In this document: positions 1 through 64,000 of the stretch, piece after piece | How the letters are laid out: the number at the start of each line of letters is the position of its first letter | Numbering within the stretch: position 1 is the stretch's first letter | Assembly (NCBI GenBank): GCA_015233405.1 | Contig: JADFXT010000006.1 | Location: 67,848 to 131,847 of the forward strand | Length of the DNA stretch: 64,000 nucleotides | Reading direction: 5' to 3' | From: Candidatus Omnitrophota bacterium | GTDB taxonomy: Bacteria; Omnitrophota; Gorgyraeia; Zapsychrales; Zapsychraceae | Translations under genes and position numbers: made by a program | The notes under the pieces: model-generated | Told to the model about the DNA's origin: nothing | Databases searched by the model: none | What the model saw: only the letters and a program-made list of their open reading frames with translations

Positions 1-1114
1 TCCCGAAATTCGTGATCCGAGGATCATTTCTCATTTTAAAGATAGGGCCGTCCACCTCGTTCTGGTCGATGATCTCATCTAAGATTTCTTCCGCATCTTT
101 CTGCATACTTCGAAACTTATACATATTAAAGATGCGGCCTCGACGTCCATAACGTTTTGAGATATAAAATATCGGTCCAGAGCTATCGATCTTAATCATC
201 ACAGCAATAACAAAAAAGACCGGCAAAAGGACAATGAATCCCATGAGGCTCATCATAAAATCAAACGCTCTTTTCCCCAACTGCTTCTTAAAAGGCATCT
301 CATCGCCATATTCAATCACAGGAATAATGCCGATATTGTATTTAATGAACTCCGTCGGCATCAAATCAAATCCTTGAGGGACCACGCGCACCGCAATACC
401 TAATTCCTTGGCCTTCTCGAGCAATTTCATAAAGACTTCGCCATCATGATGGATCGTTATAAAAACTTTATTGATAAATTCTGTTTTGGCGATATTTTCA
501 AAATCCGCCAACTTCCCGACGATATTGATATTGACGTCCTTGACATTTCCTTCCTTAAAATCATCTAAAAACCCGACAACTTTGATGCCGAGCCCAGGAT
601 TTCTACGAATTTCCCGCGCCAAAGTCGTTCCCACTTTTCCAGCCCCCACAATGAGGGCATTAAAATTGTTATAACCTCGGGAAACAATATAATCGACAAA
701 ATATCTTTTTGAAGCCCGCCAGATGGACAAAAAAACAATCATTAAAATGGTCCCTATCAAAAGGACGCTCCGCGGAAAACCGTGAACTTTAAGCACATAG
801 GTAATCGCCATGACGGCCAGAGAAGAAAAAAGGGCGCATTTAATAATTTTCCCTATTTCAAACCCTTCCAAGATTTCCCGACGAGTTTGATAAAGCGATT
901 GGGCATTTAGAAAGAGCATCATAGCAAAGATCCAGAAGATAAAAATAAAACGAAAAGGATTCTCTGGATCTACAAAAATATTGCTAAATGTGACAGGAAA
1001 TGGTAACGCATCATCTCTTAACAAACAGGCAAGATAAATGGCAAGACAAACGGCACTCATGTCAAACATGAGATAAATAAGCCGAATCAAATAACGTCTT
1101 TTTTTAATGATCAT
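1..1114 (-). CDS. polyprenyl glycosylphosphotransferase (WbaP/EpsB-type initiating sugar-phosphate transferase); C-terminus runs off the window
   Basis: My own minus-strand translation from ATG 1114..1112 gives MIIKKRRYLIRLIYLMFD... It has several N-terminal hydrophobic helices and a Rossmann-like ALIVGAGKVGTTLAREI. The bacterial sugar-transferase core follows: KRAFDFMMSLMGFIVLLPVFF...SSGPIFYISKRYGRRGRIFNMYKFRSM. It is missing from the ORF track because it is open at the window edge. ATGA overlap with the upstream stop. Confidence 0.85.
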   Translation of the reverse strand, partial: MIIKKRRYLIRLIYLMFDMSAVCLAIYLACLLRDDALPFPVTFSNIFVDPENPFRFIFIFWIFAMMLFLNAQSLYQTRREILEGFEIGKIIKCALFSSLAVMAITYVLKVHGFPRSVLLIGTILMIVFLSIWRASKRYFVDYIVSRGYNNFNALIVGAGKVGTTLAREIRRNPGLGIKVVGFLDDFKEGNVKDVNINIVGKLADFENIAKTEFINKVFITIHHDGEVFMKLLEKAKELGIAVRVVPQGFDLMPTEFIKYNIGIIPVIEYGDEMPFKKQLGKRAFDFMMSLMGFIVLLPVFFVIAVMIKIDSSGPIFYISKRYGRRGRIFNMYKFRSMQKDAEEILDEIIDQNEVDGPIFKMRNDPRITNFG

Positions 1115-1872
1115 CTTTTTACCTTGTTTACGTTAAACAGTTCACAAATTAAAAGCCAGATAAAAACGGTATTGCCGACCAGATATCGTTTCCATAATCT
1201 TTTCGGCTCGCTACAAAGCCTAAATAACCATTCCAACCCGCTATGCCGTATCCATTTGGGAGCCTGTTTTTTGGTCCCTGCGACAAAATCAAAAGCCGCG
1301 CCGACGCCAACCATCACGGGAACATCCAACAGAGCCCGGTGATTAGCCATCCAATAATCCTGTTTAGGAGAACCCAGTCCTACCCATAAAACATCTGGCT
1401 TGACGTCATTAATGAATTTAAGGACATTCGATGGCTCTTTATCGCCGATATTTCTTATTCCAGGAGCATAGCTTCCGGTAATCTTGATTTCCGGAAACTT
1501 CTTCCTTAAATTCTTAATGAGAAGCAGATTGACTTCATCGGTCCCGCCAAAAAAATAATGTCGAAGTCCATTTTTATGTCCGGCCTCGCAAACTTCCAAC
1601 ATCAAATCCGGACCATATGTTCGACGAACAGCTTTGTGTCCTCTCGCCTTTAAAAGCCATACCACCGGCATGCCATCGGGAGTCGTTATGCCCGACTTAT
1701 TGACAATATCCCGATAAACCTGATCTTTCTGACAATCAACGATAGTAGAAACCGGCGCAATGCAAACATACGTTTTTCGTCCTTCACGGACCCAATCTAA
1801 GATAATCTGACAGGTTTTCGGAAGATCGGTGACCGCAATATTAACGCCTAAGATATCTTTTTTCTCAATCAT
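1111..1872 (-). CDS. WecG/TagA/CpsF-family glycosyltransferase (GT26)
   Basis: 253 aa. Motifs: GVNIAVTDL, PDGMPVVW, FFGG..EV, VGLGSPKQDYW, VGAAFDFVAGTKKQAPKW, GLEWLFRL. Confidence 0.85.
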   Translation of the reverse strand: MIEKKDILGVNIAVTDLPKTCQIILDWVREGRKTYVCIAPVSTIVDCQKDQVYRDIVNKSGITTPDGMPVVWLLKARGHKAVRRTYGPDLMLEVCEAGHKNGLRHYFFGGTDEVNLLLIKNLRKKFPEIKITGSYAPGIRNIGDKEPSNVLKFINDVKPDVLWVGLGSPKQDYWMANHRALLDVPVMVGVGAAFDFVAGTKKQAPKWIRHSGLEWLFRLCSEPKRLWKRYLVGNTVFIWLLICELFNVNKVKR

Positions 1873-1959
1873 AACAGACTGATATTATATATAGTTAAGA
1901 AAGAATGCGATTAGGATACCACAAGGAAGGAAAAGGGGAAAGATTTTTCTAATCCATCA

Positions 1960-3339
1960 TCAATCTTTGCGAACAAAATGCTGTACGGTAAAAGCGATCA
2001 AAATAAGATATAAAGAAATGATGGGAAAAGAATATCGTATGAGGATACTGACTTGCGAATAAAAGACAACAAACAGAAAAATGAACCACCACGACCAAAA
2101 TATGATAAAACATCTTTCATCCAGAGGTTCCCTGCCGATAATTTTTTTGATGTTCCTCCACAAATACCCCCAGACAAAGAAAATCGCGCCAAAAGTCATG
2201 AGCGCCATTATCAATCGGACGGCATTCTTAAAAATTGTAAAATTATAAAGCTTTTGGATTGGCTGCGGAAAAACAGTAAAGCCTGCCGTGGATTCCCAGA
2301 AAGCCATTTTCAAACTGTCCAACAGACCAAAAACAAAATATTGATAAGGGTTATTTAAAATAAGCTGTCTCGTGGATTGGATCAAAGTTTGATTGACTTG
2401 GGAAGAAGACAATCCCAAGCTAACCAGTCTTGCCATTTCTTCCATACCATAAACATCCGATTGAAAATTAGACCAATACCGGCATTTTTCTTCGCCGTAT
2501 AAAGATTGGCAAACCCTTTCCCCAGGAATATAAGCCAAATAACTTCGCACATCCATTTGATTTACAGGCTGCATCCGTCGGAAAATATTCCCATAAATAA
2601 CCCATGGCCCCCTATCTGTCAGGACAAAATTCCCATTCGATTTCATGTTCAGAGATTTATAAGAGAGTACCGCAGAATAAAAACAACTTGAAGCCAAGAA
2701 CATAATGGCCAGCGAAGCCAACATCTTCTGTCGATTCAGGCGCGAATGTAAAATTAGAAAGATAGCAAATGATAATATATAAATAGGGAACAGGATTTCA
2801 AAGATACCCTTAATAAAAACAGCAAAAACAAAAGAAACTCCCAATCCCAAAGCCCAGGCATAGCTTAAATAAGATTTTCTAGCATTCCAGGCAATCCAAA
2901 TCCGATAAGTACAATAAATAATCAATAAGACAAACGGATAAACTGCTATTTCCGAGAACAAACAAAAGGCCGAATTAATAATCGATGGAGAAAAACCATA
3001 ATAAATAAGGATCGCAAAGATGATTCTCTTGTCCAACTTTAGAACGAGTAAAAGCCGATAAAGCAAAAATTGTGAAACCAATAACAATAAAATCTGAAAA
3101 AATTTTTGAGGATAAGAATAATCGACGTTTAAGAATCCCCCGACTTTCATGGCCATAGATATGATCCATGGATAAAATGGCTCTCGATTCGGACCCGTTA
3201 AAAAATAGGCGTGCCAGCCCTGGGTATTCAACATTTTTCCCAAAAACTCATACCCTAGCGCATCTGTGACAATTGTCATCTGGGCAGTAAACCCCAAATA
3301 AATCCAAAATATTCCTGATAAAATAAATGCCCAGATCAT
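1960..3339 (-). CDS. polytopic membrane protein, GT-C-like (family 39/83, ArnT/PMT_2-like) glycosyltransferase candidate
   Basis: 459 aa with more than 10 hydrophobic segments by eye. The first loop, TDALGYEF...GPNREPFYPW, resembles the acidic loop-1 pattern of GT-C enzymes. No soluble catalytic domain. Confidence 0.5.
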   Translation of the reverse strand: MIWAFILSGIFWIYLGFTAQMTIVTDALGYEFLGKMLNTQGWHAYFLTGPNREPFYPWIISMAMKVGGFLNVDYSYPQKFFQILLLLVSQFLLYRLLLVLKLDKRIIFAILIYYGFSPSIINSAFCLFSEIAVYPFVLLIIYCTYRIWIAWNARKSYLSYAWALGLGVSFVFAVFIKGIFEILFPIYILSFAIFLILHSRLNRQKMLASLAIMFLASSCFYSAVLSYKSLNMKSNGNFVLTDRGPWVIYGNIFRRMQPVNQMDVRSYLAYIPGERVCQSLYGEEKCRYWSNFQSDVYGMEEMARLVSLGLSSSQVNQTLIQSTRQLILNNPYQYFVFGLLDSLKMAFWESTAGFTVFPQPIQKLYNFTIFKNAVRLIMALMTFGAIFFVWGYLWRNIKKIIGREPLDERCFIIFWSWWFIFLFVVFYSQVSILIRYSFPIISLYLILIAFTVQHFVRKD

Positions 3340-4529
3340 TGCCGGAAATCTTTCTGTTTTAATTCCATTGCCTTCCGATATATATTCATTAAAACTTGAT
3401 AATTTTTTTCTGCTGTATATTGTTCATCAAATATTTTATATGCATTTTGCCCCATTTGTCGAGCAACTTGGGGATTGCCCAAAAGACATCGAATTTTGAT
3501 CGCTAAATCTTCGACGTCGCCAGATTTAAACAACACCCCAGTCTTTCCATCTTCGACAATCTCTTTTATCGCACCAATATTACTGGCGATGACAGGAACC
3601 CCGCAAGCATAAGCCTCTATAATGACGCGGGAAAATGTTTCATAACATTCCGACGGGACAATTAAAAATGAGGCGCCTTGCATCAAACGCATTGTTTCCT
3701 CCTGCGGCTTCTGTCCTAAAAATTCTATGGGCAATCCTCGCGATAAAATCATTAAATCTTTTTTTAAAGGCCCATCGCCAATAATCTTAAGCGCTAGAGG
3801 ATTGGAAATCCCAGCCCAAGCTTTCACGAGCGTCATAACGCCTTTATAATCCCGTAAAGCCCCCACATATAAAGCATAATCCTTCCGGGTTTCTAAAGGA
3901 CGGTCGAAATTTTTATTCAAGAAATTGGGTTTTATAAAAATCTTCTCTGCCGGAAAACCGTTTTCCACAAATTTTTGTTTACAAAAAGCGCTCGGCGCAA
4001 TAAAACAACTCACCTTATTTGTGAGAATCTGTTTTTTCTGCAAGGAGTGAATAATCTTAGTCAGCAAGAAAGATTTCAAATAAGAATTCTTCCAGCATTT
4101 TTGAAGAATGGCTTGCTGAATGCCAGAAGATACGCAATGGCTGCAAATCTTTTCTCGTCGATAAAATAAGGCATTGGGGCATAAAAATCGATAATTATGA
4201 AGGGTCTGAACTATAGGAAGTTTTTCATCATAACAGGCATCGTAGACAGAAGGAGTTATGACAAAAAAGGTGTTGTGGATATGCGCAATATCTGGCTTTT
4301 CCCGTTGGATAAGACTTTTTATTTCCTGGTATACATCCTTTGACCAAAATACATCTTTGAAAAAGAAATTTATCTTCTTTAAAAATCCAAACTCTTCAAT
4401 CGTTTTATTGGATCGCAGATAACAGACAACCTGATGCCCTTGGGATTCCAACATCTTTTTTTCTGCCGCAACCACTTCATCTTCCCCGCCCTGATAATAA
4501 TAGCTATTATGGATAACAAGGATTTTCAC
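3336..4529 (-). CDS. glycosyltransferase family 4 (GT-B fold)
   Basis: 397 aa. N-lobe MKILVIHNSYYYQGGEDEVV. C-lobe PSECYETFSRVIIEAYACGVPVIASNIGAIKEIVEDGKTGVLF (E-x7-E type). Confidence 0.85.
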   Translation of the reverse strand: MKILVIHNSYYYQGGEDEVVAAEKKMLESQGHQVVCYLRSNKTIEEFGFLKKINFFFKDVFWSKDVYQEIKSLIQREKPDIAHIHNTFFVITPSVYDACYDEKLPIVQTLHNYRFLCPNALFYRREKICSHCVSSGIQQAILQKCWKNSYLKSFLLTKIIHSLQKKQILTNKVSCFIAPSAFCKQKFVENGFPAEKIFIKPNFLNKNFDRPLETRKDYALYVGALRDYKGVMTLVKAWAGISNPLALKIIGDGPLKKDLMILSRGLPIEFLGQKPQEETMRLMQGASFLIVPSECYETFSRVIIEAYACGVPVIASNIGAIKEIVEDGKTGVLFKSGDVEDLAIKIRCLLGNPQVARQMGQNAYKIFDEQYTAEKNYQVLMNIYRKAMELKQKDFRQ

Positions 4530-6373
4530 GCCGGTTTCCTCTGCTCTTTTAAATAGCCCAAGGTCATCCCGAACAATGTCCAGACCGGAATAGCTGTATA
4601 AGGAAGCTCAAAAATCAATAAAAAATTAGCCGCGACAAACCAACTTATCAAGATTCCGCACAAAAGAATTCCTGTCACAGATTTTAAGGCAATAAATCCT
4701 CTAATCATAAACCACAAAAGTCCTAACAAACTCAGGATAAAACAAAACCCAATAATTCCAGATCGATAAATGATACTTAAGAATGAATTATGCGAGGCGA
4801 TCCATCCGTCCCTTTGCCACTCGCCTTCGCCCCAATCTAAAATTTCCAGACTGATAGATCGAAAAGGCTTGCCGAAATCAAACCCAAAAAATTTCTTCTG
4901 CCCTGTTAATTCGGCAATCATATCTCGCCATATAAAAAGACGGAAAACAGTATTAATATGCGCCCCCTCGACATTTCTACCTACGAATGATTGGGGTGGG
5001 CCATCTGATTTCTTCATAATGTTTGGCCAAAAGTTCTTGCCCGAATTGACCAAAGGGCTATTAGAATCTTTTATTCTTAAAGTCTCAAGTTTTATCACTG
5101 ATTTTTGAAAAACAGATTCTTCCACAATTTCAACAGCTTTAACTGCTGGCTCCTCTTGGCTCATTACAGGCGAAGAAGTGGCAATTTGATTCAATATGGG
5201 TTTTTCAGATGCAGTATTAATCCCCGTCGAGTTTGTCAATGTTGCCGCTGGAGTTGGAGATGATTGCACTACGGATACATCAAGAACTTTAGCAGGCGAA
5301 GAAGTGCCAAGCTGTTTTAAGGTTAAATTTTCCGATTCTGGATTAACCACAGTATTTGTTATCGATACAATTTCAGGACCAGCTACGGACTTCTCCTGGA
5401 CTGAAGCTTTCTTTTCTTCGAGCGCTTTGACAGAAAGTGCTTCCGATGCTTTTATATTTGAGGATGATATGGATTTCTTTGATTTTTCCAACTGCGTAAA
5501 ATCTTCTATAAGATCATTTTCAGGATTATACAATGCAACATTTTCTAACTTTTTCGGGACAAAAGCTGGCTTTCTTTTCTCTATTTCCGTTTGGTATTCC
5601 TTAAACACGGCCGCAATCCGTTTGATTTGAAAGATGCTATTAAAAGCATTCACAAAAGAGTACCGTATCATGATGAATAAAAACAACGAGAAAATAGAAA
5701 CAAACAATAAAATTTTGTAAGGGCAACGAAATGGAGAAATAATCGTCATCGCGATTATTAGAAAACAAAAGCCAATAAAAAACCCAAAAACATACGTTCT
5801 CGCTTCAGCGATAAAAGCATGATAAGGAAGCGTTAATAGTAAAAGGCCCAAAAAGAAATATCTCTCCCTCTTATTCGGAAGAGATTTTATAAGAATACCG
5901 GTGAGAGCCGCCATTGTTAATACCCATGAAAAATCAAAAAATCTAGCTAGAAAAAGGGCACAAAAAAGAAAAATAATGCACTTTCTGATCTCTTCCGTAA
6001 ATAATTCCTTACGATAAAAAACAACTCCAAATAGAATAAAAATCGGATAATAAAAAAGCGCCGCATGCCGAAAGGCCAATGGACCCCAATGATGATAACC
6101 ATAAAAAGCCTTTGAGAGGACAAACACAGCATAGCCGATAACCAGCCACCATTGCCGATTTGTTAATTGTTTGAAATCAATCGATAGAAAAAATAATGGA
6201 AGGCATAAAAATAAAAGAATTTCACCGACAAACACAGGGAAATTCAAAAATGAAAAGCTCAAATGCATTTCTGCAAACACTCTTGGGAATAGAACATAAA
6301 ATAAACTAAATATGCCGATCAAACCGAGGCCGGTATATCTTAAAGTGTTTTTATAATCTTTTCTTTCGCGCAT
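4526..6373 (-). CDS. Wzy_C-domain membrane protein (O-antigen polymerase / ligase / PglL-type O-oligosaccharyltransferase family) with a large low-complexity insert
   Basis: 615 aa with at least 10 TM segments. RLFIWRDMI...GFDFGKPF...WIASHNSFLSIIYRSGIIGF matches the R-x3-W ... H-N-x-[FY]-L loop of Wzy_C proteins. Residues ~255-465 are S/T/P/E/V/K-rich. Confidence 0.6.
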   Translation of the reverse strand: MRERKDYKNTLRYTGLGLIGIFSLFYVLFPRVFAEMHLSFSFLNFPVFVGEILLFLCLPLFFLSIDFKQLTNRQWWLVIGYAVFVLSKAFYGYHHWGPLAFRHAALFYYPIFILFGVVFYRKELFTEEIRKCIIFLFCALFLARFFDFSWVLTMAALTGILIKSLPNKRERYFFLGLLLLTLPYHAFIAEARTYVFGFFIGFCFLIIAMTIISPFRCPYKILLFVSIFSLFLFIMIRYSFVNAFNSIFQIKRIAAVFKEYQTEIEKRKPAFVPKKLENVALYNPENDLIEDFTQLEKSKKSISSSNIKASEALSVKALEEKKASVQEKSVAGPEIVSITNTVVNPESENLTLKQLGTSSPAKVLDVSVVQSSPTPAATLTNSTGINTASEKPILNQIATSSPVMSQEEPAVKAVEIVEESVFQKSVIKLETLRIKDSNSPLVNSGKNFWPNIMKKSDGPPQSFVGRNVEGAHINTVFRLFIWRDMIAELTGQKKFFGFDFGKPFRSISLEILDWGEGEWQRDGWIASHNSFLSIIYRSGIIGFCFILSLLGLLWFMIRGFIALKSVTGILLCGILISWFVAANFLLIFELPYTAIPVWTLFGMTLGYLKEQRKPA

Positions 6374-6377
6374 GTCC

Positions 6378-7511
6378 TTATCCGAGATTTAAAATCTTGT
6401 GGGATGTCTTTCTTAAACAAAACATAGCTTTTAAAGCATGCATCTTCAAATATGTGCGGCTGACAAATTGCAATAGGCTTTGCGGCAGCCACGAGAGAAT
6501 GAACAACAAAAAGAAATTAAGATTAAAACCGAGCACCTTTAAAGCCGCCCGAGCCGTTTTACGAACCTCCAGCTTGTTCTTATTGAGAATATAAAAATTA
6601 ATTCTTCGCAGGAAAAATGTTTTAGCTTGTTGATAATACCAGAAAGAAACGCTTTGAGGGCTTAAGAGTAGCTCGTCTTTTAAATGACTATAAATAGTTT
6701 TGTGAATGTGGATGGCACGATTAAATTCATCAAAGCTCAGGCTCCCTTCCTCATAATGAGCCCTACACATCAGCCGAATTTCCTCGTCTGTGAATTCCTT
6801 ATTGCTGACATAATGGACATGATCACGGATGATCCCGGACGTTTCTATAACAGACCGATTATCCTGATGCACTTTGCTGGCCGATTGAGCGTGGATTCTT
6901 ATGGCCATAAGGATATCCGAATTGCTTGTGATCTTGGCCCCACGGCTCATTAAAGTGACCCATAGCCCGTAATCGGCGGCGATCTTATAATCATTGTTAT
7001 AACCGCCAGCCGCAAGAACCGTTTCTCTTTTCATCAAAGAGCTTCCGTGATTGATAGGAGAATTCACAATGGCACGCAAGAGAATATCATCTCTTACTGC
7101 AGGAGAAAAATAAACTTTTTGAATGCTCTTATTCGAGAAAGTCGCAAGCCTGGAGCTTAAAATATCATATTCGCCGTTCTTTTTTAAAAAATCCGTCTGA
7201 CTTTGAAGCCAATGCGAGAAGGCGATATCATCCGCATCCATTCGGGCGATATAATGACCTTTCGCTAACTGAAATCCGAGATTAAGCGATCGCGTCTGGC
7301 CTAAATTTTCTTTATTTTTGTGTAAAACAATTCGCTCATCTTTGTAAGATTGGATAACCTCAACAGATTTATCTTTGCTGGCGTCGTCGATAATAAGGAA
7401 CTCAAAATCCTGGAAAGTTTGATGAAAAACACTTTCGATGGACTGCGGCAAATATTTCTCCGCATTATAGACCGTCATCAATACCGTTATGGGATATTCT
7501 TTTATTGTCAT
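6378..7511 (-). CDS. glycosyltransferase family 2 (GT-A fold)
   Basis: 377 aa. ITVLMTVYNAEKYLPQSIESVFHQTFQDFEFLIIDDASKDKS plus an ARMDADD (DxD) motif. Confidence 0.85.
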   Translation of the reverse strand: MTIKEYPITVLMTVYNAEKYLPQSIESVFHQTFQDFEFLIIDDASKDKSVEVIQSYKDERIVLHKNKENLGQTRSLNLGFQLAKGHYIARMDADDIAFSHWLQSQTDFLKKNGEYDILSSRLATFSNKSIQKVYFSPAVRDDILLRAIVNSPINHGSSLMKRETVLAAGGYNNDYKIAADYGLWVTLMSRGAKITSNSDILMAIRIHAQSASKVHQDNRSVIETSGIIRDHVHYVSNKEFTDEEIRLMCRAHYEEGSLSFDEFNRAIHIHKTIYSHLKDELLLSPQSVSFWYYQQAKTFFLRRINFYILNKNKLEVRKTARAALKVLGFNLNFFLLFILSWLPQSLLQFVSRTYLKMHALKAMFCLRKTSHKILNLG

Positions 7512-7517
7512 GGCCGT

Positions 7518-8531
7518 CTAGAGATCTTCAGCATTCCCGATCCCATAATCCCCATCCGCCCATCCCAAATAGGACATTGACCTAATGCTTTGGACAAGAG
7601 GATAAACAATCCTTTGATGAACAAAATTCCTGCCAGGAAAATTCGGCACCATCCCGCGCCAAGACTCTTTCTTGATTTGACTTAAAATTTCTTGAAACTC
7701 TTTGTCTGAAATCTTTTGTTCTTCTTTAGCTATACGAGCAATCATCGTCGCATAATCAAACAATCGATAAATCAAACAAATCAGAATATATTTATAAATC
7801 CTGGAGCATTGTTGTTCTTTAGGAATACCAGCCAACATTTTCTTTAAAGCATCCGGCCGTTTAAAATATAATGCATCACCAAAAATCAATTGCCCCTTCC
7901 CAACAAAAGAAAAATAATCTTTTCTTTTCCAATAGGCACGACGTAAATCCATCAGTTCAAACCCCTGCGTTTCCATAAACTTGTCCACATCCCGAAAAAG
8001 TGGCTGGCCTTCATACAGAGATAAAAACTCGACTTCTAGCTCGACACCAAAATTATCCGCTAAAGCGCTCAATCCTCCGGATAAGATATCCAACTCACTA
8101 CCCTGAGTATCAATTTTTATGAAATCAATTTCAGAAATGTCTTGTTCTTGAATAACGGCATCTAAATTCTTGACCTTTGCCGCAGGAATGATTCGTTCCT
8201 GCATAACTCGAAATCGTTCGCTATTCGGATATTGGGAAACGATTTCCATATTGGGCCTATAGACTGAAGATTTGCCTGATTCTTTTGTGACATAAAATTT
8301 CAAATCTTGTGATTGTGAGAATAACGCAACATTTAAATACGTCAGTTGCGGGTCACTCTTAAGTTTTACAAATTCCCGATCATCCGGCTCAAAGGCAATG
8401 ATCCGCATCTTAGAACGCACAGAATCCCATTTACGGGCTATTCCACCCATAGCCCCCACATCTACATAAGTGAGAGGAAAGGCAGGGTCAACGTGTTTCC
8501 AAAAATACGAATATTTTTCAGGCATGATCAT
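7518..8531 (-). CDS. FkbM-family SAM-dependent methyltransferase
   Basis: 337 aa. Motifs: YVDVGAMGG, IIAFEPDDREF, IDFIKIDTQGSELDIL. Confidence 0.75.
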   Translation of the reverse strand: MIMPEKYSYFWKHVDPAFPLTYVDVGAMGGIARKWDSVRSKMRIIAFEPDDREFVKLKSDPQLTYLNVALFSQSQDLKFYVTKESGKSSVYRPNMEIVSQYPNSERFRVMQERIIPAAKVKNLDAVIQEQDISEIDFIKIDTQGSELDILSGGLSALADNFGVELEVEFLSLYEGQPLFRDVDKFMETQGFELMDLRRAYWKRKDYFSFVGKGQLIFGDALYFKRPDALKKMLAGIPKEQQCSRIYKYILICLIYRLFDYATMIARIAKEEQKISDKEFQEILSQIKKESWRGMVPNFPGRNFVHQRIVYPLVQSIRSMSYLGWADGDYGIGNAEDL

Positions 8532-8560
8532 CTCCTTATGGACCGGGCAATGCTAGCTCT

Positions 8561-9505
8561 TTAAGCTTTAGTGATTTTCTTATATGTCGTCGATGTCATC
8601 TTGACACGTTCTTCTATATTAAACTTCGAATTATAAATCATCACATCCGATTTGTCCGCATTACGCTGGTCACAGTTCTCACAAATCAACCCACTGCCTT
8701 TAAACTTGCCTTGCTCATGGCATTCGACCAGCTTTTTATATAACGGAGAAGAAAATATTTCTTTAAGACTCTGCGTCTTTAAATCTCCTATGGTCAACTT
8801 GCCGTCATAATCAAAGCAGCACATATTGACCGTTCCGTCGACCTGAATCTGTAACGGGCCGTTAAAAGGCCGCCCGCATGTGATCAGTTTTTTTCTTTGA
8901 ATGCTGCGGAAATGCCCAGCATCGACCCAATTATGCGGCCGCCAGACTTCGAGCAAATCAACCTTCCCTTCCCACTCTTTAATCCAATCCTTGACGACTT
9001 TATCATTAGCGCCGTGAACCACGTTATAAGTTAATATGAGCTGCGTGGTCTTTTTATTTCTTGCAATTTCCATAAGGTTGTCTTTAACTCTCGAGAAAAT
9101 ATTCTTATTCTCCAATCCATGCACCTTGGTATACGTCTGGGGTGTCGTTCCATACAAACTTACCCGAATAGGTGAAACACCTAAGTCCTCCAATTCTTTA
9201 AATATCTTAGGCGTTAATAACGAGCCGTTCGTTAAAATAAGGACGTCGAGTTGTGGCTTCTTTTTCTTAGCATATCTAATTTTATTCAATAACGTTTTGT
9301 CTAATAATGGCTCGCCCATGCCCGGGAACGTCAACGTCGTATATTGGGATGTTTCCTTCTGGATCTTGTCAAAAATCGTCTTAAACAATTCCAGCGACAT
9401 AATTTCTTTTGTGCGGGTCAATTGGTTGGGATGCGGACAAATAATACAGCGATAATTACACTTCGTCGAGACTTCAATACGCATATCATTGTTCTTGGGA
9501 ATCAT
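8561..9505 (-). CDS. radical SAM enzyme with SPASM/twitch-like C-terminal auxiliary-cluster region
   Basis: 314 aa. CX3CX2C triad CNYRCIIC near the N-terminus and PGMGEPLLD. Cys-rich tail: CGRPF...VDGTVNMCCFDYDG..IGDL..QSLKEIF...CENC. Confidence 0.8.
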   Translation of the reverse strand: MIPKNNDMRIEVSTKCNYRCIICPHPNQLTRTKEIMSLELFKTIFDKIQKETSQYTTLTFPGMGEPLLDKTLLNKIRYAKKKKPQLDVLILTNGSLLTPKIFKELEDLGVSPIRVSLYGTTPQTYTKVHGLENKNIFSRVKDNLMEIARNKKTTQLILTYNVVHGANDKVVKDWIKEWEGKVDLLEVWRPHNWVDAGHFRSIQRKKLITCGRPFNGPLQIQVDGTVNMCCFDYDGKLTIGDLKTQSLKEIFSSPLYKKLVECHEQGKFKGSGLICENCDQRNADKSDVMIYNSKFNIEERVKMTSTTYKKITKA

Positions 9506-9540
9506 GAATAAATAACCCTTTCTAAGATTTGAATCCGATC

Positions 9541-11034
9541 TTAATTATATTTCTCCAAACAAATCTGTCTAAGTTCATTAAAAATCCTGTTGCCCTCTTC
9601 ATCAAACGTCTCCGCCCTTTTAATTTTGGGCCAATATTCTCTCGGCAATTTCACATAAAGAACAAAAACCCTGCGAATGCCTTGGATATCCTGACGGGTT
9701 AAAAAAGGCTTCGGCATATCCATCGGCACGGCAGTATTTAAGGAGCCCAAGATCAAGTCGTCAGCAATATATCCTTTTTCCAGGCAGACCTTATGCAAAG
9801 GAGAACCGTGAAAAGGTGCAAAGACCGCACAGTTCACCGAATCCGCCGTGATCTGCCGGTTGAGCTCTATCGTATCAAAAACTAGATCCCTTGTTTCGCC
9901 GGGAAAGCCGATGATATTATTGACCGTTAACGGCACGCCCACTTCTGCGATGATCTGGGAAGCTTTGATCATCGTCGCATTATCAAATGTTTTCTTTAAA
10001 ACTTTGGTGCGGAATTCCGCATTGCCATGCTCGAGCCCCATGGACATCCGATGGCAACCGACATCCTTTAATTTTTGAATGCGCTCTTTAGTTACCGTCT
10101 CGGGCCGAGTTTGCATCCAAAAGGGCAATTTGATTTCTTTATAAAAATCAATAAACTCATCAAATTCCGCCTGCGGACCGACAAGAAAATTATCCGACGA
10201 AAAATAAATGTATTCTGCTTTCCACGCCTTTACCAACTCGCGGATTTCCCGTTTGATGGTCTCGATGTTCTTGATCCTGAAAAACGTTTGCCCATGCGAT
10301 TTATATAATTTTGCCATAGACGGTGAGTTACAAAACGCGCATTGAAAAGGGCAGCCTCTATTTGTCTCGACGGGAATTGTCTGATAGACCGTACCGGCCA
10401 TCGGACGAAAGAACCGCTCGGGCTCAAACAAACTATAATCCGGGACTGGCAAAGAATTGATATCCACCAGCGGCCTGACCGGATTACAAATGATCTGCCC
10501 ATCTTTCTTAAAGCACAAATTTTTTATCTGCGAACAATCTTTGCCAGCGGCCATGTTCTCACAAAATTCTACAACCGTTTCTTCTCCTTCGCCCACGCAG
10601 ACAAAATCCACAGCCTCGTGCGCCAAAACTTTTTCCGGAGCGAATGTCGGAAATACCCCTCCGGCCATGACCGGAATATCAAAATCCTTGACGACATTTA
10701 AAAGTTCCAATCCCCTTTGATAAGTGCACTCAAGCATGGAAATCAGAATCAAATCCGGTGTGAATTCCTGAATTTTCTTTCTTAGGTCATCTTCCGGCAT
10801 TGTTTCTTTAGGCTTAACCCCGCGGGTACCATAATCGAACGGTTTGACCTGTAGATTTTCCTTCTTCGCGTCGTCGGAACCTTTCATGCCCTTCTCGGGA
10901 TAGAGCGTCGTATCAAATAATGCCAACTCGAACCCTTTTGGCTTTAAAAGGGCGGTAAAAATACCGATAGAGATGGCCGGCGGATTCATGAGTAATCCGT
11001 TCGGATAAAGAAAAAGGATTTTATATTTAGACAT
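9541..11034 (-). CDS. B12-binding-domain radical SAM enzyme (class B, methyltransferase-type)
   Basis: 497 aa. N-terminal B12-binding-like Rossmann (KILFLYPN...DLILISMLE). Radical SAM triad CPFQCAFC. RBS AAGGAG (11050..11045) lies 10 nt upstream of the ATG. Confidence 0.85.
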   Translation of the reverse strand: MSKYKILFLYPNGLLMNPPAISIGIFTALLKPKGFELALFDTTLYPEKGMKGSDDAKKENLQVKPFDYGTRGVKPKETMPEDDLRKKIQEFTPDLILISMLECTYQRGLELLNVVKDFDIPVMAGGVFPTFAPEKVLAHEAVDFVCVGEGEETVVEFCENMAAGKDCSQIKNLCFKKDGQIICNPVRPLVDINSLPVPDYSLFEPERFFRPMAGTVYQTIPVETNRGCPFQCAFCNSPSMAKLYKSHGQTFFRIKNIETIKREIRELVKAWKAEYIYFSSDNFLVGPQAEFDEFIDFYKEIKLPFWMQTRPETVTKERIQKLKDVGCHRMSMGLEHGNAEFRTKVLKKTFDNATMIKASQIIAEVGVPLTVNNIIGFPGETRDLVFDTIELNRQITADSVNCAVFAPFHGSPLHKVCLEKGYIADDLILGSLNTAVPMDMPKPFLTRQDIQGIRRVFVLYVKLPREYWPKIKRAETFDEEGNRIFNELRQICLEKYN

Positions 11035-11072
11035 ATTCGTTAATCTCCTTCAAGCTGGCATATCATTTCTAA

Positions 11073-11107
11073 ATGGAGCCCCACGGGTTTACCCGTGGTA
11101 CCTCCAT
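11073..11107. other. GC-rich imperfect stem-loop in the largest intergenic gap
   Basis: Sequence atggag-cc-ccacggg-ttta-cccgtgg-tac-ctccat. A 7-bp core stem with a 4-nt loop, plus a 6-bp outer stem. It sits between the stop at 11178 and the start at 11034. No U-tract follows it on the minus-strand transcript. Confidence 0.5.
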
Positions 11108-11177
11108 CTCTTCTAGATTATTCCTCGCGAACATCCCCGTAGCAGGGCGATTTCGCCTTCTTTAATTTTTTTTGCAT

Positions 11178-13043
11178 TCATCCACAGGCTTGCCTATGGT
11201 TTTCCCTGCCTGCCGGCAGGCAGGTGCAGAGGTGGATAAATTTATTAAGACTGTCTTCCGTAATTTTATAAACATATTTCTCTAAATACAGGGCCGCTCT
11301 TTCTCTTTGAGAAGCGAACTTCTTGTCGTCGAGACTATCAATTTCCTCCAGTGTCTTCTTCAAAGAGTCCCCATAAGTAACCGTCCATTTTAGGTCATGG
11401 CAATTAAACAGCGTATCAAAACTTAAAATAAAACCATTATTAAAATGAATGACCGGCCGCCCCATCTTTAAGGCTTCCATAGCGACCGCCGTTCCCCAAT
11501 AGATAACCACATTGGCCTCCGTGATGTCTTCTATTAAGGATTTATTATGAGATATCGTAATATTGGGCTTTAAATATAGTTCAGGAGATATCCGTTTCTT
11601 AAGATACTCCCACGGCAACAATGGATGTGTTCGAATATTAATTTTATAACGCTCGTCACCTTTCAGCTCCCGAAGGACATAATCCGCCATCAGCTGAACA
11701 TCTTTGATCCCTTCCAAGGCCAATAAAATATTTCCGTCGCGTTTGCGGGGGAGAGCTGTTTTAGAAAACACATTTTCGAATCTCAGCCCACAGGCAGGGA
11801 TAATCTTGTCCTCAGGATAAGAACCATAATGCCTCATCATCTCTTTGCTTTCCAGTCCTAACGTCAATATTTTATCCGGCAAAGGGACCGCGGCATATTC
11901 TTTCGCGCCAAGAAACAAATTGATGGCGGCCGGCGGGATCACCGTATGCTGATAACTGAAAATTTGCGTCGTCGGCGAATATTTTCTTAAGGCCAAGATC
12001 GTCATTTTCTCCCACGGATTATTTTCATAAACCATTACGATTTTTTTTACTCGCACCTTTTGGGCAAGTCGTTTCATGGCCGAATAACAAAGGAATTGAT
12101 ACGGCTGAATTTTATGGCCGGTTTGTCGCAATTCATTCTTGACGATTTCTGAAGCCTCATATCCGCAGAAAGAAATCTCCTTTCGGACTTTCACTCTGAA
12201 AAACAGTGGAATAAACGAATCTCTCCAAGCGTCCCACCAGGACACGAAATATTCCAGTGGAATGATAAGGTCCGTAGATATTTTTCGGATCTCTTGCATA
12301 GCGCGCCGATAATTTCCCAACACATTGACCAGGATCAAAAGGTTTTCCTTACCACGAACATGCGCCGTCAACTTTCCAAAGAAGGCGTCTTGATAAACCC
12401 CTGTGGTTTTAAAAGAACTATCATAGGTGAAACTTTTAATCACATAATACGGCTCATGGGTTAGCCTTGCCGCTATCCTTTTCTGAAGAAAAACACGGGC
12501 ACAAAGAATTCTTCCCGTCACAAGAAGAACGGTCCAGAGCGCATTGACGATCCTCTTAATATAGCTGGCAAGAAAAGCCTTGCCCTTTAAATAAAATCCC
12601 TTAAACCGTATGCCGTAGTCATTTCCCTTGATAAGACCAGCAAGATGATTGGACAAAAATGGCGACGCTCCGATAATGAATAAAAAATCATAATCCTTCC
12701 GCTTAATAGCGTTCATGCATTTTAAGAAACTTTCTAACGCGCTCGGCAATCTGGAGGTATAACGGTTCTTGGACGAGATATCCGTGGCCCACCACAACAA
12801 GCCCTTGTTATCCAAGGATAGCTCCGCGATCAAATCATTATAGGCGCTTATAAATTCCTCGCTGGACAATCCGGACAAAGGATCCTTGACGGCAAACACG
12901 TTCTGCGCAGATAAAAATGATTCAACATCCTCATTGATAGGCTCAAAGGAAAGATATTTACAATTCAGCCCTTTTTCCTTAAGGATTTTCGCAATCTGCG
13001 GTTTGATTATATGGCTATTGGGAATAAAAATAATTTGGGACAT
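11178..13043 (-). CDS. uncharacterised surface-carbohydrate biosynthesis protein, putative GT-B/TagF/capsule-type transferase
   Basis: 621 aa with no motif I can name with certainty. The C-terminal third (ILLALEG...NIRTHPLLP...VVIYWGTAVAMEALKMGRPVIHF) resembles the C-lobe of GT-B transferases. Confidence 0.35.
   Translation of the reverse strand: MSQIIFIPNSHIIKPQIAKILKEKGLNCKYLSFEPINEDVESFLSAQNVFAVKDPLSGLSSEEFISAYNDLIAELSLDNKGLLWWATDISSKNRYTSRLPSALESFLKCMNAIKRKDYDFLFIIGASPFLSNHLAGLIKGNDYGIRFKGFYLKGKAFLASYIKRIVNALWTVLLVTGRILCARVFLQKRIAARLTHEPYYVIKSFTYDSSFKTTGVYQDAFFGKLTAHVRGKENLLILVNVLGNYRRAMQEIRKISTDLIIPLEYFVSWWDAWRDSFIPLFFRVKVRKEISFCGYEASEIVKNELRQTGHKIQPYQFLCYSAMKRLAQKVRVKKIVMVYENNPWEKMTILALRKYSPTTQIFSYQHTVIPPAAINLFLGAKEYAAVPLPDKILTLGLESKEMMRHYGSYPEDKIIPACGLRFENVFSKTALPRKRDGNILLALEGIKDVQLMADYVLRELKGDERYKINIRTHPLLPWEYLKKRISPELYLKPNITISHNKSLIEDITEANVVIYWGTAVAMEALKMGRPVIHFNNGFILSFDTLFNCHDLKWTVTYGDSLKKTLEEIDSLDDKKFASQRERAALYLEKYVYKITEDSLNKFIHLCTCLPAGRENHRQACG
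11180..11237. repeat. GC-rich palindromic element overlapping the 3' end of the 621-aa CDS
   Basis: Perfect 20-nt palindrome cctgcctgccggcaggcagg (11205..11224). It is flanked by an outer inverted repeat, atccac (11180..11185) / gtggat (11232..11237). The element encodes the last ~19 codons (IHLCTCLPAGRENHRQACG) of the ORF 11178..13043. Confidence 0.6.
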
Positions 13044-13058
13044 AATAAAAATTTTTAA

Positions 13059-14960
13059 TTAAGAACTTGTAAGTAGTTTACGAAATCTTTCTATTGCTTT
13101 TCCGTCTCGAAAAGGATCCATCAAGGGAGAATTCAAGGGAAAAGGATTCTGCCAGAGCCCCGACCTAACTTCTTCAACCTTCTTTTTAAGTTCCTCATAA
13201 CTATGGGTCACAACACCTGGTGTTTGGCTGTAGATCATCTCTTTATACAACCCTTGTGGGTCGTGCCACACCGCCGGCTTATTAAAACTTAGCGCTTCAA
13301 AAGTTGTGGACGTAAAAGGAAAAGAAATGATCATGTCGGCAAAATTAATAACTTCTGTTGCATCAGAAAAGTTAAGAAATATTTTTATTCGCGGGTGGTC
13401 TGACATTTTCTGATATAAACGCAGCAAATCGCCCCCTCCACCAGGGTCAAAAAGAGAAAGGAACTCTCTACCTTTTTTCTCTTTCAGAAACAAAAAAATG
13501 CGCGAATCGCTTTCCACTAACCTTAAGAGATGTTCAGCAAACATTGTTCCTTCACTATAATTAACCAGACCATTTAAAGAATAGGTTGTGTCAAATGCCC
13601 CGATCACAAAATGCTGTTCATCCTTGTTCATGCCATCTAAACATTGCACGGTTTCATATTGACTCCACAAACATCCGACAATATGCGTTTCTTTTAAATG
13701 ATGCGGGTGGGAGCAAAAAAAATCACGGACAAACTCATTCCACGTCACAAAATGATCATAAAATAAATATGTCCAAAAAGGATGCCGCATCAAACACGAT
13801 TTACTCTCCGTACGAAAATTGCATCCCATGTTAATTGAATCTGTAAAATACCAAGTTTCTATTCCCGCCTGTTTTAACGCACAATTCCTGGCAATGTGAT
13901 GAAAACCAAAATCGCAATGAGTAACAAAATGTTTTATCTCAATTTTCTCCAAGGCATTTTTCCATCTAAAATAAACAAATAAAATCGCCATGGCATGTTG
14001 GAATTCGCCCTTATTTTGTTCGATGTAGTTCTTCCAAAAAATATTCAGCAATCGCCACCAAACGTGAAAATGGCAGAACAACTGTCCTGGTCTAGGAAGA
14101 TAAACCATATGAAATGGCTGTTGAGCTAATTTTATTCTTTGCGCTTTGCTGAATTGAGAAGATGAAAAGCAAACAACATCTTTCACCTGGATAGACTTTC
14201 CATCAGCAAAAAAAGCAGGGCCGCGTTTATTATCCTCTAACTGCCGAGAGCTGATTAAGGCAACACCAAAACGATAAGATTTTTTAGCGGAAACTTTTGG
14301 AAAAAACAATCCTAAAAATAGGCTAGCTAACGTTTGCAATAGAAGCAGAACGCTGGTCCCTATAATTTTCCCCATATTTTTTCTAAAATCTTGATGATAA
14401 CTCTCTTTGGAAAATTCTAGATTGTCATGATGGAAAAAATCCTGCCGACTCAAAAGTAGCAACTCGCGAATTTCATTATAATCCGCGATATTAACTTCCG
14501 GATAAAATATAATTGGATCGAAATTCAAATATTTAGAAACTCGCTCGACAACAATGTTCTGCGCGTAAAACTCTCCCAATCTTTCACATAAAAGCTTCTT
14601 AAAAGCATTTTCCGCTTCCCGATCTTTTAAAACATCACAAACAAAATCAATCAACAGCTTATGCTTCCGATAATATGCTGGATAAACAGCCTCCACAACT
14701 TCAACCGCTTTGTCCATGGCTATGCCATGAATCGTTTTACTTTCTATATCCTTAGTAGAAATAAAGAGTATCTTGCCTTCTTGAACAAGCTGATCAATAT
14801 GTGAAGGCAGAGAAGAAGGAAATTCTGCAATTTTTCCACCTTTTTTATGATGACAAGCAAAAGGCTCCATAGCATAAACAAGTGAAGCATCCTTCAGATA
14901 AGCCTCTACTGTTTTCTCATTTAGCTTAAAAAACGATTCTAAAACAATTTTCCGACTCAT
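13059..14960 (-). CDS. uncharacterised polysaccharide-biosynthesis protein with C-terminal PFTS motif (putative GT-B-like transferase)
   Basis: 633 aa with one central hydrophobic stretch (IIGTSVLLLLQTLASLFLGLFF). The C-terminus reads ...DHPRIKIFL...ADMIISFPFTSTTFEALSFNKPAV. I recall an NCBI family named for this PFTS motif, but that needs HMM confirmation. Confidence 0.45.
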   Translation of the reverse strand: MSRKIVLESFFKLNEKTVEAYLKDASLVYAMEPFACHHKKGGKIAEFPSSLPSHIDQLVQEGKILFISTKDIESKTIHGIAMDKAVEVVEAVYPAYYRKHKLLIDFVCDVLKDREAENAFKKLLCERLGEFYAQNIVVERVSKYLNFDPIIFYPEVNIADYNEIRELLLLSRQDFFHHDNLEFSKESYHQDFRKNMGKIIGTSVLLLLQTLASLFLGLFFPKVSAKKSYRFGVALISSRQLEDNKRGPAFFADGKSIQVKDVVCFSSSQFSKAQRIKLAQQPFHMVYLPRPGQLFCHFHVWWRLLNIFWKNYIEQNKGEFQHAMAILFVYFRWKNALEKIEIKHFVTHCDFGFHHIARNCALKQAGIETWYFTDSINMGCNFRTESKSCLMRHPFWTYLFYDHFVTWNEFVRDFFCSHPHHLKETHIVGCLWSQYETVQCLDGMNKDEQHFVIGAFDTTYSLNGLVNYSEGTMFAEHLLRLVESDSRIFLFLKEKKGREFLSLFDPGGGGDLLRLYQKMSDHPRIKIFLNFSDATEVINFADMIISFPFTSTTFEALSFNKPAVWHDPQGLYKEMIYSQTPGVVTHSYEELKKKVEEVRSGLWQNPFPLNSPLMDPFRDGKAIERFRKLLTSS

Positions 14961-15059
14961 ATCAGTAATAATCCATACTCTTTGTAATTCTTTATATCCT
15001 CGTTAATATCTAACGTTATCGAATCGACAGAAAAAATATAAAAAATATTCCGTATCATT

Positions 15060-16247
15060 TTATAATTCATCTATTAATGGGATTTGAGGTGATACGACCG
15101 GAAACATGATATTCAGGATTTCTTTATTCAAGAAATCTTTAAGGGCAAGGATTTGTTCTGCCGAAACAACTCCAAATATCATTTTCTGCCAATCATGGAC
15201 AGAAAGAAATCCTGCTTCTTTCTGTTGTTCGCCTGGTCTCAACAAGACCTTTAATTTCTCTCGTGCAAAAGAAAAATGAACATCACCTACTTCGAGCTCA
15301 AAATCTTTGACTAAAGATCTCTTTAACCTCAATTCCAAGACGGGCCCAATCAAACCCAAAAAATCAATCAAAGAAGTGATCCGGACGATATGTCCTCCAT
15401 TCCAAACATGCCGTGTTGAAATTTTATGCGGCATCTCACGCAAATAAAAACAAAGCGGGTGGCACAACCCCAGCTCAAAATGGACATCTCCGCTAGACGC
15501 TAAAGGCCCCGGATGAGTAGAATGAAATAAGGAAAGAAGCTCCATAGCATAAGCATCTTTAAAACCAAATTCGTAAATCACGTTATCTTTTTTAAAGACA
15601 TAACCCACAACATCATCATCGTTTTCAAAAACATAGGAAGACAGATTCATGCGCTGAGCGTTTTTAAGATAATAATTCCAAAGTGTCTCGCTTCGATTCA
15701 GAGCCCCAAGTACATTTTGATAGGTCAACTCAAACAATTCCTGCACTCGAGGGATATGGTGAGATTCCAAGAGGTTGATGTGGGTATCTGATTCATCTCG
15801 AGGAAAAACAGCCGTATCTACCGTTAACTGGCCAAAATTTGTAAATCCGGTGAATCCGTAAGGATACCAATAACCGTCAACTTTTTTACGCGAGATTCCA
15901 ATACACAATGCCGCATTTTTATCAATATAGTCAAACATCCTTTCTTTCAAGGCGGTGGCCACAGAAAAATCCCGAATCTTCGGATGAACGGCAATCATGG
16001 ACAATCCCGCAAGCTTTAAAGGGACGCCAAAATAGTTAAATTCCCGGTCCACTAAACCAAGGACTCCGACAATTTCTTTCCCCTGTTCTTTCGCAATAAT
16101 AAATTGCAAGCCCGGCCTGTAATTCAGAACAAAATCAAATAAAGCTCGGCCATCAGAATAATTCATGCCGAAACTCCTGGATAAGAAATCTAACACAGAC
16201 TCCCGATCCGAAGGACTCAATTGCGGATAAACTTTACATTCAAACAC
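15060..16247 (-). CDS. GNAT-family N-acyltransferase with C-terminal extension (Eis-like GNAT + SCP2-like layout)
   Basis: 395 aa. GNAT core VGVLGLVDREF...LAGLSMIAVHPKIRDFSVATALKERMFDYI, followed by ~200 extra residues. Assignment is by eye only. Confidence 0.45.
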   Translation of the reverse strand: MFECKVYPQLSPSDRESVLDFLSRSFGMNYSDGRALFDFVLNYRPGLQFIIAKEQGKEIVGVLGLVDREFNYFGVPLKLAGLSMIAVHPKIRDFSVATALKERMFDYIDKNAALCIGISRKKVDGYWYPYGFTGFTNFGQLTVDTAVFPRDESDTHINLLESHHIPRVQELFELTYQNVLGALNRSETLWNYYLKNAQRMNLSSYVFENDDDVVGYVFKKDNVIYEFGFKDAYAMELLSLFHSTHPGPLASSGDVHFELGLCHPLCFYLREMPHKISTRHVWNGGHIVRITSLIDFLGLIGPVLELRLKRSLVKDFELEVGDVHFSFAREKLKVLLRPGEQQKEAGFLSVHDWQKMIFGVVSAEQILALKDFLNKEILNIMFPVVSPQIPLIDEL

Positions 16248-16931
16248 TTAGACTCCTCCATCAATTGAAATAGCAGATCCGTTCACATAATCAGATTTAA
16301 TCAAGAACTCAATGGCGTTGACAATATTCGAAACATCGCCGAAAGTTTTCGTAGGGATTTGATTTAAAATCTCTTTCTTTTGCTGTTCATTAAGTTTATT
16401 AAGCATCCCTTTTTCAAAATATCCCAGCGTTATGACATTTGAAGTAATATTGAATCGGCCGTATTCTTTCGCTAAAACGCGAGACATTCCTAACAATCCT
16501 GATTTGCTCGCCGAATAAGCGATTGTTCCCGGAGAACCTTGAATCGCGCCCAACGAAGAAACGTGAACAATCCTCCCCCATCGAGCCTCAATCATTTGCG
16601 GAAGCAAAGCCTGAGACAAAAGAAAATCCCCTTTAAGATTCACGCCTAACACATGGTCCCAATCAGTCTCGTTATAATTCGCCGCTATCCCATCGATTTT
16701 TACCCCGGCAAAATGCAAAAGAACGAGCTTAGACAATTTATCTTTCCATCGCTGGACAAATGATTGAATAGCAAGCGGATCCTCTAAATTTAACTGTTCA
16801 AGAATCAAATTCTTATGAGACGGGAACTCCGGTAAAGTTTTATTATAAATCCCCACCACCATATCCATTTCAAGCAAAGGCATTACCAATTCTCTACCAA
16901 TCCCACCTGACACGCCCGTCATAATAATCAT
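16248..16931 (-). CDS. short-chain dehydrogenase/reductase, 3-oxoacyl-ACP reductase (FabG)-like
   Basis: The ORF track extends to 17033. I start the gene at ATG 16931 (MIIMTGVSGGIGRELV Rossmann), which gives an ATGA overlap with the upstream stop. Catalytic SSLGA...YSASKSG (S, YxxxK). Confidence 0.8.
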   Translation of the reverse strand: MIIMTGVSGGIGRELVMPLLEMDMVVGIYNKTLPEFPSHKNLILEQLNLEDPLAIQSFVQRWKDKLSKLVLLHFAGVKIDGIAANYNETDWDHVLGVNLKGDFLLSQALLPQMIEARWGRIVHVSSLGAIQGSPGTIAYSASKSGLLGMSRVLAKEYGRFNITSNVITLGYFEKGMLNKLNEQQKKEILNQIPTKTFGDVSNIVNAIEFLIKSDYVNGSAISIDGGV

Positions 16932-17905
16932 AAATTCCCCTCCCATTTTAGAATACACCCACCCCAAGAATATCCGACGCCAAAACCAAGAAGTAAAATT
17001 TGATTGCCTTTTTTCAAACGTTTTTCCTCCCAAGCGTCTTTAAGAGCAATTGGTAACGAGGCAGACACCGTATTGCCAATACGCTGATAATTCGTGTACA
17101 CTTTGCGTTCATCGATTTCCATTCGTCGGACAATATTATCGATCACCAATTTGCTGGCCTGATGGAAAATAAACAAATCAATATCTTGTAGTGTCTTTCC
17201 GCTTTTTTTAAGTAAACTCTCCACACATTGCGGCACAGTTCCCATAGTAAACATAAAGACCTTCGCGCCGTTCATGAGTAGTGCCGGTGGATGTTGTTCC
17301 ACCACGTCCTTTCGCGTTCCGCTATTTTTTACAATCAAATCACAATATCCTGAGCCGTCTGTTCCCATCTCAAAAGGTCCCAACCAATCCTTATCGCTAA
17401 AAGTTAAAACAGTCGCTGCCGCTCCATCACTAAAAACCGGACGACAAGTGCGATCTGCGCTATCAATATACTTTGTATATGTTTCGCTACAAATGACAAG
17501 TCCCTGCTTGACGAGTCCGGCTTCAATCAAAGACCCTCCCATGGCAAGCCCATAAACATAACCGGAACAGCCTAGATTAACATCGAAAGCCATGCATGAT
17601 TTCTTAAGGCCCAATCGGTCTTGCAAAATGCACGCAGAAGTAGGGAGAACATAATCCGGAGACTGCGTAATAAAAATAAGAAATTCTATGTCCTCTTTCT
17701 TAATCCCCGAGGAAAAAAGTTTTTCGGCAGCCAAAACTCCCATATCCACAGCGGTTTCCTGAGGACCCGAAATATAGCGCGTACTAATACCGGTCTTCTG
17801 CTCAATCTCATCAATACGCCAATCCGGATTATCCTTCTTAAGCGCCTGACCGTTTTCACAAAGACGAGGAAGGTAATATTCAATCGCCTGAATTCTAGCT
17901 TTCAT
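16928..17905 (-). CDS. 3-oxoacyl-ACP synthase III (KAS III / FabH-like)
   Basis: 325 aa. The catalytic triad contexts are present: AFDVNLGCSGYVYGL (Cys), IFHQAS (His), IGNTVSASLP (Asn). Confidence 0.85.
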   Translation of the reverse strand: MKARIQAIEYYLPRLCENGQALKKDNPDWRIDEIEQKTGISTRYISGPQETAVDMGVLAAEKLFSSGIKKEDIEFLIFITQSPDYVLPTSACILQDRLGLKKSCMAFDVNLGCSGYVYGLAMGGSLIEAGLVKQGLVICSETYTKYIDSADRTCRPVFSDGAAATVLTFSDKDWLGPFEMGTDGSGYCDLIVKNSGTRKDVVEQHPPALLMNGAKVFMFTMGTVPQCVESLLKKSGKTLQDIDLFIFHQASKLVIDNIVRRMEIDERKVYTNYQRIGNTVSASLPIALKDAWEEKRLKKGNQILLLGFGVGYSWGGCILKWEGNL

Positions 17906-17926
17906 AATCGGTTATTTTCCCTGAAA

Positions 17927-18172
17927 TCAAATTAACGAATGTTTCTTTAAAATATCCAAAATCTTTCTGACCGAATCCGCGGTGGCAATTTCTTTAATTC
18001 CGCCGACCTTTCCACTAAAAAACTTATCCAACGCCACAATAATCCCCAGATGTCCAAGCGAATCCCATTCTGTAAAATCCGCCATCACGCTATCGATAGT
18101 AATTTTCTTATCCTTTAAATTCAATGCTTTTTGAATAAGATTCAAAACTTCACTTTCGGAAATATGGGCCAT
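17927..18172 (-). CDS. acyl carrier protein
   Basis: The ORF track extends to 18226. The best start is ATG 18172, preceded by AAGGAGAG. The product is 81 aa with the phosphopantetheine-site context FTEWDSLGHL. Confidence 0.75.
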   Translation of the reverse strand: MAHISESEVLNLIQKALNLKDKKITIDSVMADFTEWDSLGHLGIIVALDKFFSGKVGGIKEIATADSVRKILDILKKHSLI

Positions 18173-18189
18173 AAAACGCTCTCCTTTTA

Positions 18190-19209
18190 TCAGCCTTTTA
18201 AAACTTCTTTCTTTAAAATTGTACAAATTTCCCCAACCAATCCTTCCTTCGTTTCATTATGACAATCAATGACCAAGGCTTTGCGATAATCCGGATTAAG
18301 CATATTTCGCGCAAAATCGAAATGAAGAATCGGCAAATCCACATTTACTTTCTTCTTAATATTCTGAACAATATTCTCTGCTTTCGCAGGATCAACTTTT
18401 ATCGGAATTGCCCACGGAACGACATCGCTCTCGAGACAAATCGGCACAAGTTTTGGAAAAAAAGATTTAACGGCCTTCCATATATTTCTTCGCCGTTCAA
18501 TATCAGCCACAACTTCCTCTTTAGTTTTAGGCAAAAGGCTTTCGGCCTGCTGAGGGAAAGAAACAACTTCAGGCAAATATCCATAAACCGAGGCGATTTC
18601 AAAAACGGCATCATTTCCGCATTGAATTTTTTGATATTTTTCTAGAGTCCTATAAGCCTTTTCAACCCAAACCTTGTCCCTCGGGCTTAAGAATTTTATT
18701 TTATTTTCAACTTCTTTAAGAAATTTTTCTCGAGAAGAAACCAACGCCCCGCCTAAAATGCAGGGAAAAATTTTAGAAAAACTTACAACGGAGAAATCTC
18801 CCCAACGTACCACATTTTGACCTTTATAACTGGAAGAAATGGTATGCGCGCAATCGCTTACAATAATCCACTTATTTTTCTTAGCAACATCTTCGATCAA
18901 AGAAAGATTTTGAGGAAATCCGAACTGATGAAAAACCATAATGGCTTTTGTACGATGCGACGGAGTCATTGTAGGAAATGCGGTTCTTGACAAAGCAGAC
19001 AGCACCGCTTGGCACATATAAGGAGCAACCAGGATCTCATCCATACGCTTTATTCCTAATGCGCGCAATCCAGCGACGAGACCTGCGCGGGCACAGGAAA
19101 CAGGAATTGCCCCTTTTCCAATCTGCGATTCCATGGGCTTAAGAAAACTGGACGAATGAACAATACCTCTCAATTCTCTCCTCCTTCCAGAAAATCTGGC
19201 GGCAACCAT
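18190..19209 (-). CDS. divergent DegT/DnrJ/EryC1/StrS-family PLP enzyme (aminotransferase-like)
   Basis: 339 aa. Motifs: VSCARAGLVAGLRALGI, DEILVAPYMC, TKAIMVFHQFGFP, IVSDCAHT, FSVVSFSKIFPCILGGALV. The Lys lies 7 residues before GG, as in the two other DegT homologues here. The alternative start at 19134 would remove the 40-nt overlap. Confidence 0.55.
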   Translation of the reverse strand: MVAARFSGRRRELRGIVHSSSFLKPMESQIGKGAIPVSCARAGLVAGLRALGIKRMDEILVAPYMCQAVLSALSRTAFPTMTPSHRTKAIMVFHQFGFPQNLSLIEDVAKKNKWIIVSDCAHTISSSYKGQNVVRWGDFSVVSFSKIFPCILGGALVSSREKFLKEVENKIKFLSPRDKVWVEKAYRTLEKYQKIQCGNDAVFEIASVYGYLPEVVSFPQQAESLLPKTKEEVVADIERRRNIWKAVKSFFPKLVPICLESDVVPWAIPIKVDPAKAENIVQNIKKKVNVDLPILHFDFARNMLNPDYRKALVIDCHNETKEGLVGEICTILKKEVLKG

Positions 19210-20300
19210 CCTTCATAAAAACGCTCCATATGACCTGCAACCTCTGCCTTCATCTGCTGACCGTCCATATAACAATGCCAGAAAGTCTTTGGCAATAAAA
19301 ATCCGCCACAACGCTCTTTGAAAGTAGAAATACTTTTTTCCTTATCTGTTGGAACATACAAGAACTGCGGATGATAATAAATCTCCCCAAGCTCATAAAA
19401 ACGAAAACCGGCATTTTTATAATAACGAATTGCTTCCCATTCAAGCAAATGCCGAGGAGAGAATTCCTCATAGTCCTCAACATTGGCCTGTGACCAACCA
19501 AAAGCCATACGGTGGAATTCCCCGCAATAAAGATAACTGATCGCCTGGCCGTCTTTAAACGCAACAAAAAGAGTCGCAAAGCCTTCCTGGGCGGCTTCAA
19601 ACATCACATCCCATGTTTCCTGTGGACGTGTGATACGTCCTGCAACTTGAATATGTAGGTCTTCATAACGGTAAAAAAGATCTTTTAATTCATCAAGATT
19701 TGTAGCTTTATTAAAAACTTTTATTGTGATCCCGGCAGCGGAAGCCCGATGAATATTTCGCCGATGATACTTACTGATATTTTCCAGCAATTTTTCTTCA
19801 GGTTCATGCAAATCAATAACCGAGGTATTATTCACAAATGGTAACATCCCATACCGCGCAAACTCAAAGGAATACCGGTGACTCAACTCTTCCCCTGAAC
19901 AAGCACTTCGATTTAGCGAATGAGTGGCCATCTGAATAAATTTTACATTATGAACCTTAACTAATTCACCAATTCGACTGAAAATAACCTTCATCACTTT
20001 CCGACGAAGACTCGGCCGAAGATGCATGACAGCGGGCGACCCAAGAGGAATCCCCGAATAGGAAAGTTCGTTATAATTCTTCCGCTCATTAAAAGAAACC
20101 GCCAAGGGGCATAGACCGATTACTTTACGCGTCTCCAGATGCAAAAGCGCAAAGGTATGATCTTCTTTGATCCTCGGGAATTTAAGACAATACGTTATCC
20201 AGTACCACGAGTGATAATAACTCGTCTGTTCGTTTTCTAAACACCAACCGTCCCAAGTTTGACGGTCAACCTCTTTAAAAGGAATAATTTTAAATTCCAT
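19170..20300 (-). CDS. FemAB / Acetyltransf_6 (CelD/BcsL-like) family acyl- or aminoacyl-transferase
   Basis: 376 aa. Motifs: SYYHSWYW, KYHRRNIHRA, ATLFVAFKDGQAISYLYCGEF..MAFGWSQ, FSPRHLLEWEAIRYYKNAGFRFYELGE. Confidence 0.55.
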   Translation of the reverse strand: MEFKIIPFKEVDRQTWDGWCLENEQTSYYHSWYWITYCLKFPRIKEDHTFALLHLETRKVIGLCPLAVSFNERKNYNELSYSGIPLGSPAVMHLRPSLRRKVMKVIFSRIGELVKVHNVKFIQMATHSLNRSACSGEELSHRYSFEFARYGMLPFVNNTSVIDLHEPEEKLLENISKYHRRNIHRASAAGITIKVFNKATNLDELKDLFYRYEDLHIQVAGRITRPQETWDVMFEAAQEGFATLFVAFKDGQAISYLYCGEFHRMAFGWSQANVEDYEEFSPRHLLEWEAIRYYKNAGFRFYELGEIYYHPQFLYVPTDKEKSISTFKERCGGFLLPKTFWHCYMDGQQMKAEVAGHMERFYEGWLPPDFLEGGEN

Positions 20301-20515
20301 TATGACACTCCATAACTGTTCATAAATGATAATCCCGGCAAGGTGAACATAACTGTTTGAGAACCCACATTCCCAACATTAAACAAACAATTAAAATCCG
20401 TATTGCAACAGGACACATCCCCGTCGGAGAAGATAAAAAAATCTTCACCTTCTAAACGATTACATCTATCAAACAGATATTGTTTGAGTTTTTTGAATAG
20501 TTTGAATATTAACAT
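20300..20515 (-). CDS. 71-aa Cys-rich micro-ORF resembling a detached SPASM/twitch segment (possibly a gene remnant)
   Basis: The ORF opens with TTG at 20530; the first ATG is at 20515. Its stop overlaps the next start (TAATG). DGDVSCCNTDFNCLFNVGNVGSQTV aligns without gaps to DGTVNMCCFDYDGKLTIGDLKTQSL of the rSAM at 8561..9505. Confidence 0.35.
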   Translation of the reverse strand: MLIFKLFKKLKQYLFDRCNRLEGEDFFIFSDGDVSCCNTDFNCLFNVGNVGSQTVMFTLPGLSFMNSYGVS

Positions 20516-20535
20516 GCCCCCTGATCTCAACCTTT

Positions 20536-21678
20536 TTAATTTTTAGATAGCCGCTGTAAACATTCCTGAAGCCTGGCTTCTCCTTGAGTCAAAGACAAAC
20601 GGACATAAGCCCCAGCCGATTGTCCATACGAAAGACCGTTGACGGAAGCGATCCCATAGCGCGTCAAAAGCTCTTGGGAATTCTTCTCTGGCTCAGCTCT
20701 CAACGAAGAAACATCCATCATCGCATAAAACGTACCTTCTGGCTTAATCAGACGAAACGGAGTGCGGCCTATCCCGGCGCCCATCAAATCCCTGCGAGAT
20801 TGATAAACACGGCTCATTTGACTTACAGAATCTTGACTTCCCGTCAAAGCTGCTAATGCTGCATACTGACTTTGAGAGCTCGCACAGGTCGCTGTGTGCT
20901 GATGAATAAGCCCTATTTTTGCAATCATTGGCTCGGCCGCCAGGATATATCCGATGCGCCAGCCAGTCATCGCATAATTTTTGGAGAACCCACCGACGAC
21001 AATGGCCCTATCCCGGACATTTTCAAACTGGCTTAACGATGTAAAATCCATGAAAACGATCCGGTCATAAATCTCATCCGAAACAATAATTAAATCATGT
21101 TTCACGGCAAGGGCCACGATATATTCTAATTCTTTTCGGCTAAACACATAACCCGACGGATTAACCGGATTATTGATAAGGATCATTTTTGTTTTTGGTG
21201 AAATGGACGACTCCAAACGGTTTAAATCCGGCGCCAAGTCTGCTTTCGCTGGGATAAATTTCGGAACGCCTTCATTTAAAAGGATCATATCTCCATAACT
21301 TAACCAGCACGGTTCAAACAAAATTACTTCATCTCCTGGATTTAAAAAAGCCTGCATCAAGTACATAATCCCCTGCTTCGCGCCGGGGCAGACCAACACC
21401 TCTTTCAAAGGCGCATATTGGGCTCGATAATATTGCTGATAAAATTCCGCGATGGCTTGCCGTAATTCCACGACTCCATAAGACGCTGTATAACCATTTT
21501 TTCCTTCACAAATAGCTTTCCAAGCCGCTTGTTTAATATGCTCGGGCGTATCAAAATCCGGCTGACCAAAGGTCAAATCGATAATATCCATTGCTTTCTG
21601 TAACTCTTTGACCTTCTGTGCCATGGCCATAGACTCAGAGGCTTTCAATAAACTCAAACGCTGGGCGAATTTCTGCAA
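20536..21678 (-). CDS. class I/II PLP-dependent aminotransferase (AspC-like)
   Basis: Motifs: GQPDF, NPSGYVF, SDEIYDR, FSKNYAMTGWRIGY. I set the start at TTG 21678, with AAGGAG 7 nt upstream and 1 nt after the upstream stop. The ORF-track start at 21708 is also TTG, and ATG 21630 is another option. Confidence 0.85.
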   Translation of the reverse strand: MQKFAQRLSLLKASESMAMAQKVKELQKAMDIIDLTFGQPDFDTPEHIKQAAWKAICEGKNGYTASYGVVELRQAIAEFYQQYYRAQYAPLKEVLVCPGAKQGIMYLMQAFLNPGDEVILFEPCWLSYGDMILLNEGVPKFIPAKADLAPDLNRLESSISPKTKMILINNPVNPSGYVFSRKELEYIVALAVKHDLIIVSDEIYDRIVFMDFTSLSQFENVRDRAIVVGGFSKNYAMTGWRIGYILAAEPMIAKIGLIHQHTATCASSQSQYAALAALTGSQDSVSQMSRVYQSRRDLMGAGIGRTPFRLIKPEGTFYAMMDVSSLRAEPEKNSQELLTRYGIASVNGLSYGQSAGAYVRLSLTQGEARLQECLQRLSKN

Positions 21679-21679
21679 C

Positions 21680-23692
21680 TCAATACTCCTTTGTATAAAG
21701 ATTTTCAATCAACATTTGCTGCAATTTGTCTCTTTGTTTCACAAATCTTTTTTCTTTATCCTTACTTAATAAACCCCCACGTCCATCCGCTATTCCGATA
21801 ATCCGTGACGGCCTATCAAAATAGTCAACAACAATGCTGCCCTTCGGGCCGATATACCCGCCGGAAACCACACAAATACCGCGCATATTTTTCATGCCGG
21901 CGGATTGAGCCGCTTTTTTAGTTTCAATCGCTAAATTTAACTCCGACGCTAAAGCCGCTTTTGTATCCACGCGGCAAACACGATGTCCCTTCCCACAGAT
22001 GGCATTCCAAAAATCTTCAGGAAATGCACCAGGACGGACCTCTAAAACAACAACATCCGAAGCCATGTCTAAGGCAGATTTTTTACTCAGAGTTTTGGCA
22101 TAATTTATCCCAAAAGAAATAACCGTTCCAATCTTTTCTAAAATAGTTTTCCGCTTTAATGTCCCCGGCAGTTTGACAACTCGAATGCCCTGTTGGCCCA
22201 AAACAGTTTTCAATATCAAAAAATCCTCATCGGAAGAAAAAACAAGGACGTCCTTCTTCGGTTTCGATTGAGACAACAATGCCAGAACACTTAAATATAG
22301 AACGCGTTTTTCCGAATACCAGGCCAAACGGCTTCTTTGAATTTTCCTGTCAAGGCCCTGCTCTCTTAATAAAGGCGCATCCTCATCCAATAATAACCAG
22401 TCCACTTGTCCGTCGAGAGCCTCAACGATCTTTTCCATATCTTTGATCATCCCAACCTCAACATTGCTGATGACGAACGCTGGACTTTGACGAATATAAG
22501 GAAATCTTGTCTTTCCGTCGGAAGAAATCGTCAAACAAAAAACAGATTCCTTACCTGTTTTCTTAGATTGACTGACCACATCCTGGGCTATCGTCTGGAT
22601 CTGTTCGAGCACACTGTGAAACATCTTGACAGCTGGAATCCCGGAACTCCCGAAACCCATAGCTCGGCCATCTTTCTTTTGTGCTTTACGAATCTTCTGC
22701 GCAATTTTTTCTGCTAAAGAATATGAGACGTTGACCCTGTCTTTTTCACTGACTTCCATAATCAGCCTCCGCGGGTCAATGTTATATTTTTTCGCGACAT
22801 CGTAAATAATCTTCGAAAAACCCGAATGAAACTGGGCGATACCCGACACCAAGCTCATATCATCAACGCCTTGGGTCCGCGTCACCATCGGCTTAATCAC
22901 GCGCTCACCTAAATCTAAGGTTTTATAAATATCGATTCCTGTCTGATAACCTAATTTATCCGCAACCATTACCAGTATTTCCGTCTGCGTATTTCCAGCG
23001 CTACGGCCAATTCCCTGCAGGGAAGAATCCACCATATCCGCTCCGCTGCGGATAGCCTCAAGCGTATTAGCAACCGCCAACTGCAGATTATTATGCCCAT
23101 GAAAACCAATCCGCTTGTTCGTCACGTCCCTCAGACCCTCGACATAACCGCGCACATCTTCCGGAAACATTCCGCCGGCAGAATCCACAACCGTAATCAC
23201 ATCCGCACCGAACTCATCGGATTGCTTTGCCAATTTTAAGAATTCTTTAATTGAGACAGCGTAAGACTTCATCAAATTGGAACAGACAACCATCCCTAAT
23301 TCTTTTGCCTTCTCAATATAGGGCTTGGCTTGGCTGATTTCCGTCACGTTAGTGCCAATGCGAATAAAATGCAGCCCTAAGCGATTTGCCATGATCAAAT
23401 CGTCCATCGTGCCAATCCCAGGGATAAAAAACATTCCTATCTTTGCTTTTGTTTGATTTAACGCCTTCTTCGCGGAGAGAATATACTCCTCGTCACTCGC
23501 GGCTGGATATCCTTTATTAACCCTCGCGGATCCCAACCCCGTCCCATGCCCAATTTCAATCCACGGGAAACCCGCCCGAGCTAATCCTAACACAATCAGA
23601 TAGGTATCTTCCGCCGTGAACTGATGATCGATCAGGTAACTGCCGTCGCGTAAGGTACAATCTAAAACATCGATTTTCTTTTTATTATCCAT
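21680..23692 (-). CDS. DmpG/HMGL-type pyruvate aldolase fused to a ~330-aa C-terminal domain of unknown function
   Basis: 670 aa. Residues 1-~335 carry VLDCTLRDGSY, IEIGHG, VDSAGG and GFHGHNNLQLAVANT (4-hydroxy-2-oxovalerate aldolase-like). I recognise no motif in residues ~340-670. Confidence 0.7.
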   Translation of the reverse strand: MDNKKKIDVLDCTLRDGSYLIDHQFTAEDTYLIVLGLARAGFPWIEIGHGTGLGSARVNKGYPAASDEEYILSAKKALNQTKAKIGMFFIPGIGTMDDLIMANRLGLHFIRIGTNVTEISQAKPYIEKAKELGMVVCSNLMKSYAVSIKEFLKLAKQSDEFGADVITVVDSAGGMFPEDVRGYVEGLRDVTNKRIGFHGHNNLQLAVANTLEAIRSGADMVDSSLQGIGRSAGNTQTEILVMVADKLGYQTGIDIYKTLDLGERVIKPMVTRTQGVDDMSLVSGIAQFHSGFSKIIYDVAKKYNIDPRRLIMEVSEKDRVNVSYSLAEKIAQKIRKAQKKDGRAMGFGSSGIPAVKMFHSVLEQIQTIAQDVVSQSKKTGKESVFCLTISSDGKTRFPYIRQSPAFVISNVEVGMIKDMEKIVEALDGQVDWLLLDEDAPLLREQGLDRKIQRSRLAWYSEKRVLYLSVLALLSQSKPKKDVLVFSSDEDFLILKTVLGQQGIRVVKLPGTLKRKTILEKIGTVISFGINYAKTLSKKSALDMASDVVVLEVRPGAFPEDFWNAICGKGHRVCRVDTKAALASELNLAIETKKAAQSAGMKNMRGICVVSGGYIGPKGSIVVDYFDRPSRIIGIADGRGGLLSKDKEKRFVKQRDKLQQMLIENLYTKEY

Positions 23693-23697
23693 AATGT

Positions 23698-24315
23698 TTA
23701 ACCTTTTTGAGGGGCATGATATAAATACATCGTAAATTCATACAAAGGATAATCATGGCGAATCGTGACATACGGCGTCAAGGTCTTTCCTAAAGCCAAT
23801 GCTTCCTCCGGCGAGAAATGGAAGTTTTTCTCCAATTTATAATCCACATAACTGGAAAGAAAATTGACCGCCACACCTTTGTTGCTCATCCGCATCATCG
23901 CCTTTAACATTGCCTCAACAAAAACCTTATGATTCTTCATTTTGTAACTTAAAGTGCCGGAGGCTAAAACAAAATCAAACTTTTTCTTAAAGGTACCGTC
24001 AAGAATGTCTCTGATCTCAAATTGAACTTTTGGAAAACACTCTCTGGCGCGCTCAATAAGCTTTTCGCTTATGTCAATCCCCATGTAATCAACATTCTTA
24101 AAACATTTTTTTAAGTACGGATAAAGGTCTCCGAGACCGCAACCGACGTCGCAAATCCGTTTTCCAGACAAATCTGCGATCTGCGACAAAACTTTAAACC
24201 GTAGCTCTTGGCTTTCCACGCTTCCCCACCCGACGGATTTGATATGGTGGCCGTATTGGTCATATCTCTCGTTATAAAACTTCTTGAGTTTATTTAATTC
24301 CGGACATTTATTCAT
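23698..24315 (-). CDS. class I SAM-dependent methyltransferase
   Basis: 205 aa. Motif I ICDVGCGLGDL. Confidence 0.75.
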   Translation of the reverse strand: MNKCPELNKLKKFYNERYDQYGHHIKSVGWGSVESQELRFKVLSQIADLSGKRICDVGCGLGDLYPYLKKCFKNVDYMGIDISEKLIERARECFPKVQFEIRDILDGTFKKKFDFVLASGTLSYKMKNHKVFVEAMLKAMMRMSNKGVAVNFLSSYVDYKLEKNFHFSPEEALALGKTLTPYVTIRHDYPLYEFTMYLYHAPQKG

Positions 24316-25060
24316 CTAAGAATTTCCTGACGTTGTCTTCCAAAATCTTTTTTTTCCATTCTTGGCACAATTTCATTTTCGCCAGCTCAGCGACGGAAAG
24401 CTTGACCGTCATCGAATAAGGCCGATCCGGATAATCCGTGCCCCAGAATACTCTTTCAGCCTTAATACTCTTAATGGCATATAAAAGATTTTGGATCACA
24501 TCGGAGCTGCGATAATAAAGCAGCGTATAGGACAAATCCAAATAAATGTTTTTATAAAATTTCGCAACCATCAGCGCGTCAAGGATCTTATGCCCTCCGG
24601 CGTGGCCTATGGCTATCCGGGCATGCGGAATTTTTTCCGCCAAGACAGCAATTTTCTCCGGGACATTCCCTAAAGCGATATTCTTTCCGTCGGGAAAGCA
24701 ATCGATCAAAACCGGCATATTTAAATCCGCCGCCTTTTTAATGAAAGAAATATATAACGGGTCATCCATACGCCGCTGTGCCAGACGTGGATGCAATTTG
24801 ATACCGGTTGCGCCTTTTTTCTTTAACTCACCGATTGTTTTTAATGAACTTTTTTTCAACTCCGGACTTGGAAAAACCCTAAAAAATCCGTCATACACCT
24901 CTGCCGCGGTCAGCACCTCTTCATTAGAGAAAGCAATATCGGGAATGTTTAGCAAAATAATCCCCTCGACCTTGTTTTTTTTTGCTTCCCGATAAAGAAA
25001 ATCCATGGCCCGACGGCAATCGCCTTTCGTCTTATCCAAATGACAATGCCCATCAATCAT
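24308..25060 (-). CDS. metal-dependent amidohydrolase-superfamily protein (Amidohydro_2 / LigI-LigJ-ACMSD-type)
   Basis: 250 aa. Motifs: IDGHCHL at the N-terminus, GIKLHP, AIGHAGG, FWGTDYP. Confidence 0.7.
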   Translation of the reverse strand: MIDGHCHLDKTKGDCRRAMDFLYREAKKNKVEGIILLNIPDIAFSNEEVLTAAEVYDGFFRVFPSPELKKSSLKTIGELKKKGATGIKLHPRLAQRRMDDPLYISFIKKAADLNMPVLIDCFPDGKNIALGNVPEKIAVLAEKIPHARIAIGHAGGHKILDALMVAKFYKNIYLDLSYTLLYYRSSDVIQNLLYAIKSIKAERVFWGTDYPDRPYSMTVKLSVAELAKMKLCQEWKKKILEDNVRKFLDE

Positions 25061-26262
25061 AATGCGACACTTTCTGTTTCAAACTGAACGGTTTCGCTTA
25101 CAAGATCGGCCAACGCCACAGCTTCTTTTCGATCTTTACCACGGGTGATCATCCATCCGGTCCGACTGCCATCTGTTTTTAATTCCGGGACAGTATCGCC
25201 GGGCCGAACAAATAAATCTGTTTGAACACCTTTTATGGCCTTAGCTTTATCCAGCCCTTTGACGCTCACGAGCTTTCCTGGCTTAGCCGCATAAAACCTT
25301 AGGACAACACCCCGTCTTTTTCTTTCAACCAGCTCGGTAACGTCTCCCGCGCACAGTCGTGTCCAATTTCCGACGATATCATAACCAGACACAGCTTCCA
25401 CCACCCGCGTAAAGACATAAAACCCTCCGCCGCGGCATCCGACCTCGACAATATGCGGGCCTTTGTCATTAATGATAACTTCAGAATGCGTCGGAGTATT
25501 ATCCACGCCCATGACATCATAAGCTGCTGTCATTAAATCAATGACTTGTTTTTCTTGTTTATCCGTAATGTCCGCCGGATACGCCAATTGGGTCGCGACC
25601 CGGTAAGGGCCTGCGGGCTTATATTTATCCGAAATCGTCAAAATATGATGTTTCTTGTCGACGGAAAATCCCTCAACCGTCAGCTCCGTGCCTTCAATGT
25701 ATTGTTCGACTAAAATCTTTCCTACCTTCGTATGTTCTTTTGCCATTTGAAAAGCAACGTCAACTTGAGACATCTCAAAGATCAAGGTCACGCCGCGCGA
25801 ACCAGCATTATCCACAGGTTTTGACACCAAAGGCAATCCCATTCTTTTCAGAACTTTTTTAAAATCCTCCAAATTCTCGACGATATCAAAATCCGGCTGA
25901 GCGAGCCCGGCTTTCTTAAAACGAACCCGCTGCTGGGACTTATCCAAACTGATTTCCATAGGCTGCCGGCCTAATCCCGGCAACACCAATGCTTCCCGAA
26001 TGGCCAAGACCGTCGGCAAAGTAATGTCCGACGCATACGAAATAACGCCATCTATCTTCGCTTCTTTAGCCCATGCCAGATTGCCTTCAATGTCCTTCAC
26101 GTCCAGAACACGGGCTTCGTTCGCGACCTTTAATCCTTCCGCTTTAGACGAACCGTCCGAAGCAAGAATATCATAACCAAGGTCTTTGGCTTTTTGGATA
26201 GCGTCCACCTGGGCCAATCCAGCACCGATAACCAATAACTTCTTATTCTTCACGATACTCAA
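25057..26262 (-). CDS. ATP-grasp ligase
   Basis: 401 aa. Motifs: KKLLVIGAGLAQ, LPLVSKPVDNAGSRGV, VEQYIEGTELTVEG, HSEVII..GPHIVEVGCRGGG. The start is uncertain: TTG 26262 or GTG 26253. Confidence 0.8.
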   Translation of the reverse strand: MSIVKNKKLLVIGAGLAQVDAIQKAKDLGYDILASDGSSKAEGLKVANEARVLDVKDIEGNLAWAKEAKIDGVISYASDITLPTVLAIREALVLPGLGRQPMEISLDKSQQRVRFKKAGLAQPDFDIVENLEDFKKVLKRMGLPLVSKPVDNAGSRGVTLIFEMSQVDVAFQMAKEHTKVGKILVEQYIEGTELTVEGFSVDKKHHILTISDKYKPAGPYRVATQLAYPADITDKQEKQVIDLMTAAYDVMGVDNTPTHSEVIINDKGPHIVEVGCRGGGFYVFTRVVEAVSGYDIVGNWTRLCAGDVTELVERKRRGVVLRFYAAKPGKLVSVKGLDKAKAIKGVQTDLFVRPGDTVPELKTDGSRTGWMITRGKDRKEAVALADLVSETVQFETESVAL

Positions 26263-26923
26263 TCTCCATCTTGTTTAAAGATTCCCGTAATCCGACGGCA
26301 TCCAAAGAACTTTCACCTTGGGCAATCTTTTTCATCCATGATTCTTCCTTTTTTATACGTTCAAGGCATTCCTGATAAATACTCTCAACATCCGCCAGCG
26401 GGATCACGGCAACGCCGTCATCATCTCCGACGATCAAATCCCCTGGATGAACGGGGATGCTTCCGCATTGAATGGGCACATTCACAGAGTCTGCCCAGCC
26501 TTTATGAGGACCGGCAGGCGTTATCCCTTTACAATAAACCGGAAATTTCATTCGCCGCATATCTTCCACATCTCTAATCGCCCCGTCGACAACCAAACCA
26601 GCAATCCCTCTTTTAGCGGCATAGGAAGCTTGAACTCCACCCCAAATCGCATTGCCTAAATACCCGCGGCCGTCTATCACAATCACATCCCCGGGTTGAG
26701 CAAATGTGAGCGCCAGATGGCTCATCATATTATTGCCAGACATGTTTTGAATGGTTAACGCCGGACCGCAAACACGGATCCCCTCAAAGATCGGCTTAAT
26801 CTCACCGTTCATGGCCGAATAACGGTTCAAACAATCCGAGACGATTGAGGCAGGGATTTCTTTAAATTTTTTGACCATTTCCGACGACGGCCTTTTAAAA
26901 TTCTTTATCACTTTGGCTTTCAT
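26243..26923 (-). CDS. RraA-family protein (4-hydroxy-4-methyl-2-oxoglutarate / CHA aldolase-oxaloacetate decarboxylase type)
   Basis: 226 aa. Motifs: PGDVIVIDGRGYLGNAIWGGVQASYAAKRGIAGLVVDGAIRDVED and FPVYCKGITPAGP. Confidence 0.8.
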   Translation of the reverse strand: MKAKVIKNFKRPSSEMVKKFKEIPASIVSDCLNRYSAMNGEIKPIFEGIRVCGPALTIQNMSGNNMMSHLALTFAQPGDVIVIDGRGYLGNAIWGGVQASYAAKRGIAGLVVDGAIRDVEDMRRMKFPVYCKGITPAGPHKGWADSVNVPIQCGSIPVHPGDLIVGDDDGVAVIPLADVESIYQECLERIKKEESWMKKIAQGESSLDAVGLRESLNKMEIEYREE

Positions 26924-26957
26924 AAGCTTCTCCTATTTTATGCTTTGATAATATCCT

Positions 26958-27869
26958 CTATTTTCTAAGTTCCACAAATATTGTATCTGAAGTAAAAAAC
27001 AACCTAAAAAACCATACGAAAGAAGGGAAATATTTAGCTAAACGTCTTAATATTTTTGCCAAGATTAAATTCTTTTCTTTATATTTAGCTACAATAATTT
27101 CTGGGGAAATCCACATATCCTCATCCATAATTATTGAGCATTTTAAACGACTTTTTTTGGCAATATTTTTTATTGCCCGAACACTAAATATCGTTAAATG
27201 ATAAGGAGCATATACCCATTTCCACTTCCTGGGATGCCTTCGATCAAATAAAAACCCGTTAATAACAGGCAACCTTAAAAAAATTATTCCTTCCTCATTC
27301 AATTTTTCTTTTATCATAGAAAAAAAGCTGACCGGATCCGGCAAATGTTCAATCACATCAAAAAGAGTGATAACATCAAATTTATGATCTGACAATTTAT
27401 CAAGTGAATTCGCTATTTTTAATCCTAACATTTTTCCATTTTGACAAGCCGCGTCAGAAATATCAACGCCATAACAATCCCAATTATCTTTATGGTGATA
27501 TAACATTAACCCAGGGCCACAACCAAAATCTAAATATTTGAGCCTTCTGTTAGTCTTAATACTTTCGGAAAATCGTTGTTTAAGAGATACAACCTTTTTA
27601 TATGTTAGGCCATTCGACGTATAATCAGCATAAACGTCTTTAATAGTTTGCTCTTTTAGCGGTTTTTCATCATCATTATAAAAACAAGACAAAGAATCCT
27701 CTGCCGGCTGAGGATTTATCATATAAAAATCACAATTCGAACAATAGGAATAATGAAAACCTTCCAAACATAAAACCCCATTCTGGCTGGTAAACGACGT
27801 TTGCAGCTGCCCTTGGCAAATTAAACATTTTTCTAAAGGTTTATTAAACTTAAACTCTTCCCGTCTCAT
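26958..27869 (-). CDS. class I SAM-dependent methyltransferase with N-terminal zinc ribbon
   Basis: 303 aa. CLICQG...CSNCDF, then YLDFGCGPGLM and ITLFDVIEHL. Confidence 0.7.
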   Translation of the reverse strand: MRREEFKFNKPLEKCLICQGQLQTSFTSQNGVLCLEGFHYSYCSNCDFYMINPQPAEDSLSCFYNDDEKPLKEQTIKDVYADYTSNGLTYKKVVSLKQRFSESIKTNRRLKYLDFGCGPGLMLYHHKDNWDCYGVDISDAACQNGKMLGLKIANSLDKLSDHKFDVITLFDVIEHLPDPVSFFSMIKEKLNEEGIIFLRLPVINGFLFDRRHPRKWKWVYAPYHLTIFSVRAIKNIAKKSRLKCSIIMDEDMWISPEIIVAKYKEKNLILAKILRRLAKYFPSFVWFFRLFFTSDTIFVELRK

Positions 27870-27889
27870 TAACTCAAATTCCTCTTTTA

Positions 27890-28825
27890 TTATTTTCTAA
27901 AAACTTTCAAAATCTTTTGAACTGTGCGCTTAACACCGCGCCCATCAATCAACTGTTTGGCCTTTTGAGATTTTTTTTCCCACAAGCGTTCATCTTCCCA
28001 CAAATTTAGAAGTTGTTGTTGTAGATGCCGTGGATTCATGCTGCCGCGCAAGCTTCCACCTTGCCTTAAGAAAACCGGTATAAAATTCTCTTCCTGTTTC
28101 GACTGAGGAAAAACTATCGTCGGGACTCCTAACCTGGTAAATTCCATCAAAGACGTTCCGCCGTTTGTCAGGCCGACTTTGGTCTTGGCCATGATTTCCG
28201 GTAAACGCTCAGGATTTCTTAAAATAGTCACCGGTCCTTTTTTATGGCCTACAAATTCAGAAATTTTTCCTTTCACCATTGGACCGACGACAAAAATAAT
28301 TTTTTTATTCTTATAAAAATCATCCTCTACAAAAATTTTTAACAACTTATCTAAATATCCTCGGCTATCTTTTCCACCTAAAACCGCAACCGCATCAAAT
28401 GTTCGTTTTTTCTGTACAGTTTGCTTTAAGATTTCTTTGCGGATAAGCGCAAACTTTAATACCTTGGCTCCGCCGCGCAGATTGACCGTCTGCGTTATCA
28501 CTCCATCTGTTTTAGAATACCAATCCAACCCGACGGTCGGCCGATTCTGTTTCTTGAGCCATTTAAAGACTTCTGGTTGAAAATCCGTGTGAACATCGAC
28601 GATCACGCCATCAAAAATCTTATTCTTTATAGAAGCAAGTCCTGTGACAAAATGGTCATATCCCGAAATAGCTTTCGATAAACCGATGTTTCTATCATCG
28701 GGAATAATAGCTATAGCCGTAACCTTCTGTTTTTCCACACGTAGACAATCTATAACAAACTTACTGCGTTTAAGATGTCCCATTCCCCATTTTTGGGAAC
28801 CAGCGGCCAGATAGAGAATATTCAT
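27890..28825 (-). CDS. PseG/SpsG-like nucleotide-sugar hydrolase (GT28 C-terminal-domain family)
   Basis: The ORF track opens with TTG at 28834. ATG 28825 (MNILYLAAGSQKWGMGHLKRS) overlaps the upstream stop (TGATG). It has a G-x-GH-x2-R N-terminus and the C-lobe GLTNGGTSLMEFTRLGVPTIVFP. Confidence 0.55.
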   Translation of the reverse strand: MNILYLAAGSQKWGMGHLKRSKFVIDCLRVEKQKVTAIAIIPDDRNIGLSKAISGYDHFVTGLASIKNKIFDGVIVDVHTDFQPEVFKWLKKQNRPTVGLDWYSKTDGVITQTVNLRGGAKVLKFALIRKEILKQTVQKKRTFDAVAVLGGKDSRGYLDKLLKIFVEDDFYKNKKIIFVVGPMVKGKISEFVGHKKGPVTILRNPERLPEIMAKTKVGLTNGGTSLMEFTRLGVPTIVFPQSKQEENFIPVFLRQGGSLRGSMNPRHLQQQLLNLWEDERLWEKKSQKAKQLIDGRGVKRTVQKILKVFRK

Positions 28826-29874
28826 CAACGCCAATCCCCTTTTTGTACCAAAGCCGGGGCCTCTAAGTCACGAGTGGCTTTCTTGCCCAAAATTTTCTCC
28901 AACAAAGACGGAGCGAGACCTGTTCCTGGTCGAAGAACCGATAAATTCTCTGAAGTAAAAATATCTCCCTTTTTCATATTCCTGACGATAAAGCATGATC
29001 GCCGCCCGCGCCGCAAATGAACTTTTTCCACAGCCTGTACTTGCTTAACATGATTGCCCAAAGCCTGTTCGCATTCCCGCATGGCTCGCACCATACTTTC
29101 AAATTCATCCATATTAAGAGCAAAGTCGTGGTCCGGAGACTTCCCGCCGGGTATGGTTACATGTTTCTCATATAAATTCGCACCCAAAGCTGTCGCTGCA
29201 ACAGACACCGATATTCCAGACGTATGGTCCGAATACCCAACTGGGCAACGAAATGCGTTCCTCAATGTATCGAGACATCTTAAATGGACCGAATCAAATG
29301 GTGCAGGATACTGAATCCCACAATGAAAAAGAGCTATTCGCTGTTCGCCAACGCCTTCTATGGCGCTCACCGCTTGCCGAATCTCTTTTAAATTCGCCAT
29401 TCCCGTCGATAAAAGGATCGGAAGCTTCAGTTTCCCTAGATGTTTTAAAAGAGGGATATGCGTGATTTCAAACGAAGCGACTTTCATCGCCGGGACTCCT
29501 ATGTGCGCCAACTGATCAGCACTTTCTTCATCAAAAGGCGTTGCCAAGAAATCGATTTTATTTTCCTTACAACAATTTTTTAATTCTTTCAGCCAAGAGA
29601 CCGGCAATTCCATGTCTTTATAAAGCGCATAAACATTCTTACCGAATTTGGCAAATTTATCCTTGAGCCTTGTTTCCGGGATATCTATATTCGCTGCGAT
29701 TTTATCCGCCTTAAACAACTGGAATTTTACCGCATTGGCCCCCGCTTTCGCTGCCCGTCGGATCATCTCAAACGCCCGGGATTTTTTTTGATCATGGTTC
29801 GAACCGATTTCCGCGATAATATAGCAAGAATCAACGCCCACATGATGTTTGCCTATATAAAAACTTTTTCTCAT
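28825..29874 (-). CDS. nonulosonic acid synthase, NeuB/PseI/LegI/SpsE family (copy 1)
   Basis: 349 aa. Motifs: YIIAEIGSNHDQK, ANAVKFQ, GYSDHTSG, YEKHVT. A C-terminal SAF domain is present (RRSCFIVRNMKKGDIFTSENLSVLRPGTG). Confidence 0.85.
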   Translation of the reverse strand: MRKSFYIGKHHVGVDSCYIIAEIGSNHDQKKSRAFEMIRRAAKAGANAVKFQLFKADKIAANIDIPETRLKDKFAKFGKNVYALYKDMELPVSWLKELKNCCKENKIDFLATPFDEESADQLAHIGVPAMKVASFEITHIPLLKHLGKLKLPILLSTGMANLKEIRQAVSAIEGVGEQRIALFHCGIQYPAPFDSVHLRCLDTLRNAFRCPVGYSDHTSGISVSVAATALGANLYEKHVTIPGGKSPDHDFALNMDEFESMVRAMRECEQALGNHVKQVQAVEKVHLRRGRRSCFIVRNMKKGDIFTSENLSVLRPGTGLAPSLLEKILGKKATRDLEAPALVQKGDWR

Positions 29875-30629
29875 TTTTTCACCACTTGGTCTTCTTTTAA
29901 AGATTTCAATAATCCCTCATTCCTGACAATGTGCGCATTGATTTCATAGATATCTCGTCGATTATCAAGAAAACTTTTAATATCCTCTGCCGTGAAATGG
30001 GGCTTACCCTTCCGGGCAAATTCTTCAAGAATGGTTTTAATCACAATAAAATCTTCCTCTTCATCCAGCGTAAAACGATATTTGCTGTCATCCGTCTTAT
30101 TGCCTAGAGTAATCTTTTTAAAGAGTTCCGGATGTTTATGAAGATATTGCGTCACATGCTCCCGCTCGGATTTCAGTTTGGATTCTTTCCAGGCAACTTC
30201 CAAACTCTTAAAAGAAAGAACTTCACAATCCAGCCCTTCGGCAAAGGTCGGACCTGTATGGACATAATCCACCTTATCTTTCTCATAAACACCAATCGCG
30301 CCGTCGCAAATTGCCGGATCTAATAGCGGGCTATCACCGGTAATCCGGACAACCGTCTGTGGCTGATATTTCTTTGCCGCCTGATAAAATCTATCCAACA
30401 CATCTTCTTCGCTGCCGCGGTAAACATCAAAGCCAATACTTTTTACAAAATCATGCAAAGGGTCGCTTTCCGCATCCACAGATGTCGCGACGACAACCTT
30501 ATCAATTTTCTTAGACATGCTTAAACGTTCCAACAAATGCTGGATCATGGGCTTTCCCAGAACAGTCTTAAGGACTTTTCCGGGTAACCGTGACGACGAC
30601 ATCCGAGCTTGAACAATGGCTAAAATCAT
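29871..30629 (-). CDS. SpsF/FlmC-type cytidylyltransferase (CTP_transf_3)
   Basis: 252 aa. N-terminus ILAIVQARMSSSRLPGKVL. Confidence 0.7.
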   Translation of the reverse strand: MILAIVQARMSSSRLPGKVLKTVLGKPMIQHLLERLSMSKKIDKVVVATSVDAESDPLHDFVKSIGFDVYRGSEEDVLDRFYQAAKKYQPQTVVRITGDSPLLDPAICDGAIGVYEKDKVDYVHTGPTFAEGLDCEVLSFKSLEVAWKESKLKSEREHVTQYLHKHPELFKKITLGNKTDDSKYRFTLDEEEDFIVIKTILEEFARKGKPHFTAEDIKSFLDNRRDIYEINAHIVRNEGLLKSLKEDQVVKK

Positions 30630-31940
30630 TTATGTTAACCTTTTAAATCCCGCGTGGCACACAGGACCTTTTAATAAAGATTTTAACGTGCCCGACTTGA
30701 TGGCCTTCGCTATTTTCTTAAAAGTCTCATCCGAAGCTTTTAAATATTGATCAACAATCACCGTCGTATGAGCATAAGACACATAAACAGCATTGGTCGC
30801 CAAAAAACCTTTTTTAAGCATCTCCTGCGTAAAAATAGTTTTAATAACTAGCGGCTCTTCTTCTTTGATGGCTAGAATCGGAATCGACGGAAAACCGACG
30901 ATCTCAATGTTTAAAGAATACTTCTTAAAAATATCGGTTAATCGTTTACCAATATATTCCCCGACCTTGATCAAATGCTGCGCAACGTTATTCCGCTCAA
31001 AAATCTTGATGACTTCAAGCGCCGCGACAAAACCAATGCGTTCGGTCCAATAGGTGCTGCTGATAAACGTATTCTGGGCGGACTCCATCACGTCTTTTCT
31101 GCCGATGATCGCCGAAATAGGATACCCATTGCCCAACGCTTTTCCTAAAATGGCAATGTCAGGATTAACACCATAGAGCAAATGCATCCCGCCGGTCGTC
31201 ACGCGAAATCCTGACGAAACCTCGTCGAAGATAAGGACCGCTCCGATATCTTTGGCAATAGCCTTCACTTCTTTGAGGAAAACGACATCAACCTTTTTAT
31301 GCCGACCGACTTCCATGATAATGACGCCGATCTCATCTTTGTTTTTGGCAACCAGTTCTTTTAACTCTTCGATTTGCCCGTAACGAAACGGCAATGAAGT
31401 TCCTTTAAGAGCCCTTGGAACGCCTAAAGGTTCCAAGCCGGGCAACAATTGCCCGTCGAGATTCTTGTCATCAGCCAAATTCGCCGCCAAATACCAATCA
31501 TGCCAGCCATGATAACCGCAAAAAGCCACCTTATCTTTTTTGGAATAAGCCCGACCAATGCGAACTCCTATCGCGCAAGCCTCTCCGCCTGTCTTTGAGA
31601 ACCTTGCCATTTGTGCCCAAGGATGTAGCTTAATAAGCTTTTGAGCCAATTCAAATTCTTCATAACAATTTAGCGTCGACATATTCCCATCTTTAATCGC
31701 CTTCATGACCGCTCTGTTAACTTGCGGATGAGCATAACCTAAAATATTCGCGCCAATGCCCATAATGCTCATATCGATATACTTTTTGCCATCTAAGTCC
31801 CAAACTTCAACGCCTTTGGCTTTTTTGTAATAGGCCGGCCATTGGTCCGGAAGAAACATCTCCGGCCTCTTAGATAACAACTGTGTCCCGCCGGGAATAA
31901 GTTGTTTGGCTTGCTTATATAATGCTTGTGATTTTCCCAT
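30630..31940 (-). CDS. class III PLP aminotransferase (glutamate-1-semialdehyde aminomutase-like)
   Basis: Motifs: LIPGGTQLLSKRP, FDEVSSGFR, ILGKALGNGYPISA. I set the start at ATG 31940 (GGAG 6 nt upstream) rather than 31952. Confidence 0.8.
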   Translation of the reverse strand: MGKSQALYKQAKQLIPGGTQLLSKRPEMFLPDQWPAYYKKAKGVEVWDLDGKKYIDMSIMGIGANILGYAHPQVNRAVMKAIKDGNMSTLNCYEEFELAQKLIKLHPWAQMARFSKTGGEACAIGVRIGRAYSKKDKVAFCGYHGWHDWYLAANLADDKNLDGQLLPGLEPLGVPRALKGTSLPFRYGQIEELKELVAKNKDEIGVIIMEVGRHKKVDVVFLKEVKAIAKDIGAVLIFDEVSSGFRVTTGGMHLLYGVNPDIAILGKALGNGYPISAIIGRKDVMESAQNTFISSTYWTERIGFVAALEVIKIFERNNVAQHLIKVGEYIGKRLTDIFKKYSLNIEIVGFPSIPILAIKEEEPLVIKTIFTQEMLKKGFLATNAVYVSYAHTTVIVDQYLKASDETFKKIAKAIKSGTLKSLLKGPVCHAGFKRLT

Positions 31941-31942
31941 GA

Positions 31943-32803
31943 TTAGCTCCATTTATAAGGCAATAAAATATCCTCATCTTGAATGGTTAAACAATTTAAA
32001 CGTTCTTTTAAACTTAAAATCTTATTAAGAAACTCTAGATTCTTAACATGCTCCTTTAAATGTTCCAAACTATCAACGCCGACAATCACCTTATCCAGAT
32101 AGGGATTAGATACGGCATAATTCAAACAAAGCGCACTCAGCGGAATCTGATGGCCCTGCGAAATTTTTCGCAAATCCTCAAGAGGCTTTCTCGCTTTGAA
32201 CAATTTTTCCGATAACTGATCCGGATCTAAATAAACAAGTCCTTGAAGAAAAATGGACCGCGCGTGCAATTCGACATTCATTTCTTTTAGCGTCGGGAAA
32301 TAGGGTTCAAATCTTCTGTCGAAGACGCTGTAAGGAACCTGAAGAATATCCGGGATAATTTTCTTCTTTAACAATAATTCAAGTTCTTCGGGAAGATACA
32401 GCGAAAAACCGGCTTTCCGAAGAAGCCCCTCGTTCTTTAAACGCTCTAAAGATTTCCAAAGATCAGCATTATTTCTAAAATCATCAAACCGATGGAATAA
32501 ATACCCGTAAAGGTTCTTCGATCTTAATCGGCGAAGGGATTCCTTAAAGATCTCCTCCACATCTTGGCCTTGACTTGTAAATTTGGAAACAATATCAAAA
32601 TCAAATTTCTCTTGGTTGATAAATTCTCCAATAACCGCCTCGCTTGTCCCATACGCCGCAGACGTGTCTAAAGTCTTAATGCCTTCCCGACGAGCAAATT
32701 CAAGAATTTTAAAAGCCTCATCCTTTGAAACCTGTCCGGTTTTATTGGCAATGCCATACGAACAACCAAATTGTACGGTTCCAAGCCCGAGCTTATGGAT
32801 CAT
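31943..32803 (-). CDS. aldo/keto reductase
   Basis: 286 aa. Motifs: LGLGTVQFG..YG and LDTSAAYG. Length and pattern are typical of AKRs. Confidence 0.75.
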   Translation of the reverse strand: MIHKLGLGTVQFGCSYGIANKTGQVSKDEAFKILEFARREGIKTLDTSAAYGTSEAVIGEFINQEKFDFDIVSKFTSQGQDVEEIFKESLRRLRSKNLYGYLFHRFDDFRNNADLWKSLERLKNEGLLRKAGFSLYLPEELELLLKKKIIPDILQVPYSVFDRRFEPYFPTLKEMNVELHARSIFLQGLVYLDPDQLSEKLFKARKPLEDLRKISQGHQIPLSALCLNYAVSNPYLDKVIVGVDSLEHLKEHVKNLEFLNKILSLKERLNCLTIQDEDILLPYKWS

Positions 32804-34950
32804 GTTTTATTCTTAAAAACAATATTTTTGATAATAGAAACGATCTTTTGTGCTTCCACTAATGTCATGCTCGCATAAACCGGAATGGACAGACACTGCT
32901 CATAATATCTCTCCGTCTTTTGACAATCTCTCCATTTTGTTCCAAAAGTGTTTTGATAAAACGGATGCGTATAAACGGGGATATAATGGACCTGCGTGGC
33001 AATTCCATGAGTTTTTAACTCTGCCATCAATTGAGCCCGCGTGATGCCGATTTTCTTAAAATCAAACAACAGAACATACAGATGGAAACTGCTATCACAA
33101 TTCTCCGCCTCGAACGGCGTTTGAATATGTTCCAGGCCGCCAAAGGCACGGTTATAAAAATCGACTATTTCCCGTCGACGTTTACGAAACAGCTCAAGTT
33201 TCTTAAGCTGAGAACTCCCTAACGCACACTGTATATCCGTGATGCGATAATTGAACCCTAAATATTTCTGTTCATAATACCAATAGCGTCGATGCCCCTC
33301 TGAATTCTTATCTAAGGCATTGTCTTTATACTCAAACTCCTCTGGGGCGCTGGTTATCCCATGAGACCGAAGATATTGAAGCCTTCTTACTAAATCCTTA
33401 TCCTTGGCTAAAACCGCACCACCTTCGCCGGTGGTGATATGTTTAACAGGATGAAAACTTAAGATAACCATGTCCGAATACGCGCAAGACCCCACTTTGG
33501 TATTCTTATATTTTGATCCCAAGGCATGACAGGCATCCTCAATGATATAAATTTTATGACCATATTCCTGTTCTTTCTTTTGAATAACTTCTCGAATAGC
33601 TTCCATGTCGCAACTTTGCCCTGCAAAATGCACCGGAATAACCGCTTTGGTTTGCGGTGTGATTTTCTTTTCAATTTCTTGAGCAGAAATGTTATACGTT
33701 GTTGGGTCAATGTCCGCAAAAACCGGTTTAGCCCCGCAATAAACCGCGCAATTTGCCGACGCGACAAAGGTATTTGCCGACGTGACGACTTCATCCCCCG
33801 GGCCAACACCGACGGCTAAGCAGGCGATATGTAAGGCGGAGGTCCCGGAATTGACTGCTACCGCAAATTTCGCATCCGTTGCCACGCAAAGAGCCTTTTC
33901 AAATTCTTCGATTTTTGGCCCTTGCGTCAAATTGCGAGACTTAAGGACTTCGACGACGACCGCGATATCATCCTCATCAATACTTTGTCGTCCATAAGGG
34001 ATGGTTTCTAATTGCGGATAAATGACTTTATGAGAAAAATTTCTTATTTTAAGGTACGCTTCATTTTCATAGTCTTTTACAAAACGATTCACGGTCTCTT
34101 CGATGGTCGGCAATTTCCGGCCGATTCCTTTAGATAACTTCGCCGTATCTAGCGATAAATTCTTGCTTCGTTTGGCTTTTAATCCTGCTTTGTCGACGGA
34201 AACGGATTTGATATAATCCTGCGGCAATCCTGTTTTCTTCGCGACCATCTTTAAGAAATCAAATTTTGAAATCGCCGTACGGGTTCCGCAATTAAAAATG
34301 CCGGACAAATTCTTTGTAATAACTCCCCGGATAATTTCCGCCAGATCAACCGTGTAGAGCGAGGAAAAATAAACATCCCGAAAACCCACGACGAGCCGAT
34401 GATGCGTCAACTCTTGAATAACCCATTCGCCTAAACTATATTTATCTTTCCGCGCGTTCCAGCCAAAGAAATTCGTCCGCAAAATAACGCTTTGCGGCAA
34501 TTGCGAAACAATCGCCTCTGCTTTCACCTTTGTTTTCGCGTAAACATTAAGCGGATGAAGAGCATCTTCTTCTTTATACCGGCCTTTTTTGCCGTCATAA
34601 ACCAAATCCGTCGAGATATGGATAAGCTTGGTCTTCTTAGGGTCAAGGCTTTCAGCCAAATTCTGCGTGCCCTTGACATTGCAATCCTGGGCGAGCTTGG
34701 GATTTTCTTCGCAAATATCCACATTCGCTTGGGCGGCGCAGTGAATAACGACGTCCGGAACAAATTCTTTAAGGAAATTTCCCATCTTTTGTTTATCCGA
34801 AAGATCCATCTTGGTAATATAGACATCGCCTATCGCTATCGGGTAAGAATGATACCATCCCAAAATTTGATAACGACGCTTCAAGCAATAGGCCAAATTG
34901 CTGCCCAGAAGTCCGCTAATTCCTGTAATAAGTATTTTTTTCTTGTTCAT
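32800..34950 (-). CDS. fusion protein: N-terminal RmlD-like SDR (dTDP-4-dehydrorhamnose reductase family) + C-terminal PseC-like DegT aminotransferase
   Basis: 716 aa. Residues 1-~300 carry KILITGISGLLGSNL and YAKTKVKAE (YxxxK). From ~317 the sequence reads IPYGRQSIDEDDIAVVVEVLKSRNLTQGPKIEEFEKAL, NSGTSALH, IPVHFAGQ, IIEDACHALGS, LSFHPVKHITTGEGGAVL. Confidence 0.8.
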   Translation of the reverse strand: MNKKKILITGISGLLGSNLAYCLKRRYQILGWYHSYPIAIGDVYITKMDLSDKQKMGNFLKEFVPDVVIHCAAQANVDICEENPKLAQDCNVKGTQNLAESLDPKKTKLIHISTDLVYDGKKGRYKEEDALHPLNVYAKTKVKAEAIVSQLPQSVILRTNFFGWNARKDKYSLGEWVIQELTHHRLVVGFRDVYFSSLYTVDLAEIIRGVITKNLSGIFNCGTRTAISKFDFLKMVAKKTGLPQDYIKSVSVDKAGLKAKRSKNLSLDTAKLSKGIGRKLPTIEETVNRFVKDYENEAYLKIRNFSHKVIYPQLETIPYGRQSIDEDDIAVVVEVLKSRNLTQGPKIEEFEKALCVATDAKFAVAVNSGTSALHIACLAVGVGPGDEVVTSANTFVASANCAVYCGAKPVFADIDPTTYNISAQEIEKKITPQTKAVIPVHFAGQSCDMEAIREVIQKKEQEYGHKIYIIEDACHALGSKYKNTKVGSCAYSDMVILSFHPVKHITTGEGGAVLAKDKDLVRRLQYLRSHGITSAPEEFEYKDNALDKNSEGHRRYWYYEQKYLGFNYRITDIQCALGSSQLKKLELFRKRRREIVDFYNRAFGGLEHIQTPFEAENCDSSFHLYVLLFDFKKIGITRAQLMAELKTHGIATQVHYIPVYTHPFYQNTFGTKWRDCQKTERYYEQCLSIPVYASMTLVEAQKIVSIIKNIVFKNKT

Positions 34951-34952
34951 AT

Positions 34953-35684
34953 TTAAACCTTAGAAAGAAATTTCTTATAAAGGCACTGTGCCATTGCAAG
35001 ATCCACCACATCATCGATATCAACAGATCGTTCTCTCGGCATCACATACGCCGCGGTCTTTTTAGGAATCAGCCGCTTTCCATTCAAAAAACAATCTGTT
35101 TTAACTAAATAAACCGCACCATTAAGGCTATATAACGGTGGCAATTGTTGTCTTTGCGTCGGGACTTTTGCATTTTTTATCGCGTTTTCCACAAGACCTT
35201 CTGAGTTGATCTTCTTCATCCATAGAGGATGCTCCTGCGCTTCCTTGACGCTGACAACGCCGTCTACTTTCCCATTTTTTTTGATCAACAAACGCACACA
35301 ATTATCAATATCTTCCGCCGTTCTTAAAGGCGACGTTGGCTGTAATAACATAAGAAATTCCGGCACATACCCTTCATGTTCCTCATACCATCGCAGCGCA
35401 TGAACAATACTTTCATCAGACGGTGATTTGTCGGACGCTAATTCTTTAGGCCTCAAGAAAGGGATTTCCGCGCCGTATTTTTTTGCTACTTTTGCTATTT
35501 TTAAAGAATCGGTCGAGACAGCGATCCTCGAGAGAAATCGGCTCTTTTTAGCCGCATCGATAGTCCAGGCAATCAACGGCTTGCCGCAAAAGTCCGTAAT
35601 GTTCTTGTCCGGAATCCCTTTGCTGCCGCCTCGCGCTAAAATCAAACCTAAAATTTCGATATTTTTTTTCATGAGTATTCTCAC
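34953..35684 (-). CDS. CMP-nonulosonic acid synthetase (acylneuraminate cytidylyltransferase family, copy 1)
   Basis: 243 aa. Motifs: LGLILARGGSKGIPDKNI, LLQPTSPLR, NGAVY. Confidence 0.8.
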   Translation of the reverse strand: MRILMKKNIEILGLILARGGSKGIPDKNITDFCGKPLIAWTIDAAKKSRFLSRIAVSTDSLKIAKVAKKYGAEIPFLRPKELASDKSPSDESIVHALRWYEEHEGYVPEFLMLLQPTSPLRTAEDIDNCVRLLIKKNGKVDGVVSVKEAQEHPLWMKKINSEGLVENAIKNAKVPTQRQQLPPLYSLNGAVYLVKTDCFLNGKRLIPKKTAAYVMPRERSVDIDDVVDLAMAQCLYKKFLSKV

Positions 35685-36742
35685 TGAAGAAATTGCAATT
35701 TTTCTGCGGCTTTTTTATATTCTTCCCATTGCCCGACATCCACATAAGAATTTTGGGAAATCGGATAAATGCCGACAGATTCCTTTTGAGCCAGAAGAAC
35801 CTTCAAAAGATCAGTCATATCAAAACATTTCTGAGGAATATATTTCAAAACTTTCTTAGACACGACATACAATCCCGTATTGATCGTAAAATCATATTCG
35901 GGCTTTTCATTGATCTTCTTTAATTTGCCGCCTTTAGAAAATTCAAAAACCCCATAAGGGATACGGTAATGCTGTAATGACCCCACAGCGGTTAAAAGAT
36001 GGTTGTTTTCTTTATGAAATTTTAACAAGTCGGTATAATCAGCTCCGACGAAGACATCGCAATTGGACACAAAGAACACATCCGGCATATTTGAAGGCAA
36101 AAGCTTTAAACTCCCGGCGGTCCCTAAAAACTCTTTTTCCCAAACAAAATGAATTTCGTAGGGCTTGTTAATATTATCAAAATAATTTTTGATCATCCCG
36201 CCTTTATAATTGAGCGTCACATAAAAAGTCTTAACTCCCTGAGAGAGGAACTTATCCATAATGACCTCAATAACCGGCTTATCTCCGATAGGGATAAGCG
36301 ACTTAGGAAAAATCTTCGTAAAAGGCCCCAGCCGTTCACCTTTTCCTCCGGACATGATTACGACAGGGACATTTGTTTCTATCAACGGATACGCCGATTT
36401 CGTGTCAAAAGCATCTTCCCAAGACCAAACATTCACAACGCGCTTGTTCTGATCGACAACCGGAACGACATTAATTTTTGTTTCCAGCATCAACTGCTTC
36501 ACAGATTCTTTAGAGCATAAATTATCAGCAAAGATAGGATTAGCATTGAAAATTTTAAAAACCGAATCCGTTAATTTCCCATTCGCCAAAAGATGCCGCC
36601 GGATATCTCCGTCGGTCACAACGCCTTTCAGCGTTTTATTTTTATCAACAATAATAAGGATTCTTTCTCCTCCAATATCCATTCTCTTAAGAGTTTCTTT
36701 AATATTCAAATTGTGATAAACCAGCAATTTTTCTAGTTCCAT
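35681..36742 (-). CDS. CBS-pair + sugar-1-phosphate nucleotidyltransferase (PtmE-like architecture)
   Basis: 353 aa. CBS segments: ILIIVDKNKTLKGVVTDGDIRRHL and VVPVVDQNKRVVNV. NTP-transferase segment: VVIMSGGKGERLGPFTKIFPKSLIPIGDKPVIE. Confidence 0.65.
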   Translation of the reverse strand: MELEKLLVYHNLNIKETLKRMDIGGERILIIVDKNKTLKGVVTDGDIRRHLLANGKLTDSVFKIFNANPIFADNLCSKESVKQLMLETKINVVPVVDQNKRVVNVWSWEDAFDTKSAYPLIETNVPVVIMSGGKGERLGPFTKIFPKSLIPIGDKPVIEVIMDKFLSQGVKTFYVTLNYKGGMIKNYFDNINKPYEIHFVWEKEFLGTAGSLKLLPSNMPDVFFVSNCDVFVGADYTDLLKFHKENNHLLTAVGSLQHYRIPYGVFEFSKGGKLKKINEKPEYDFTINTGLYVVSKKVLKYIPQKCFDMTDLLKVLLAQKESVGIYPISQNSYVDVGQWEEYKKAAEKLQFLQ

Positions 36743-36743
36743 A

Positions 36744-37973
36744 TTAGCTCACCTGATGTTTTAAGTTCCATTGGCCCTGTTTCTGCTCCCAGAGATGCGG
36801 CGGCCTGGCCTTATCGATAAGTTCATAAAACCGCTGTTCGGTAATCCCCATATATTCTAAGTTTTCCTTAAAATAAATTTGCGGGAACTCCCCATCAAAA
36901 CGGCGGATTAAAAGGACCGCCTCCTCTCGTCTAAGGTGTTCATTACGGACTTCTTGCGCGGCATCATTCGTGGCGCGTCCGATTCCAAATTTAATATAGT
37001 AAGTATAGTAATGAAACCAGTCGATCTTATCGTCAATGCTGTTATATTTGCTGTAACTGCCTTCGGTGCGCTCCACATTGGGATAGAAATCCGTGTTTTC
37101 AACAGAAAAATAATAAGCGGATTGGGGATCCCATTTGACATAATACCCTAAATAATGCACCCTTGTTTTCGTTTGCTCCAACAAATGAGGATTGGCCGGA
37201 AGATACGGCTCCAAATCTGAGCGAGTCAATCCATAATCCGTCATTAATTGTTTGGCGCTCACTCCTCCTAAAAATATTTCCTCAAGGCGACGATCAGCAG
37301 CATAATAAGAGTTATCTCTGATGGCTTTTGTATTATCCTGAATCGGGTTGCCATATTCCGCTTCATTCTCCCCATAAAACACCAAAGGAATGTTGTAAGT
37401 AATGGAAATTTTGGGAGCTAAATTTTTCTGCCCTAAAATAAATGGCTGAAAAGGATGCACTAAGTTTTCAAAAGCTAATTTTGTTAACAACCGATGGGCT
37501 TTCTGGTTAGGCATATGCGTAACATTATCAAAACCCGTATTGACCCAGGCCTGAAAATTGCGCCTACCCATATCTGTATAAATATGCGGCGGCCACGTCA
37601 CTAAAAGCGGATGCATTCCGTATTTATATTTTAAAAGATATGCGGCCTGAACACTGTCCTTTCCACCGCTTCCCGGGACGACGACATCATAGCTGCCGTC
37701 TTTGCTACGATAATGCGAAAGCATTTCTTTGAGTTCTTCTTCCCTTTGTTTCCAATCAATGGTCTTTTTCTTCTCGGCAAAACGGCAGGCCTCACAAACG
37801 CCGTCCTCATCAAAAAAGATGGTGCGCTTGCTGGAGCCTTTAATGTTCTTAAATTCGATGCTGGAAGACGGTCGTTGATTCGAGATAACGCATCTCTTAC
37901 AAAACTTAACATCGACCGGAAGGCCATACATCCCTGTTTGATTATGATTCGATTCTGAACGTTTTTTTGTCAT
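36744..37973 (-). CDS. N-acetyl sugar amidotransferase (WbuX/WbpG/PseA/PtmG family, PP-loop)
   Basis: 409 aa. N-terminal Cys4 (CKRCV...CEAC) plus the PP-loop VVVPGSGGKDS. Confidence 0.8.
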   Translation of the reverse strand: MTKKRSESNHNQTGMYGLPVDVKFCKRCVISNQRPSSSIEFKNIKGSSKRTIFFDEDGVCEACRFAEKKKTIDWKQREEELKEMLSHYRSKDGSYDVVVPGSGGKDSVQAAYLLKYKYGMHPLLVTWPPHIYTDMGRRNFQAWVNTGFDNVTHMPNQKAHRLLTKLAFENLVHPFQPFILGQKNLAPKISITYNIPLVFYGENEAEYGNPIQDNTKAIRDNSYYAADRRLEEIFLGGVSAKQLMTDYGLTRSDLEPYLPANPHLLEQTKTRVHYLGYYVKWDPQSAYYFSVENTDFYPNVERTEGSYSKYNSIDDKIDWFHYYTYYIKFGIGRATNDAAQEVRNEHLRREEAVLLIRRFDGEFPQIYFKENLEYMGITEQRFYELIDKARPPHLWEQKQGQWNLKHQVS

Positions 37974-37980
37974 AGGTTTT

Positions 37981-38586
37981 CTATAGGTTGATAAAGTTTT
38001 TTAAAATTTTTAAGCCAGCTTCGCGGCTTTTCTCCGGATGAAATTGGACCCCAAACACATTTCCTTTCTCGACAACAGCGACGAATTTATGGTCATTATA
38101 CGTCGATAATGCCACGACATCCGTGTAATTGACGAGCTCATAGGAATGCATAAAATAAAATTGTTCCTGAGCTGCGATTCCTTTCATGATTTTAGACGGT
38201 TTGATAGTTTCAACTGTCGACCATCCAATATGCGGAATGCGGCCTTTAACCGGCATTTTTAACACTTCGCCTCCAACGGCTGAAAGCCCGACGGTTTCTC
38301 CATATTCATAACCTTTTTCGGATAATATTTGCATCCCCAAACAAATGCCCAGAGTCGGTTTCTTAAGAACGCCTTCTTTGATATCCTTTAACCACGCAGA
38401 AATTTCGGACATAACATCCCGATATGTCCCCACACCCGGTAAAATGATTTTATCTACCTTTTTAAGATCTTTGGCCGAATGCAAAATAGATATCTTCATT
38501 CCCAAAGAGGTCGCCTCTAAGGCTTTTTTTATATTAAAAATGTTCCCCGCATTTCCGTAATCGATAATGCCAATTTTTTGTATCAT
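37981..38586 (-). CDS. hisH: HisH-like glutamine amidotransferase subunit (glycan-locus paralogue, WbuY-type)
   Basis: 201 aa. Motifs: ILPGVG, GICLGMQ (nucleophile Cys), VQFHPEKS. Confidence 0.85.
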   Translation of the reverse strand: MIQKIGIIDYGNAGNIFNIKKALEATSLGMKISILHSAKDLKKVDKIILPGVGTYRDVMSEISAWLKDIKEGVLKKPTLGICLGMQILSEKGYEYGETVGLSAVGGEVLKMPVKGRIPHIGWSTVETIKPSKIMKGIAAQEQFYFMHSYELVNYTDVVALSTYNDHKFVAVVEKGNVFGVQFHPEKSREAGLKILKNFINL

Positions 38587-39338
38587 AGAGAAACCTCGAT
38601 ATTTTTGGATTCCAGATGTTTTTTAATTTCTTTGATCTTAAGCACGTCATAATGGAGCACGCTGGCCACGGCGACAGCATCCACTTGTCCTTGTGTGATC
38701 ACACTTTCAATATGTTCTAAATTTCCAGCACCGCCGGAAGCGACCACAGGAATAGACACCGCCTGAGAAACATTCTTCATCAGTTCAATGTCGAATCCTT
38801 TCTTACGGCCTTCCGCATCCACCGCCGTCAATAGGATTTCTCCGGCGCCAAGGTCTTGGGCTTCTTTGGCCCACTCAATAGCGTCCTTGTTCGTCTTGAT
38901 GCGTCCGCAATCCGTATAACATTCCCACCAGCCGTCCCACTTTTTCGCTTCAATGGAAACAACTACGCACTGATTCCCGAACACTTTGGCGGATTCCCGA
39001 ATTAAATTCGGATTCTGGATGGCGTACGTATTCATCACAACTTTATCCGCGCCATGATGGAGCAATTTTGCAACATCATCCACGGTCTTGATGCCTCCGC
39101 CGACGCAAAAGGGGACAAAAATATTCTGGGAGGTTTTTTGAATGTACTCATAAAAGATTTCTCTTCTAAACAGGCTCGCGACACAATCGATATAAAAAAT
39201 TTCATCCGCGCCTTGCTCGTAATATTTTAAAGCCAGATCTTCCGGCTTCCCCATCTTTCGCCACCCCTCAAAATGAACCCCTTTGATCACATAAGGCGGC
39301 TTGACATCCAATCTCGCGATAATTCTGATTTTATTCAT
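38583..39338 (-). CDS. hisF: HisF-like cyclase/synthase subunit (glycan-locus paralogue, WbuZ-type)
   Basis: 251 aa. Motifs: RIIARLDVK, GGGI, GADKV, GAGEILLT, DAEGRKKGFD, VVASGGAG. Confidence 0.85.
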   Translation of the reverse strand: MNKIRIIARLDVKPPYVIKGVHFEGWRKMGKPEDLALKYYEQGADEIFYIDCVASLFRREIFYEYIQKTSQNIFVPFCVGGGIKTVDDVAKLLHHGADKVVMNTYAIQNPNLIRESAKVFGNQCVVVSIEAKKWDGWWECYTDCGRIKTNKDAIEWAKEAQDLGAGEILLTAVDAEGRKKGFDIELMKNVSQAVSIPVVASGGAGNLEHIESVITQGQVDAVAVASVLHYDVLKIKEIKKHLESKNIEVSL

Positions 39339-39373
39339 AATTTTCTCTCTATTCTTTTACAATCGTGATACTC

Positions 39374-40711
39374 TTAACCATTATTTTTTTCATTCTTCTG
39401 TGTCATTAAGCTAACCATAAAATCCCCGATCCTCTTTTTGACCAACCCGTCACATTTCATCCATCTTGACCGGGCAAGCGCTCTGGATGAAGCCAAAGAC
39501 TTCTGAGTTACCTCGTCGAACAAAAGCTGATCCAATAACGGCTTAAATTCTTCTTTAGAAGAGGCATGCAATCCTCCGCCTATATGCTCACACATTTCTT
39601 GACTAAAAATACCGCTAATATTTGCCGTCAGCATATTGATATCCAACGCAATCGCGTTTAAGTTCATTGTAGAATAATAAGAAATAAAAAAATCACTGGC
39701 ACACAACAGCTCTAAGGTTTCCAGGCCCTTGTCCTCAATAATCTTAGGATGTTTTAAAACCTCCGGGTCCAAATCATTATTTCTCGTCTGGGGATGCAAT
39801 TTGACGATGACCTTAAAATTCTCCGGCACCGACTCTAATACCGTCTTAACAATATAAGTATTGCTATCATATAATTCTGGACACCGCGAAAGCCCAACAG
39901 ACGGAATGATAATTAAAATAACCTTCTCTTGAGTTTTTAACCCTAATATATTGCGCGCATTAGTCCGCATAGGTTCTTTATTCAAGACTCCATCTTTATA
40001 AAATTGATCATGTTCAAGAAATCCAACCACAACCATTTTAGATTTCGGCCGGACTCCTTCTTGAAAGAAAAGCATTTTATGCCTTTCTCCGATAACCAAG
40101 AAAAATTTTTCTTCCCCATCCCCCAGGCATTTCGGCTCCCGATAAACCACACCCCATAACTCCCCCAATATCCTATAAACAGCCCTATTCCATGCGAGCC
40201 TTTTTTCTCGACAATAATTCATCATGTTAAAACTCTTCTTTCCTTCCCTTTCTTTGATATACTCTAACCATCTCTGCGAAAAAAATCGATAATAAGTCGC
40301 CGTTCTCTGTATGCTTAAAGTTGGGATCCCTCGTTTATTGGCAAGATTGATCACGGCGCGAGATAGCGTTTGCGTAGATACAGGAGTGAATATTATCTTT
40401 GGATTATATTGAGCAATTATTTTCTTGGCATAAATCCGTTCATAAATCCTTTCTATCAAGACATATATTCCTAACGTACCCAATATTCTTCTTAAGAAAA
40501 CGGATTTAATACAATTATCGTAAAAATTAAAATAATGATTCTCAATAGAAAATTCATCCAACAAAGGTTTACTGCTGTTTCCAAAATCAAAATAAAAAAC
40601 GATCGGCGTTAAAGAATATTTTTCTCTTAAATAAGCCAACAGAGGAATTGTATATTTTGCCGTATATCCAGCCCTTAAAATTACAATAATATTATTAGAC
40701 ATGTTCTGCAT
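39374..40711 (-). CDS. conserved hypothetical, putative GT-B-type transferase (paralogue A of 56860..58194)
   Basis: 445 aa. Motifs: IIVILRAGYTAKYTIPLL, LGDGEEKF, VGFLEHD, KLHPQ, FFISYYSTMNLNAIALDINMLT, RWMKCDG. It is collinear along its whole length with the 444-aa ORF at 56860..58194. Confidence 0.35.
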   Translation of the reverse strand: MQNMSNNIIVILRAGYTAKYTIPLLAYLREKYSLTPIVFYFDFGNSSKPLLDEFSIENHYFNFYDNCIKSVFLRRILGTLGIYVLIERIYERIYAKKIIAQYNPKIIFTPVSTQTLSRAVINLANKRGIPTLSIQRTATYYRFFSQRWLEYIKEREGKKSFNMMNYCREKRLAWNRAVYRILGELWGVVYREPKCLGDGEEKFFLVIGERHKMLFFQEGVRPKSKMVVVGFLEHDQFYKDGVLNKEPMRTNARNILGLKTQEKVILIIIPSVGLSRCPELYDSNTYIVKTVLESVPENFKVIVKLHPQTRNNDLDPEVLKHPKIIEDKGLETLELLCASDFFISYYSTMNLNAIALDINMLTANISGIFSQEMCEHIGGGLHASSKEEFKPLLDQLLFDEVTQKSLASSRALARSRWMKCDGLVKKRIGDFMVSLMTQKNEKNNG

Positions 40712-40718
40712 TTTAGAA

Positions 40719-41906
40719 TTACTCCAATCCTTGGATGTCGTAAAACTCTTTTTTAATAATATCTTTTAATGATGATTCCTTTAAGATCTTCTTAATTCGT
40801 CCGGCGGCGTTCCCCTCTCCATACAAATTAGGAGCCCGTTTTAAGGCCCTTTGAAAATCAACAGAATATAGCTTTTCAAAAACTTTTTTAATCGACGCTT
40901 TCGTCGGAGAACAATGAATAACACTTTGCCCGGCGATCCGTCCTTTCTGGCGATCTCCGATATCGATAGTCCCTATTTTAAAACAAGGGGTCTCGATAAG
41001 CCCGCTCGAAGAATTTCCTACGACCGCATCAACAAATTTCATCGTCGACAAATAATTCAATTGCCCCATGGAAACAAAAACTTTGGAACGCTTGGCATGC
41101 TCAGATACATATTTATCGATCATCTGATTGATCAGACGCCCGCCGAAATCAGCGTTGGATTTAGTAAAAACAATGAATGTGTCTTCCAGTTTCTCTAAGA
41201 CAGACAATAAATTCTTAAATTGTGTCCCCGCCGTATTGCCCTCTAGCGTAACCGGATGATAGGACACGAGAATGTTGCGCTTCTGAAACTTTACACCTAA
41301 AGCTTTCTCCAAATCCTCTTTCGACAAGAGCTTCATCTTTTTGATATTATCAATCCCCAAAGCCCCCACATTAAAAACTCGACGAGGATGCTCTCCCAAT
41401 TGAATGACGCGGTTTCGATAGACCTCTGTTGCCGTGCAATGCCAAACGCTCATTTTGGTGATCGAATGCCGCATCGCTTCATCCATCATCCCCCAGCTTG
41501 CCTCACCGCCGTATAAATGCATAATGGGAATGCGTAAGGTCATGGCCGCAATCGCCACGGCTAATGCCTCGAATCTGTCGCCTAACACGACCAGAATATC
41601 CGGATTTAATTCCTTTAACGCATCAACAAAACGGATAATCCCAACCCCGATGGATTTTCCCATGCCTTTATCGACATCAGGATTTAATGGAATTTTAACT
41701 TTCTGATCAATAAAAAAACCGTCCTTCTCGATCTGTCGGTAGGTCCAGCCAAATTCCGCAGACAAATGCATCCCCGAAACTAAAACCTTTAACCGCAAGT
41801 TTTGATCCTGCTTTATCTCGTCCATTAATGGTCTTAAAAGGCCGTAATCCGAACGCCCTCCGGTAAAAACGCATATTGTTCGCTTCTTTTGTCGTGTCTC
41901 AGACAT
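40719..41906 (-). CDS. neuC: UDP-N-acetylglucosamine 2-epimerase (hydrolysing), NeuC/LegG family (copy 1)
   Basis: Motifs: ICVFTGGRSDYGLL, VVLGDRFE, HLYGGE, MDEAMRHSITKMS. I set the start at ATG 41906 (AGGA 5 nt upstream); the ORF track extends to 41930. Confidence 0.8.
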   Translation of the reverse strand: MSETRQKKRTICVFTGGRSDYGLLRPLMDEIKQDQNLRLKVLVSGMHLSAEFGWTYRQIEKDGFFIDQKVKIPLNPDVDKGMGKSIGVGIIRFVDALKELNPDILVVLGDRFEALAVAIAAMTLRIPIMHLYGGEASWGMMDEAMRHSITKMSVWHCTATEVYRNRVIQLGEHPRRVFNVGALGIDNIKKMKLLSKEDLEKALGVKFQKRNILVSYHPVTLEGNTAGTQFKNLLSVLEKLEDTFIVFTKSNADFGGRLINQMIDKYVSEHAKRSKVFVSMGQLNYLSTMKFVDAVVGNSSSGLIETPCFKIGTIDIGDRQKGRIAGQSVIHCSPTKASIKKVFEKLYSVDFQRALKRAPNLYGEGNAAGRIKKILKESSLKDIIKKEFYDIQGLE

Positions 41907-41913
41907 TACTTTC

Positions 41914-42720
41914 CTATCCTTTATGATCATAACAGTCCAAAGCTAATTTTATATCTTCCTCTAACGTTACGCCCGTCGGAAAAAACTCGAAGGTCAGCCA
42001 TCCTTGATACTCGACCTTTTCTAAAGCCGCCTTGATTCCCCGGTGATCAAAGCCTTTTGCCCCGGGCGGGCTTAAAAAAGGATCATTAATATGCATATGC
42101 GCTATCCTGTTAGCGTATTTAATAATCTTTTCTTCACAAGGCTCCTGATTCATCCACATGCTTCCCGTATCCAACATCAACCTAAAACTGGGATGGTTGA
42201 CTTTCGCGACGAGCTGAGCAGACTCGTCAGCGGTCGTAAGAAAATCACACCCATATCCGGAGGAGACCGGCTCTAAGCATATTTGCACTCCCAAATCTTT
42301 CGCACAATGCGCCAAAGATAAAAAGAACGTCTCTGCGATAGCGCACGCCTTATCAAAAGGCATCTGGTCACGCTTACGATTCTTCCAGGAGCCGAATACA
42401 ATAAACTCCCCGCCCAGATCAGCGCAAAGCTCGATCATTTGCTTGACATAATCTTCGCAGCGTAACCGTAACGAATCCGTATCAAAAATCTTCAGCTCTT
42501 CATGGCCAAACAACAACGCTTGTAGTCCTATAACTTTGATTCCTTCCTCGGCGCAGAGATCTTGAACACTTTTTCGTTGCACTTTCGAAGTTGTAACAGG
42601 GTCATCCCATAATACCTTGGGAGCGATCTCTATGCCTTTAATGGGCGTCTGCGCAATCAAACGCACAACATCTCTAAACGATTTTTCCTTAAAAGCAAGA
42701 TTTGATATGCCAAGGATCAT
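41914..42720 (-). CDS. xylose-isomerase-like TIM-barrel protein (sugar phosphate isomerase/epimerase family)
   Basis: 268 aa. The alternating beta/alpha pattern with conserved acidic/His positions (LEPV, HMHINDP, TFEF) is typical of the AP_endonuc_2 fold. Assignment is by eye. Confidence 0.6.
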   Translation of the reverse strand: MILGISNLAFKEKSFRDVVRLIAQTPIKGIEIAPKVLWDDPVTTSKVQRKSVQDLCAEEGIKVIGLQALLFGHEELKIFDTDSLRLRCEDYVKQMIELCADLGGEFIVFGSWKNRKRDQMPFDKACAIAETFFLSLAHCAKDLGVQICLEPVSSGYGCDFLTTADESAQLVAKVNHPSFRLMLDTGSMWMNQEPCEEKIIKYANRIAHMHINDPFLSPPGAKGFDHRGIKAALEKVEYQGWLTFEFFPTGVTLEEDIKLALDCYDHKG

Positions 42721-42731
42721 CCGCTATGGCC

Positions 42732-43727
42732 TCAACTCATCTGTTCATGATTAAGAACGGACTTTAAATTATTCTTTCTTTTAATACGCTCTTCTTGGTG
42801 CCGCACAAAAAAATTCTCGCTGATCTTACCGAATAATAAAGCCTGTAAACCGATAAAGACCAAAATAATCTCTACCGCCTGAAAAATTCCCGGCGTTAGA
42901 ATATGAACCTGCGGCACAAACAAGGCCACCCCGGAAAAGATCGTTACAGCTAAACTTAAAGATAAAATCCCGCACAGCGCCGTATAATACGCAAGGTCTT
43001 GATTAAATGTGACGGTGAAAAAAGCCGTTACGAGGTCTAAGAGCGCCATATTCAAACGGCGAATGCTCGTATATTTGGAAACGCCATGGCCGCGGTGATA
43101 ATGCCTGATTGGCATCTCTTTGACTTTAAACCCTTGTTTAAAAGCATAGACGACGGCAAAACGATACAAGTCTCCATACAAAGATAAATACGCGATGACC
43201 TCTCTACGAAAACATTTGAGCCCTGAAAAATAATCCGCGAAATTTAACCCCGTAAGTTTTCTCATGACAAAATTAAATATTCTCGACGAAAAAATAACGC
43301 TCTTGGAATCAAGGCGGGAAACCCTTTTTCCCGAGACCAAATCCCAGCCGCTTTCCAATTCTTTGATCATCAAAGGAATATCCTGCGCATCATACTGAAG
43401 GTCGCTATCCATAAAAACAATATATTTGCCTTTCGCATATTCAACGCCCACCTCGAGCGCGGCAGCCTTCCCTTTTTTACGGAACAAATTGACAACCGTG
43501 ACGTTAGAATAGGTGTTATAAAGATGGGCCAATACTTTCTCGGCGCCATCATTAGAACCATCATTGACGAATACGACCTCAAAACTTTTTTGAGCCAGAC
43601 GCATGGCTTCTTTAACCTGATTAAATAACGGCTCTAAGTTTTTCTCCTCGTTATATCCGGGAGTCACAATAGAAACATCCACGCTTGAACCGTTTTTCTG
43701 GCACTCATTTTTTTGTACGAATTCCAT
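42732..43727 (-). CDS. polyprenyl-phosphate glycosyltransferase (GT2; GtrB/ArnC/DPM1-like) with C-terminal TM helices
   Basis: 331 aa. Motifs: VSIVTPGYNEEKNL, VFVNDGSNDG, FRKKGKAAAL, FMDSDLQYD, VSGKRVSR, RGHGVSKY. Two hydrophobic C-terminal helices. Confidence 0.8.
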   Translation of the reverse strand: MEFVQKNECQKNGSSVDVSIVTPGYNEEKNLEPLFNQVKEAMRLAQKSFEVVFVNDGSNDGAEKVLAHLYNTYSNVTVVNLFRKKGKAAALEVGVEYAKGKYIVFMDSDLQYDAQDIPLMIKELESGWDLVSGKRVSRLDSKSVIFSSRIFNFVMRKLTGLNFADYFSGLKCFRREVIAYLSLYGDLYRFAVVYAFKQGFKVKEMPIRHYHRGHGVSKYTSIRRLNMALLDLVTAFFTVTFNQDLAYYTALCGILSLSLAVTIFSGVALFVPQVHILTPGIFQAVEIILVFIGLQALLFGKISENFFVRHQEERIKRKNNLKSVLNHEQMS

Positions 43728-43737
43728 ATCTCCTCCT

Positions 43738-44706
43738 CTAGCTTGAGAGGGAATCTCCCTTTGGTCTTAAGATATCTAAAACAGTATTGATAGAAACCGC
43801 CCTGGCGCTATTGCTGGGACGATTCCTTTGAATAACATGATAAAAATTTTCTAAGGCATTCTTCAAATTATTATTCTCGTCAAACTGAAAAGTCTGTTGT
43901 TTTTCGATGATCTCTTTATCAAGAGAAAACCGTGTCCGCTTATACAGCGTGAGCGTTAAAACGTCTTTTTGGTCAGGAGCATAAATGATGGTCCCTTTTT
44001 CCCCGTAAATAATGACTTTTCTGTCTTTTTGCGGGCAATGGAGATTGATCTCAATCGTCCCCCGACAAGAATTCTGTTTAGATTGATAATGGATCACGGC
44101 GGCGGTCGGAACACCTTCCGTAACTAAAAACGAATCTGAAGAAAAAGTTAAATTCTCCAAAGGCAGAAAAATATCGAGAATCGAGAGCGCATGGCTTCCT
44201 AATAATAAATAAACATCATAGGGCAAAAAACGTCCAAGTTGTTTTAAAGAAATCGAGATGCTCTGAACATCTCCGATCATCCCTTGAAGGATCATATTTT
44301 GCGCAGCCTGCAAGCCTTGAGAATAAGTATACGTGTATTCAGTCTCTAATATGAGCCCTCGGGTCTTGGCTTGTTCGACAATGGATTGGGCTTCGTGGCC
44401 TATTACTGCCAGCGGTTTTTCGACCAAAATATTTTTGCCATGGCAAAGCGCCTCTGTGACTACGTCCACATGCGTATTAATCGGCGTTGCAATGATCACA
44501 TGAGAAACACCTTTATCATTCCACACGTCGTCGATATTCGCCGTAAATTCCGGGCCATAAGTTTGGGCGATCATGTCCGGCGACAATTTCTTTAAAGAAG
44601 GAAAGAAAACATAAGCGAGATGAAACTGGCTACTCTCCTTAAGATATTTATAGATCTTCTTTCCCCAATAGCCGTATCCAATTAATGCGACATTTTCTAT
44701 TTTCAT
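43738..44706 (-). CDS. Gfo/Idh/MocA-family NAD(P) oxidoreductase
   Basis: I set the start at ATG 44706 (MKIENVALIGYGYWGKKI Rossmann), an ATGA overlap with the upstream stop. ILVEKPLA motif. Confidence 0.8.
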   Translation of the reverse strand: MKIENVALIGYGYWGKKIYKYLKESSQFHLAYVFFPSLKKLSPDMIAQTYGPEFTANIDDVWNDKGVSHVIIATPINTHVDVVTEALCHGKNILVEKPLAVIGHEAQSIVEQAKTRGLILETEYTYTYSQGLQAAQNMILQGMIGDVQSISISLKQLGRFLPYDVYLLLGSHALSILDIFLPLENLTFSSDSFLVTEGVPTAAVIHYQSKQNSCRGTIEINLHCPQKDRKVIIYGEKGTIIYAPDQKDVLTLTLYKRTRFSLDKEIIEKQQTFQFDENNNLKNALENFYHVIQRNRPSNSARAVSINTVLDILRPKGDSLSS

Positions 44707-45857
44707 AGATGAAATAAACTCCCTTTGTCCCAAGCCTCATTAATTTCCAAGGCGATACGATTACATCGTGCCCCGGCTTTAAAACAAGTATGAGCATCCC
44801 AATCGGGGTCATGATTCGCAAGGACCATTCTGTTGAATTCCTTAAAATCATCCGTAACTTTCCCCAAAATCATATCCTTAAAAGAAGGGCTCGCCGTGCT
44901 GGAACAGCGATAAACATGCCCATCTGCGCCAAAAGTCATTTGATAATAACTATAGATACATTGTTTAAAACGCATTTTTTCTACGTCTTGGAATCCCGGC
45001 GGATGCCAGAAGATGTAAGGTTTCTCAGAGGTACTCAAAGATAAATGCGGCTGAACAATTTTTTCACATTTCTTTCCAAAAGGAATTTCCACGTTTTCAC
45101 GATACTTCCGGACATCTTTAAAATCTTTTCCATAAAGGTCATAGGGAACGGAGAACCTCAGCGAATCCACTTTGATATCCTTCATGATCTGGACAATCCC
45201 TTTAATTTCTTCGGGAGAAGAATTATAAGCGTTCATCAGATAACACACCCGAATCGATGGATAAGCCTTGTTCCCGCGCAGTTTAACGAGCATCCGTATC
45301 CCTTCGATAATCCGGGAAAAGAAATCCTCTTTTACATTCTTCGTCTTGCAATGGCTTTTGACCGTACCGGCATCCAAGCTTGTTGAAATATAATCCTGAG
45401 GAGAGTCCGCCAATCGAATAACCGACGAGCAAAACTTTCTCTGTTCTTCCAACTCAATAAATAAAGAACCATTCGTATGAATGCCGAAATAGTTATGATA
45501 TTTTTTTGTCAGCTTAAGGTAATCCAGCAAATATTCATTCATCAGCGGCTCGGTGTAGGCTCCTCCATAGATATAAAAAGGAATGGCCCCTTTCAGCTTC
45601 TCGAGAATGACAAGACCTTGCTCTTCCCAATGGCCAAGCCCACGGTCCAACGCCTTTCCCTGGCAATAATAACAATTAAAATTACACGGGGTTTTCCGGT
45701 CAGCCGGCAAATGAATTTCCATTTGCCTCGGATAAATCAGCTCTCCATTAAAAACCCGGGACACGTCATTACCCAAATGGTCACAAATAATTTTGGGGTA
45801 TTGATAACTTGAAGGCCGTTCGGCCTTCTTATGATTTGCTAATTTTTCTTTGGGCAT
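44703..45857 (-). CDS. radical SAM enzyme (no obvious SPASM or B12 domain)
   Basis: 384 aa. Triad CNFNCYYC, GGEP-like YIYGGAYTEPL, and scattered C-terminal Cys (ADGHVYRCSS..., CFKAGARC). Confidence 0.75.
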   Translation of the reverse strand: MPKEKLANHKKAERPSSYQYPKIICDHLGNDVSRVFNGELIYPRQMEIHLPADRKTPCNFNCYYCQGKALDRGLGHWEEQGLVILEKLKGAIPFYIYGGAYTEPLMNEYLLDYLKLTKKYHNYFGIHTNGSLFIELEEQRKFCSSVIRLADSPQDYISTSLDAGTVKSHCKTKNVKEDFFSRIIEGIRMLVKLRGNKAYPSIRVCYLMNAYNSSPEEIKGIVQIMKDIKVDSLRFSVPYDLYGKDFKDVRKYRENVEIPFGKKCEKIVQPHLSLSTSEKPYIFWHPPGFQDVEKMRFKQCIYSYYQMTFGADGHVYRCSSTASPSFKDMILGKVTDDFKEFNRMVLANHDPDWDAHTCFKAGARCNRIALEINEAWDKGSLFHL

Positions 45858-45895
45858 TTTTCTCCTGTTTTTTAAAAAACAACTAAACCGATATT

Positions 45896-46678
45896 TTATT
45901 TGTTACAACAAATCGCATAACATGACAACCCCGGCAGTTTTAACCCAATCTTCCTCAAAAATGCAGTCAACTTGTATTCTCCAACCAAAGTGTTCTTATA
46001 AACTTTATTAATAAAATCATTTCCCGCCCATCCTCCAATGCCTTTCTTTTCTTTCTGAAAAACAAGCCCCAGTTTTTCAAAAAAAACTTCAATGGCCCTG
46101 AAGATCAAAATAGACGGAAAAATATATCCGCTTTCAACAACCCTTAGGCCTGATTTTTCTATCGTATCCGACAACTGCTTGACGGTATATCTTCGACAAT
46201 GTCCAAGCCATTGGTCATGCAAAGAAAAAAGAGCCGGAAAAGCTGGCCCGGTAATTAAAAAAACGGCTTTATCATTAACGGCTTTACTCTTAACAATCCC
46301 TTCCAGCATACTGACTTCATCTTCGACGTGCTCTAAAACATCCAATAAAAGAACGGCATCGATACTTGCCTTTACGATCTTGCCATCGCCTAGCATATCC
46401 TCAAATGACCTATAAAGTGAAACGCGGGGATTTTGCTTAAAATACTCCTTGGTCCCTTCATCCAATTTGATATCCACCCCAATTAATTTCGTATCCGGCA
46501 AGAAACCTGAAACCCTTTCCAAAAAATATCCATCCCCGCAGCCAATATCCAAAATGGTCGACTGGGAGCTAATATGTTCCCTTATTAAACTAAATAATAT
46601 CTCCACCCTAGCCAATTCCCAAGGATGGCGTTGATATTTTTCGCTCGTCTTAAATACTGTTATTTCTCTGCAGTCCAT
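45896..46678 (-). CDS. class I SAM-dependent methyltransferase
   Basis: 260 aa. Motifs: ILDIGCGDGYF and LLLDVLEHV. Confidence 0.8.
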   Translation of the reverse strand: MDCREITVFKTSEKYQRHPWELARVEILFSLIREHISSQSTILDIGCGDGYFLERVSGFLPDTKLIGVDIKLDEGTKEYFKQNPRVSLYRSFEDMLGDGKIVKASIDAVLLLDVLEHVEDEVSMLEGIVKSKAVNDKAVFLITGPAFPALFSLHDQWLGHCRRYTVKQLSDTIEKSGLRVVESGYIFPSILIFRAIEVFFEKLGLVFQKEKKGIGGWAGNDFINKVYKNTLVGEYKLTAFLRKIGLKLPGLSCYAICCNK

Positions 46679-46697
46679 CTGTGTCGTCCTGAAATGT

Positions 46698-48287
46698 TTA
46701 CGCTAATGGAGTACATTTAATTTTAATCATCCGACGAATATGATCTCTATAGCTGTCGGGATTTATATATTTCATGAATATTAAAGAAAAAGTCTCTCTT
46801 AAAGAAATCCTTTCCTCACCAAACTCAACAGTCATTAAATACTCCGGATCATGCCAAAGGTAATCGGACATATTATAATCAGGATATGGGCTTAGTTTCG
46901 CGTATTTCTGCTTTATCTCTTCGAACATGGCTCGATTACGCGCTTCATCTTTATCAACCGCGAATCTTTTTTCATCGCCGAAGGCGGCTTTCAACATGCC
47001 GGTAAATTCATAAAACCGCCACGGCTCATCAAGAACGTTAAGCCGTTTTGTTCGATCATCCACTAAAAAAGTCGTATGGTTCCGGACGACATCATCCCTT
47101 TTCATCGCCTCAATGAAAGAAACCTGCTTAAACCAAGCCCTCTGAAAGACTAAACAATTTTTGACATTACTTAAAAAGAATCCGGCAAGCAACAATGATA
47201 AAAGGATCTCTAAAATATTCCGTTTTAGTCTGAGCCTATTAAAAAGGACTTTTAACCCATACAGAATGATGAAAGCCGCTCCCAAAGGAACCAAAATCTG
47301 GTCTCTGGTCCTCCAGCCCCAACCATAATCCCAACCACCTCTTCCTACAGCGACATATGGCAATATCGCCAAATTATAAAAAACTATTCCTAAAACAACG
47401 AAATAAATATTTTTCCTGTCAAAAATTGTTATTTGGGATTTCATAATTCTATAGACAATAACCGCCAACAGTAATAAAACCAAAAAATAAATTTGGCCGT
47501 CTGTTTTCCCTAAGTTCATGACAAATGCATTCTTTATCGGTAAAAGAAGATTGTTTTCGGCAGAATATACGGAATACTTCGGGGTTCTTAAAATAGCTCT
47601 CAAATCCACGCTGTTATATCCAACAAATAGATCGACCGGAGGAAAAAAGAGGCGCCTTGCTTCCCAATAAATCAACGGAACAAGCGCAAAAAAGAAATAT
47701 TTTTTTAATTTTCCTAAAGATTTTCTTAAATCCATATCTAATTTTTCATGATACGCAATAAGCATAAAGACAGGGATGGAAAGAACTATCGTCGATTCAA
47801 GCTGAAAAGACAAAAAGAAACAGCAACAAGAAATCAGATAATAAATCCAACGTTTCTTAAAAACATACTGCAGTAACAAATATGTCGCCATAAAAAACAT
47901 AAAAACACAAAACATGTGCGGCGCCATCACCTGGCCGACTTTAGCAAAGTTAACGGGAAACAACCCAAAGATCAGAGCAAGCACCAATTTATCGGTTAAG
48001 ACAATTTCTTTTATAGTGGTCAAAATATAGAACAAAATCAAAGCCGCGCCCAGATGGCTTATCAAAATGGTCAGACGATACAACAAAGGAAAATCATTAA
48101 AGGTGACATGAATGAATGCTTTTAAAGGTAACCCTGCATTCTTATAAGTGGTCCATACCGCAGAATCCTTAACATGAAATGTCGTCCAGTCATCCCAATA
48201 AACGCCATCATTAAACAGCATCAACCCATGGCTTAAAAGGACTAAAAGGATAATTATTAAAATTTGTCGTCGGTATTCTTTTATCAT
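46698..48287 (-). CDS. polytopic membrane protein with C-terminal soluble domain, GT-C-like glycosyltransferase candidate
   Basis: 529 aa. The first loop after TM1 carries an acidic motif, FNDGVYWDDW. About 10 further hydrophobic segments are followed by a ~130-aa hydrophilic tail. Confidence 0.4.
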   Translation of the reverse strand: MIKEYRRQILIIILLVLLSHGLMLFNDGVYWDDWTTFHVKDSAVWTTYKNAGLPLKAFIHVTFNDFPLLYRLTILISHLGAALILFYILTTIKEIVLTDKLVLALIFGLFPVNFAKVGQVMAPHMFCVFMFFMATYLLLQYVFKKRWIYYLISCCCFFLSFQLESTIVLSIPVFMLIAYHEKLDMDLRKSLGKLKKYFFFALVPLIYWEARRLFFPPVDLFVGYNSVDLRAILRTPKYSVYSAENNLLLPIKNAFVMNLGKTDGQIYFLVLLLLAVIVYRIMKSQITIFDRKNIYFVVLGIVFYNLAILPYVAVGRGGWDYGWGWRTRDQILVPLGAAFIILYGLKVLFNRLRLKRNILEILLSLLLAGFFLSNVKNCLVFQRAWFKQVSFIEAMKRDDVVRNHTTFLVDDRTKRLNVLDEPWRFYEFTGMLKAAFGDEKRFAVDKDEARNRAMFEEIKQKYAKLSPYPDYNMSDYLWHDPEYLMTVEFGEERISLRETFSLIFMKYINPDSYRDHIRRMIKIKCTPLA

Positions 48288-50167
48288 AATTTTGAAGTAG
48301 ATTGGGCCGCTCTTAATTGTTGTCTTTGGGCAAATTCATTTAAGACATAACTATTCCATAAAAATAAACGGCAATCATCTTTTAACGCCTTGTGATTTGT
48401 GAATTTTTCCTGAATCAAATTTCGTGCGTTGTCATTCCAATAAGGCGCGGCTTTAAATTCCAAGCTATTATCCGAGAACCATCGGCTTAAAGGCGCGCTA
48501 AATCCGACTTTTTTGCGCCAGACAATATTTTTCGGCAAATAACGCTCTGCCATTTTCTTAAGGATATATTTGGAGTGCTCTCCCTTTAACTTAAACGTCG
48601 ACGGAATGGTGCGTACGCAGTCCACCAAATCGACATCCAAGAATGGCGCCCGGACTTCTAAGCTATGCATCATGCTTAAGCGATCCACTTTAACAAGGAT
48701 CTGGTCTTGCAAAAATAAATTTCCATAAAATTCCAGGGCTTTGTCGACCAGATTCTTTTGCGAGCTCTTGTCCCAGAACTCAATGGCTTCCGAATAGAGA
48801 TCCTCCAATTTGACCGGAGCATTGGTCAAAATTTCAATCTCCGACTTAGGGATTGGACCCAGCCACAACGGATTCCAAAGTGATGCCGGGCTTGCGTAAC
48901 CCTTAAGCAACCGTTCCAGGCGAAAACGAAATGTCATATACGAATGTGAGATCGGAAGCCGTGACAATACAGATAAAATCCCGTCGTGGCAAGGCTTCGG
49001 TAAAAGACGTTTGACCCATGATATAATTTTTAACGCGCGAAACGTATCATACCCCGCAAAAAGCTCATCTCCGGCATCCCCGCCTAACGCCACGGTAATT
49101 TTCTTTCTCGCATGGCGACAGAGAAGATAGTAGGACATCATCGAGCTGTCACTAAAAGGCTCATCCAATAATGAAAACATTTGTTCCTGCAGTAGCGGCA
49201 GCTTTTGAGGATCAAACGTTTCCGCAAAATGCTGCGTGCCCAATAAACCAGACACTAAAAGAGCGGATTTCGTTTCATCAAACGTCGGATCTAGAAAACC
49301 GATGGAGAACGAATGCAAATTCTTCCCTTTTAATTTTTCTCCGGCCAAAGCAGAAACGATGGACGAATCCAACCCTCCGCTTAAAAATACGCCTAAAGGC
49401 ACGTCGGAAACGAGCCTCCTATGAACGGCGCTGCGTAACAGATTGTCAACCCGCTCGACCCAATATTTTTCGTCTTTAGCATAATCCGGCTCTATCTTAT
49501 AAGACCAATAGCGGGTGATCTTACAATCATGATTCTTAATATCAAAAACAAGGTTATGCCCGCCGGGAAGCTTCTTCACTTCCTCATAAATGCTCCAATT
49601 CGCCGGGAAATATCCATGGGCATGATACTTTTGAACGCCTCTGACCGAAACATTTAGCGTCAGCGACCGATGCTTCTTTAAAGCCTTAAGCTCGGAAGCA
49701 AAAGCAAAAATCCCTCTTTGGATAGAATAATAGAGCGGTTTCTTCCCGAACCGGTCCCGGCTTAAAAAAATCTTGCCTTTTGTCCTGTCGAGAATCGCAA
49801 ACGCCCACATCCCGTTAAGGTGCTCGACAAGCTTTTCTCCCCAGGCTTTATACCCATGAATCAATATCTCCGTGTCAGAATGGCTCGACTGAAAAACATG
49901 GCCTAAAGACTCGAGCTCTTTACGCAATTCGCGCTCATTATAAATTTGGCCGTTATAAATCACGACAATGTCTTCTTCCCGGGATTTCATGGGTTGATGG
50001 CCGCCTTCTTTATCGCGGATCATCAAACGCGTATGCCCCAAGTAAACAGGACGTGACGGGTCCTGATAAAAATTCATTTCATCAGGCCCGCGAAGGCGGA
50101 GCGTCTTGGCCATCTCGACGATGTCTTGATATTCTCCACTGCCTAAAAATCCTACAATGCCACACAT
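48284..50167 (-). CDS. asnB: asparagine synthase (glutamine-hydrolysing)-family amidotransferase
   Basis: 627 aa. MCGIVGF (nucleophile Cys2) and the PP-loop FLSGGLDSS. Confidence 0.9.
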   Translation of the reverse strand: MCGIVGFLGSGEYQDIVEMAKTLRLRGPDEMNFYQDPSRPVYLGHTRLMIRDKEGGHQPMKSREEDIVVIYNGQIYNERELRKELESLGHVFQSSHSDTEILIHGYKAWGEKLVEHLNGMWAFAILDRTKGKIFLSRDRFGKKPLYYSIQRGIFAFASELKALKKHRSLTLNVSVRGVQKYHAHGYFPANWSIYEEVKKLPGGHNLVFDIKNHDCKITRYWSYKIEPDYAKDEKYWVERVDNLLRSAVHRRLVSDVPLGVFLSGGLDSSIVSALAGEKLKGKNLHSFSIGFLDPTFDETKSALLVSGLLGTQHFAETFDPQKLPLLQEQMFSLLDEPFSDSSMMSYYLLCRHARKKITVALGGDAGDELFAGYDTFRALKIISWVKRLLPKPCHDGILSVLSRLPISHSYMTFRFRLERLLKGYASPASLWNPLWLGPIPKSEIEILTNAPVKLEDLYSEAIEFWDKSSQKNLVDKALEFYGNLFLQDQILVKVDRLSMMHSLEVRAPFLDVDLVDCVRTIPSTFKLKGEHSKYILKKMAERYLPKNIVWRKKVGFSAPLSRWFSDNSLEFKAAPYWNDNARNLIQEKFTNHKALKDDCRLFLWNSYVLNEFAQRQQLRAAQSTSKL

Positions 50168-50201
50168 TTAAAGCATTCCTTTCCGGAATCTCTCTAAAAA
50201 A

Positions 50202-51230
50202 TTACGAACTTAAAGTGATAGCGTCATCCTTTTTATAATTCTTTTGTGCACGTTGGCCGATGACTTTGTCCCACAGCATCGGGCTTAATCCGACGGCGGG
50301 CCGCTTAGCCACGATATTATCTTCAGTAAATCTTTCTCCTTGAGCGATATCCTTCGCAGCATAAAGGCTTCGACGGACGATCAACAAATTCTTTGACTCA
50401 TTACGAGTTGGCTTCTTTTTCCCATCTCCAAGCGCCTGTTCAATATGGCGAATAGCCGAAATCATTTGCTTTAATTCCCCCGGCTCTAAAGATGCGCTTT
50501 GATCCGGGCCAGGAAGATTCCGATCTAACGTAAAATGCTTCTCAATCACCCGCGCCCCTAACACGACGGCGGCGATAGCAACTTCCGTGCCTAGCGTATG
50601 GTCCGAATACCCGACATTAACGCCGCATTCCTTTTGAATGGTCAACATCGCCCGTAAATTGACATCTTCAAACCGGGTCGGATAATCCGTGTGACAATGA
50701 AGGACAGTAATATCCTTCTTTAAGACGCCTTGCCCCATCAAAATTTTAATAGCAATCTTGATTTCTCGTAAATCCGCCATTCCCGTAGATAGAATTGTTT
50801 TCTTCTTAAGCCGCCCAATTTTTCTTAAATAAGGCAGATTGGTTATCTCTCCCGACGGGATCTTAAAGATCTTCATGCCTAGACTCTTTAAAAAGTCAAC
50901 ACTGGGAAGATCAAAAGGCGTTGACAAAAAAAGGATTCCCTTTGTACGGCAATAATCAGAAACTTCTCTAAAGGCTTCTTGCGTTAGCCGGAGTTTCTCC
51001 AGCATCGGATGCTGAAACTCGGCGGACGTATTTTTCGCCTGATACACCGCTGTTTTGGCATAAGGCGTCACGACAAAATCCGCGCTCTTAAATGTTTGGA
51101 ACTTAACGGCATCCGCTCCCGCAGCCTTGGCGGCATCCACTAATTTCTTAGCCAGATGGATATCGCCGTTATGATTGACTCCAGCCTCAGCAATAATAAA
51201 AACTTTATTCATTGCCCGAGAATTCATCAT
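50202..51230 (-). CDS. neuB: nonulosonic acid synthase, NeuB/LegI family (copy 2)
   Basis: 342 aa. Motifs: VFIIAEAGVNHNGD, ADAVKFQTF, GYSDHTLG, IEKHFTLDRNLPGPDQSAS. SAF domain present (RRSLYAAKDIAQGERFTEDNIVAKRPAVG). Confidence 0.9.
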   Translation of the reverse strand: MMNSRAMNKVFIIAEAGVNHNGDIHLAKKLVDAAKAAGADAVKFQTFKSADFVVTPYAKTAVYQAKNTSAEFQHPMLEKLRLTQEAFREVSDYCRTKGILFLSTPFDLPSVDFLKSLGMKIFKIPSGEITNLPYLRKIGRLKKKTILSTGMADLREIKIAIKILMGQGVLKKDITVLHCHTDYPTRFEDVNLRAMLTIQKECGVNVGYSDHTLGTEVAIAAVVLGARVIEKHFTLDRNLPGPDQSASLEPGELKQMISAIRHIEQALGDGKKKPTRNESKNLLIVRRSLYAAKDIAQGERFTEDNIVAKRPAVGLSPMLWDKVIGQRAQKNYKKDDAITLSS

Positions 51231-52093
51231 ACGTTAAGCCCTTTCGACGATAAATCTAAAGTGTCAGCCTCAAAAGCATAAGTTTCTTTTAATAAATTCG
51301 TGTCGATATATTGCTTAATCCGGCTACCTTGAGGAACTTTTATTATTTTTGTGTCCTTATTGCCATACTGACGCGCCAATTCTTTTGCAATGGCCAAGAT
51401 CGTCCAATGCTTTCGGCACCCGACATTAAAACTTCCTGGCTTCGGAGATACTGATATTTTCTCAAAAGCCCGGGCCACATCGCGAACATGGATAAAATTA
51501 ACGACCCGTTCTCCATTTCCAAAAACAGTAATGGTGTTTTTTTCCTTCAATTCCTTAAGCATCATTGGGATGATGCGGTCCTCTCTCATCAAAGGGCCAA
51601 TGACCTGGGCCACTCTTAAATGCACCACCTTCATCGTCGAAGATAAAAAGAAATTCAAAAGGACCTCTGCATTAAATTTTGCGAGCCCATACAATCCATC
51701 CCCGTTTCCAGACATATTCACAACGCTTTTCTCCGAATAGGTCCCATTTTGCTGCGGATACATAGCAATGCTTGAGGCATGAATAAATGCTTTTGGTTTT
51801 ACCATTTGCGCCAAGACAATCATATTCTTTGTCATCAGGAGATTCTCTTCTAACAAACTTATCTGCGTTCTATTTTGCGGCGTGCAAATCACCGATGCTA
51901 AATGAATAATGAAATCAATTTTCTTTGCCTTAAAGGTTTGTCCGATACGACGCACCTGCTGTTCTTGCCTTAAATCACAACAGTAATCCTGTTGTCTATC
52001 GCGGCCAAGAGTAAAAACCTTATGCCGCTTCCTAAGGCGCTCTGTGACTGCCTGCCCGATAAATCCATTGCTTCCTGTTATTAAAATCTTCAT
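51227..52093 (-). CDS. NAD-dependent epimerase/dehydratase-family SDR
   Basis: I set the start at ATG 52093 (MKILITGSNGFIGQ), an ATGA overlap with the upstream stop. YGLAKF (YxxxK). Confidence 0.8.
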   Translation of the reverse strand: MKILITGSNGFIGQAVTERLRKRHKVFTLGRDRQQDYCCDLRQEQQVRRIGQTFKAKKIDFIIHLASVICTPQNRTQISLLEENLLMTKNMIVLAQMVKPKAFIHASSIAMYPQQNGTYSEKSVVNMSGNGDGLYGLAKFNAEVLLNFFLSSTMKVVHLRVAQVIGPLMREDRIIPMMLKELKEKNTITVFGNGERVVNFIHVRDVARAFEKISVSPKPGSFNVGCRKHWTILAIAKELARQYGNKDTKIIKVPQGSRIKQYIDTNLLKETYAFEADTLDLSSKGLNV

Positions 52094-53082
52094 TTGCTCT
52101 CCCACTTCTGATAAACATCTCCCGGAACAAACTGTTCTTCAAAATATCTGAGAATAACGCCTTTTTTATAAGTGATCTCCAGCTGTTCTTTTCCCATCAG
52201 CGCCCGCAAAAAAATCTCTACTTCATTAACGCCGACCAAAGCCCGCATATAGGTCGTCCCGGAAAATCTTGGATTAATTTCAAAAATGACCGGGCCTCGC
52301 GCAGTGTCGCGGAATTGAAAATTCATTGGCCCATGCGCTTGTAATGCCCCGCTGACCTGTTTAATGAAATCATGAAAAGCAAAACACCGCTCATCCAAAA
52401 CAGCCCTAAACGTGTTACCATCTTTTAAAATGCGGCGTAAAACCACAACGCTTAAAATGTCCCCATTAAGAGAAAGGCTGCCACTCGTATATTCCTCGTC
52501 GGGCGTTCCTACCAGCTCTTGAATCACAGGCGTCGGGCAAACCTTTAAAGCGTTCTCCAATTCCAAACGGTCTTTAACCGTGTACAGATGCCAGGAGCGA
52601 AACCCAAATCTGGATTTAACGATAAACGGAAAACTGTGCTGCTTTAAGAATTCTTCCGCCTCCTCAGGCAATGCGGAATCCGGAAAAGGGAATCCTTTAC
52701 TCTTTAAAAATTGGGCCGTGGCATATTTATCTTTACAAATCGCGCACGCCTTAGGGTCTGAGACAACGATCTTGACCGGCGACTTCGATTCGAACTGTTC
52801 CTTTAATTGAGAAAAAATCTCGACTTCGAAATCCAATCCAACAAAGACGATGTCAATATGCTCATCTTTAATGATTTTACTGACGGCCTCGACCCATTGT
52901 TCTCTGGACACCTTTGGGCTCAAGACATCCGGCAGAATAAATCCCTTTTCAACCCAATAAAGCCCGACCGCATGAGGAAAATAATCCGTCCCCAAAATAT
53001 GACACGAAATTTCCGACGCCTTTAACGCCTTAATAATGCTTTGACCTAATAAAGACCCGACTCCGGTAACGAGAACATTCAT
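52090..53082 (-). CDS. ATP-grasp ligase (second, unrelated copy)
   Basis: I set the start at ATG 53082 (MNVLVTGVGS), a TGATG junction. Motifs: FPFIVKSRFGFRS, IQELVG, FQFR..GPVIFEINPRFSG. Confidence 0.7.
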   Translation of the reverse strand: MNVLVTGVGSLLGQSIIKALKASEISCHILGTDYFPHAVGLYWVEKGFILPDVLSPKVSREQWVEAVSKIIKDEHIDIVFVGLDFEVEIFSQLKEQFESKSPVKIVVSDPKACAICKDKYATAQFLKSKGFPFPDSALPEEAEEFLKQHSFPFIVKSRFGFRSWHLYTVKDRLELENALKVCPTPVIQELVGTPDEEYTSGSLSLNGDILSVVVLRRILKDGNTFRAVLDERCFAFHDFIKQVSGALQAHGPMNFQFRDTARGPVIFEINPRFSGTTYMRALVGVNEVEIFLRALMGKEQLEITYKKGVILRYFEEQFVPGDVYQKWESK

Positions 53083-53798
53083 CAAAACAGCTCCTGTAAT
53101 AAACGACACGCCCCGCCTAGATCTTTAATCTCATGCATATCCGACCCCAAAGAAACACAAGGATTATATTTATGGCAAAACATCCGTGCGGCTTTAAAAA
53201 AATCCTCATTCATATATCTCGCATTCCATTCAAATGCGATCTCGGTCTTCGCAATAGCTCGAATGATTTCTTCAAGATGCTGCATCGAGAAATTTTTATG
53301 GTGCTTTAAAGACATCCCAAACGGATGGGCCAAGACATGAATGCCTTTTGCTTTAATCATGGCCATGCTATAACGAAATTCTTCCTCGAGGCTCTTTTCT
53401 GGGCCCAATTTCAAAGGATCGACAAAATCTCCCTGATAAGGAATGCGATGGACGCTCCCTAAAACAATTTCAGCTAAAGATAAATCTTCCGGCGTAACAT
53501 CCAAAAGGCCGCTCTCATCCATCACTTTTGTCTCTATGCCAATCCACACGCGAAGATTTCTCTTCTGGCGTTTTTGGTCCGCCTCACGAAAAAAATCTTT
53601 AAAATAGGTGCTTTCTTTTCTGATATGTTCCGTTAAGGCAATCAACTCTAACTTTTGCTCCTCGGCTTTCTCAAAAATTTCCTCAATAGAATGTTTCCCA
53701 TCCGTCCAGGAAGTATGAATATGGCAATCCTGCCGGATATTCTCAAGGGTCAAATCATGAAAACGTAGAAATTTTAATCCCGCCATCTGGCTTTTCAT
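53082..53798 (-). CDS. PHP-domain phosphoesterase (histidinol-phosphatase family)
   Basis: 238 aa. Motifs: DCHIHTSWTDGKHS, ALTEHI, LAHP, GSDMH. Confidence 0.7.
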   Translation of the reverse strand: MKSQMAGLKFLRFHDLTLENIRQDCHIHTSWTDGKHSIEEIFEKAEEQKLELIALTEHIRKESTYFKDFFREADQKRQKRNLRVWIGIETKVMDESGLLDVTPEDLSLAEIVLGSVHRIPYQGDFVDPLKLGPEKSLEEEFRYSMAMIKAKGIHVLAHPFGMSLKHHKNFSMQHLEEIIRAIAKTEIAFEWNARYMNEDFFKAARMFCHKYNPCVSLGSDMHEIKDLGGACRLLQELF

Positions 53799-55000
53799 TT
53801 TTTATTCCCTAAGCTCTTAATACTTTCCACAACTCTTTTGATGTCCTCTGCCGCAAGATCCACGCTGCACGGCAAATTGAGTACGCGCTCAAAATATTTC
53901 TTGGCCTTTTGAATTTTATACGCCTGCTGCTTTTTATATGGCTTTTGCAAATGGTTCAAATACCAAATCGGCCGCGTCTGGATTTTTTCCTTGGAAAGAT
54001 CTTCCATCAACTCAAGATTGCTCAGACCGAAATCTTTCTTATCGACGACAAGCGAATAAAACCAATAATTGCTAAAGCCGTAAGCCGGCTCCTCGATAAA
54101 GGACAACCCTGGCACGCCGCTTAACAAGTTCTTATAAAGCTCAAAATTCGTTCTTTTCGTCGCTATAAAAGCTTCTAATTTCTCCATTTGAGCCAAGCCG
54201 ATGGCCGACGCAACATTGGTCAGGCGATAATTATAGCCAACTTCATGATGAATATACTGGACCTCATCGTCCTTGGCTTGCGTTGTTAAATATTTTGCTT
54301 TTTCCGCCCAGGTTTTATTATTCGTGACGATCATCCCACCGCCGCCGGCCGTAATGATTTTATTCCCGTTAAAAGATAAACAGCCTACATCTGCGATACT
54401 GCCGGTCATTTTTCCGCTATATTTTCCTTGCCGATAATAAGACCCCAACGATTCCGTCGCGTCTTCGATCACAAAAAGGTTATACTGTTTCGCTAAAATC
54501 ATTAAGGGTTCCATATCCACAGGATGCCCGAAAATATGAACAGGAATGATCGCTTTTATCTGCTTCTTGGTCTTTTTATTGATAAGCATCCCCTTACGGG
54601 ACAAACATTCTTCGGTAAAGAAATCTTTGAGCTTCTGAACATCCATGTTCAGATAATCATCACAATCCATAAAAACAGGCTGCGCACCGACATAGCGCAC
54701 CGCATTAACCGGCGCAATGAATGTCACCGTCGGAACAATAACTTCATCACCAGCACCAACGCCAGCTAACAACAAAGAAATATGAAGTGCGGAAGTTCCA
54801 TTGATACATGCAACCGCCTGTTTCGTGCCTACATAAGAACACATTGTTTCTTCAAATTTCTGCACATATTTTCCTGCCGAAGAAACCCAGCCAGTGTCCA
54901 GGCACTCTTTGACATACGTCCATTCATTGCCCTGAATCACAGGCACAGATAATGGGATAAAACTATTTACAGGATTAGCTGTTTTTATATTTGGCATCAT
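53795..55000 (-). CDS. DegT/DnrJ/EryC1/StrS-family sugar aminotransferase (LegC/PglE-like)
   Basis: 401 aa. Motifs: INGTSALH, GDEVIVPTVTF, IPVHIFGHP, IEDATESLGS, LSFNGNKIITAGGGGMIV. Confidence 0.85.
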   Translation of the reverse strand: MMPNIKTANPVNSFIPLSVPVIQGNEWTYVKECLDTGWVSSAGKYVQKFEETMCSYVGTKQAVACINGTSALHISLLLAGVGAGDEVIVPTVTFIAPVNAVRYVGAQPVFMDCDDYLNMDVQKLKDFFTEECLSRKGMLINKKTKKQIKAIIPVHIFGHPVDMEPLMILAKQYNLFVIEDATESLGSYYRQGKYSGKMTGSIADVGCLSFNGNKIITAGGGGMIVTNNKTWAEKAKYLTTQAKDDEVQYIHHEVGYNYRLTNVASAIGLAQMEKLEAFIATKRTNFELYKNLLSGVPGLSFIEEPAYGFSNYWFYSLVVDKKDFGLSNLELMEDLSKEKIQTRPIWYLNHLQKPYKKQQAYKIQKAKKYFERVLNLPCSVDLAAEDIKRVVESIKSLGNKK

Positions 55001-55961
55001 CTGGATTTAATAGGATCTTTTGGTCAATAAGATTTTTTACTTCCCTAATCCCGTCAGGCAATCTGCGGGAAATTTGAAAACCCAATTCTTTCTTTATTTT
55101 TTCAAACGAGACCCGATAATCCCGCGGGTCGTCATTACGAGAGACATAGTGCACTTGAAGGATAGGGATCAGCTTTTTAATTTCATCAACGATCATTTGC
55201 TTTTGATAATTCTCGGACGTATCGCCGACATTAAAAACATTATAAGCGACTTTCTTAGCATCAGCATTAAGAACGAGATCAATGGCCCGTCCAAAATCAT
55301 AAACATGGCAATACGGCCGCCAGAATTTCTCCCCGAAAACTTCCAACTTGCGACCCAAAGCAAATTCCTTCGTAAACTCATTAACCGTTAGGTCAAACCT
55401 CATGCGAGGCGAAAGGCCATAAACCGTTGCGAACCTCAAGGCCGTCGGAGAAAATTGCTCGTCTTTTTTAATTTCTTTTAAAAATACGCTCTCAAATTTA
55501 ACTTTCAATTCTGCATACAAAGAAACCGGCGCCAGAGGAGAATTCTCATCAACATATCCGTTAGGGTCCGCCATTTTTCCATAATTGCTGCAGGTCGAGG
55601 CAAAAATAAATCGCGGCGTTTTTCTTTTGATGGCTTCTTCCAATAAGTGCGTCGATGCTTCAAGATTGATTTTTCTAGCTAAATCCGGCTGCTTAGCGCA
55701 CGCCGGGTCACCGACGATAGCCGCCAAATGGACCACACCGTCAAATTGATTGTCGTTAAATAAAGAAGGGATTGTCGTCTTGTCCGTGAGATCTCCTTTG
55801 ACGAATTTAAAATTTGGATGATGCCAGACCCCTAAAAGCCCCTCGCCTCCAAAGCTTAAATTATCAACAACAACAATGTTATATCCACGGCTTAACAATG
55901 CTCCCGTAACCACGGACCCTACATAACCAGCCCCGCCAGTAATCAAAATATTACGCCCCAT
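54975..55961 (-). CDS. NAD-dependent nucleotide-sugar epimerase/dehydratase (extended SDR)
   Basis: 328 aa. Motifs: ILITGGAGYVGS and YAELK (YxxxK). Confidence 0.8.
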   Translation of the reverse strand: MGRNILITGGAGYVGSVVTGALLSRGYNIVVVDNLSFGGEGLLGVWHHPNFKFVKGDLTDKTTIPSLFNDNQFDGVVHLAAIVGDPACAKQPDLARKINLEASTHLLEEAIKRKTPRFIFASTCSNYGKMADPNGYVDENSPLAPVSLYAELKVKFESVFLKEIKKDEQFSPTALRFATVYGLSPRMRFDLTVNEFTKEFALGRKLEVFGEKFWRPYCHVYDFGRAIDLVLNADAKKVAYNVFNVGDTSENYQKQMIVDEIKKLIPILQVHYVSRNDDPRDYRVSFEKIKKELGFQISRRLPDGIREVKNLIDQKILLNPDDAKYKNS

Positions 55962-55972
55962 ACTACTCCTCT

Positions 55973-56857
55973 CTATTTTTGCGCCTCAATATACAAAGAA
56001 ATTTTAGGATATGTCTTATCAAAAAAATTAACATCTCGTAACACCGGCGAGAAACTTTGCCCATAAGAAGAAGCGTACACTTTATTAAAACCAGTCTTCT
56101 TCAACATTCTCTGCGCTTTCTCCAAATTCCACCAATTCATATGGTTCCCCGGATATTTTTTCTGAATATCGACGGGGCACAAAGATGTACAATAGTTCAA
56201 CACCTCTTCATATTTCATTTTTTGAAAAAGAGTTTTTAGCTCCTCCACTGTAATACGTTGCGTCGCGCCATCAGAATGTAAGGGAGAAACGCTCGCAGCA
56301 AAATCATAAAGAAAAATTTCCCCCAAAGGCGCCGTATCCATTGGCTTTGCGATCTTCTTTTTAGCCAGCCTAACTGGGTCTGTATAAGTATTAATCCAAA
56401 AGAAAAAATGTCTGTCATTTCTTTTGTACGCTTCGTAATACAGATCAATATTGGGACATGTCAATCGAAAAATTCCTCCGTCTTTCAAAATCCTAAAAGA
56501 TTCTTTAAACATATTTTCTGCCGCGGCATCCGTTATATGTTCAACGGTATGGCTCGAGTAAACCAAAGAAGCCGTCGATTCTTTGACGGGAAACGGCATT
56601 AAAGACATTAAATCAAAATTAATCCCTGTCTTGACTTTTTCCTCATGGCCCTTATACCATTCAGACTGCAAATCAATATTCGTCCATGCGGGATGATAAA
56701 AACCGCCGGCCCCTATATTATAAAATCGTCTCTTTTGGATACTTTCTTCACCGTAAAGGCTGCGATATAAATCCAAGCCATACTCTTCATTCTTTGTCTT
56801 GATTTTTGTTAAAGAAAAACCCAGCCGATTAACAATTTTATGAATAAGGCGCCGCAT
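55973..56857 (-). CDS. putative SAM-dependent methyltransferase (Methyltransf_11-like, degenerate motif I)
   Basis: 294 aa. Motifs: FYNIGAGGF, VYSSHTVEHI, LKDGGIFRL. Confidence 0.5.
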   Translation of the reverse strand: MRRLIHKIVNRLGFSLTKIKTKNEEYGLDLYRSLYGEESIQKRRFYNIGAGGFYHPAWTNIDLQSEWYKGHEEKVKTGINFDLMSLMPFPVKESTASLVYSSHTVEHITDAAAENMFKESFRILKDGGIFRLTCPNIDLYYEAYKRNDRHFFFWINTYTDPVRLAKKKIAKPMDTAPLGEIFLYDFAASVSPLHSDGATQRITVEELKTLFQKMKYEEVLNYCTSLCPVDIQKKYPGNHMNWWNLEKAQRMLKKTGFNKVYASSYGQSFSPVLRDVNFFDKTYPKISLYIEAQK

Positions 56858-56859
56858 AG

Positions 56860-58194
56860 TTATCCTTTCCAGCTTTTTGCGAAGGACTCAATTAATTGAG
56901 CAATTCTTTCTTTAACTTTCCCATCGCACTTCATCCAGCGTAAACGGGCCCTTGCCCGTTGTTGAGCATAAAATTTTTCCATGACCTCGTCATAAAAAAA
57001 GGCATTTAACATCTCTTTGAGTTCCCAGTCATAACGCACATGCGGCCCGCCCATAATATTTTCATTAAGATCCTGCTGGCCTACCCGCGCAAGATTAAAT
57101 GTCAGCATCGGAACATCCAACGCTATCGCGCATAAATTGACCGTGGATTCGTAGGAAACATAATAATCGGCGGCGTGAAGCAAATCCAAAGTATCATTTT
57201 CTTTGTCCACACGAAACAATGGATTTTCTAACAAAACAGGGTCAAATTCTTTTTCTTTTCCTGGACGAGGATGATATTTAAGGATAATCCGAAACTTATT
57301 CCCTTCCGCTTCCAAGACTTGGGCCAGCGTCTTTAGAATTAAAGTATTATAATCATACAAATTTATTCTCTGAAGGTGGCCGGGAGGAACATTAAAAAGC
57401 ACCATCTTTTGCGTCGGTGAAATCCCCAGCTGATTTCTCATCTGTGTGCGTAAAGGCTCCTTGACCAATTGCCCTTGTGGATAAAACATGTCGTGTTCAA
57501 GATGGCCAACCACTACGATTTTGTTATCCTCCTCTATTCCCTCTTGAATAAATAAATCTTTAAAACCTTCCCCGATGACGGCAAACTTTGACTCTTCTCC
57601 GTCGCCCAAACAAACGCTCTGCTTATAAGAAAGATTGAAAAGTTTATCTACAATCTTTTCCAGAAAAGAAATAATATTCTCGCGTATATGAGTTAAAAAA
57701 ACCGCAAAAGACTCCCTTTTACTCAAAATTTTATTATCGGCTAATCGCTGTTGTCGTTTAAGCCATTTATACCAAAGATCCATCGGCCCAGCATGAACCC
57801 GTTGAAGAGTTATACTGGGAATTCCTTTAGCATTAGCCTGACGAATAATCGCTCTCGACAGTGCCTGTGTTCCCGCAGGGGTTATAATAACCAACGGGTT
57901 AAATTGTTCTAAAATCTTTTTTGCCTCTTTCCTTTCTTTGATCCTTGAAAGGAATCGTCCCGAAATCCCGCCTGAGGATATTAATTTCCGCATCCATGGA
58001 TTTCTGATATTTATTGACTGATCATAGTAATAATTTTCAATATTATGCTTATCTAACAGCGGCTTAATATTTTTTCCTAAGGACAAACTATACACAATGG
58101 GATTAAATCCGTGCTGGTCCCGTAAATAGAGCAAAAGCGGAATTTCATGTTTTGCCGTATAATCTGTTCTAAGAATTACAAGAATATTTTTCAT
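56860..58194 (-). CDS. conserved hypothetical, putative GT-B-type transferase (paralogue B of 39374..40711)
   Basis: 444 aa. Motifs: ILVILRTDYTAKHEIPLL, LGDGEESKF, VGHLEHD, KYHPR, YYVSYESTVNLCAIALDVPMLT, RWMKCDG. Confidence 0.35.
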   Translation of the reverse strand: MKNILVILRTDYTAKHEIPLLLYLRDQHGFNPIVYSLSLGKNIKPLLDKHNIENYYYDQSINIRNPWMRKLISSGGISGRFLSRIKERKEAKKILEQFNPLVIITPAGTQALSRAIIRQANAKGIPSITLQRVHAGPMDLWYKWLKRQQRLADNKILSKRESFAVFLTHIRENIISFLEKIVDKLFNLSYKQSVCLGDGEESKFAVIGEGFKDLFIQEGIEEDNKIVVVGHLEHDMFYPQGQLVKEPLRTQMRNQLGISPTQKMVLFNVPPGHLQRINLYDYNTLILKTLAQVLEAEGNKFRIILKYHPRPGKEKEFDPVLLENPLFRVDKENDTLDLLHAADYYVSYESTVNLCAIALDVPMLTFNLARVGQQDLNENIMGGPHVRYDWELKEMLNAFFYDEVMEKFYAQQRARARLRWMKCDGKVKERIAQLIESFAKSWKG

Positions 58195-58203
58195 CTGATT
58201 GAC

Positions 58204-60000
58204 TTAATTATTCGCTGTTTTGATAAACCGGTTATAAAGCCCGTTGGGAACGACAATCAAATCCTCATGATTGCCTGACTCCACGATTTTTCCATCATCT
58301 AAAACAAGAATTTTATCCGCATTCTTTATTGTAGAAAGCCGATGCGTAATGGCAATGATCGTTCTGTCGCCGATAAAATTATCAATAGCTTTCATAATTT
58401 CTTTTTCAGACAATGCGTCTAAATTGCTGGTGGCCTCATCCCAAATAAGGATTCGGGGATTTAAAATAAAAGCGCGGGCAATGGCAATGCGCTGGCGCTG
58501 GCCTACGGACAATTTAACGCCGCGGTCCCCTAAGATAGTATTAAGACCCTGCGGCAAATTTCTGATAAAAGAATCCGCGTAAGCAGCTTTCGCGGCTTCC
58601 ATAATTTTCTCCTCAGAAACCTGCGGATTCCCTAACCCAATATTAAAAGCAACGGTGTCATTAAATAAAAATGTGTCCTGACTTACGATCCCGATTTGTT
58701 TACGCCAGAAATCCGTATCGATTTGGTTCAAATCACAGCCGTCGACCTTAATTTTCCCTTCCTGAGGAGAATAAAACTTTAAAAGCAGATCAATAATGGT
58801 TGTCTTGCCGGCCCCGGAAGAGCCCACCAAAGCAATAACCTTTCCAAAGGGAATAACAAAGGAAAGCTTTTGTAAAACGATCCTGTCTTTTTCGCTATAG
58901 CGAAAATAAACATCATCAAATTCAATCGTTTCGTTAAATATCTTTTTCTCAGCGGGGCTCTGCGATTTTGCATCTTCTTCTGAGACATAAAAATCTTTCG
59001 AGAAAGAAGAGACCGCCTTAATCAGATGCCGGTTGGCGGAGAAATTGACAAAGAAATCATTAAAACTGGACACGACTGGCATGAGCCGGGATAAAACAGC
59101 AATAAAAAGAATGACGCTCTGAATCCACAACGACGTCGAGGCGTCGAATAAAAATGATCCCACAAATACTAAGGCGATCAGAGACAGCATGCTGATAAAC
59201 TGCACGGATGCCTTGACGGCTTCCGTTACAACCACAATATTAAAACGCATCTGTAAAAGCTCTTCATTCTCAAAAGTATGTTTTTGCGCAAAGAACGATT
59301 CTTTAACAAACTGCCTGATCGTTTTCATGCCGGAGATCGTCTCGAGCAATAAAGAATTACGATTTTCTAACCCCGTCTTAAAATCAGCACCCACCTTTCT
59401 TGCCATAAGATGGAACCGGGTCATCAACAAAGACGTAATCGCTAGAATCAATAACGCAAGGCCTGTCATCGCCCAAGAAAGTTTGAACATGAAGAATAAA
59501 AGAACAATCCCAATAAAAGTCTTTGGAATAATATCAATCACGCGGGAAGCGAAAGAAGCAACGACGAGACAATGATTCCCGAGGATAGAATAAAAATAGC
59601 CCCCTTTCCTTTCATAAAGAGATTGGAGGGGAATCTTTAAAAGTTTTTTGTATATTTTATCCGATAAATAAACGCCTGTCTTTTTCTGCATAATTCCGCT
59701 GGCCCAAAGACTGAGAAAAAAACAAATGAATTGTAAAAGAACGGCGAGAGCAAAAAAGCCTAATACGATTCTAACCCGTACAACAGTAGGAAACTGATGA
59801 AGATAATTGGTAAAAATGCCAACGACATTTCCGATCATCGGCAATTTAATCGTAACATTCGGAACATCTTGAATGATCTGAAGAAACGGGACCAACAATC
59901 CGATCCCGAAGATTTCCGTGACCGTCGTCAAAAGACTAATCAAAACAGAAGCAACAATCAGAAAAGGATATTGAGCGATTATAGAAAAAAGAAACGCCAT
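58204..60000 (-). CDS. ABC exporter half-transporter (fused TMD-NBD, MsbA/PglK-like)
   Basis: 598 aa with 6 N-terminal TM helices. Walker A GSSGAGKTT, signature LSVGQRQR, Walker B ILIWDEATS. Confidence 0.9.
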   Translation of the reverse strand: MAFLFSIIAQYPFLIVASVLISLLTTVTEIFGIGLLVPFLQIIQDVPNVTIKLPMIGNVVGIFTNYLHQFPTVVRVRIVLGFFALAVLLQFICFFLSLWASGIMQKKTGVYLSDKIYKKLLKIPLQSLYERKGGYFYSILGNHCLVVASFASRVIDIIPKTFIGIVLLFFMFKLSWAMTGLALLILAITSLLMTRFHLMARKVGADFKTGLENRNSLLLETISGMKTIRQFVKESFFAQKHTFENEELLQMRFNIVVVTEAVKASVQFISMLSLIALVFVGSFLFDASTSLWIQSVILFIAVLSRLMPVVSSFNDFFVNFSANRHLIKAVSSFSKDFYVSEEDAKSQSPAEKKIFNETIEFDDVYFRYSEKDRIVLQKLSFVIPFGKVIALVGSSGAGKTTIIDLLLKFYSPQEGKIKVDGCDLNQIDTDFWRKQIGIVSQDTFLFNDTVAFNIGLGNPQVSEEKIMEAAKAAYADSFIRNLPQGLNTILGDRGVKLSVGQRQRIAIARAFILNPRILIWDEATSNLDALSEKEIMKAIDNFIGDRTIIAITHRLSTIKNADKILVLDDGKIVESGNHEDLIVVPNGLYNRFIKTANN

Positions 60001-60003
60001 AGA

Positions 60004-60849
60004 TTATTTCCTCCCCCACACAAAGAATGCTTGGCCCCAGGACTCGTCACAAGCCCACGGATGAGAGCCTTGTTTCCTGCGCTGAGATAAAAGATTTTCA
60101 TAAACTGTCACCAAAGCTCGCTCAAAAGCCGACGGCATAAGCGTAAACGGAAACTCCGGCGAGAAAGAAATGGCCGGAAAAGGATACACTCCGCTGGCCT
60201 TGACGGCTTTTAACCCATTTTTTTGTAAAAGTTTGACATAATAACCGCTATCATAATCATTACGGTAAAGCGGTTTCTTGGTATTCTTTTTTCCCGAATT
60301 TCCTCCGACCGGGGCTTTCTTAAGGACATCATTTACGGGCTTAAAAACTGTTTGCACGCTCGTTTTCTCAGGAACCACATAGGCGGTAAAAACCCCGCCT
60401 TTCTTTAAAACCCGAATTTGCTCCTCGATGATTTTGGAAGGAGTTTTAAAATGCTCCAATAAACCAATACTGGTAATGACATCAAATTCCTCGTCCTCAA
60501 ACGGAAGTTCGTGAGCATCAGCGACAACAAACTGGGCAAGATGCGCGTGCTTATTTTTCTTAAAAATTTCCTCTGCATCCTTTAAAACCTCCGGCACAAT
60601 GTCAACGAGCGTAACAGAATATCCACTCTGTGCAAAAAACGACGATAACGACCCTCGTCCTGCGCCGACTTCTAAACAATGCCCTTTCGACGGGATCTTG
60701 ACGACCTCTTTTAAAAAAGAAAAATGCTGCTGAAACGCTAGTTCGATCTGATTCTGCGGACGTCCTTTACAAAACCAATTCGTCTTTTTGGTTTCTCTTT
60801 TCTTCCAATTCGCCGCAAAACGGCGCACATTATCCTGTTGCGATCTCAA
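60004..60849 (-). CDS. class I SAM-dependent methyltransferase
   Basis: 281 aa. Motifs: LEVGAGRGSLS and ITSIGLLEHF. TTG start within a TTGA overlap with the upstream stop. Confidence 0.8.
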   Translation of the reverse strand: MRSQQDNVRRFAANWKKRETKKTNWFCKGRPQNQIELAFQQHFSFLKEVVKIPSKGHCLEVGAGRGSLSSFFAQSGYSVTLVDIVPEVLKDAEEIFKKNKHAHLAQFVVADAHELPFEDEEFDVITSIGLLEHFKTPSKIIEEQIRVLKKGGVFTAYVVPEKTSVQTVFKPVNDVLKKAPVGGNSGKKNTKKPLYRNDYDSGYYVKLLQKNGLKAVKASGVYPFPAISFSPEFPFTLMPSAFERALVTVYENLLSQRRKQGSHPWACDESWGQAFFVWGRK

Positions 60850-61817
60850 CGTGAATCCTTTTTTTGAAAATAGTGTTTTAGTTTCTGTGCCATGAAAATC
60901 TCGGTCTTTTTCATCGACTCCACCGTTGCCCCGCCGATATGCGGCGTTAAAATGAGATTGGTGTTTTTGCGTGCATATTGAAAAATGGCCCGAGATTTCA
61001 GATTAAAACTTTTCGCCTCTTCTTCCGCCAAGACATCCAAGGCCGCGCCCTTAAGCTGTCCGGAGCGTAGCGCTTGAATCAACGCTTGTTCCTCCACCAC
61101 TTGCCCGCGGGACGTATTGACCAAATAACTTCCCTTTTTAATATTTCGGAATTCTGCTTTTCCCAATAGCCCGACGGTATTTTCATTAAGGGCCACGTGC
61201 ACAGAAATAATATCGGCATGTTGCAAAAGTTCTTTAAGCGTGCGGCACTGATGGATATTCCGTGGCAAAGATTTCTTAATCAACGGGTCATAGACCAAAA
61301 TCGTCATCCCAAAGGCCGAAGCCAGCCTCGCGACCTTCGTCCCAAGACGACCGTACCCAACAATCCCCAGTGTTTTCCCGCTTAATTCCTCTCCGAAAAA
61401 TAAGTTGCGGTCCCAAAGACCTTTCTGTACAGAATTATGAGCAGCAGGAATTTTTCTTATAAGCGCTAACATCAGCGCGAGCGTAAGCTCGGCGGTAGCT
61501 GCAATATTTTTTAAGAACTTGGTCTCACCTTTTAAAGACAGGACATCCATCCCTTTTGTTTTGGCATAATCGACATCAATATGGTTCGTCCCGGTTGCCG
61601 CTGTTGCAATAACCTTTAACCGTTTAGCCTGGTCAATGACCTGTTTATCAATCTTATGCGCGAAACGGACGATGAGCCCGTCGACATCACAGACTTTTTC
61701 TAATAATTGCCTGCGCGTCAATTTGTCACAAAATGTGACATCCGCGAAACTGTTTAAAAGCAACTTCGCCTCTGGGCAATAACAAAACGATTCCGTATTT
61801 AAAAGACGCGGTCTCAA
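60846..61817 (-). CDS. D-isomer-specific 2-hydroxyacid dehydrogenase (phosphoglycerate-dehydrogenase-like)
   Basis: 323 aa. Motifs: LKVIATAATGTNHIDV, GIVGYGRLGTKVA (NAD), NTSRG, TPHIGG. TTG start 1 nt after the upstream stop. Confidence 0.85.
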   Translation of the reverse strand: MRPRLLNTESFCYCPEAKLLLNSFADVTFCDKLTRRQLLEKVCDVDGLIVRFAHKIDKQVIDQAKRLKVIATAATGTNHIDVDYAKTKGMDVLSLKGETKFLKNIAATAELTLALMLALIRKIPAAHNSVQKGLWDRNLFFGEELSGKTLGIVGYGRLGTKVARLASAFGMTILVYDPLIKKSLPRNIHQCRTLKELLQHADIISVHVALNENTVGLLGKAEFRNIKKGSYLVNTSRGQVVEEQALIQALRSGQLKGAALDVLAEEEAKSFNLKSRAIFQYARKNTNLILTPHIGGATVESMKKTEIFMAQKLKHYFQKKDSR

Positions 61818-61818
61818 A

Positions 61819-62538
61819 TCAATTTCTTCCTTTTTTATGAGTAAGGATCAGCTCGGCCATATCAAAATCTTCCTGTGTATCGATATTAATCGAGCTTACG
61901 CGTGACATCAGATATAACAGCGGCTGCTCGCCGACAATTTGGTTCTTCTCCATCAACAAAGCGCGGCTCATCAGATAAATAGCACCATTACGAACGTAAA
62001 CGGCCTTAAAATCCTGACGGCGTTTTAATTTTCCCTGTGCGCAAAACGGGATCAATTGTCCGCGCTTTTCCGTGTACATGATCGACGGATGAACAGAGGC
62101 CCCTTCATAACAAGAAATCAGGCTGTCCTGTTTCCGGCTTAAAAACAACCACACCGCTTGGTCAATATGTTTCGCTGTCCTTAAGGGCGCCGTACACTGA
62201 AGCAACAGGACATGGTCAACTTTCTTTTCAGCCTTTTTTTCCCATTCCTTGACGGCATGTTGTAAGACACCTAACGTCGAAGCTTTATCCGTTGCCAAAC
62301 TCCTCGGACGGATAAAAGGCACTTGTGCCCCACAGCGCCGGGCAATTGCGGCAATATTCTTCGAATCCGTCGAAACAATTGCGTTCTGCCCCCAACGGCT
62401 TTGATGTGCCGCCTCAATGGTATAGGCAATCAAGGGCTTGCCGGCCAACGAAAGGATATTTTTATTTTTGAGTCCTTTCGAGCCGCCGCGCGCCGGAATC
62501 ACGGTCAAAATAGTAGGAAAACAATTTTTGTTTTTCAT
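61819..62538 (-). CDS. neuA: CMP-nonulosonic acid synthetase (acylneuraminate cytidylyltransferase, copy 2)
   Basis: 239 aa. Motifs: LTVIPARGGSKGLKNKNI, LLQCTAPLR, NGAIY. Confidence 0.85.
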   Translation of the reverse strand: MKNKNCFPTILTVIPARGGSKGLKNKNILSLAGKPLIAYTIEAAHQSRWGQNAIVSTDSKNIAAIARRCGAQVPFIRPRSLATDKASTLGVLQHAVKEWEKKAEKKVDHVLLLQCTAPLRTAKHIDQAVWLFLSRKQDSLISCYEGASVHPSIMYTEKRGQLIPFCAQGKLKRRQDFKAVYVRNGAIYLMSRALLMEKNQIVGEQPLLYLMSRVSSINIDTQEDFDMAELILTHKKGRN

Positions 62539-62553
62539 AAAATCAATCCCGAA

Positions 62554-63747
62554 TTAATACATCATTTTCTTTTGAATCGATAATGGGCACTTCGCCAAAA
62601 TGTCGACGATCTTTTTTCCCGCTTTTCCGTCGCCATAGAGCGCATCTTTAAGATACTTCCCGTGCTTTAATTGTTTCTTGATGGCTTGGGCGATTTCACC
62701 TGCGTTATAACCGACGTCCAGAATATTTCTACCCCGCTCCCGGCCCGCTTGACGTGTGCCAATATTGACCGAAGGCACTCCTAAAAATGCGCCTTCCCGG
62801 ATCGCACTACTGGAATTTCCGATCAAACAAGCGCAATTGTTAATGAGAATTGCATAATCTTCGACGGAGAAGTTACGATAAAAATGAATTTGTTTATTTC
62901 CATGCTGTTCGCGGTAGATCCGTAACCCCTTAGAGATATCATCAGACCCTGCATCCACATTCGGCCAAAGCCAGACGGTCTGCATGCCGACCTGTTCAAC
63001 GGCGCTAAGCGTTGCTTGAATCTGGTCAAATCCCTGGCCGTATTCCGTCGTGACCGGATGCTGCAGAACAACCATGTAAGGTTTAGAAAAATCGATCCTG
63101 CAGCCTGTCCCGCCGTAACGGGTAAGGCGGCTGATCTCTTTAAGATTGACCGTCGTCAATATATCCATGGCCGGACATCCGACCTGATAAATCGACTTGG
63201 GATCCTCTCCCATCTTAATAAGGCGCTGACGGCTTAACGCTGTCGTCGGAAAATGAATATGCGCCAATTTGGTGATCGCATGGCGAACGCTTTCATCAAT
63301 GGAGCCCGTCACCTCACCGCCTTGTGTATGCGCTAAAGGGATATTCATATAACTCGAGGCTACCGCTGTCGCTAGTGTTTCATAACGGTCCGCAACAGTT
63401 AACACAATATCCGGTTTTAAGTTTTCGAAAATGGTCGCCAGCTCAATGATCCCCAAGCCCGTTGATTTCGCCATTGTCGTCGGATTTTCGCCTTCAATAA
63501 CGATATAAACCGTCGCGTTCGGCTCAAATCCATCCTTACGAATAATATCAATGACGTTGCCGAACCGGTAAAGAATAGCAGAAGCCCCAACAACCAATTG
63601 AAGCTCCAAATCAGGATGCGCTTGGATGGACTTTAAAACGCTTTTGATACGACCATAATTCGCCCGACTGTGGACGACGACACAAATTTTTCTTTTGCCT
63701 ACGGTCTTCTTTGTCTTTTTTAGACTGACGCTGAGATTATTTTTCAC
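62554..63747 (-). CDS. neuC: UDP-N-acetylglucosamine 2-epimerase (hydrolysing), NeuC family (copy 2)
   Basis: 397 aa. Motifs: ICVVVHSRANYG, VADRYE, HTQGGEVTGSIDESVRHAITKLAHIHF. Confidence 0.8.
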   Translation of the reverse strand: MKNNLSVSLKKTKKTVGKRKICVVVHSRANYGRIKSVLKSIQAHPDLELQLVVGASAILYRFGNVIDIIRKDGFEPNATVYIVIEGENPTTMAKSTGLGIIELATIFENLKPDIVLTVADRYETLATAVASSYMNIPLAHTQGGEVTGSIDESVRHAITKLAHIHFPTTALSRQRLIKMGEDPKSIYQVGCPAMDILTTVNLKEISRLTRYGGTGCRIDFSKPYMVVLQHPVTTEYGQGFDQIQATLSAVEQVGMQTVWLWPNVDAGSDDISKGLRIYREQHGNKQIHFYRNFSVEDYAILINNCACLIGNSSSAIREGAFLGVPSVNIGTRQAGRERGRNILDVGYNAGEIAQAIKKQLKHGKYLKDALYGDGKAGKKIVDILAKCPLSIQKKMMY

Positions 63748-64000
63748 TTGTTATTTCCCCATTTTCCGATATAAATTTTCCTTAAATTTTCTTCGCTGTC
63801 CGTTAACGGACGATTCGAAACGCCCCAGGCCTTTTCACATTCATCTCTATATCGAGCCAGCTCGGCAAAATCCTCCGGTAACGTCGACATCTTTTGGTCC
63901 GGCCCGGGCAGGTTCCGGTCGATCGTAAAATGTTTCTCTACATAACAGGCCCCTAACACAACCGCCATTTTTGCCAATTCGACACCTAAACTGTGGTCGG
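63744..64000 (-). CDS. NeuB-family nonulosonic acid synthase (copy 3), N-terminus off window; C-terminus lacks a SAF domain
   Basis: My own translation across the window edge gives ...DHSLGVELAKMAVVLGACYVEKHFTIDRNLPGPDQKMS.... The 'M' that opens the ORF-track entry is an internal TTG (Leu). The protein ends ...SEENLRKIYIGKWGNNK*, about 60 aa short of copies 1 and 2. Confidence 0.8.
   Translation of the reverse strand, partial: DHSLGVELAKMAVVLGACYVEKHFTIDRNLPGPDQKMSTLPEDFAELARYRDECEKAWGVSNRPLTDSEENLRKIYIGKWGNNK

What the first reader, a model, noticed from the sequence alone, without database searches (positions are those of the whole stretch)
7518..11034. Class B (B12) radical SAM + SPASM radical SAM + FkbM methyltransferase trio inside a glycan assembly block
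Three consecutive genes encode a cobalamin-type radical SAM enzyme, a small SPASM/twitch radical SAM enzyme and an FkbM methyltransferase. B12-radical SAM enzymes are established C-methyltransferases at unactivated carbons, for example in aminoglycoside and fosfomycin pathways. They are not part of any textbook O-antigen or NulO pathway. With the third rSAM at 44703..45857, the locus has three radical enzymes and at least eight methyltransferase-like genes. This predicts a heavily C- and O/N-methylated or otherwise radically rearranged sugar.
Basis: partly seen in the sequence, partly recalled or inferred. Interest (0 to 1): 0.55.

Follow-up and report, generated by a model that had tools for sequence, protein, structure and literature searches.

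The report
Radical SAM sugar-tailoring genes in glycan locus
Three adjacent genes in an uncultivated Omnitrophota bacterium encode two radical enzymes and a methyltransferase that most likely decorate an acidic surface sugar, and the two radical enzymes belong to large unstudied families that travel with an unannotated glycosyltransferase across many uncultivated bacteria and archaea.

Summary
At 7518-11034 (minus strand) lie an FkbM methyltransferase, a small radical SAM (rSAM) enzyme and a B12-domain rSAM enzyme, inside a 64-kb, single-strand glycan locus.

Refinements:
- **Small rSAM.** It is a BtrN-like twitch enzyme with one Cys4 auxiliary cluster, not a full SPASM.
- **B12-rSAM.** It has class-I cobalamin-rSAM architecture but reaches no characterised family's cut-off.
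- **Trio.** It is not a conserved unit. The FkbM fills a swappable sugar-methyltransferase slot beside the twitch rSAM.
- **Conserved partner.** Both rSAMs are linked to a Pfam-less ~600-aa protein (window 11178-13043). I show it has a GT-B fold with an invariant His-Pro motif, as in CMP-Kdo and CMP-sialic-acid transferases. CMP-sugar-acid synthesis genes also co-occur.
- **Distribution.** B12-rSAM homologs (41-66% identity) occur in many bacterial and archaeal phyla, and all sampled records are MAGs or SAGs.

Most likely function: anaerobic tailoring of a CMP-activated ulosonic acid residue by C-methylation, alcohol oxidation and O-methylation. The chemistry is inferred, not shown. No paper in the searched library describes it. 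It is a new variant of known enzyme kinds, of moderate interest.

The parts
9541..11034 (-). B12-binding-domain radical SAM enzyme, 497 aa, class-I architecture. Member of a large uncharacterised family.
   Evidence: Pfam. CxxxCxxC at 228-235. AF2 pLDDT 91.3. Foldseek top hits: TsrM 7e-23, QCMT/MgmA 1.6e-21, AprD4, OxsB, CysS, TokK. No NCBIfam cut-off reached. About 3000 homologs at E<1e-10.
8561..9505 (-). BtrN-like twitch-domain radical SAM enzyme, 314 aa, with a radical SAM cluster plus one Cys4 auxiliary cluster.
   Evidence: Pfam. Seven invariant Cys: 16, 20, 23, 210, 229, 275, 278. Family profile against PDB: BtrN 1.1e-18, next hit 5e-11. Close subfamily at 63-72% identity, mostly Omnitrophota.
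7518..8531 (-). FkbM-family SAM methyltransferase, 337 aa, with a ~140-aa C-terminal extension. Sits in a variable methyltransferase slot next to the twitch rSAM.
   Evidence: PF05050 and TIGR01444 above cut-off. Ortholog at 39% identity, E=5e-71, abutting the twitch rSAM in L089. The same slot in L085/L092 holds an unrelated TIGR04371 sugar O-methyltransferase.
11178..13043 (-). 'P616': Pfam-less 621-aa GT-B-fold protein with invariant E340 and H473-P474. Probable CMP-ulosonic-acid-type glycosyltransferase and the most tightly linked partner of both rSAM families.
   Evidence: No Pfam hit. All homologs named 'hypothetical'. AF2 pLDDT 90.8. Foldseek: GT-B glycosyltransferases and 2-epimerases at about 1e-8 to 4e-9. 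KpsC 0.003 with HP aligned. Invariant residues. Adjacency statistics. 7648 representative clusters.
11035..11177 (-). 143-nt intergenic spacer with a stable GC-rich hairpin, followed by an AAGGAG ribosome-binding site before the B12-rSAM start. Possible partial transcriptional punctuation.
   Evidence: Sequence. RNA fold -41.8 kcal/mol, z = -3.16. No Rfam family.
6378..7511 (-). GT2 glycosyltransferase, 6 nt downstream of the FkbM gene. Syntenic with L085 and L137.
   Evidence: PF00535 at 3e-30. Synteny.
4526..6373 (-). Wzy/O-antigen-ligase-like membrane protein, 615 aa. Syntenic with the 660-aa protein of L085.
   Evidence: Weak Wzy_C hit. 31% identity, E=1e-80 to L085 12127-14109.
13059..14960 (-). 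PFTS-motif polysaccharide biosynthesis protein, 633 aa.
   Evidence: TIGR04417 at 120 bits against a cut-off of 100.
44703..45857 (-). Third radical SAM enzyme, 384 aa, of unknown subgroup. Lies between a class-I methyltransferase and a GFO oxidoreductase plus GT2.
   Evidence: PF04055 at 35.2 bits. CxxxCxxC at residue 58. No PDB sequence hit.
60846..62538 (-). PGDH-like 2-hydroxyacid dehydrogenase (60846-61817) and CTP_transf_3 cytidylyltransferase (61819-62538). Homologs of genes that accompany the B12-rSAM in most other loci.
   Evidence: Pfam. Hits in 42 and 34 of 80 B12-anchored loci. Cassette strings.
28825..35684 (-). NulO core: NeuB (28825-29874) and CTP_transf_3 (29871-30629 and 34953-35684), with aminotransferase, aldo-keto reductase and an RmlD-DegT fusion.
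   Evidence: Pfam.

Best explanation
The three genes are probably co-transcribed tailoring enzymes of a surface-glycan assembly line in an uncultivated Omnitrophota bacterium. That line builds and polymerises CMP-activated ulosonic (nonulosonic or Kdo-like) acid sugars.

1. **B12-rSAM.** It is a class-I cobalamin-type radical SAM enzyme of an uncharacterised, widely spread family. Its genes are coupled to the adjacent Pfam-less GT-B 'HP-motif' transferase (P616) and to CMP-sugar-acid synthesis genes. Most likely it abstracts a hydrogen from an unactivated sugar carbon with the 5'-deoxyadenosyl radical and delivers a methyl group from methylcobalamin. The substrate would be the CMP-sugar donor or the residue that P616 has just transferred.
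2. **Twitch rSAM.** It has BtrN's cofactor layout, a SAM cluster plus one Cys4 auxiliary cluster. Most likely it oxidises a secondary sugar alcohol to a ketone without oxygen. That ketone could then be reduced, transaminated or used for further modification.
3. **FkbM.** It O-methylates a hydroxyl of the same or a neighbouring residue. It occupies a slot beside the twitch rSAM that other genomes fill with an unrelated sugar O-methyltransferase.

Shown here: the folds and cofactor motifs, the glycan context, and the genomic linkage. Inferred: the substrates, the reaction types and the order of steps.
For: **Gene reality and classes.**

**Operon-like packing.** Gaps are 35, 29, 6 and 4 nt from the B12-rSAM to the Wzy-like gene. 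All 56 ORFs of at least 150 aa but one (a 154-aa ORF nested inside a larger minus-strand gene) lie on the minus strand.

**B12-rSAM.**
- The Foldseek top hits are all class-I B12-rSAMs plus AprD4.
- The N-domain aligns with the cobalamin domains of QCMT, OxsB, TokK and CysS, with GG and GEGE conserved.
- The model has a 5-strand/5-helix Rossmann fold, as described for class I (PMC12931638).
- Every group containing a functionally characterised enzyme includes C-methyltransferases (PMC12931638).

**Linkage anchored on the B12-rSAM.** The set is 80 species-representative loci, of which 60 have at least 9 genes. Within those 60:

| Partner | Loci |
|---|---|
| P616-like | 46/60 |
| CTP_transf_3 | 43/60 |
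| 2-hydroxyacid dehydrogenase | 34/60 |
| twitch/SPASM rSAM | 23/60 |

 A P616-like gene is directly adjacent on the same strand for 32 of 111 B12-rSAM genes. Shuffling gene order within loci gives 11.5 +/- 3.0, and 0 of 2000 shuffles reach 32.

**P616.** It has a GT-B fold and an invariant H473-P474 that aligns with the HP of KpsC. The HP motif is shared by CMP-Kdo and CMP-sialic-acid transferases (PMC10148158, PMC5420450). A sister clade hits the BFO_1060 NulO-transferase family.

**Twitch rSAM.**
- It has 3 + 4 invariant Cys.
- BtrN is the best PDB match by seven orders of magnitude.
- BtrN is a twitch enzyme with a Cys4 auxiliary cluster that oxidises an alcohol to a ketone (PMC10337720).
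- In twitch-anchored metagenome loci, a P616-like gene lies within 3 genes in 17 of 25. KpsF/GutQ arabinose-5-P isomerase and a sugar O-methyltransferase are the commonest direct neighbours.

**FkbM.** Orthologs lie next to the twitch rSAM in L089, L137 and L149.
Against: - No substrate or reaction is demonstrated.
- AprD4 and ArsL show that a Rossmann-like N-domain does not prove cobalamin binding. AprD4 gives the best profile score over the radical SAM core (1.7e-16).
- Non-methylating B12-rSAMs (BchE, HpnJ, ThnL, ladderane enzymes) cannot be separated from methylases by sequence. The top NCBIfam hit is HpnJ.
- The trio is not conserved as a unit. B12-rSAMs near the close twitch subfamily are mostly distant paralogs at 19-32% identity.
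- The CTP_transf_3-adjacent 'SPASM' genes in B12-anchored loci are only about 25% identical to the window's twitch rSAM.
- The KpsC hit for P616 is marginal (E about 0.003). The GT-B fold is shared with nucleotide-sugar 2-epimerases.
- Both locus samples were drawn through short peptide patterns and crude ORF calling, so the frequencies are approximate.
Confidence: 0.5

Rival explanations
1. The B12-domain rSAM does radical chemistry on the sugar that is not methylation. Options are a ring contraction or rearrangement (as proposed for HpnJ, and shown for OxsB) or an AprD4-type cobalamin-independent diol dehydration that leads to deoxygenation with a partner reductase.
For: HpnJ is the best NCBIfam hit. 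AprD4 is the best profile hit over the radical SAM core and a top structural hit. SDR or reductase genes often lie near the B12-rSAM homologs. The review states that non-methylating members cannot be recognised by sequence and that AprD4 lacks B12.
Against: AprD4 aligns only over residues 191-429. The N-domain aligns with genuine cobalamin domains and keeps GG and GEGE. All hits to named families are far below cut-off. Methylation is the reaction of most characterised class B enzymes.
Confidence: 0.25
2. The twitch rSAM is not a dehydrogenase. It would be a radical sugar epimerase or decarboxylase (NeoN-like or BlsE-like chemistry) acting on an ulosonic acid or its precursor.
For: BlsE (cytosylglucuronate decarboxylase) and DesII appear among weaker hits. 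The substrate class (acid sugars) has a carboxylate. KpsF/GutQ isomerase adjacency suggests action early in a Kdo-like pathway.
Against: BtrN is much the best match, and its four auxiliary-cluster Cys positions are the only additional invariant Cys. No further conserved Cys is available as a hydrogen donor. A Cys hydrogen donor for NeoN-type epimerases is recalled from memory and was not tested here. The BlsE score is 32.8 bits against a 400 cut-off.
Confidence: 0.2
3. The three genes are independent, mix-and-match tailoring genes that happen to be adjacent. Each acts on a different residue of the glycan, and there is no pathway logic linking them.
For: The trio is not conserved. The close twitch subfamily occurs without any B12-rSAM in the P0222 locus and in L089. 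The FkbM slot is swappable. Related loci carry many rSAM paralogs: L088 has five B12-rSAM genes (one cut by the locus edge) plus two twitch/SPASM genes.
Against: The order B12-rSAM / P616 / twitch / methyltransferase / GT2 / Wzy-like recurs in L085/L092. The segment twitch / FkbM / GT2 / Wzy-like recurs in L137, with P616 upstream but no B12-rSAM in the 21-kb locus. FkbM-twitch adjacency recurs in L089 and L149, and both rSAM families share the same partner family, P616.
Confidence: 0.3
4. The rSAM enzymes mature a cofactor or a ribosomal peptide and are unrelated to the glycan.
For: SPASM/twitch and B12-rSAM enzymes are common RiPP and cofactor maturases. Weak NCBIfam hits go to such families.
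Against: All such hits are far below cut-off. I noticed no obvious precursor-peptide or cofactor-pathway genes in the window or in the roughly 165 related loci, though I did not search for short ORFs systematically. The neighbours are consistently glycosyltransferases and nucleotide-sugar enzymes.
Confidence: 0.03

Closest known systems
QCMT/MgmA (PDB 9CCB), TokK, CysS, TsrM, OxsB: structurally characterised class-I B12-dependent radical SAM enzymes
   Same: Same domain order: N-terminal 5-strand Rossmann domain followed by a radical SAM barrel with CxxxCxxC. They are the best structural matches. The N-domain aligns by sequence with GG and GEGE conserved.
   Different: Only 13-19% identity. 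The substrates differ (protein glutamine, carbapenem, tryptophan, nucleotide). The family here has a conserved insert between strands 2 and 3 (residues ~42-94, several invariant) and a glycan-locus context not reported for any of them.
GenK / GenD1 / Fms7 / MoeK5 / Fom3: B12-rSAM C-methyltransferases acting on sugars or on a CMP-linked substrate
   Same: They methylate unactivated carbons of aminoglycoside or moenomycin sugars. Fom3 acts on a cytidylylated substrate (the Fom3 substrate is from my own knowledge; the enzymes are listed in PMC12931638). This is the closest functional analogy for a CMP-sugar-linked B12-rSAM.
   Different: They belong to antibiotic pathways of actinomycetes, not to surface-glycan loci. 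NCBIfam hits to named B12-rSAM families (e.g. PhpK, HpnR) are all far below cut-off; GenK, GenD1, Fms7, MoeK5 and Fom3 were not among the listed hits.
BtrN (butirosin 2-deoxy-scyllo-inosamine dehydrogenase)
   Same: Twitch domain with a single Cys4 auxiliary cluster. Best PDB match at 1.1e-18, with both the core and the twitch region aligned. It acts on a carbohydrate-like alcohol.
   Different: The family here has no DOI synthase context in the window. It is embedded in glycan loci next to GT-B proteins, KpsF/GutQ isomerases and sugar methyltransferases. About 45 residues longer than BtrN. No NCBIfam equivalog applies.
AprD4 (apramycin radical SAM diol dehydratase)
   Same: Best profile score over the radical SAM core and a strong structural match. 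It has a sugar substrate.
   Different: AprD4 binds no cobalamin, and its N-domain does not align with this family.
KpsC/KpsS beta-Kdo transferases and bacterial sialyl- and NulO-transferases (NmB-polyST, Tanf_01245/BFO_1060)
   Same: For P616: GT-B fold and an invariant HP motif aligned to that of KpsC. Neighbouring genes make CMP-activated ulosonic acids.
   Different: The sequence match is marginal (E about 0.003). No D/E-D/E-G or QXXXD motif was identified. P616 has an extra ~190-residue N-terminal alpha/beta domain and is not covered by Pfam.

Membership tests
Class B (cobalamin-dependent) radical SAM enzymes, class-I architecture | CxxxCxxC motif for the SAM-binding [4Fe-4S] cluster | tested here: met
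   C228/C232/C235. Invariant in 16 homologs and at least 90% conserved in 119.
Class B (cobalamin-dependent) radical SAM enzymes, class-I architecture | N-terminal Rossmann-type B12-binding domain (5 strands, 5 helices) preceding the radical SAM domain | tested here: met
   PF02310 at 48.5 bits against 32.1. AF2 secondary structure. Foldseek top hits TsrM, QCMT, OxsB, CysS and TokK. GG and GEGE conserved, and S-x-L invariant in the 16-sequence alignment.
Class B (cobalamin-dependent) radical SAM enzymes, class-I architecture | Actual binding of cobalamin (AprD4 and ArsL are look-alikes that do not bind it) | not testable with these tools
   Indirect only: the N-domain aligns with true cobalamin domains and not with AprD4.
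Class B (cobalamin-dependent) radical SAM enzymes, class-I architecture | Methyl transfer from methylcobalamin to substrate | not testable with these tools
   Sequence cannot separate methylases from non-methylating members (PMC12931638).
Named B12-rSAM families (HpnJ, BchE, PhpK, QCMT, BzaD, HpnR, AprD4 family, etc.) | Score at or above the curated NCBIfam cut-off | tested here: not met
   Best scores: HpnJ 107.3 against 577.6; TIGR04013 105.2 against 251; BchE 103.3 against 481; AprD4 family 59.8 against 500.
Twitch-domain radical SAM enzymes (BtrN type) | CxxxCxxC plus a C-terminal domain carrying one fully Cys-ligated auxiliary [4Fe-4S] cluster | tested here: met
   Exactly 7 invariant Cys in 32 family members: 16, 20, 23, 210, 229, 275, 278. 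The first of the four auxiliary Cys (C210) falls at BtrN residue 169 and the other three align with Cys in the BtrN twitch region; that these are the BtrN auxiliary-cluster ligands is from my own knowledge. BtrN has Cys4 ligation (PMC10337720).
Full SPASM radical SAM enzymes (two auxiliary clusters) | Seven- to eight-Cys SPASM motif for two auxiliary clusters | tested here: not met
   Only four conserved C-terminal Cys. C230 and C262 are conserved in under 10% of members. The Pfam SPASM model still matches because it also covers twitch domains.
BtrN orthologs (2-deoxy-scyllo-inosamine dehydrogenase) | Same substrate and pathway (DOI synthase and aminotransferase context) | tested here: not met
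   No sugar-phosphate cyclase lies near the gene in the window. The neighbours are glycan genes.
RiPP or cofactor maturase SPASM families (PqqE, mycofactocin, W-cofactor maturase, sactisynthases) | Curated cut-off and a precursor-peptide or cofactor gene context | tested here: not met
   W_rSAM_matur 85.3 against 380; PqqE 41.7 against 381; MftC 35.8 against 265. No such context was seen in any locus.
FkbM-family methyltransferases | FkbM domain above the curated cut-offs | tested here: met
   PF05050 at 65.5 bits against 22.7, covering 1-173 of 173. TIGR01444 at 61.8 against 37.7.
CMP-ulosonic-acid-dependent GT-B transferases (for P616, 11178-13043) | GT-B two-Rossmann fold | tested here: met
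   AF2 pLDDT 90.8. Foldseek shows 384 PDB matches at E<=0.001. The top ones are GT-B glycosyltransferases and 2-epimerases of the same fold.
CMP-ulosonic-acid-dependent GT-B transferases (for P616, 11178-13043) | Conserved HP motif in the nucleotide-binding domain | tested here: met
   H473-P474 is invariant in 29 and in 40 sequences. It aligns with the KpsC 'KvHP'. The motif's meaning is taken from PMC10148158 and PMC5420450.
CMP-ulosonic-acid-dependent GT-B transferases (for P616, 11178-13043) | Second motif (D/E-D/E-G of sialyltransferases, or QXXXD of beta-Kdo transferases) and transferase activity with a CMP-sugar | tested here: inconclusive
   No such motif stands out among the invariant residues (the E340-N-N-P-W-E345 block is conserved instead). 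Activity is not testable here.

The most novel reading that the evidence does not exclude
The B12-rSAM and the Pfam-less GT-B 'HP' transferase form a conserved two-component system. Together with BtrN-like twitch rSAMs, it makes and installs C-methylated, or otherwise radically remodelled, CMP-activated ulosonic acids. This would be an oxygen-independent class of surface-sugar modification, widespread in uncultivated anaerobic bacteria and archaea (Omnitrophota, CPR, Planctomycetota, Nitrospirota, Methanoperedens and others) and absent from the textbook NulO and Kdo pathways.
Probability: 0.3. Interest if true: 0.75.

Novelty: new variant of a known kind. Interest (0 to 1): 0.55.

Why it matters
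Radical SAM tailoring of cell-surface sugars is essentially undescribed. Five of the nine full-text searches looked for a link between radical SAM or B12-rSAM enzymes and nonulosonic acids, CMP-ulosonic sugars, O-antigen loci or Omnitrophota glycan genes, and none returned a paper describing one. A 2026 review of B12-rSAM enzymes lists no glycan-locus member.

The families found here are large:
- about 3000 B12-rSAM hits;
- 674 twitch rSAM hits;
- 7648 representative clusters for the unannotated GT-B partner.

In the loci sampled they occur only in organisms that have never been cultured, so their glycans have never been analysed.

If the proposed chemistry holds, it would add C-methylated or anaerobically oxidised ulosonic acids to the known repertoire of surface sugars. 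It would also supply new biocatalysts for modifying sialic-acid-like sugars, and it would give a function to a large 'hypothetical protein' family.

Tried and rejected
- **Exact-sequence look-up of the B12-rSAM** found no contig, although a 100%-identical NCBI protein exists. I used homologs instead.
- **Rfam scan of the whole window** gave no hit, so no cobalamin riboswitch.
- **Promoter and terminator scan** gave counts at or near the shuffle expectation (promoter-like sites below it, terminator-like sites about 1.7 sd above) and no convincing site.
- **PDB sequence search** gave nothing for the FkbM or the third rSAM.
- **Is the 331-aa gene in the FkbM slot of the closest syntenic locus an FkbM homolog?** No. 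It is a TIGR04371 sugar O-methyltransferase.
- **Are the PFTS protein, the 529-aa protein (46698) and the TagF-like protein (56860) P616 relatives?** Only weak, local hhalign matches (probabilities 7%, 0.2% and 20%). I treat these as hints only.
- **Early idea from B12-anchored loci.** The recurring order CTP_transf_3, SPASM rSAM, then aminotransferase or SDR suggested a BtrN/BtrS-like oxidation-transamination pair. I downgraded it for this window, because those SPASM genes are only about 25% identical to the window's twitch rSAM and the window's copy is not next to a cytidylyltransferase.
- **Phosphonate (Fom3-like) pathway.** I saw no PEP-mutase-type gene in the window's Pfam results.
- **Literature.** Five searches linking rSAM or B12-rSAM to NulO, CMP-sugars, O-antigen or Omnitrophota glycan genes returned nothing relevant.

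Full report
**1. Observation**

- a 497-aa protein at 9541-11034;
- a 314-aa protein at 8561-9505;
- a 337-aa protein at 7518-8531.

Pfam gives Radical_SAM plus B12-binding for the first, Radical_SAM plus SPASM for the second and the FkbM domain for the third, all above the gathering scores. NCBIfam confirms the FkbM assignment. Both rSAMs carry an intact CxxxCxxC. Both have hundreds to thousands of full-length homologs. The genes are real.

They are packed with gaps of 35, 29, 6 and 4 nt down to a GT2 and a Wzy-like gene. A 143-nt spacer upstream of the B12-rSAM holds a stable hairpin (z = -3.2) and an AAGGAG ribosome-binding site.

**2. Context in the window**

All ORFs of at least 150 aa but one lie on the minus strand; the exception (34492-34956, + strand, 154 aa) is nested inside the 32800-34950 gene and is probably spurious. 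Pfam scans of the whole window show a very large glycan locus:
- an initiating sugar transferase, WecG/TagA, GT1, GT2, a Wzy-like protein and an ABC exporter;
- two NeuB synthases, three CTP_transf_3 cytidylyltransferases and two UDP-GlcNAc 2-epimerases;
- a PtmE-like CBS-nucleotidyltransferase, HisH/HisF-like amidotransferase genes, AsnB, and several aminotransferases and dehydratases;
- six class-I or FkbM methyltransferases;
- three rSAM genes, the third at 44703-45857.

'At least eight methyltransferase-like genes' is not reproduced: I count seven including the B12-rSAM.

The source is a Candidatus Omnitrophica MAG (100%-identical NCBI proteins on a 141-kb contig).

**3. The B12-domain rSAM**

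No curated NCBIfam family is approached (best HpnJ at 107 bits against 577.6).

The nearest solved structures by sequence are QCMT/MgmA (9CCB) and AprD4. 9CCB is identified as QCMT in PMC12931638.

An AlphaFold model (pLDDT 91.3) has an N-terminal five-strand, five-helix Rossmann domain followed by the radical SAM barrel. Its best structural matches are TsrM, QCMT, AprD4, OxsB, CysS and TokK. That is the class-I architecture described in the review.

The review also warns of two things. AprD4 and ArsL have a similar N-domain but bind no cobalamin. Non-methylating members cannot be distinguished from methylases by sequence.

Against an AprD4-like reading:
- AprD4 aligns only over the radical SAM core (residues 191-429);
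- QCMT, OxsB, TokK and CysS align through the N-domain;
- G125-G126 and the GEGE stretch (148-151) are at least 90% conserved in 119 family members, paralogs included, and S99-x-L101 is invariant in the 16-sequence alignment of closer homologs.

Cobalamin binding itself remains untested.

**4. The small rSAM**

Across 32 family members there are exactly seven invariant cysteines: the CxxxCxxC triad plus C210, C229, C275 and C278. That means one auxiliary cluster, so this is a twitch domain and not a full SPASM.

A profile of the close subfamily finds BtrN at 1.1e-18. The next hit is at 5e-11, and DesII, another sugar-acting rSAM, is at 1e-6. The four extra cysteines align with Cys residues in the BtrN twitch region; C210 falls at BtrN residue 169, which I recall as an auxiliary-cluster ligand. 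BtrN is a twitch enzyme with a Cys4 auxiliary cluster that oxidises a cyclitol alcohol to a ketone (PMC10337720).

Cofactor and RiPP maturase families score far below their cut-offs.

**5. Is the trio a unit? Neighbourhoods anchored on the B12-rSAM**

A scan of species-representative genomes returned 80 loci with homologs at 41-66% identity. All are MAGs or SAGs. They come from Omnitrophota, Planctomycetota, Nitrospirota, Acidobacteriota, Elusimicrobia, CPR groups, Dehalococcoidia, Alphaproteobacteria (including Pelagibacteraceae) and Clostridia. Archaea are also represented: Woesearchaeota, Nitrososphaerales, Methanoperedens and Methanomicrobiales.

I clustered the flanking ORFs de novo. Among the 60 loci with at least nine genes:

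| Family | Loci |
|---|---|
| Pfam-less protein of ~560-620 aa ('P616-like') | 46 |
| CTP_transf_3 cytidylyltransferase | 43 |
| NAD epimerase/dehydratase | 43 |
| PGDH-like 2-hydroxyacid dehydrogenase | 34 |
| HAD phosphatase | 24 |
| Twitch/SPASM rSAM | 23 |
| HpcH/HpaI pyruvate aldolase | 15 |
| FkbM | 10 |

In addition, 26 loci carry more than one B12-rSAM paralog.

A P616-like gene is directly adjacent on the same strand to 32 of 111 interior B12-rSAM genes. Shuffling gene order within loci gives 11.5 +/- 3.0, and none of 2000 shuffles reaches 32. Four different P616-like clades take part in these adjacencies.

In the window, P616 is the gene immediately upstream of the B12-rSAM (11178-13043).

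**6. Neighbourhoods anchored on the twitch rSAM**

The window's twitch rSAM belongs to a tight subfamily (63-72% identity, mostly Omnitrophota). The 'SPASM' genes in the B12-anchored loci are only about 25% identical to it. I therefore anchored a second, independent sample on the close subfamily: 80 metagenome loci.

Of 25 anchors with at least three genes on each side:

| Within three genes of the twitch rSAM | Loci |
|---|---|
| P616-like gene | 17 |
| Any B12-rSAM (mostly distant paralogs; only one at 40% identity or more) | 8 |
| FkbM | 1 |

The commonest direct neighbours are a KpsF/GutQ arabinose-5-phosphate isomerase (18 loci; 298 bits against a 204 cut-off) and a TIGR04371 'putative sugar O-methyltransferase' (12 loci).

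In the closest syntenic locus (L085/L092) the order is B12-rSAM (63-64% identity), P616, twitch, methyltransferase, GT2, Wzy-like. The methyltransferase there is the TIGR04371 type and is unrelated to the window's FkbM.

FkbM orthologs do sit against the twitch rSAM in three loci:
- L089: 39% identity, E = 5e-71, with a 4-nt overlap;
- L137: twitch, one gene, FkbM, GT2, Wzy-like, which is the window's order;
- L149.

The FkbM is therefore one of at least two interchangeable sugar methyltransferases in a slot beside the twitch rSAM. The twitch subfamily also occurs with no B12-rSAM nearby. Related loci can be extremely rSAM-rich: L088 has five B12-rSAM genes (one cut by the locus edge) plus two twitch/SPASM genes in 17 kb.

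**7. What is P616?**

It has no Pfam hit, and every homolog is named 'hypothetical'. An exhaustive profile search finds 7648 representative clusters at E <= 1e-3 and 1832 at <= 1e-30.

The AlphaFold model (pLDDT 90.8) matches GT-B glycosyltransferases (BshA, OleD, CalG, WbnH, MurG) and the same-fold UDP-GlcNAc 2-epimerases at about 1e-8.

Its only invariant residues include E340 and H473-P474. A family profile aligns the 'K-x-H-P' with that of KpsC, the CMP-Kdo-dependent beta-Kdo transferase, at a marginal E of about 0.003.

The literature states that beta-Kdo transferases share an HP motif with CMP-sialic-acid-dependent transferases (PMC10148158). It also states that HP is important for CMP-Neu5Ac binding and is present in the Tannerella Pse/Leg transferases (PMC5420450). 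A sister clade of P616 hits the BFO_1060 transferase family.

Together with the constant presence of CTP_transf_3 and ulosonic-acid synthesis genes (NeuB, HpcH aldolase, KpsF/GutQ), this makes a CMP-ulosonic-acid transferase the best reading. It rests on inference.

**8. Mechanism proposed**

1. The locus makes CMP-activated ulosonic acids, and P616 transfers one of them.
2. The B12-rSAM methylates an unactivated carbon of that sugar, either on the CMP-donor or after transfer. It would use the 5'-deoxyadenosyl radical and methylcobalamin.
3. The twitch rSAM oxidises a secondary alcohol to a ketone, with the auxiliary cluster as the electron outlet.
4. The FkbM O-methylates a hydroxyl.

Only the folds, the cofactor motifs and the genomic linkage are shown here.

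The main rivals are:
- non-methylating chemistry by the B12-rSAM (HpnJ/OxsB-type rearrangement, or AprD4-type dehydration);
- epimerase or decarboxylase chemistry by the twitch rSAM;
- independence of the three genes.

A cofactor or RiPP role is very unlikely.

**9. Comparison with what is known, and novelty**

The enzymes are new subfamilies of known superfamilies. The closest functional analogues are in antibiotic pathways: GenK, GenD1, Fms7, MoeK5, Fom3, BtrN and AprD4. None is a surface-glycan enzyme.

Five full-text searches found no paper linking rSAM or B12-rSAM enzymes to NulO, CMP-ulosonic sugars, O-antigen loci or Omnitrophota glycan genes. The 2026 review lists no glycan-locus member.

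I therefore rate this a new variant of a known kind and of moderate interest. However, the conserved unit is 'rSAM plus GT-B HP-transferase plus CMP-sugar genes', not the B12/SPASM/FkbM trio.

**10. Caveats**

- Both locus samples were retrieved through short conserved peptide patterns.
- ORFs were called by a simple script.
- Clusters were built by BLAST single linkage, so the frequencies are approximate.
- The KpsC and hhalign matches are weak.
- No experiment on any member of these families was found.

Noticed in passing
window 11178-13043 (and relatives P0121-P0443): A large unannotated protein family (7648 representative clusters at E<=1e-3) with a confident GT-B fold and an invariant His-Pro motif. 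It is probably a new family of CMP-ulosonic-acid transferases. It has an extra ~190-residue N-terminal alpha/beta domain.
   Followed up: yes
window 1-64000: All 56 ORFs of at least 150 aa but one (a 154-aa ORF nested in a larger gene) are on the minus strand, with negative GC skew throughout. The whole window is one giant glycan locus with 2 NeuB, 3 CTP_transf_3, 2 UDP-GlcNAc 2-epimerases and an ABC exporter. This implies at least two or three different CMP-activated acid sugars.
   Followed up: partly
window 15060-27869: A sub-block of unclear product. It holds a GNAT, a FabG-like SDR, a FabH-like ketosynthase III, a GNAT/FemAB-like protein, a HisC-like aminotransferase, a 670-aa HMGL/DmpG-like aldolase, a methyltransferase, an amidohydrolase, an ATP-grasp ligase, an RraA-like aldolase and another methyltransferase. 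It may build an unusual acyl or amino-acid side chain, or a non-NeuB ulosonic acid.
   Followed up: no
window 8001-12000: GC content is 0.41-0.44 here against 0.37-0.40 on both sides, and the AT skew changes sign. The B12-rSAM and twitch genes may be a recombined-in module, which fits the mix-and-match pattern seen across loci.
   Followed up: no
window 11035-11177: A stable GC-rich hairpin (-41.8 kcal/mol for the spacer, z = -3.2) lies between P616 and the B12-rSAM, followed by only a short U-tract and then AAGGAG-N8-ATG. It may be an attenuator or a processing site. There is no Rfam match.
   Followed up: partly
window 4526-6373: The Wzy-like membrane protein carries a ~150-residue Ser/Thr/Pro/Glu-rich low-complexity insert (about residues 290-440). 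The L085 homolog has a different insert at the same place.
   Followed up: no
window 18190-19209 and 16248-17033: The 339-aa ORF matches only about 80 residues of the DegT aminotransferase model, so it is a possible remnant or a divergent protein, and it overlaps the next ORF by 40 nt. The SDR ORF called from TTG overlaps the ketosynthase gene by 106 nt, and its Pfam match starts at residue 36, so the true start is probably further downstream.
   Followed up: no
window 32800-34950: A 716-aa fusion of an RmlD-like reductase/epimerase domain with a full DegT aminotransferase domain.
   Followed up: no
L088 (1-16933), L087, L089: Related glycan loci are extraordinarily rich in radical SAM genes. 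L088 has five B12-rSAM genes (one cut by the locus edge) plus two twitch/SPASM genes in 17 kb. A recurring motif is '~600-aa Pfam-less protein + ~370-aa rSAM (Fer4_12, weak SPASM) + GT2'. The window's 46698-42732 block (529-aa protein, methyltransferase, rSAM, GFO oxidoreductase, GT2) resembles it.
   Followed up: partly
L005-L084: In B12-anchored loci from many phyla there is a recurring cassette: CTP_transf_3, a SPASM/twitch rSAM, then either a HisC-like aminotransferase or an SDR, a methyltransferase and the B12-rSAM. A PGDH-like dehydrogenase, a HAD phosphatase, a cyclase-like protein and P616 lie alongside. The aminotransferase/SDR alternation suggests that a keto intermediate is either aminated or re-reduced.
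   Followed up: partly

Follow-up and report, generated by a model that had tools for sequence, protein, structure and literature searches.

Genes of the locus

The two open reading frames analyzed here lie 15 nt apart in a 64,000-nucleotide stretch of DNA (the window) and belong to a giant operon for surface sugars in an uncultured Omnitrophica bacterium. Both protein sequences exactly match entries from a Ca. Omnitrophica MAG in GenBank, where ORF-621 is annotated as "hypothetical" and ORF-633 as "PFTS motif protein" (TIGR04417/PF27878). Their lengths are exactly those given in a preliminary description of the DNA, and the peptides quoted there are present. ORF-633, called uncharacterized there, does belong to a named family: it scores 120 bits against TIGR04417 (curated cutoff, 100); the match covers only residues 309–596, on positions 226–522 of the 522-position model. 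TIGR04417/PF27878 supplies a name only: in the literature searched, no function or paper was found for it, neither the ORF-621 nor the PFTS family is named, and no biochemical or genetic work was found.

11178..13043, reverse strand: ORF-621, 621 aa, unnamed family, distant kin of TIGR04326, TIGR04396, and BFO_1060; GT-B fold with N-terminal extension of ~195 aa; candidate CMP-ulosonic-acid transferase
13059..14960, reverse strand: ORF-633, 633 aa, PFTS-motif protein; GT-B fold with N-terminal extension of ~230 aa; candidate transferase for a Pse-type NulO
15060..16247, reverse strand: Acetyltransf_9 (GNAT) protein, encoded just upstream of ORF-633

The locus had been said to make up to three CMP-NulOs, in agreement with the three NeuB-type synthases found by profile scans and the three CTP_transf_3 cytidylyltransferases. 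The window also contains two NeuC genes, PseC, LegC, and a PseG-like gene. It holds no KdsA-like or HpcH-aldolase cassettes, and no TagD/TarI-type CDP-alditol genes, KpsM, KpsT, KpsE, or KpsD were seen in the window scans.

27890..34950, reverse strand: Pse-like NulO cassette a, six genes, of a type that travels with PFTS genes in other genomes
27890..28834, reverse strand: cassette a, PseG-like
28825..29874, reverse strand: cassette a, NeuB/PseI-like synthase
29871..30629, reverse strand: cassette a, CTP_transf_3
30630..31952, reverse strand: cassette a, class-III aminotransferase
31943..32803, reverse strand: cassette a, aldo/keto reductase
32800..34950, reverse strand: cassette a, RmlD-like–PseC fusion
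34953..35684: CTP_transf_3 cytidylyltransferase
39374..40711, reverse strand: BFO_1060-like paralogue a, 445 aa; contains K304-L-H-P and S-Y-Y-S-T and adjoins NeuC
50202..51230, reverse strand: NeuB synthase b, scoring above the TIGR03569 cutoff; belongs to a LegC-containing cassette
56860..58194, reverse strand: BFO_1060-like paralogue b, 444 aa; contains K306-Y-H-P and has the Leg-like cassette on one side and the ABC flippase on the other
58204..60000, reverse strand: MsbA/PglK-type ABC transporter
61819..64000, reverse strand: cassette c, with CTP_transf_3 (61819..62538), NeuC (62554..63747), and the 3' end of the third NeuB (63780..63998, a fragment cut by the window end)

The preliminary description saw no recognizable GT38, GT42, GT52, GT80, or Maf-type protein and argued that these sugars must have another transferase. 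None of these was among the best 25 families listed by an NCBIfam search with concatenated ORFs, in which weak matches may be hidden, but the locus does hold two recognizable BFO_1060/TagF-type relatives of NulO transferases. The argument is weakened because these two paralogues, which had not been flagged, lie in the same operon. Paralogue b exceeds the Pfam Glyphos_transf cutoff (22.7 versus 22.1 bits), and both are NulO-transferase candidates equally good as ORF-621 and ORF-633.

Fold and family relationships

The AlphaFold models of the two proteins (pLDDT 89.5 and 90.5; pTM ~0.9) are GT-B folds preceded by an N-terminal region of ~200 residues, with hydrophobic helices at residues 168–186 (ORF-621) and 202–220 (ORF-633). 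In Foldseek searches, both models matched GT-B proteins with E-values down to 1e-8 (146 and 351 matches at E ≤ 1e-3). The earlier impression of GT-B C-lobes is thus confirmed by both models and hundreds of matches, and no confident assignment to a non-transferase fold emerged. The best matches were generic GT-B enzymes, including UDP-GlcNAc 2-epimerases, and no sialyl-, Kdo-, or TagF-type transferase was among the best 50 for either model. A PDB sequence search returned no match for either protein.

At the sequence level, the ORF-621 and PFTS families are remotely related: hhalign aligned them over 504 columns (E = 7e-5), pairing PFTS with YWG(S/T) and KEKK with RTHP. The BFO_1060 model (NF046086) was matched by 32 of 43 ORF-621-family members (best 5.8e-10) and 33 of 49 PFTS-family members (best 2.8e-10), always within the C-lobes (model positions about 146–337) and with scores far below the cutoff of 200 bits. 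BFO_1060 proteins are the Pse/Leg-derivative transferases of Tannerella forsythia, as proven by knockout and complementation (PMC5420450), and by profile comparison both families are distant homologues of these validated enzymes. All 43 ORF-621-family members also matched TIGR04326 over the GT-B core (best 2.4e-22), and 39 of 43 matched TIGR04396. Since the TIGR04326 scores are 33–71 bits against a cutoff of 250, the ORF-621 family is a sister family of TIGR04326 and not a member.

Conserved motifs and candidate donor-site residues

The following motifs, all on the reverse strand, were located in the two proteins.

12762..12794: W84-W85-A-T-D-I-S91-S-K-N-R94 of ORF-621, in the N-terminal extension, near-invariant
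12009..12026: E340-N-N-P343-W-E345 of ORF-621, in the N-lobe, with E340, P343, and E345 invariant; candidate catalytic or acceptor-side acidic residues, aligned with T-H-C-D-F-G of ORF-633 (13905..13922)
11622..11633: R471-T-H473-P474 of ORF-621, at the end of strand 467–471, the second strand of the C-lobe
11475..11501: Y515-W-G-T-A-V-A-M-E523 of ORF-621, counterpart of F-P-F-T-S-T-T-F-E in ORF-633
13467..13484: K493-E494-K495-K496-x-R498 of ORF-633, at the end of strand 488–493; K493 and K495 in 49/49 sequences
13383..13400: D-H522-P523-R-I-K of ORF-633, just before strand 525–528; conserved, not invariant
13308..13319: P548-F549-T550-S551 of ORF-633, at the N-terminus of helix 551–558, after strand 543–546
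13296..13298: E555 of ORF-633, invariant

The literal PFTS motif noted earlier in ORF-633 is not a chance occurrence, because it is present, as is E555, in all 49 homologues; the loop from PFTS to E555 is predicted to bind the phosphate and ribose in the GT-B C-lobe. The R-x-H-P of ORF-621 (invariant, 43/43) fits the (K/R)XHP signature, the cytosine-binding motif of the sialyltransferases of GT29/38/42/52/80 and of the GT99/107 Kdo transferases (PMC12887879). An H-P dipeptide at the sialyltransferase HP position had been claimed for both proteins; this is correct for ORF-621 but not for ORF-633, in which KEKK takes the place of R-x-H-P both topologically and in the profile alignment. The H522-P523 of ORF-633 (43/49 and 39/49 sequences) lies one strand–helix unit later, and its aligned counterpart in BFO-like paralogue a is the second "KHPK", not (K/R)XHP. 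Because ORF-633 lacks that motif, its use of a CMP donor is less certain.

Gene neighborhoods in other genomes

Across phyla, a common gene order is kept: a Pse-like NeuB cassette, GNAT, PFTS, a Wzx or ABC flippase, the ORF-621 homologue, and a second cassette with its own cytidylyltransferase. NeuB was found in 11 of 13 well-flanked PFTS loci (a PseG-like gene in 8 of 13) and CTP_transf_3 in 19 of 21 well-flanked ORF-621 loci, 20 of which had at least one of NeuB, HpcH, and CTP_transf_3. Co-occurrence with NulO genes, a check proposed in the preliminary description, is therefore positive, and the homologues do not occur mostly in loci lacking such genes. GNAT lies directly upstream of the PFTS gene in 14/33 cases, and directly downstream lies Wzx (14/38) or an ORF-621 homologue (7/38). 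NeuB was present in 10 of 12 loci with PFTS versus 3 of 12 with an ORF-621 homologue but no PFTS (Fisher p = 0.012), indicating that the ORF-621 family is tied to NeuB for the most part indirectly. The usual partners of this family are the cassettes that directly follow it, of a KdsA-like (KdsC-like/KdsA-like/CBS/CTP_transf_3) or HpcH-aldolase type (GFO/MTase/SIS/TAL_FSA/HpcH/HAD/SDR/CTP_transf_3).

Several neighbors in the window recur elsewhere. The GNAT family of 15060..16247 (cluster c46) adjoins the PFTS gene in loci L003, L007, and L021 (on the downstream side in L021), and in L017 clusters c47 and c38 likewise lie beside PFTS. The MsbA/PglK-type transporter family replaces Wzx directly after PFTS or before ORF-621 homologues in L015, L022, and L057. 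The window arrangement of ORF-621, B12-radical SAM, rSAM/SPASM, FkbM, and GT2 recurs in L048 and L068, where no cytidylyltransferase lies within 10 kb.

Comparison with known systems

The nearest characterized relatives, Tanf_01245 and TFUB4_00887 of T. forsythia, transfer Pse5Am7Gra and a Leg derivative, respectively (BFO_1060 family; PMC5420450). They share with both ORF families the C-lobe homology, which recurs at about positions 200–320 of the model, the GT-B/TagB-type fold, and the proximity to CMP-NulO biosynthesis genes; of the two ORFs, only ORF-621 shares the HP motif with them. In contrast, the Tannerella enzymes (~445 aa) lack the conserved ~200-aa N-terminal extension, ORF-633 has K-E-K-K instead of the first HP motif, and the true BFO-like members of the window are the two 445-aa paralogues. 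With TIGR04417/PF27878, the "polysaccharide biosynthesis PFTS motif protein" family, ORF-633 shares the invariant PFTS and a polysaccharide locus, but in its clade (~640 aa) the N-terminal half is longer or of another type. The "surface carbohydrate biosynthesis proteins" of TIGR04326 (a 602-position model of similar length; LIC13510 family) and TIGR04396 share the GT-B core with the ORF-621 family, which scores below their cutoffs; both are themselves uncharacterized.

The GT-B sialyltransferases (GT38, GT52, and GT80) and retaining Kdo/Pse transferases (GT99, GT107, GT118 KpsS1, and GT140 KrkA) likewise have two Rossmann domains, genes coupled to CTP_transf_3-type CMP-sugar synthetases, and, as in ORF-621, (K/R)XHP in the nucleotide-binding lobe. 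However, apart from weak matches of 3/43 ORF-621 homologues to Pfam Capsule_synth (KpsC/KpsS family), no significant sequence or HMM match connects them with our proteins, in which the D/E-D/E-G motif was not recognized. TagF has a GT-B-like, cytidine-nucleotide-binding core and an N-terminal region that associates with the membrane. The two proteins resemble such TagF/TagB CDP-glycerol glycerophosphotransferases in core and N-terminal region, but neither matches Glyphos_transf.

Proposed function and alternatives

Here, we propose as the best explanation, and consider fairly probable, that ORF-621 and ORF-633 are non-processive CMP-ulosonic-acid glycosyltransferases, anciently diverged paralogues that act before flippase export. 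The fold, the kinship, the invariant motifs, and the gene order are observed; donor, acceptor, stereochemistry, residue roles, and membrane association are inferred. Each protein, a GT-B fold after the extension with its one strongly hydrophobic helix, would most likely work at the cytoplasmic membrane face and attach a single 3-deoxy-2-ulosonic acid, supplied in CMP-activated form, to a lipid-linked oligosaccharide for later export by a flippase (the ABC transporter in the window, Wzx in other genomes). ORF-633 may transfer the pseudaminic-acid-like sugar of the NeuB cassette that PFTS genes follow elsewhere. ORF-621 may transfer a second CMP-activated acid sugar, elsewhere a Kdo-like or HpcH-aldolase-cassette product and in the window, where those cassettes are lacking, probably one of the other NulOs. 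In its putative donor site, R471 would touch the cytosine, P474 stack on it, and H473 touch the phosphate, while the W-G-T loop and E523 would hold the phosphate and ribose. In ORF-633, K493 and K495 would stand in place of R and H. Against the proposal count the two other NulO-transferase candidates of the window, with its three NulO pathways, as well as the generic Foldseek matches, the BFO_1060 scores below the cutoff, and the L048 and L068 loci. Caution is also advised by SpsB of B. subtilis: despite its TagB domain, its HP motifs, and its location beside the CMP-Leg genes, it is dispensable for Leg transfer (PMC7439481).

Both proteins might instead be ordinary GT-B enzymes that use UDP-, GDP-, or dTDP-sugars to build the acceptor oligosaccharide, leaving the NulOs to the two BFO_1060/TagF-like paralogues and perhaps others. 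This is rather unlikely. It agrees with the best Foldseek matches, which are NDP-sugar enzymes of GT1, GT4, GT28, and GT20, with a group of Lys/Arg residues, potentially diphosphate-binding, where ORF-633 lacks (K/R)XHP, with the location of each BFO-like candidate beside NulO genes, and with the L048 and L068 homologues. Against it stand the invariant R-x-H-P of the ORF-621 family, the recurrent sub-threshold BFO_1060 homology of both families, and the 85–90% co-occurrence with NeuB and CTP_transf_3. Moreover, none of the 105 related loci has a BFO-like gene, yet they still make CMP-sugars, and in L010, L018, and L083 no other candidate for the two sugars was seen among the annotated clusters (some clusters are unannotated, and c28 is GT2).

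The preliminary description had allowed for NulO transferases or polymerases. Its transferase half is supported by the fold, the BFO_1060 homology, and the co-occurrence; processive polymerases, making poly-NulO or poly-ulosonate (as polysialyltransferase or KpsC) or TagF-like phosphodiester polymers from CDP-activated donors, are improbable. The large size of both proteins, the TagF-like extension, the Glyphos_transf score of BFO-like b, the weak Capsule_synth matches, and the tandem paralogues common in capsule polymerase loci would suit a polymerase. However, in many loci the gene right next to them encodes a flippase of the Wzx or PglK type, which suggests that a short lipid-linked unit is assembled, not a finished polymer exported by KpsMT, and neither the Kps and TagD/TarI-type genes in the window scans nor a Glyphos_transf match in the two proteins was found. 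Least probable are GT-B-fold nucleotide-sugar 2-epimerases or hydrolases (NeuC/PseG type) of the NulO pathway: UDP-GlcNAc 2-epimerases top the ORF-633 Foldseek matches (E = 8e-9), NeuC is among those of ORF-621, and one ORF-621 homologue weakly matches the PseG model, but true transferases reach almost the same E-values, the families do not match the Epimerase_2, NeuC, or WecB models, the window already has two NeuC genes and a PseG-like gene, most PFTS cassettes elsewhere also include a PseG-like gene, and ours lie at cassette boundaries beside flippases, not inside pathways.

Because the glycosyltransferase fold, the distant kinship with the Tannerella Pse/Leg transferases, and the adjoining CMP-sugar cassettes coincide, ORF-621 and ORF-633 most likely attach CMP-activated acidic sugars to a cell-surface glycan.

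Genomic organization of the ORF-633 and ORF-621 genes

The window is taken from a Candidatus Omnitrophica MAG, in which it belongs to a contig of 141 kb. The two genes lie where the preliminary description had placed them, and the encoded sequences match the GenBank proteins exactly.

13059..14960, minus strand: ORF-633 ("polysaccharide biosynthesis PFTS motif protein" in GenBank)
11178..13043, minus strand: ORF-621 ("hypothetical protein" in GenBank)

The spacing between them is 15 nt. Apart from one spurious antisense ORF, every ORF of at least 150 aa in the window is on the minus strand, and these ORFs form one very long glycan-biosynthesis operon. In a scan of positions 8000–18500, promoter-like and terminator-like sites were not in excess over shuffled sequences, and ORF-633 and ORF-621 are therefore probably co-transcribed. 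A 154-aa plus-strand ORF (34492..34956), antisense within the PseC fusion gene, is probably spurious.

A perfect 20-nt GC-rich palindrome (CCTGCCTGCCGGCAGGCAGG, 11205..11224) overlaps the final codons of ORF-621, and a second hairpin (11144..11159) is located inside the 143-nt gap preceding a B12-radical-SAM gene. These elements may constitute an attenuator or a repeat element. The C-terminal tail of ORF-621 (residues 611–621) has pLDDT values below 50 and reaches beyond the usual C-terminus of the family. The genes just downstream (8561..11034, minus strand) encode a B12-binding radical-SAM protein and an rSAM/SPASM protein, which are 52–64% identical to the products of same-position genes in unrelated metagenomic loci (L048, L028, L037, L040, and L068); the identity of ORF-621 in this comparison is about 38%, far below these values. 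Such conservation of the two radical-SAM genes suggests that a step of sugar C-methylation or modification is tightly linked. With the TTG start as listed, a FabG-like ORF (16248..17033) overlaps a FabH-like gene (16928..17905) by 106 nt; translation probably begins instead at the internal Met before "MIIMTGVSGG". Three large and very hydrophobic proteins (1960..3339, 4526..6373, and 46698..48287, minus strand) had no Pfam match and, by position, are probably polymerase-, ligase-, or GT-C-type membrane proteins.

NCBIfam and Pfam scans of the window identified three NeuB-type synthases (one cut at the window end), three cytidylyltransferases of the CMP-sugar synthetase type (CTP_transf_3), two NeuC genes, an RmlD-like–PseC fusion, LegC, and a PseG-like gene. 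WbuX/Y/Z amidotransferase genes, many acyl-, amino-, and methyltransferases, radical-SAM enzymes, GT2, GT4, and GT26 transferases, and an MsbA/PglK-type ABC transporter are also present. The incomplete synthase belongs to the third nonulosonic acid (NulO) cassette.

63780..63998, minus strand: 3′ end of NeuB, with NeuC (62554..63747) and CTP_transf_3 (61819..62538)

The fusion (32800..34950, minus strand) is a 716-aa protein composed of an RmlD-like reductase domain and PseC (502 bits, above the cutoff). Two loci containing PFTS homologues (L010 and L018) also have fusions of this size, as DegT genes of 702–710 aa.

Fold and family assignment

The AlphaFold models of both proteins matched many GT-B structures in Foldseek (probability 1.00, E = 1e-8). 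An alternating strand/helix pattern is seen in the models at residues 231–427 and 451–566 of ORF-633 and at residues 198–416 and 438–555 of ORF-621. As predicted by these models, both proteins are members of the GT-B superfamily, with two Rossmann-like β/α/β domains, of which the C-terminal one holds the nucleotide in this fold. Their structural neighbors are generic GT-B proteins, epimerases included.

ORF-633 scored 120 bits against NCBIfam TIGR04417 (curated cutoff, 100), which was also matched by all 49 aligned PFTS homologues, and PF27878 was precomputed for 118 of 120 among the ORF-633 homologues listed. The P-F-T-S motif near the C-terminus, a feature of TIGR04417/PF27878, is present in ORF-633 and in 49/49 sequences. 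ORF-621 scored 50.1 bits against TIGR04326 (the LIC13510 family), below the curated cutoff of 250. This model was matched by 43/43 members of the ORF-621 family (best E = 2.4e-22), and ORF-621 is best described from its sequence as a homologue, not a member, of TIGR04326. Another model, TIGR04396, was matched by 39 of the 43, with ORF-621 itself below the threshold. The profile of the ORF-621 family retrieved 7,502 representatives (50% identity) at E ≤ 1e-3 and 4,814 at E ≤ 1e-10, so it defines a large family without a name. Almost without exception, the hosts found are uncultured MAGs (Omnitrophota, Thermodesulfobacteriota, Chloroflexota, Planctomycetota, Elusimicrobiota, and SAR324). A local Pfam copy, which lacks PF27878, gave no significant domain in either protein, and PDB-sequence profile searches gave nothing useful for either family. 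In the literature searched, "PFTS motif", TIGR04417, TIGR04326, TIGR04396, LIC13510, and PF27878 appeared in no paper.

Unannotated genes encoding 600–730 aa adjoin ORF-621 homologues in several loci (L107, 4536–8454; L058, 1366–3432, cluster c23 with 13 loci; L033, L048, and L068). Among the clusters of such genes, 52, 118, and 202 match the PFTS profile (1e-12 to 1e-16), and c23, c50, c61, and c86 match neither family profile and have no Pfam domain.

Homology to BFO_1060 and a putative nucleotide-binding signature

Profile–profile comparison aligned 504 columns of the PFTS and ORF-621 families (E = 7e-5, probability 63%). The F-P-F-T-S-T-T-F-E stretch of the PFTS family was paired with Y-W-G-S/T-x-V-x-L-E of the ORF-621 family, and L-K-E-K-K-x-R with I-R-T-H-P. 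Both families also matched BFO_1060 (NF046086), the family of Tannerella Tanf_01245 and TFUB4_00887 (PMC5420450). These proteins have a TagB/GT-B domain and an HP motif, and knockout, complementation, and glycan MS showed that they are needed to add a Pse (pseudaminic acid) or Leg (legionaminic acid) derivative to the Tannerella O-glycan (PMC5420450). BFO_1060 was matched by 32 of 43 ORF-621-family members (best E = 5.8e-10) and 33 of 49 PFTS members (best E = 2.8e-10), with the matches falling in the C-lobes at about positions 146–337 of the 365-position model. Against the curated cutoff of 200 bits, ORF-621 scored 13.8 bits and ORF-633 had no match at E ≤ 1; the best members of the two families scored about 40 bits, also below the threshold.

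Two paralogues in the window that resemble BFO_1060 had been overlooked as candidates in the preliminary description.

39374..40711, minus strand: BFO-like a, 445 aa, K-L-H-P, BFO_1060 43.6 bits (sub-threshold)
56860..58194, minus strand: BFO-like b, 444 aa, K-Y-H-P, BFO_1060 38.8 bits (sub-threshold), Pfam Glyphos_transf 22.7 bits (gathering cutoff 22.1)

They are 44% identical to each other and are at least as good NulO-transferase candidates as ORF-621 and ORF-633, giving four transferase candidates for three NulOs in the locus. Both are near-orphan sequences: BFO-like a, searched against 5.8 billion proteins, retrieved no sequence but itself, and BFO-like genes were found in 0/105 related loci. 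PDB-sequence profile searches gave nothing useful for BFO-like b. In hhalign, each family profile against BFO-like a alone gave a nonsignificant probability of 3–5%, with the motifs lined up; in this nonsignificant alignment to a single sequence, R-T-H-P of ORF-621 is opposite K-L-H-P.

In a 2026 structural study, the (K/R)XHP signature is described as common to the sialyltransferases of GT29, GT38, GT42, GT52, and GT80 and the Kdo transferases of GT99 and GT107, in which the basic residue forms a bond with the cytosine, against which the proline packs (PMC12887879). At the position of the HP motif in the conserved C-terminal domain of BFO_1060, ORF-621 has R-T-H-P, whereas ORF-633 has K-E-K-K and lacks the cytosine-binding motif. 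Arg471, His473, and Pro474 of ORF-621 are invariant in 43 family sequences, as are Glu340, Pro343, Glu345, and, in the N-terminal extension, Trp84, Trp85, and Ser91; Tyr515, Trp516, Glu523, and Ala524 are conserved in 42/43. At the sequence level, the invariant R-x-H-P fits the (K/R)XHP signature. In the PFTS family, Pro548, Phe549, Thr550, Ser551, Glu555, Lys493, Lys495, Asp374, Arg358, and Asp567 are invariant in 49 sequences, and His522 and Pro523 of ORF-633 are found in 43 and 39 of them, respectively. Of the H-P dipeptides noted earlier in both proteins as a possible sialyltransferase motif, that of ORF-621 holds up, but that of ORF-633 pairs with a nonequivalent second "KHPK" of the BFO-like protein.

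Gene neighborhoods in other genomes

The ORFs of 25 genomic loci (PFTS family) and 80 metagenomic loci (ORF-621 family), with flanks of up to 10 kb, were clustered, and the recurrent clusters were annotated. The order [NulO cassette + GNAT]–PFTS–(Wzx or ABC flippase)–ORF-621 homologue–[second cassette] recurs across phyla. The first cassette comprises NAD-epimerase, DegT/PseC, class-III aminotransferase, aldo/keto reductase, CTP_transf_3, PseG-like, NeuB, and GNAT genes. Three forms of the second cassette were seen.

Form 1: GFO/IDH/MocA, methyltransferase, SIS_2, TAL/FSA aldolase, HpcH/HpaI pyruvate aldolase, HAD phosphatase, two SDRs, CTP_transf_3, and 2-hydroxyacid dehydrogenase; directly after ORF-621 homologues in L106 (11859–19992), L107 (11850–20082), L030, L054, L033, L036, and L003
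Form 2: Hydrolase_3 (KdsC-like HAD), DAHP_synth_1 (KdsA-like), CBS-pair protein, CTP_transf_3 (KdsB-like), and GT2; just after the ORF-621 homologue in L010, L018, L083, L005, and L069
Form 3 (as in the window): radical-SAM enzymes, FkbM methyltransferase, and GT2

Judged by its genes, form 1 resembles a pathway that would yield a CMP-activated 3-deoxy-ulosonic acid with no need for NeuB or KdsA, and we know of no description of such an SIS/TAL-FSA/HpcH/HAD/SDR/CTP_transf_3 route. Form 2 is, by its predicted functions, a Kdo-type pathway embedded in a NulO locus. In the compact loci L010, L018, and L083, no other candidate for the transfer of the two sugars was seen among the annotated gene clusters. 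The FemAB-like, DegT-like, and Acetyltransf_9 genes flanking the PFTS gene in the window recur beside PFTS in L003, L007, L017, and L021.

Counts were restricted to loci in which the anchor has 8 kb or more of flanking sequence on each side. The supposed co-occurrence with NulO genes was borne out: NeuB is present in 11 of 13 PFTS-anchored loci (CTP_transf_3 in 9), and CTP_transf_3 in 19 of 21 ORF-621-anchored loci (NeuB in 11), 20 of which have at least one of NeuB, HpcH, or CTP_transf_3. NeuB tracks PFTS, being found in 10/12 PFTS-containing loci versus 3/12 ORF-621-only loci (Fisher p = 0.012). The mean number of CTP_transf_3 genes per locus is 2.0 with both families and 1.33 and 0.75 with one (n = 4, 12, and 8), a trend of one transferase per cytidylyltransferase in numbers too small to carry weight.

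Proposed function

Here, we propose with moderate confidence, from sequences and models, that ORF-621 and ORF-633 are most likely nonprocessive glycosyltransferases that use CMP-activated 3-deoxy-2-ulosonic acids and act on an acceptor linked to lipid; the confidence is somewhat higher for ORF-621. Four lines of evidence agree in this: the GT-B fold, the relationship of both families to NulO transferases that have been validated, the CMP-type motif of ORF-621, and the placement of each gene, beside a flippase and at the boundary of a cassette ending in a CMP-sugar synthetase. For a CMP-activated ulosonic acid as donor, the counts of CTP_transf_3 (19/21 ORF-621 loci) and NeuB (11/13 PFTS loci) give indirect support. 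The two proteins would make a plausible variant on an enzyme type already known, rather than an unprecedented system. The interpretation in the preliminary description is thus borne out in part and sharpened. No significant sequence or structure similarity of either protein to the CMP-dependent sialyl- or Kdo-transferases of GT38, GT52, GT80, GT99, and GT107 was found, and ORF-633 is without (K/R)XHP. The earlier statement that the locus has no GT38, GT42, GT52, GT80, or Maf protein agrees with the best 25 families of the NCBIfam scans of concatenated ORFs. The TagF/TagB model Glyphos_transf (PF04464) matched neither protein nor the 43 ORF-621 homologues. B. subtilis SpsB is a cautionary example, since its TagB domain, HP motifs, and adjacency proved misleading (PMC7439481). 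For ORF-633, the Pse-like cassette (27890..34950) would be the best match. KdsA-like and HpcH cassettes, the usual partners of the ORF-621 family, were looked for in the window and not found, and the donor of ORF-621 there may be one of the other NulOs.

A processive polymerase, the other function first suggested for these GT-B proteins, is ranked low because of the flippase adjacency. An epimerase or hydrolase, to which the epimerases among the structural neighbors might point, is also ranked low, since the Epimerase_2, TIGR00236, and TIGR03568 HMMs matched neither the two proteins nor their homologues (the genuine NeuC genes of the window score 403–456 bits), leaving a likeness in fold only, and these functions are already encoded in the locus.

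Returning to the CMP-ulosonate transferases, a broader scheme can be put forward tentatively, and we consider it rather less probable than not. The PFTS and ORF-621 families would be two new families in the CAZy sense, forming a conserved PFTS–(flippase)–ORF-621 pair that puts two different acidic sugars on one lipid-linked glycan. PFTS proteins would bind CMP via K-x-K-K and P-F-T-S...E instead of the widespread (K/R)XHP, and in many genomes the ORF-621 family would work with a so far undescribed, NeuB- and KdsA-independent pyruvate-aldolase route (SIS, TAL/FSA, HpcH/HpaI, HAD, SDR, and CTP_transf_3) whose product is a CMP-activated 3-deoxy-ulosonic acid.

Known pathways to nonulosonic acids are numerous, but known enzymes for attaching these sugars are few. 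Little is known about NulO transferases according to PMC5420450, and in B. subtilis the Leg transferase has yet to be identified (PMC7439481). The present result predicts a function in uncultured bacteria; it does not establish a new principle. If the prediction is true, two large "dark" families would gain a function open to testing, and the number of transferase families would grow by two, one of them with a changed nucleotide-binding signature; enzymologists would also have candidate catalysts for the synthesis of Pse-, Leg-, or Kdo-type glycoconjugates. As a conserved module, the two cassettes also point toward a so far unexplored acidic sugar, formed by a pyruvate aldolase.

Follow-up and report, generated by a model that had tools for sequence, protein, structure and literature searches.

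Why does a nonulosonic-acid locus carry an acyl carrier protein (ACP), a condensing enzyme and a ketoreductase of its own? The question arises from a Candidatus Omnitrophica MAG, in which a nonulosonic-acid locus of 64 kb was analysed over its whole length; this stretch is referred to here as the window. The products of six minus-strand genes in the window (15060-20300) are a transferase of the FemX fold, a short DegT-like PLP enzyme, an ACP, a KAS III, a reductase resembling FabG and a GNAT of the Eis fold. On balance, we favor the explanation that ACP, KAS III, ketoreductase and Eis-like GNAT constitute a private acyl-donor supply with a matched transferase in a Pse/Leg-type locus, the module most likely decorating an amino sugar with a short 3-hydroxyacyl group. 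The observed part of the argument comes from gene identities, catalytic residues, the privacy of the trio and synteny. The genes and their neighbors are as follows.

20300..20530, minus strand: 76-aa remnant of a radical-SAM/SPASM gene (PF13186 7.5e-4, below the cut-off)
19170..20300, minus strand: FemX-fold tandem-GNAT transferase (Acetyltransf_6/FemAB), 376 aa (PF13480 8.7e-11; PF02388 7e-6; TIGR04421 1.8e-17)
18190..19209, minus strand: short divergent DegT-like PLP enzyme of the PLP_IMCC1989 type, 339 aa (PF01041 3.8e-16, residues 85-165 only)
17927..18172, minus strand: dedicated ACP, 81 aa (ATG at 18172, SD-like AAAGGAGAG upstream)
16928..17905, minus strand: KAS III (FabH-type), 325 aa (PRK09352, 271 bits vs cut-off 249)
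16248..16931, minus strand: FabG-like 3-oxoacyl-ACP reductase (SDR), 227 aa (TIGR01830 7e-50, below the equivalog cut-off)
15060..16247, minus strand: Eis-fold three-domain GNAT of subfamily A, 395 aa (PF13527 5e-11; GTG start)
13059..14960, minus strand: PFTS-motif polysaccharide biosynthesis protein, 633 aa (TIGR04417, 120 bits vs cut-off 100)
11178..13043, minus strand: surface-carbohydrate biosynthesis protein, 621 aa (weak TIGR04326 match)

Profiles, motifs and folds confirm, at these coordinates, all six gene identities proposed in the initial annotation. The intergenic gaps are all at most 235 bp, window ends excepted; the KAS stop and SDR start overlap (ATGA), the SDR TAA abuts the GTG of the GNAT gene, and both pairs, KAS-SDR and SDR-GNAT, are translationally coupled. 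The PFTS protein is a conserved downstream neighbor of the cassette, with PFTS-type neighbors found also in the comparison loci L003/4 and L154 and on the P0210 contig, while the 621-aa protein is 41% identical to a 605-aa protein encoded two genes downstream of the Eis-like GNAT in L169. At the other end, the radical-SAM/SPASM remnant, which over 61 aa shares 38% identity with the C-terminus of an intact 364-aa radical-SAM/SPASM gene in L171, occupies the region's one sizeable gap. There it marks the junction of a rearrangement, immediately upstream of the FemX-like gene.

The ACP gave no match in Pfam and only weak ACP matches in NCBIfam, far below the ACP cut-offs. Searched against the PDB, its family profile retrieved ACPs only (21 of 21 matches at E≤0.01; best 2lml, 1e-6), and the modifiable serine on which its proposed role depends is present: the phosphopantetheine Ser lies in EWDSLGH, is invariant in 25 ACP homologues (WDSL) and aligns to Ser36 of E. 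coli AcpP. The catalytic triad, already noted as intact, was verified by mapping Cys113/His248/Asn278 of the KAS III to C112/H244/N274 of EcFabH. Overall, the protein is ~32% identical to EcFabH, its best PDB match being 3gwa (263 bits), with ordinary FabH proteins at ~150-177 bits. The motif TQSPDYxLPTSAC marks the glycan-locus clade of which it is a member; in this clade, the triad is invariant and the ACP-docking Arg249 of EcFabH is replaced by Leu/Met/Ile. The reductase retains the TGxxxGIG and YxxxK motifs and shows 46-63% identity with the SDRs located after clade KAS genes elsewhere, vs ~25% for other FabG-like genes.

The KAS III shares 60-71% identity with over 100 clade proteins from several phyla, and is at most 50% identical to other, non-clade KAS III in GTDB representatives. 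Among 27 loci with a KAS at least 52% identical, an ACP was found in 21, the cognate SDR in 18 and NeuB in 11, these counts being limited to the available flanks, as many contigs are incomplete. Since clade KAS in metagenomic loci is accompanied by the same ACP and reductase amid NeuB and cytidylyltransferase genes, the trio is, judging from sequence comparison, a private module as initially claimed and not a housekeeping one. That the clade retains such identity in nonulosonic-acid loci of unrelated phyla also suggests a laterally transferred accessory module, and makes it scarcely credible that the trio represents ordinary fatty-acid-synthesis initiation genes (fabH, fabG, acpP) lying by chance in a glycan locus. 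The KAS III does pass the generic PRK09352 cut-off, and the trio, viewed here within 64 kb of the genome, shares with housekeeping FabH/FabG/AcpP the fold, the catalytic residues and the predicted chemistry of the first condensation and reduction. Yet, the KAS scores below the fabH model (TIGR00747), the SDR and ACP miss their cut-offs as well, Arg249 is replaced, no plsX/fabD/fabF/fabZ/fabI context surrounds the trio in the window, the setting is a glycan locus, and the syntenic L171 lacks the trio.

Every chemical step that follows is inferred, as are chain length, acceptor and GNAT donor. The ACP would be made holo and malonylated by host enzymes; a Pfam scan of all 56 window ORFs of at least 150 aa detected no malonyl-CoA:ACP transacylase or phosphopantetheinyl transferase. 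KAS III would condense malonyl-ACP with a short acyl-CoA as primer, acetyl-CoA being the most likely one, and the SDR would reduce the 3-oxoacyl-ACP to 3-hydroxyacyl-ACP, most likely 3-hydroxybutanoyl-ACP. There the chain would halt, since the same scan revealed neither a FabZ/FabA/MaoC dehydratase nor an enoyl reductase and since both the ACP and the docking surface of the KAS are divergent relative to housekeeping FAS; the stop at the 3-hydroxy stage predicted earlier holds in that nothing in the window is able to process the chain further. The Eis-like GNAT would then move the acyl group to the amino group of a sugar precursor. This amine is probably created by a neighboring aminotransferase, e.g., the PLP_IMCC1989-type enzyme, which keeps the Schiff-base Lys (SFSK...GG) and an Asp (SDCAH) when aligned to solved DegT enzymes and whose homologues are assigned to Pfam PF27889. 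A. baumannii makes Pse5Ac7(3-hydroxybutanoyl) and is not known to have such a cassette, so a private FAS is not required for this substituent.

We consider it unlikely that the product is something other than 3-hydroxybutanoyl, i.e., a 3-hydroxyacyl group not primed by acetyl, or a starter elongated by the host FAS into a lipid-like substituent or anchor. The pocket residues do differ from those of the acetyl-specific EcFabH (Phe87 to Leu, Leu142 to Tyr). Locus L170 pairs a subfamily-A GNAT with KAS III, an AMP ligase, an enoyl-CoA hydratase and an MBL-fold protein, a gene set which implies variable acyl groups, and lipo-sugar components were speculated on by the authors describing the Aeromonas FGI (PMC7874193). 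However, no elongating KAS I/II was found in the 64 kb, nor any dehydratase or enoyl reductase, the ACP is remote from AcpP with only weak matches, and the sole solved glycan of such a system bears a C4 3-hydroxyacyl group (PMC3927599). Less probable still is that the PLP_IMCC1989 enzyme aminates the ACP-bound 3-oxoacyl group to yield a 3-aminoacyl (beta-amino acid) substituent, or that KAS III acts as an acyltransferase and not as a condensing enzyme. The PLP-ACP adjacency is common to the window and L169, and KAS III-like acyltransferases exist in natural-product pathways; but the PLP enzyme also pairs with the FemX-like gene in ACP-free loci, the formation of an amino product would leave the ketoreductase without a task, and the KAS III keeps the full decarboxylative triad, invariant in its clade.

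As for the transfer step, three flanking candidates had been named, from which the Eis-like GNAT can be singled out by comparative genomics, while the FemAB-like enzyme is not favored. The AF2 model of the GNAT (pLDDT 79) resembles Eis over its full length: the 50 matches that Foldseek listed are without exception three-domain GNATs of the Eis type, aligned in full length, among them Eis of M. tuberculosis, Eis1/Eis2 of M. abscessus and 2hv2/2i00 of E. faecalis (TM ~0.6-0.66; 12-18% identity). The extreme C-terminus, conserved in subfamily A as QIPxID[EQ][LF], is consistent with the C-terminal carboxylate mechanism of Eis. Subfamily A is rare, with five homologues found in a search of 5.8 billion proteins, and in all five contexts its genes lie beside ACP-based acyl-supply genes: the window, L169 (PLP-ACP2-SDR2-GNAT), L170 (KAS III-AMP ligase-GNAT), L092 (KAS-SDR-GNAT) and the P0210 contig (GNAT-MT-SDR-ACP-KAS-PFTS). 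L171 and the window are syntenic up to the PLP gene (identities: ATP-grasp 40%, aminotransferase 45%, HMGL 42%, FemX-like 51% and PLP 50%). This gene is followed in L171 by a different Eis-like GNAT, only 22% identical to ours, with no ACP, KAS or SDR, whereas in the window it is followed by ACP-KAS-SDR and the subfamily-A GNAT. By gene order, the two loci appear to present a natural module swap. Because GNAT and trio are swapped together and the subfamily-A GNAT adjoins acyl-supply genes in each of the five contexts, ACP-KAS-reductase-GNAT (15060-18172) seemingly behaves as a four-gene donor-plus-transferase module. We propose the Eis-like GNAT as an acyl-ACP:amine N-acyltransferase, with acyl-ACP in place of the acetyl-CoA of Eis; the characterized Eis-family enzymes that we know of use acyl-CoA and not acyl-ACP, which counts against this donor.

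That the FemX-like enzyme, and not the Eis-like GNAT, transfers the ACP-borne 3-hydroxyacyl group to the sugar amine seems quite doubtful. Its gene is located two upstream of the ACP gene in the window, and FemAB-like genes are found near ACP cassettes also in L169, L170, L093 and L008. Those genes, however, are only ~25-31% identical to it, while its close orthologues (44-51% identity) have no ACP beside them in five of the six contexts examined, with the PLP partner in L001, L003/4, L171 and L172 and without it in L005. The window's PLP enzyme is 50-51% identical to the partner in L169 and L171. The FemX-like protein had no sequence match in the PDB, but its AF2 model (pLDDT 95.8) has FemX as the best fold, and scores TM up to 0.66-0.78 with the aminoacyl-tRNA-dependent FemX, Sbb17/Sba18 (9wqx, 9wqy), FemA and MprF domain, in comparison to 0.51-0.58 with a clavulanate-pathway tandem GNAT and 0.35-0.46 with acyl-CoA tandem GNATs such as VipF. 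FemX/FemA and Sbb17/Sba18 are only 12-14% identical to it, and its pairing with a PLP enzyme sets it apart from them. Judging from gene neighborhoods, the FemX-like and PLP genes form a conserved pair of their own that does not depend on the ACP module. Since the pair recurs without ACP and the fold is closest to aminoacyl-tRNA transferases, the juxtaposition of FemAB and ACP, called an unusual pairing in the initial annotation, is not supported as functionally meaningful and is largely incidental. Its fallback of N-aminoacylation is favored by the predicted fold: the group that the enzyme adds is more probably an aminoacyl one, taken from aminoacyl-tRNA, a dependence predicted from the model. 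The solved structures of Sbb17 and Sba18 are complexes with streptothrisamine, an amino-sugar acceptor, and the two enzymes would thus be precedents for aminoacylating sugar amines in a tRNA-dependent manner.

Among related systems, the 'Type 1' nonulosonic-acid cassette of metagenomes, for which our literature search found no describing publication, comprises a PseH homologue, a HemK/PrmC-like methyltransferase, ACP, KAS III and SDR (41-59%, 52-71% and 46-63% identity, respectively, with the window orthologues) in the same setting of NeuB, cytidylyltransferase and PseG-like genes. Most members of the KAS clade carry this methyltransferase and PseH homologue, neither of which gave a BLAST match in the window, where the Eis-like GNAT is found instead; the module is thus an atypical derivative. 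Fatty-acid-type genes also lie among pseudaminic-acid genes in group II of the Aeromonas flagellin glycosylation island (ACP, 3-oxoacyl-ACP reductase, AMP-ligase, LuxE, LuxC; PMC7874193) and in Shewanella sfmABCDE (PMC3765264), but both lack KAS III, the former being of the acyl-activation/reduction (LuxCE) type and the latter having the reductase only, with a TPP enzyme, a methyltransferase and an ATP-grasp enzyme.

The closest known system, by analogy with which we infer the chemistry, is the viosamine island of P. syringae pv. tabaci (vioA, vioM, vioT, vioS encoding KAS III, vioB, vioR encoding the reductase, and acp), responsible for N-(3-hydroxybutanoyl) viosamine. There, vioS/vioR/acp are required for Qui4N(3-hydroxy-1-oxobutyl)2Me on flagellin and a vioR deletion mutant is devoid of the modified sugar, while homologous orfB/orfC/orfD/orfG reside in the flagellin glycosylation island of P. 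aeruginosa PAK (PMC3927599). Genetic and structural precedent thus exists for the chemistry initially predicted. Both loci combine a dedicated ACP, KAS III and 3-oxoacyl-ACP reductase near a sugar aminotransferase and an N-acyltransferase in a glycan locus, a likeness of gene content and function, VioS and OrfC themselves being just 35% identical. They differ in the acceptor (dTDP-viosamine on the flagellin rhamnan vs a nonulosonic-acid locus) and in the acyltransferase (VioB, annotated as an acetyltransferase, vs an Eis-fold three-domain GNAT). The private hydroxyacyl supply proposed here would be a variation on chemistry known from Pseudomonas flagellin glycans.

The window belongs to a 141-kb contig of a Candidatus Omnitrophica MAG. 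All 56 of its large ORFs (56/56) are closely packed on the minus strand, and annotating each of them with Pfam and NCBIfam identifies the window as a very large glycan locus for nonulosonic acids (NulOs), with the following content:

Window-wide gene content (Pfam/NCBIfam)
28825-29874, minus strand: NeuB-type synthase
50202-51230, minus strand: NeuB-type synthase
Window, minus strand: four CTP_transf_3 cytidylyltransferases
Window, minus strand: one PseG-like hydrolase
Window, minus strand: two NeuC/LegG-like 2-epimerases
Window, minus strand: several DegT aminotransferases
Window, minus strand: a HisH/HisF-like pair and an AsnB-like enzyme
Window, minus strand: many methyltransferases, radical-SAM enzymes and glycosyltransferases, and an ABC exporter

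At 36744-39338 and 48284-50167 (minus strand) we found a HisH-like glutamine amidotransferase, a HisF-like cyclase and an adjoining 409-aa protein without Pfam hits, with the AsnB-like amidotransferase further on. Gene types of this kind are associated with acetimidoyl or amidated substituents on NulOs and uronic acids. A 716-aa fusion of an RmlD-like/epimerase NAD domain with a full DegT aminotransferase (32800-34950, minus strand) lies upstream of a recurrent aldo-keto reductase, class III aminotransferase and cytidylyltransferase set, which accompanies NeuB also in four of the comparison loci (L001, L006, L008 and L093).

The six genes that the initial annotation had described at 15060-20300 were all confirmed. 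In the order of transcription they are:

19170-20300, minus strand: FemX-like protein (FemAB/Acetyltransf_6)
18190-19209, minus strand: short DegT-like PLP enzyme (PLP_IMCC1989 type)
17927-18172, minus strand: 81-aa acyl carrier protein (ACP)
16928-17905, minus strand: KAS III
16248-16931, minus strand: FabG-like short-chain reductase (SDR)
15060-16247, minus strand: Eis-like GNAT

The FemX-like, KAS III and GNAT proteins each match a database entry labelled Candidatus Omnitrophica at 100% identity. The KAS/SDR and SDR/GNAT junctions are translationally coupled. None of the 64 kb encodes a dehydratase, enoyl reductase, malonyl transacylase or phosphopantetheinyl transferase, and the unannotated gaps are too small for one.

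The KAS III possesses both the N- and C-terminal ACP_syn_III domains of the thiolase fold (PF08545, 6e-21; PF08541, 5e-32) and matches 47 KAS III entries of the PDB at 1e-20 or better. Its triad C113/H248/N278, equivalent to C112/H244/N274 of E. coli FabH (EcFabH), is invariant in the alignment of 30 members of its clade, i.e., the proteins 60–71% identical to it. The CoA-binding Arg152 is likewise retained, while the ACP-docking Arg249 of EcFabH is replaced and the pocket residues Phe87 and Leu142 are changed to Leu and Tyr, respectively. These replacements are constant across the aligned clade members, with Leu, Met or Ile at the Arg249 position. By far the closest solved structure is 3gwa/3gwe (263 bits vs. 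at most 177 for ordinary FabH), a structural-genomics KAS III, presumably from Burkholderia pseudomallei, which was deposited without functional description and carries the clade motif QxPDYVLPTSAC. It may represent a relative of the glycan-associated KAS clade from a cultured organism, open to characterization.

As for the carrier, the ACP has no Pfam hit and matches the NCBIfam ACP models weakly (E ~2e-3), yet a profile built from 21 homologues retrieved exclusively acyl carrier proteins from the PDB (21/21, best 1e-6). The initial annotation had named the lack of a modifiable serine as an argument against its reading; we found the phosphopantetheine serine of the DSL motif, here WDS(38)L, aligned with Ser36 of E. 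coli AcpP and invariant in 25 homologues. The reductase is a classical SDR with the catalytic Ser/Tyr/Lys and the motifs TGVSGGIG and AYSASK (PF00106, 7e-36). FabG proteins make up most of its top PDB matches, the best two being deposited as glucose/ribitol dehydrogenase.

A trio of this composition might represent the housekeeping fatty acid synthesis (FAS) genes of the organism, but this explanation was rejected on gene context and family scores. The KAS III remains below the FabH equivalog cut-off (TIGR00747, 245 bits vs. 292), as does the SDR for FabG (TIGR01830, 170 bits vs. 298). The plsX-fabH-fabD-fabG-acpP context was not found around the KAS III, whose neighbors are glycan genes. An exact-match query with the KAS III retrieved no record. 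Over 100 database clusters make up the clade, with Gammaproteobacteria, other Pseudomonadota, Omnitrophica and unclassified MAGs as their sources, while other KAS III proteins are at most 50% identical to that of the window among the matches listed from 185,000 species representatives. In a scan of genome contigs, at least two true clade members (L009 and L010) appeared among the 80 KAS III proteins listed, which were mostly unrelated. Together with the glycan context and the sub-cut-off family scores, this distribution supports the earlier view of a private, non-housekeeping trio.

Clade contexts were obtained by direct retrieval and by a metagenome scan with an N-terminal, clade-specific alignment, and neighbors were scored by BLAST in the 27 loci with a KAS at least 52% identical to that of the window, many of them on truncated contigs. 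A cognate ACP is present in 21 of the 27 (41–59% identity) and a cognate 227-aa SDR in 18 (46–63%, vs. ~25% for other FabG-like genes). A HemK/PrmC-like methyltransferase of ~240 aa occurs in 22/27, a PseH homologue (TIGR03585, 109 bits vs. a cut-off of 93) in 13/27, and NeuB is within reach in 11/27. Therefore, the usual organization, which we call type 1, consists of PseH, methyltransferase, ACP, KAS III and SDR set among Pse-type genes. A BLAST search of the window for the HemK-like methyltransferase and the PseH homologue found neither. The five-gene type 1 cassette was detected in many lineages (L006–L009, L089–L103, L119, L123, L125, L139, L154 and L169), and its methyltransferase, of the HemK/PrmC-like, amide-N type, lies alongside the ACP. 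We found no description of an ACP-KAS III-reductase cassette of NulO loci in the searchable literature.

The window GNAT (~400 aa; PF13527, 5e-11) has a three-domain GNAT-GNAT-SCP2-like architecture. The 50 matches that Foldseek lists for its AF2 model (pLDDT 79) are without exception Eis-type GNATs with three domains at full length, Eis, Eis1 and Eis2 among them (TM 0.52–0.66). Catalysis by Eis involves its terminal carboxylate; the group to which the window GNAT belongs (subfamily A) has a conserved extreme C-terminus, as expected if the carboxylate there acts in the same way. A homologue search with this GNAT returned only five relatives, and each recovered context adjoins ACP-based acyl-supply genes:

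Gene orders in comparison loci carrying relatives of the window GNAT
L169, first part: NeuB, methyltransferase, ACP1, KAS, SDR1, PseH, FemAB'
L169, second part (identity to window): PLP (51%), ACP2 (58%), SDR2 (60%), GNAT (47%)
P0210 contig: GNAT, methyltransferase, SDR, ACP, KAS, PFTS
L170: ACP-like ORF, SDR fragment, MBL-fold protein, KAS III, AMP ligase, GNAT, Acetyltransf_6, PLP
L092: KAS, SDR, GNAT

In L169, the GNAT is followed by three large or mid-sized genes, the last of them 41% identical to 11178-13043, and then a B12-radical-SAM gene, in the order also seen in the window. The two ACP-SDR pairs of this locus (3749-11188) are paralogous (52–54% identical to each other), one accompanied by PseH and the methyltransferase and the other by PLP and the Eis-like GNAT; with one KAS III only, this arrangement suggests that a single condensing enzyme serves two carriers and two transferases. 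Downstream of the window GNAT, two neighboring proteins of ~620–630 aa without a Pfam domain (11178-14960, minus strand) comprise a PFTS-motif protein (TIGR04417, above cut-off) and one with a weak match to TIGR04326 ("surface carbohydrate biosynthesis"). Large neighbors of this kind also follow the cassette in L003/4, L007, L169, L171 and the P0210 contig, and they may be nonulosonate transferases or polymerases.

The comparison with L171, a syntenic locus without the trio, is decisive for assigning a flanking enzyme to it. Synteny extends over the ATP-grasp ligase (40% identity), class I/II aminotransferase (45%), HMGL-type aldolase (42%), FemX-like protein (51%) and PLP enzyme (50%). After PLP, L171 contains no ACP, KAS or SDR, and its Eis-like GNAT is only 22% identical to that of the window, differs from it at the C-terminus and is 41% identical to the L003 GNAT. 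We had at first read the trio as wholly independent of both flanks, since L001 and L003/4 possess FemAB and PLP, and L003/4 also an Acetyltransf_9 GNAT (adjoining a PFTS protein), all without the trio. This reading was revised after the homologue search with the window GNAT: L003 and L171 have GNATs from another Eis-like subfamily (~21–22% identity to that of the window, different C-terminus). There are thus two Eis-like subfamilies, one without an ACP module and the window's, with such a module in every context seen. Therefore, the four genes ACP-KAS-SDR-GNAT behave as one cartridge that took the place of a simpler GNAT, and the gene context argues that the donor of the window GNAT would be an acyl-ACP.

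As for the FemX-like protein, a sequence search of the PDB gave no match, and its structure was therefore predicted. The model (AF2, pLDDT 95.8) adopts the tandem GNAT fold of FemX, which is also the top Foldseek match (E 4e-15, TM 0.64/0.70), followed by Sbb17, FemA and MprF. The nearest folds comprise Weissella and Staphylococcus FemX, Sbb17/Sba18, FemA and the aminoacyl-tRNA-dependent MprF domain, while acetyl-CoA tandem GNATs score clearly lower. Sbb17/Sba18 are aminoacyl-tRNA-dependent peptide synthases solved in complex with streptothrisamine, an amino-sugar compound. The FemX-like and PLP proteins miss the cut-offs of TIGR04421 and TIGR04422 (FemAB_IMCC1989/PLP_IMCC1989; 64 bits vs. 250 and 33 vs. 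75), and are subfamilies related to, but distinct from, these families, with the gene pairing conserved. The PLP enzyme, ~40–60 aa shorter than typical DegT/DnrJ/EryC1 members, lacks a full-length DegT match (residues 85–165 only, against positions 111–193 of the 360 in PF01041), but alignment to 5k8b and ArnB shows the Schiff-base Lys (SFS-K) and the Asp motif (SDCAH) to be kept.

Close FemAB-like orthologues (44–51% identity) were examined in six contexts (window, L001, L003/4, L005, L171 and L172), a PLP_IMCC1989-type partner being adjacent in five of them and the trio present only in the window; in L001 and L003/4, the pair adjoins NeuB genes with no ACP. Given these contexts and the predicted fold, the pair is best seen as a separate unit for which, on the model, aminoacyl-tRNA is the more likely donor. 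The combination of FemAB with ACP, which had been noted as unusual, is thus mostly a by-product of cartridge insertion beside the FemAB-like gene, as the trio occurs in 1/6 orthologue contexts. FemAB-like genes of other subfamilies (~25–31% identity) recur near such cassettes (L008, L093, L169 and L170), and the two units may therefore interact functionally to some extent on the same sugar.

Directly upstream of the FemX-like gene, a 76-aa ORF (20300-20530, minus strand) retains only the C-terminal end of a radical-SAM/SPASM gene (SPASM, 7.5e-4), with 38% identity over 61 aa to the end of an intact 364-aa gene of L171; it occupies the region's only 235-bp gap and marks a deletion/rearrangement junction. 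The block beyond it (20536-27869, minus strand) encodes a class I/II aminotransferase, a 670-aa HMGL-type (4-hydroxy-2-oxovalerate aldolase-like) protein extended at its C-terminus by ~330 aa without assigned function, a methyltransferase, an amidohydrolase, an L-amino-acid-ligase-type ATP-grasp enzyme, an RraA-like aldolase and a second methyltransferase. Conserved in L171 (396-8975, 40–45% identity), it may assemble an unusual hydroxy- or keto-amino-acid side chain and couple it to the sugar.

Among known systems, the P. syringae pv. tabaci viosamine island comes closest, judged by gene types and clustering; it contains vioA (aminotransferase), vioM (methyltransferase), vioT (glycosyltransferase), vioS (KAS III), vioB (acetyltransferase), vioR (3-oxoacyl-ACP reductase) and acp (PMC3927599). 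These genes are required for the flagellin sugar Qui4N(3-hydroxy-1-oxobutyl)2Me, and the modified sugar is lost in the vioR mutant; the glycosylation island of P. aeruginosa PAK has counterparts, orfB/C/D/G (PMC3927599). The enzymology of the viosamine system is likewise inferred. In common with the VioS/VioR/ACP type, the window combines, within a glycan locus, a KAS III, ketoreductase and ACP with a sugar aminotransferase and an N-acyltransferase. We rejected the Aeromonas group II islands and Shewanella sfmABCDE as equivalents since, despite their fatty-acid-type genes, neither has a KAS III.

The chemistry proposed in the initial annotation, a short 3-hydroxyacyl group placed on the sugar, remains the best available reading. 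Host AcpS/Sfp and FabD would supply malonyl-ACP on the private carrier, KAS III would join it to a short acyl-CoA, most simply acetyl-CoA, and the SDR would reduce the 3-oxo group. The chain would be held at the 3-hydroxyacyl stage because the locus offers neither a dehydratase nor an enoyl reductase and the carrier would be insulated from housekeeping FAS. The Eis-like GNAT would then move the acyl group onto a sugar amine, perhaps made by the PLP enzyme. These steps would be expected to yield an N-(3-hydroxybutanoyl) nonulosonic-acid derivative, N-acetyl being predicted at that position in L171-type organisms instead.

A more far-reaching joint reading would make the GNAT subfamily of the window the first of the Eis family to be devoted to acyl-ACP as donor, co-transferred with ACP, KAS III and reductase as a swappable donor-plus-transferase cartridge that recodes NulO N-acetyl to N-(3-hydroxyacyl), with the FemX-like enzyme aminoacylating the sugar amine from aminoacyl-tRNA. 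We consider this combination improbable. If true, a sialic-acid-like sugar from an ultrasmall or uncultured lineage could end up with a composite substituent, N-(3-hydroxyacyl)-aminoacyl.

NulOs of the pseudaminic and legionaminic types are major bacterial surface determinants, and it is the N-acyl groups that determine their antigenicity and how phages and lectins recognize them; yet the supply of non-acetyl N-acyl groups on NulOs is poorly documented. The locus and its relatives yield a widespread, apparently undescribed ACP-KAS III-reductase cassette specific to NulO loci. The locus is a variant of a known principle and not a new one; what is new is the NulO setting, the cassette's broad occurrence among uncultured lineages, its coupling with an Eis-fold transferase and a natural module swap through which the donor/transferase assignment can be tested. 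The swap between the window and L171 predicts which transferase uses the ACP-bound donor, and the FemX-like enzyme is a testable candidate for tRNA-dependent aminoacylation of NulO-type sugars. Known chemistry is not overturned; rather, the Pseudomonas viosamine paradigm is extended to sialic-acid-like sugars and to uncultured phyla.
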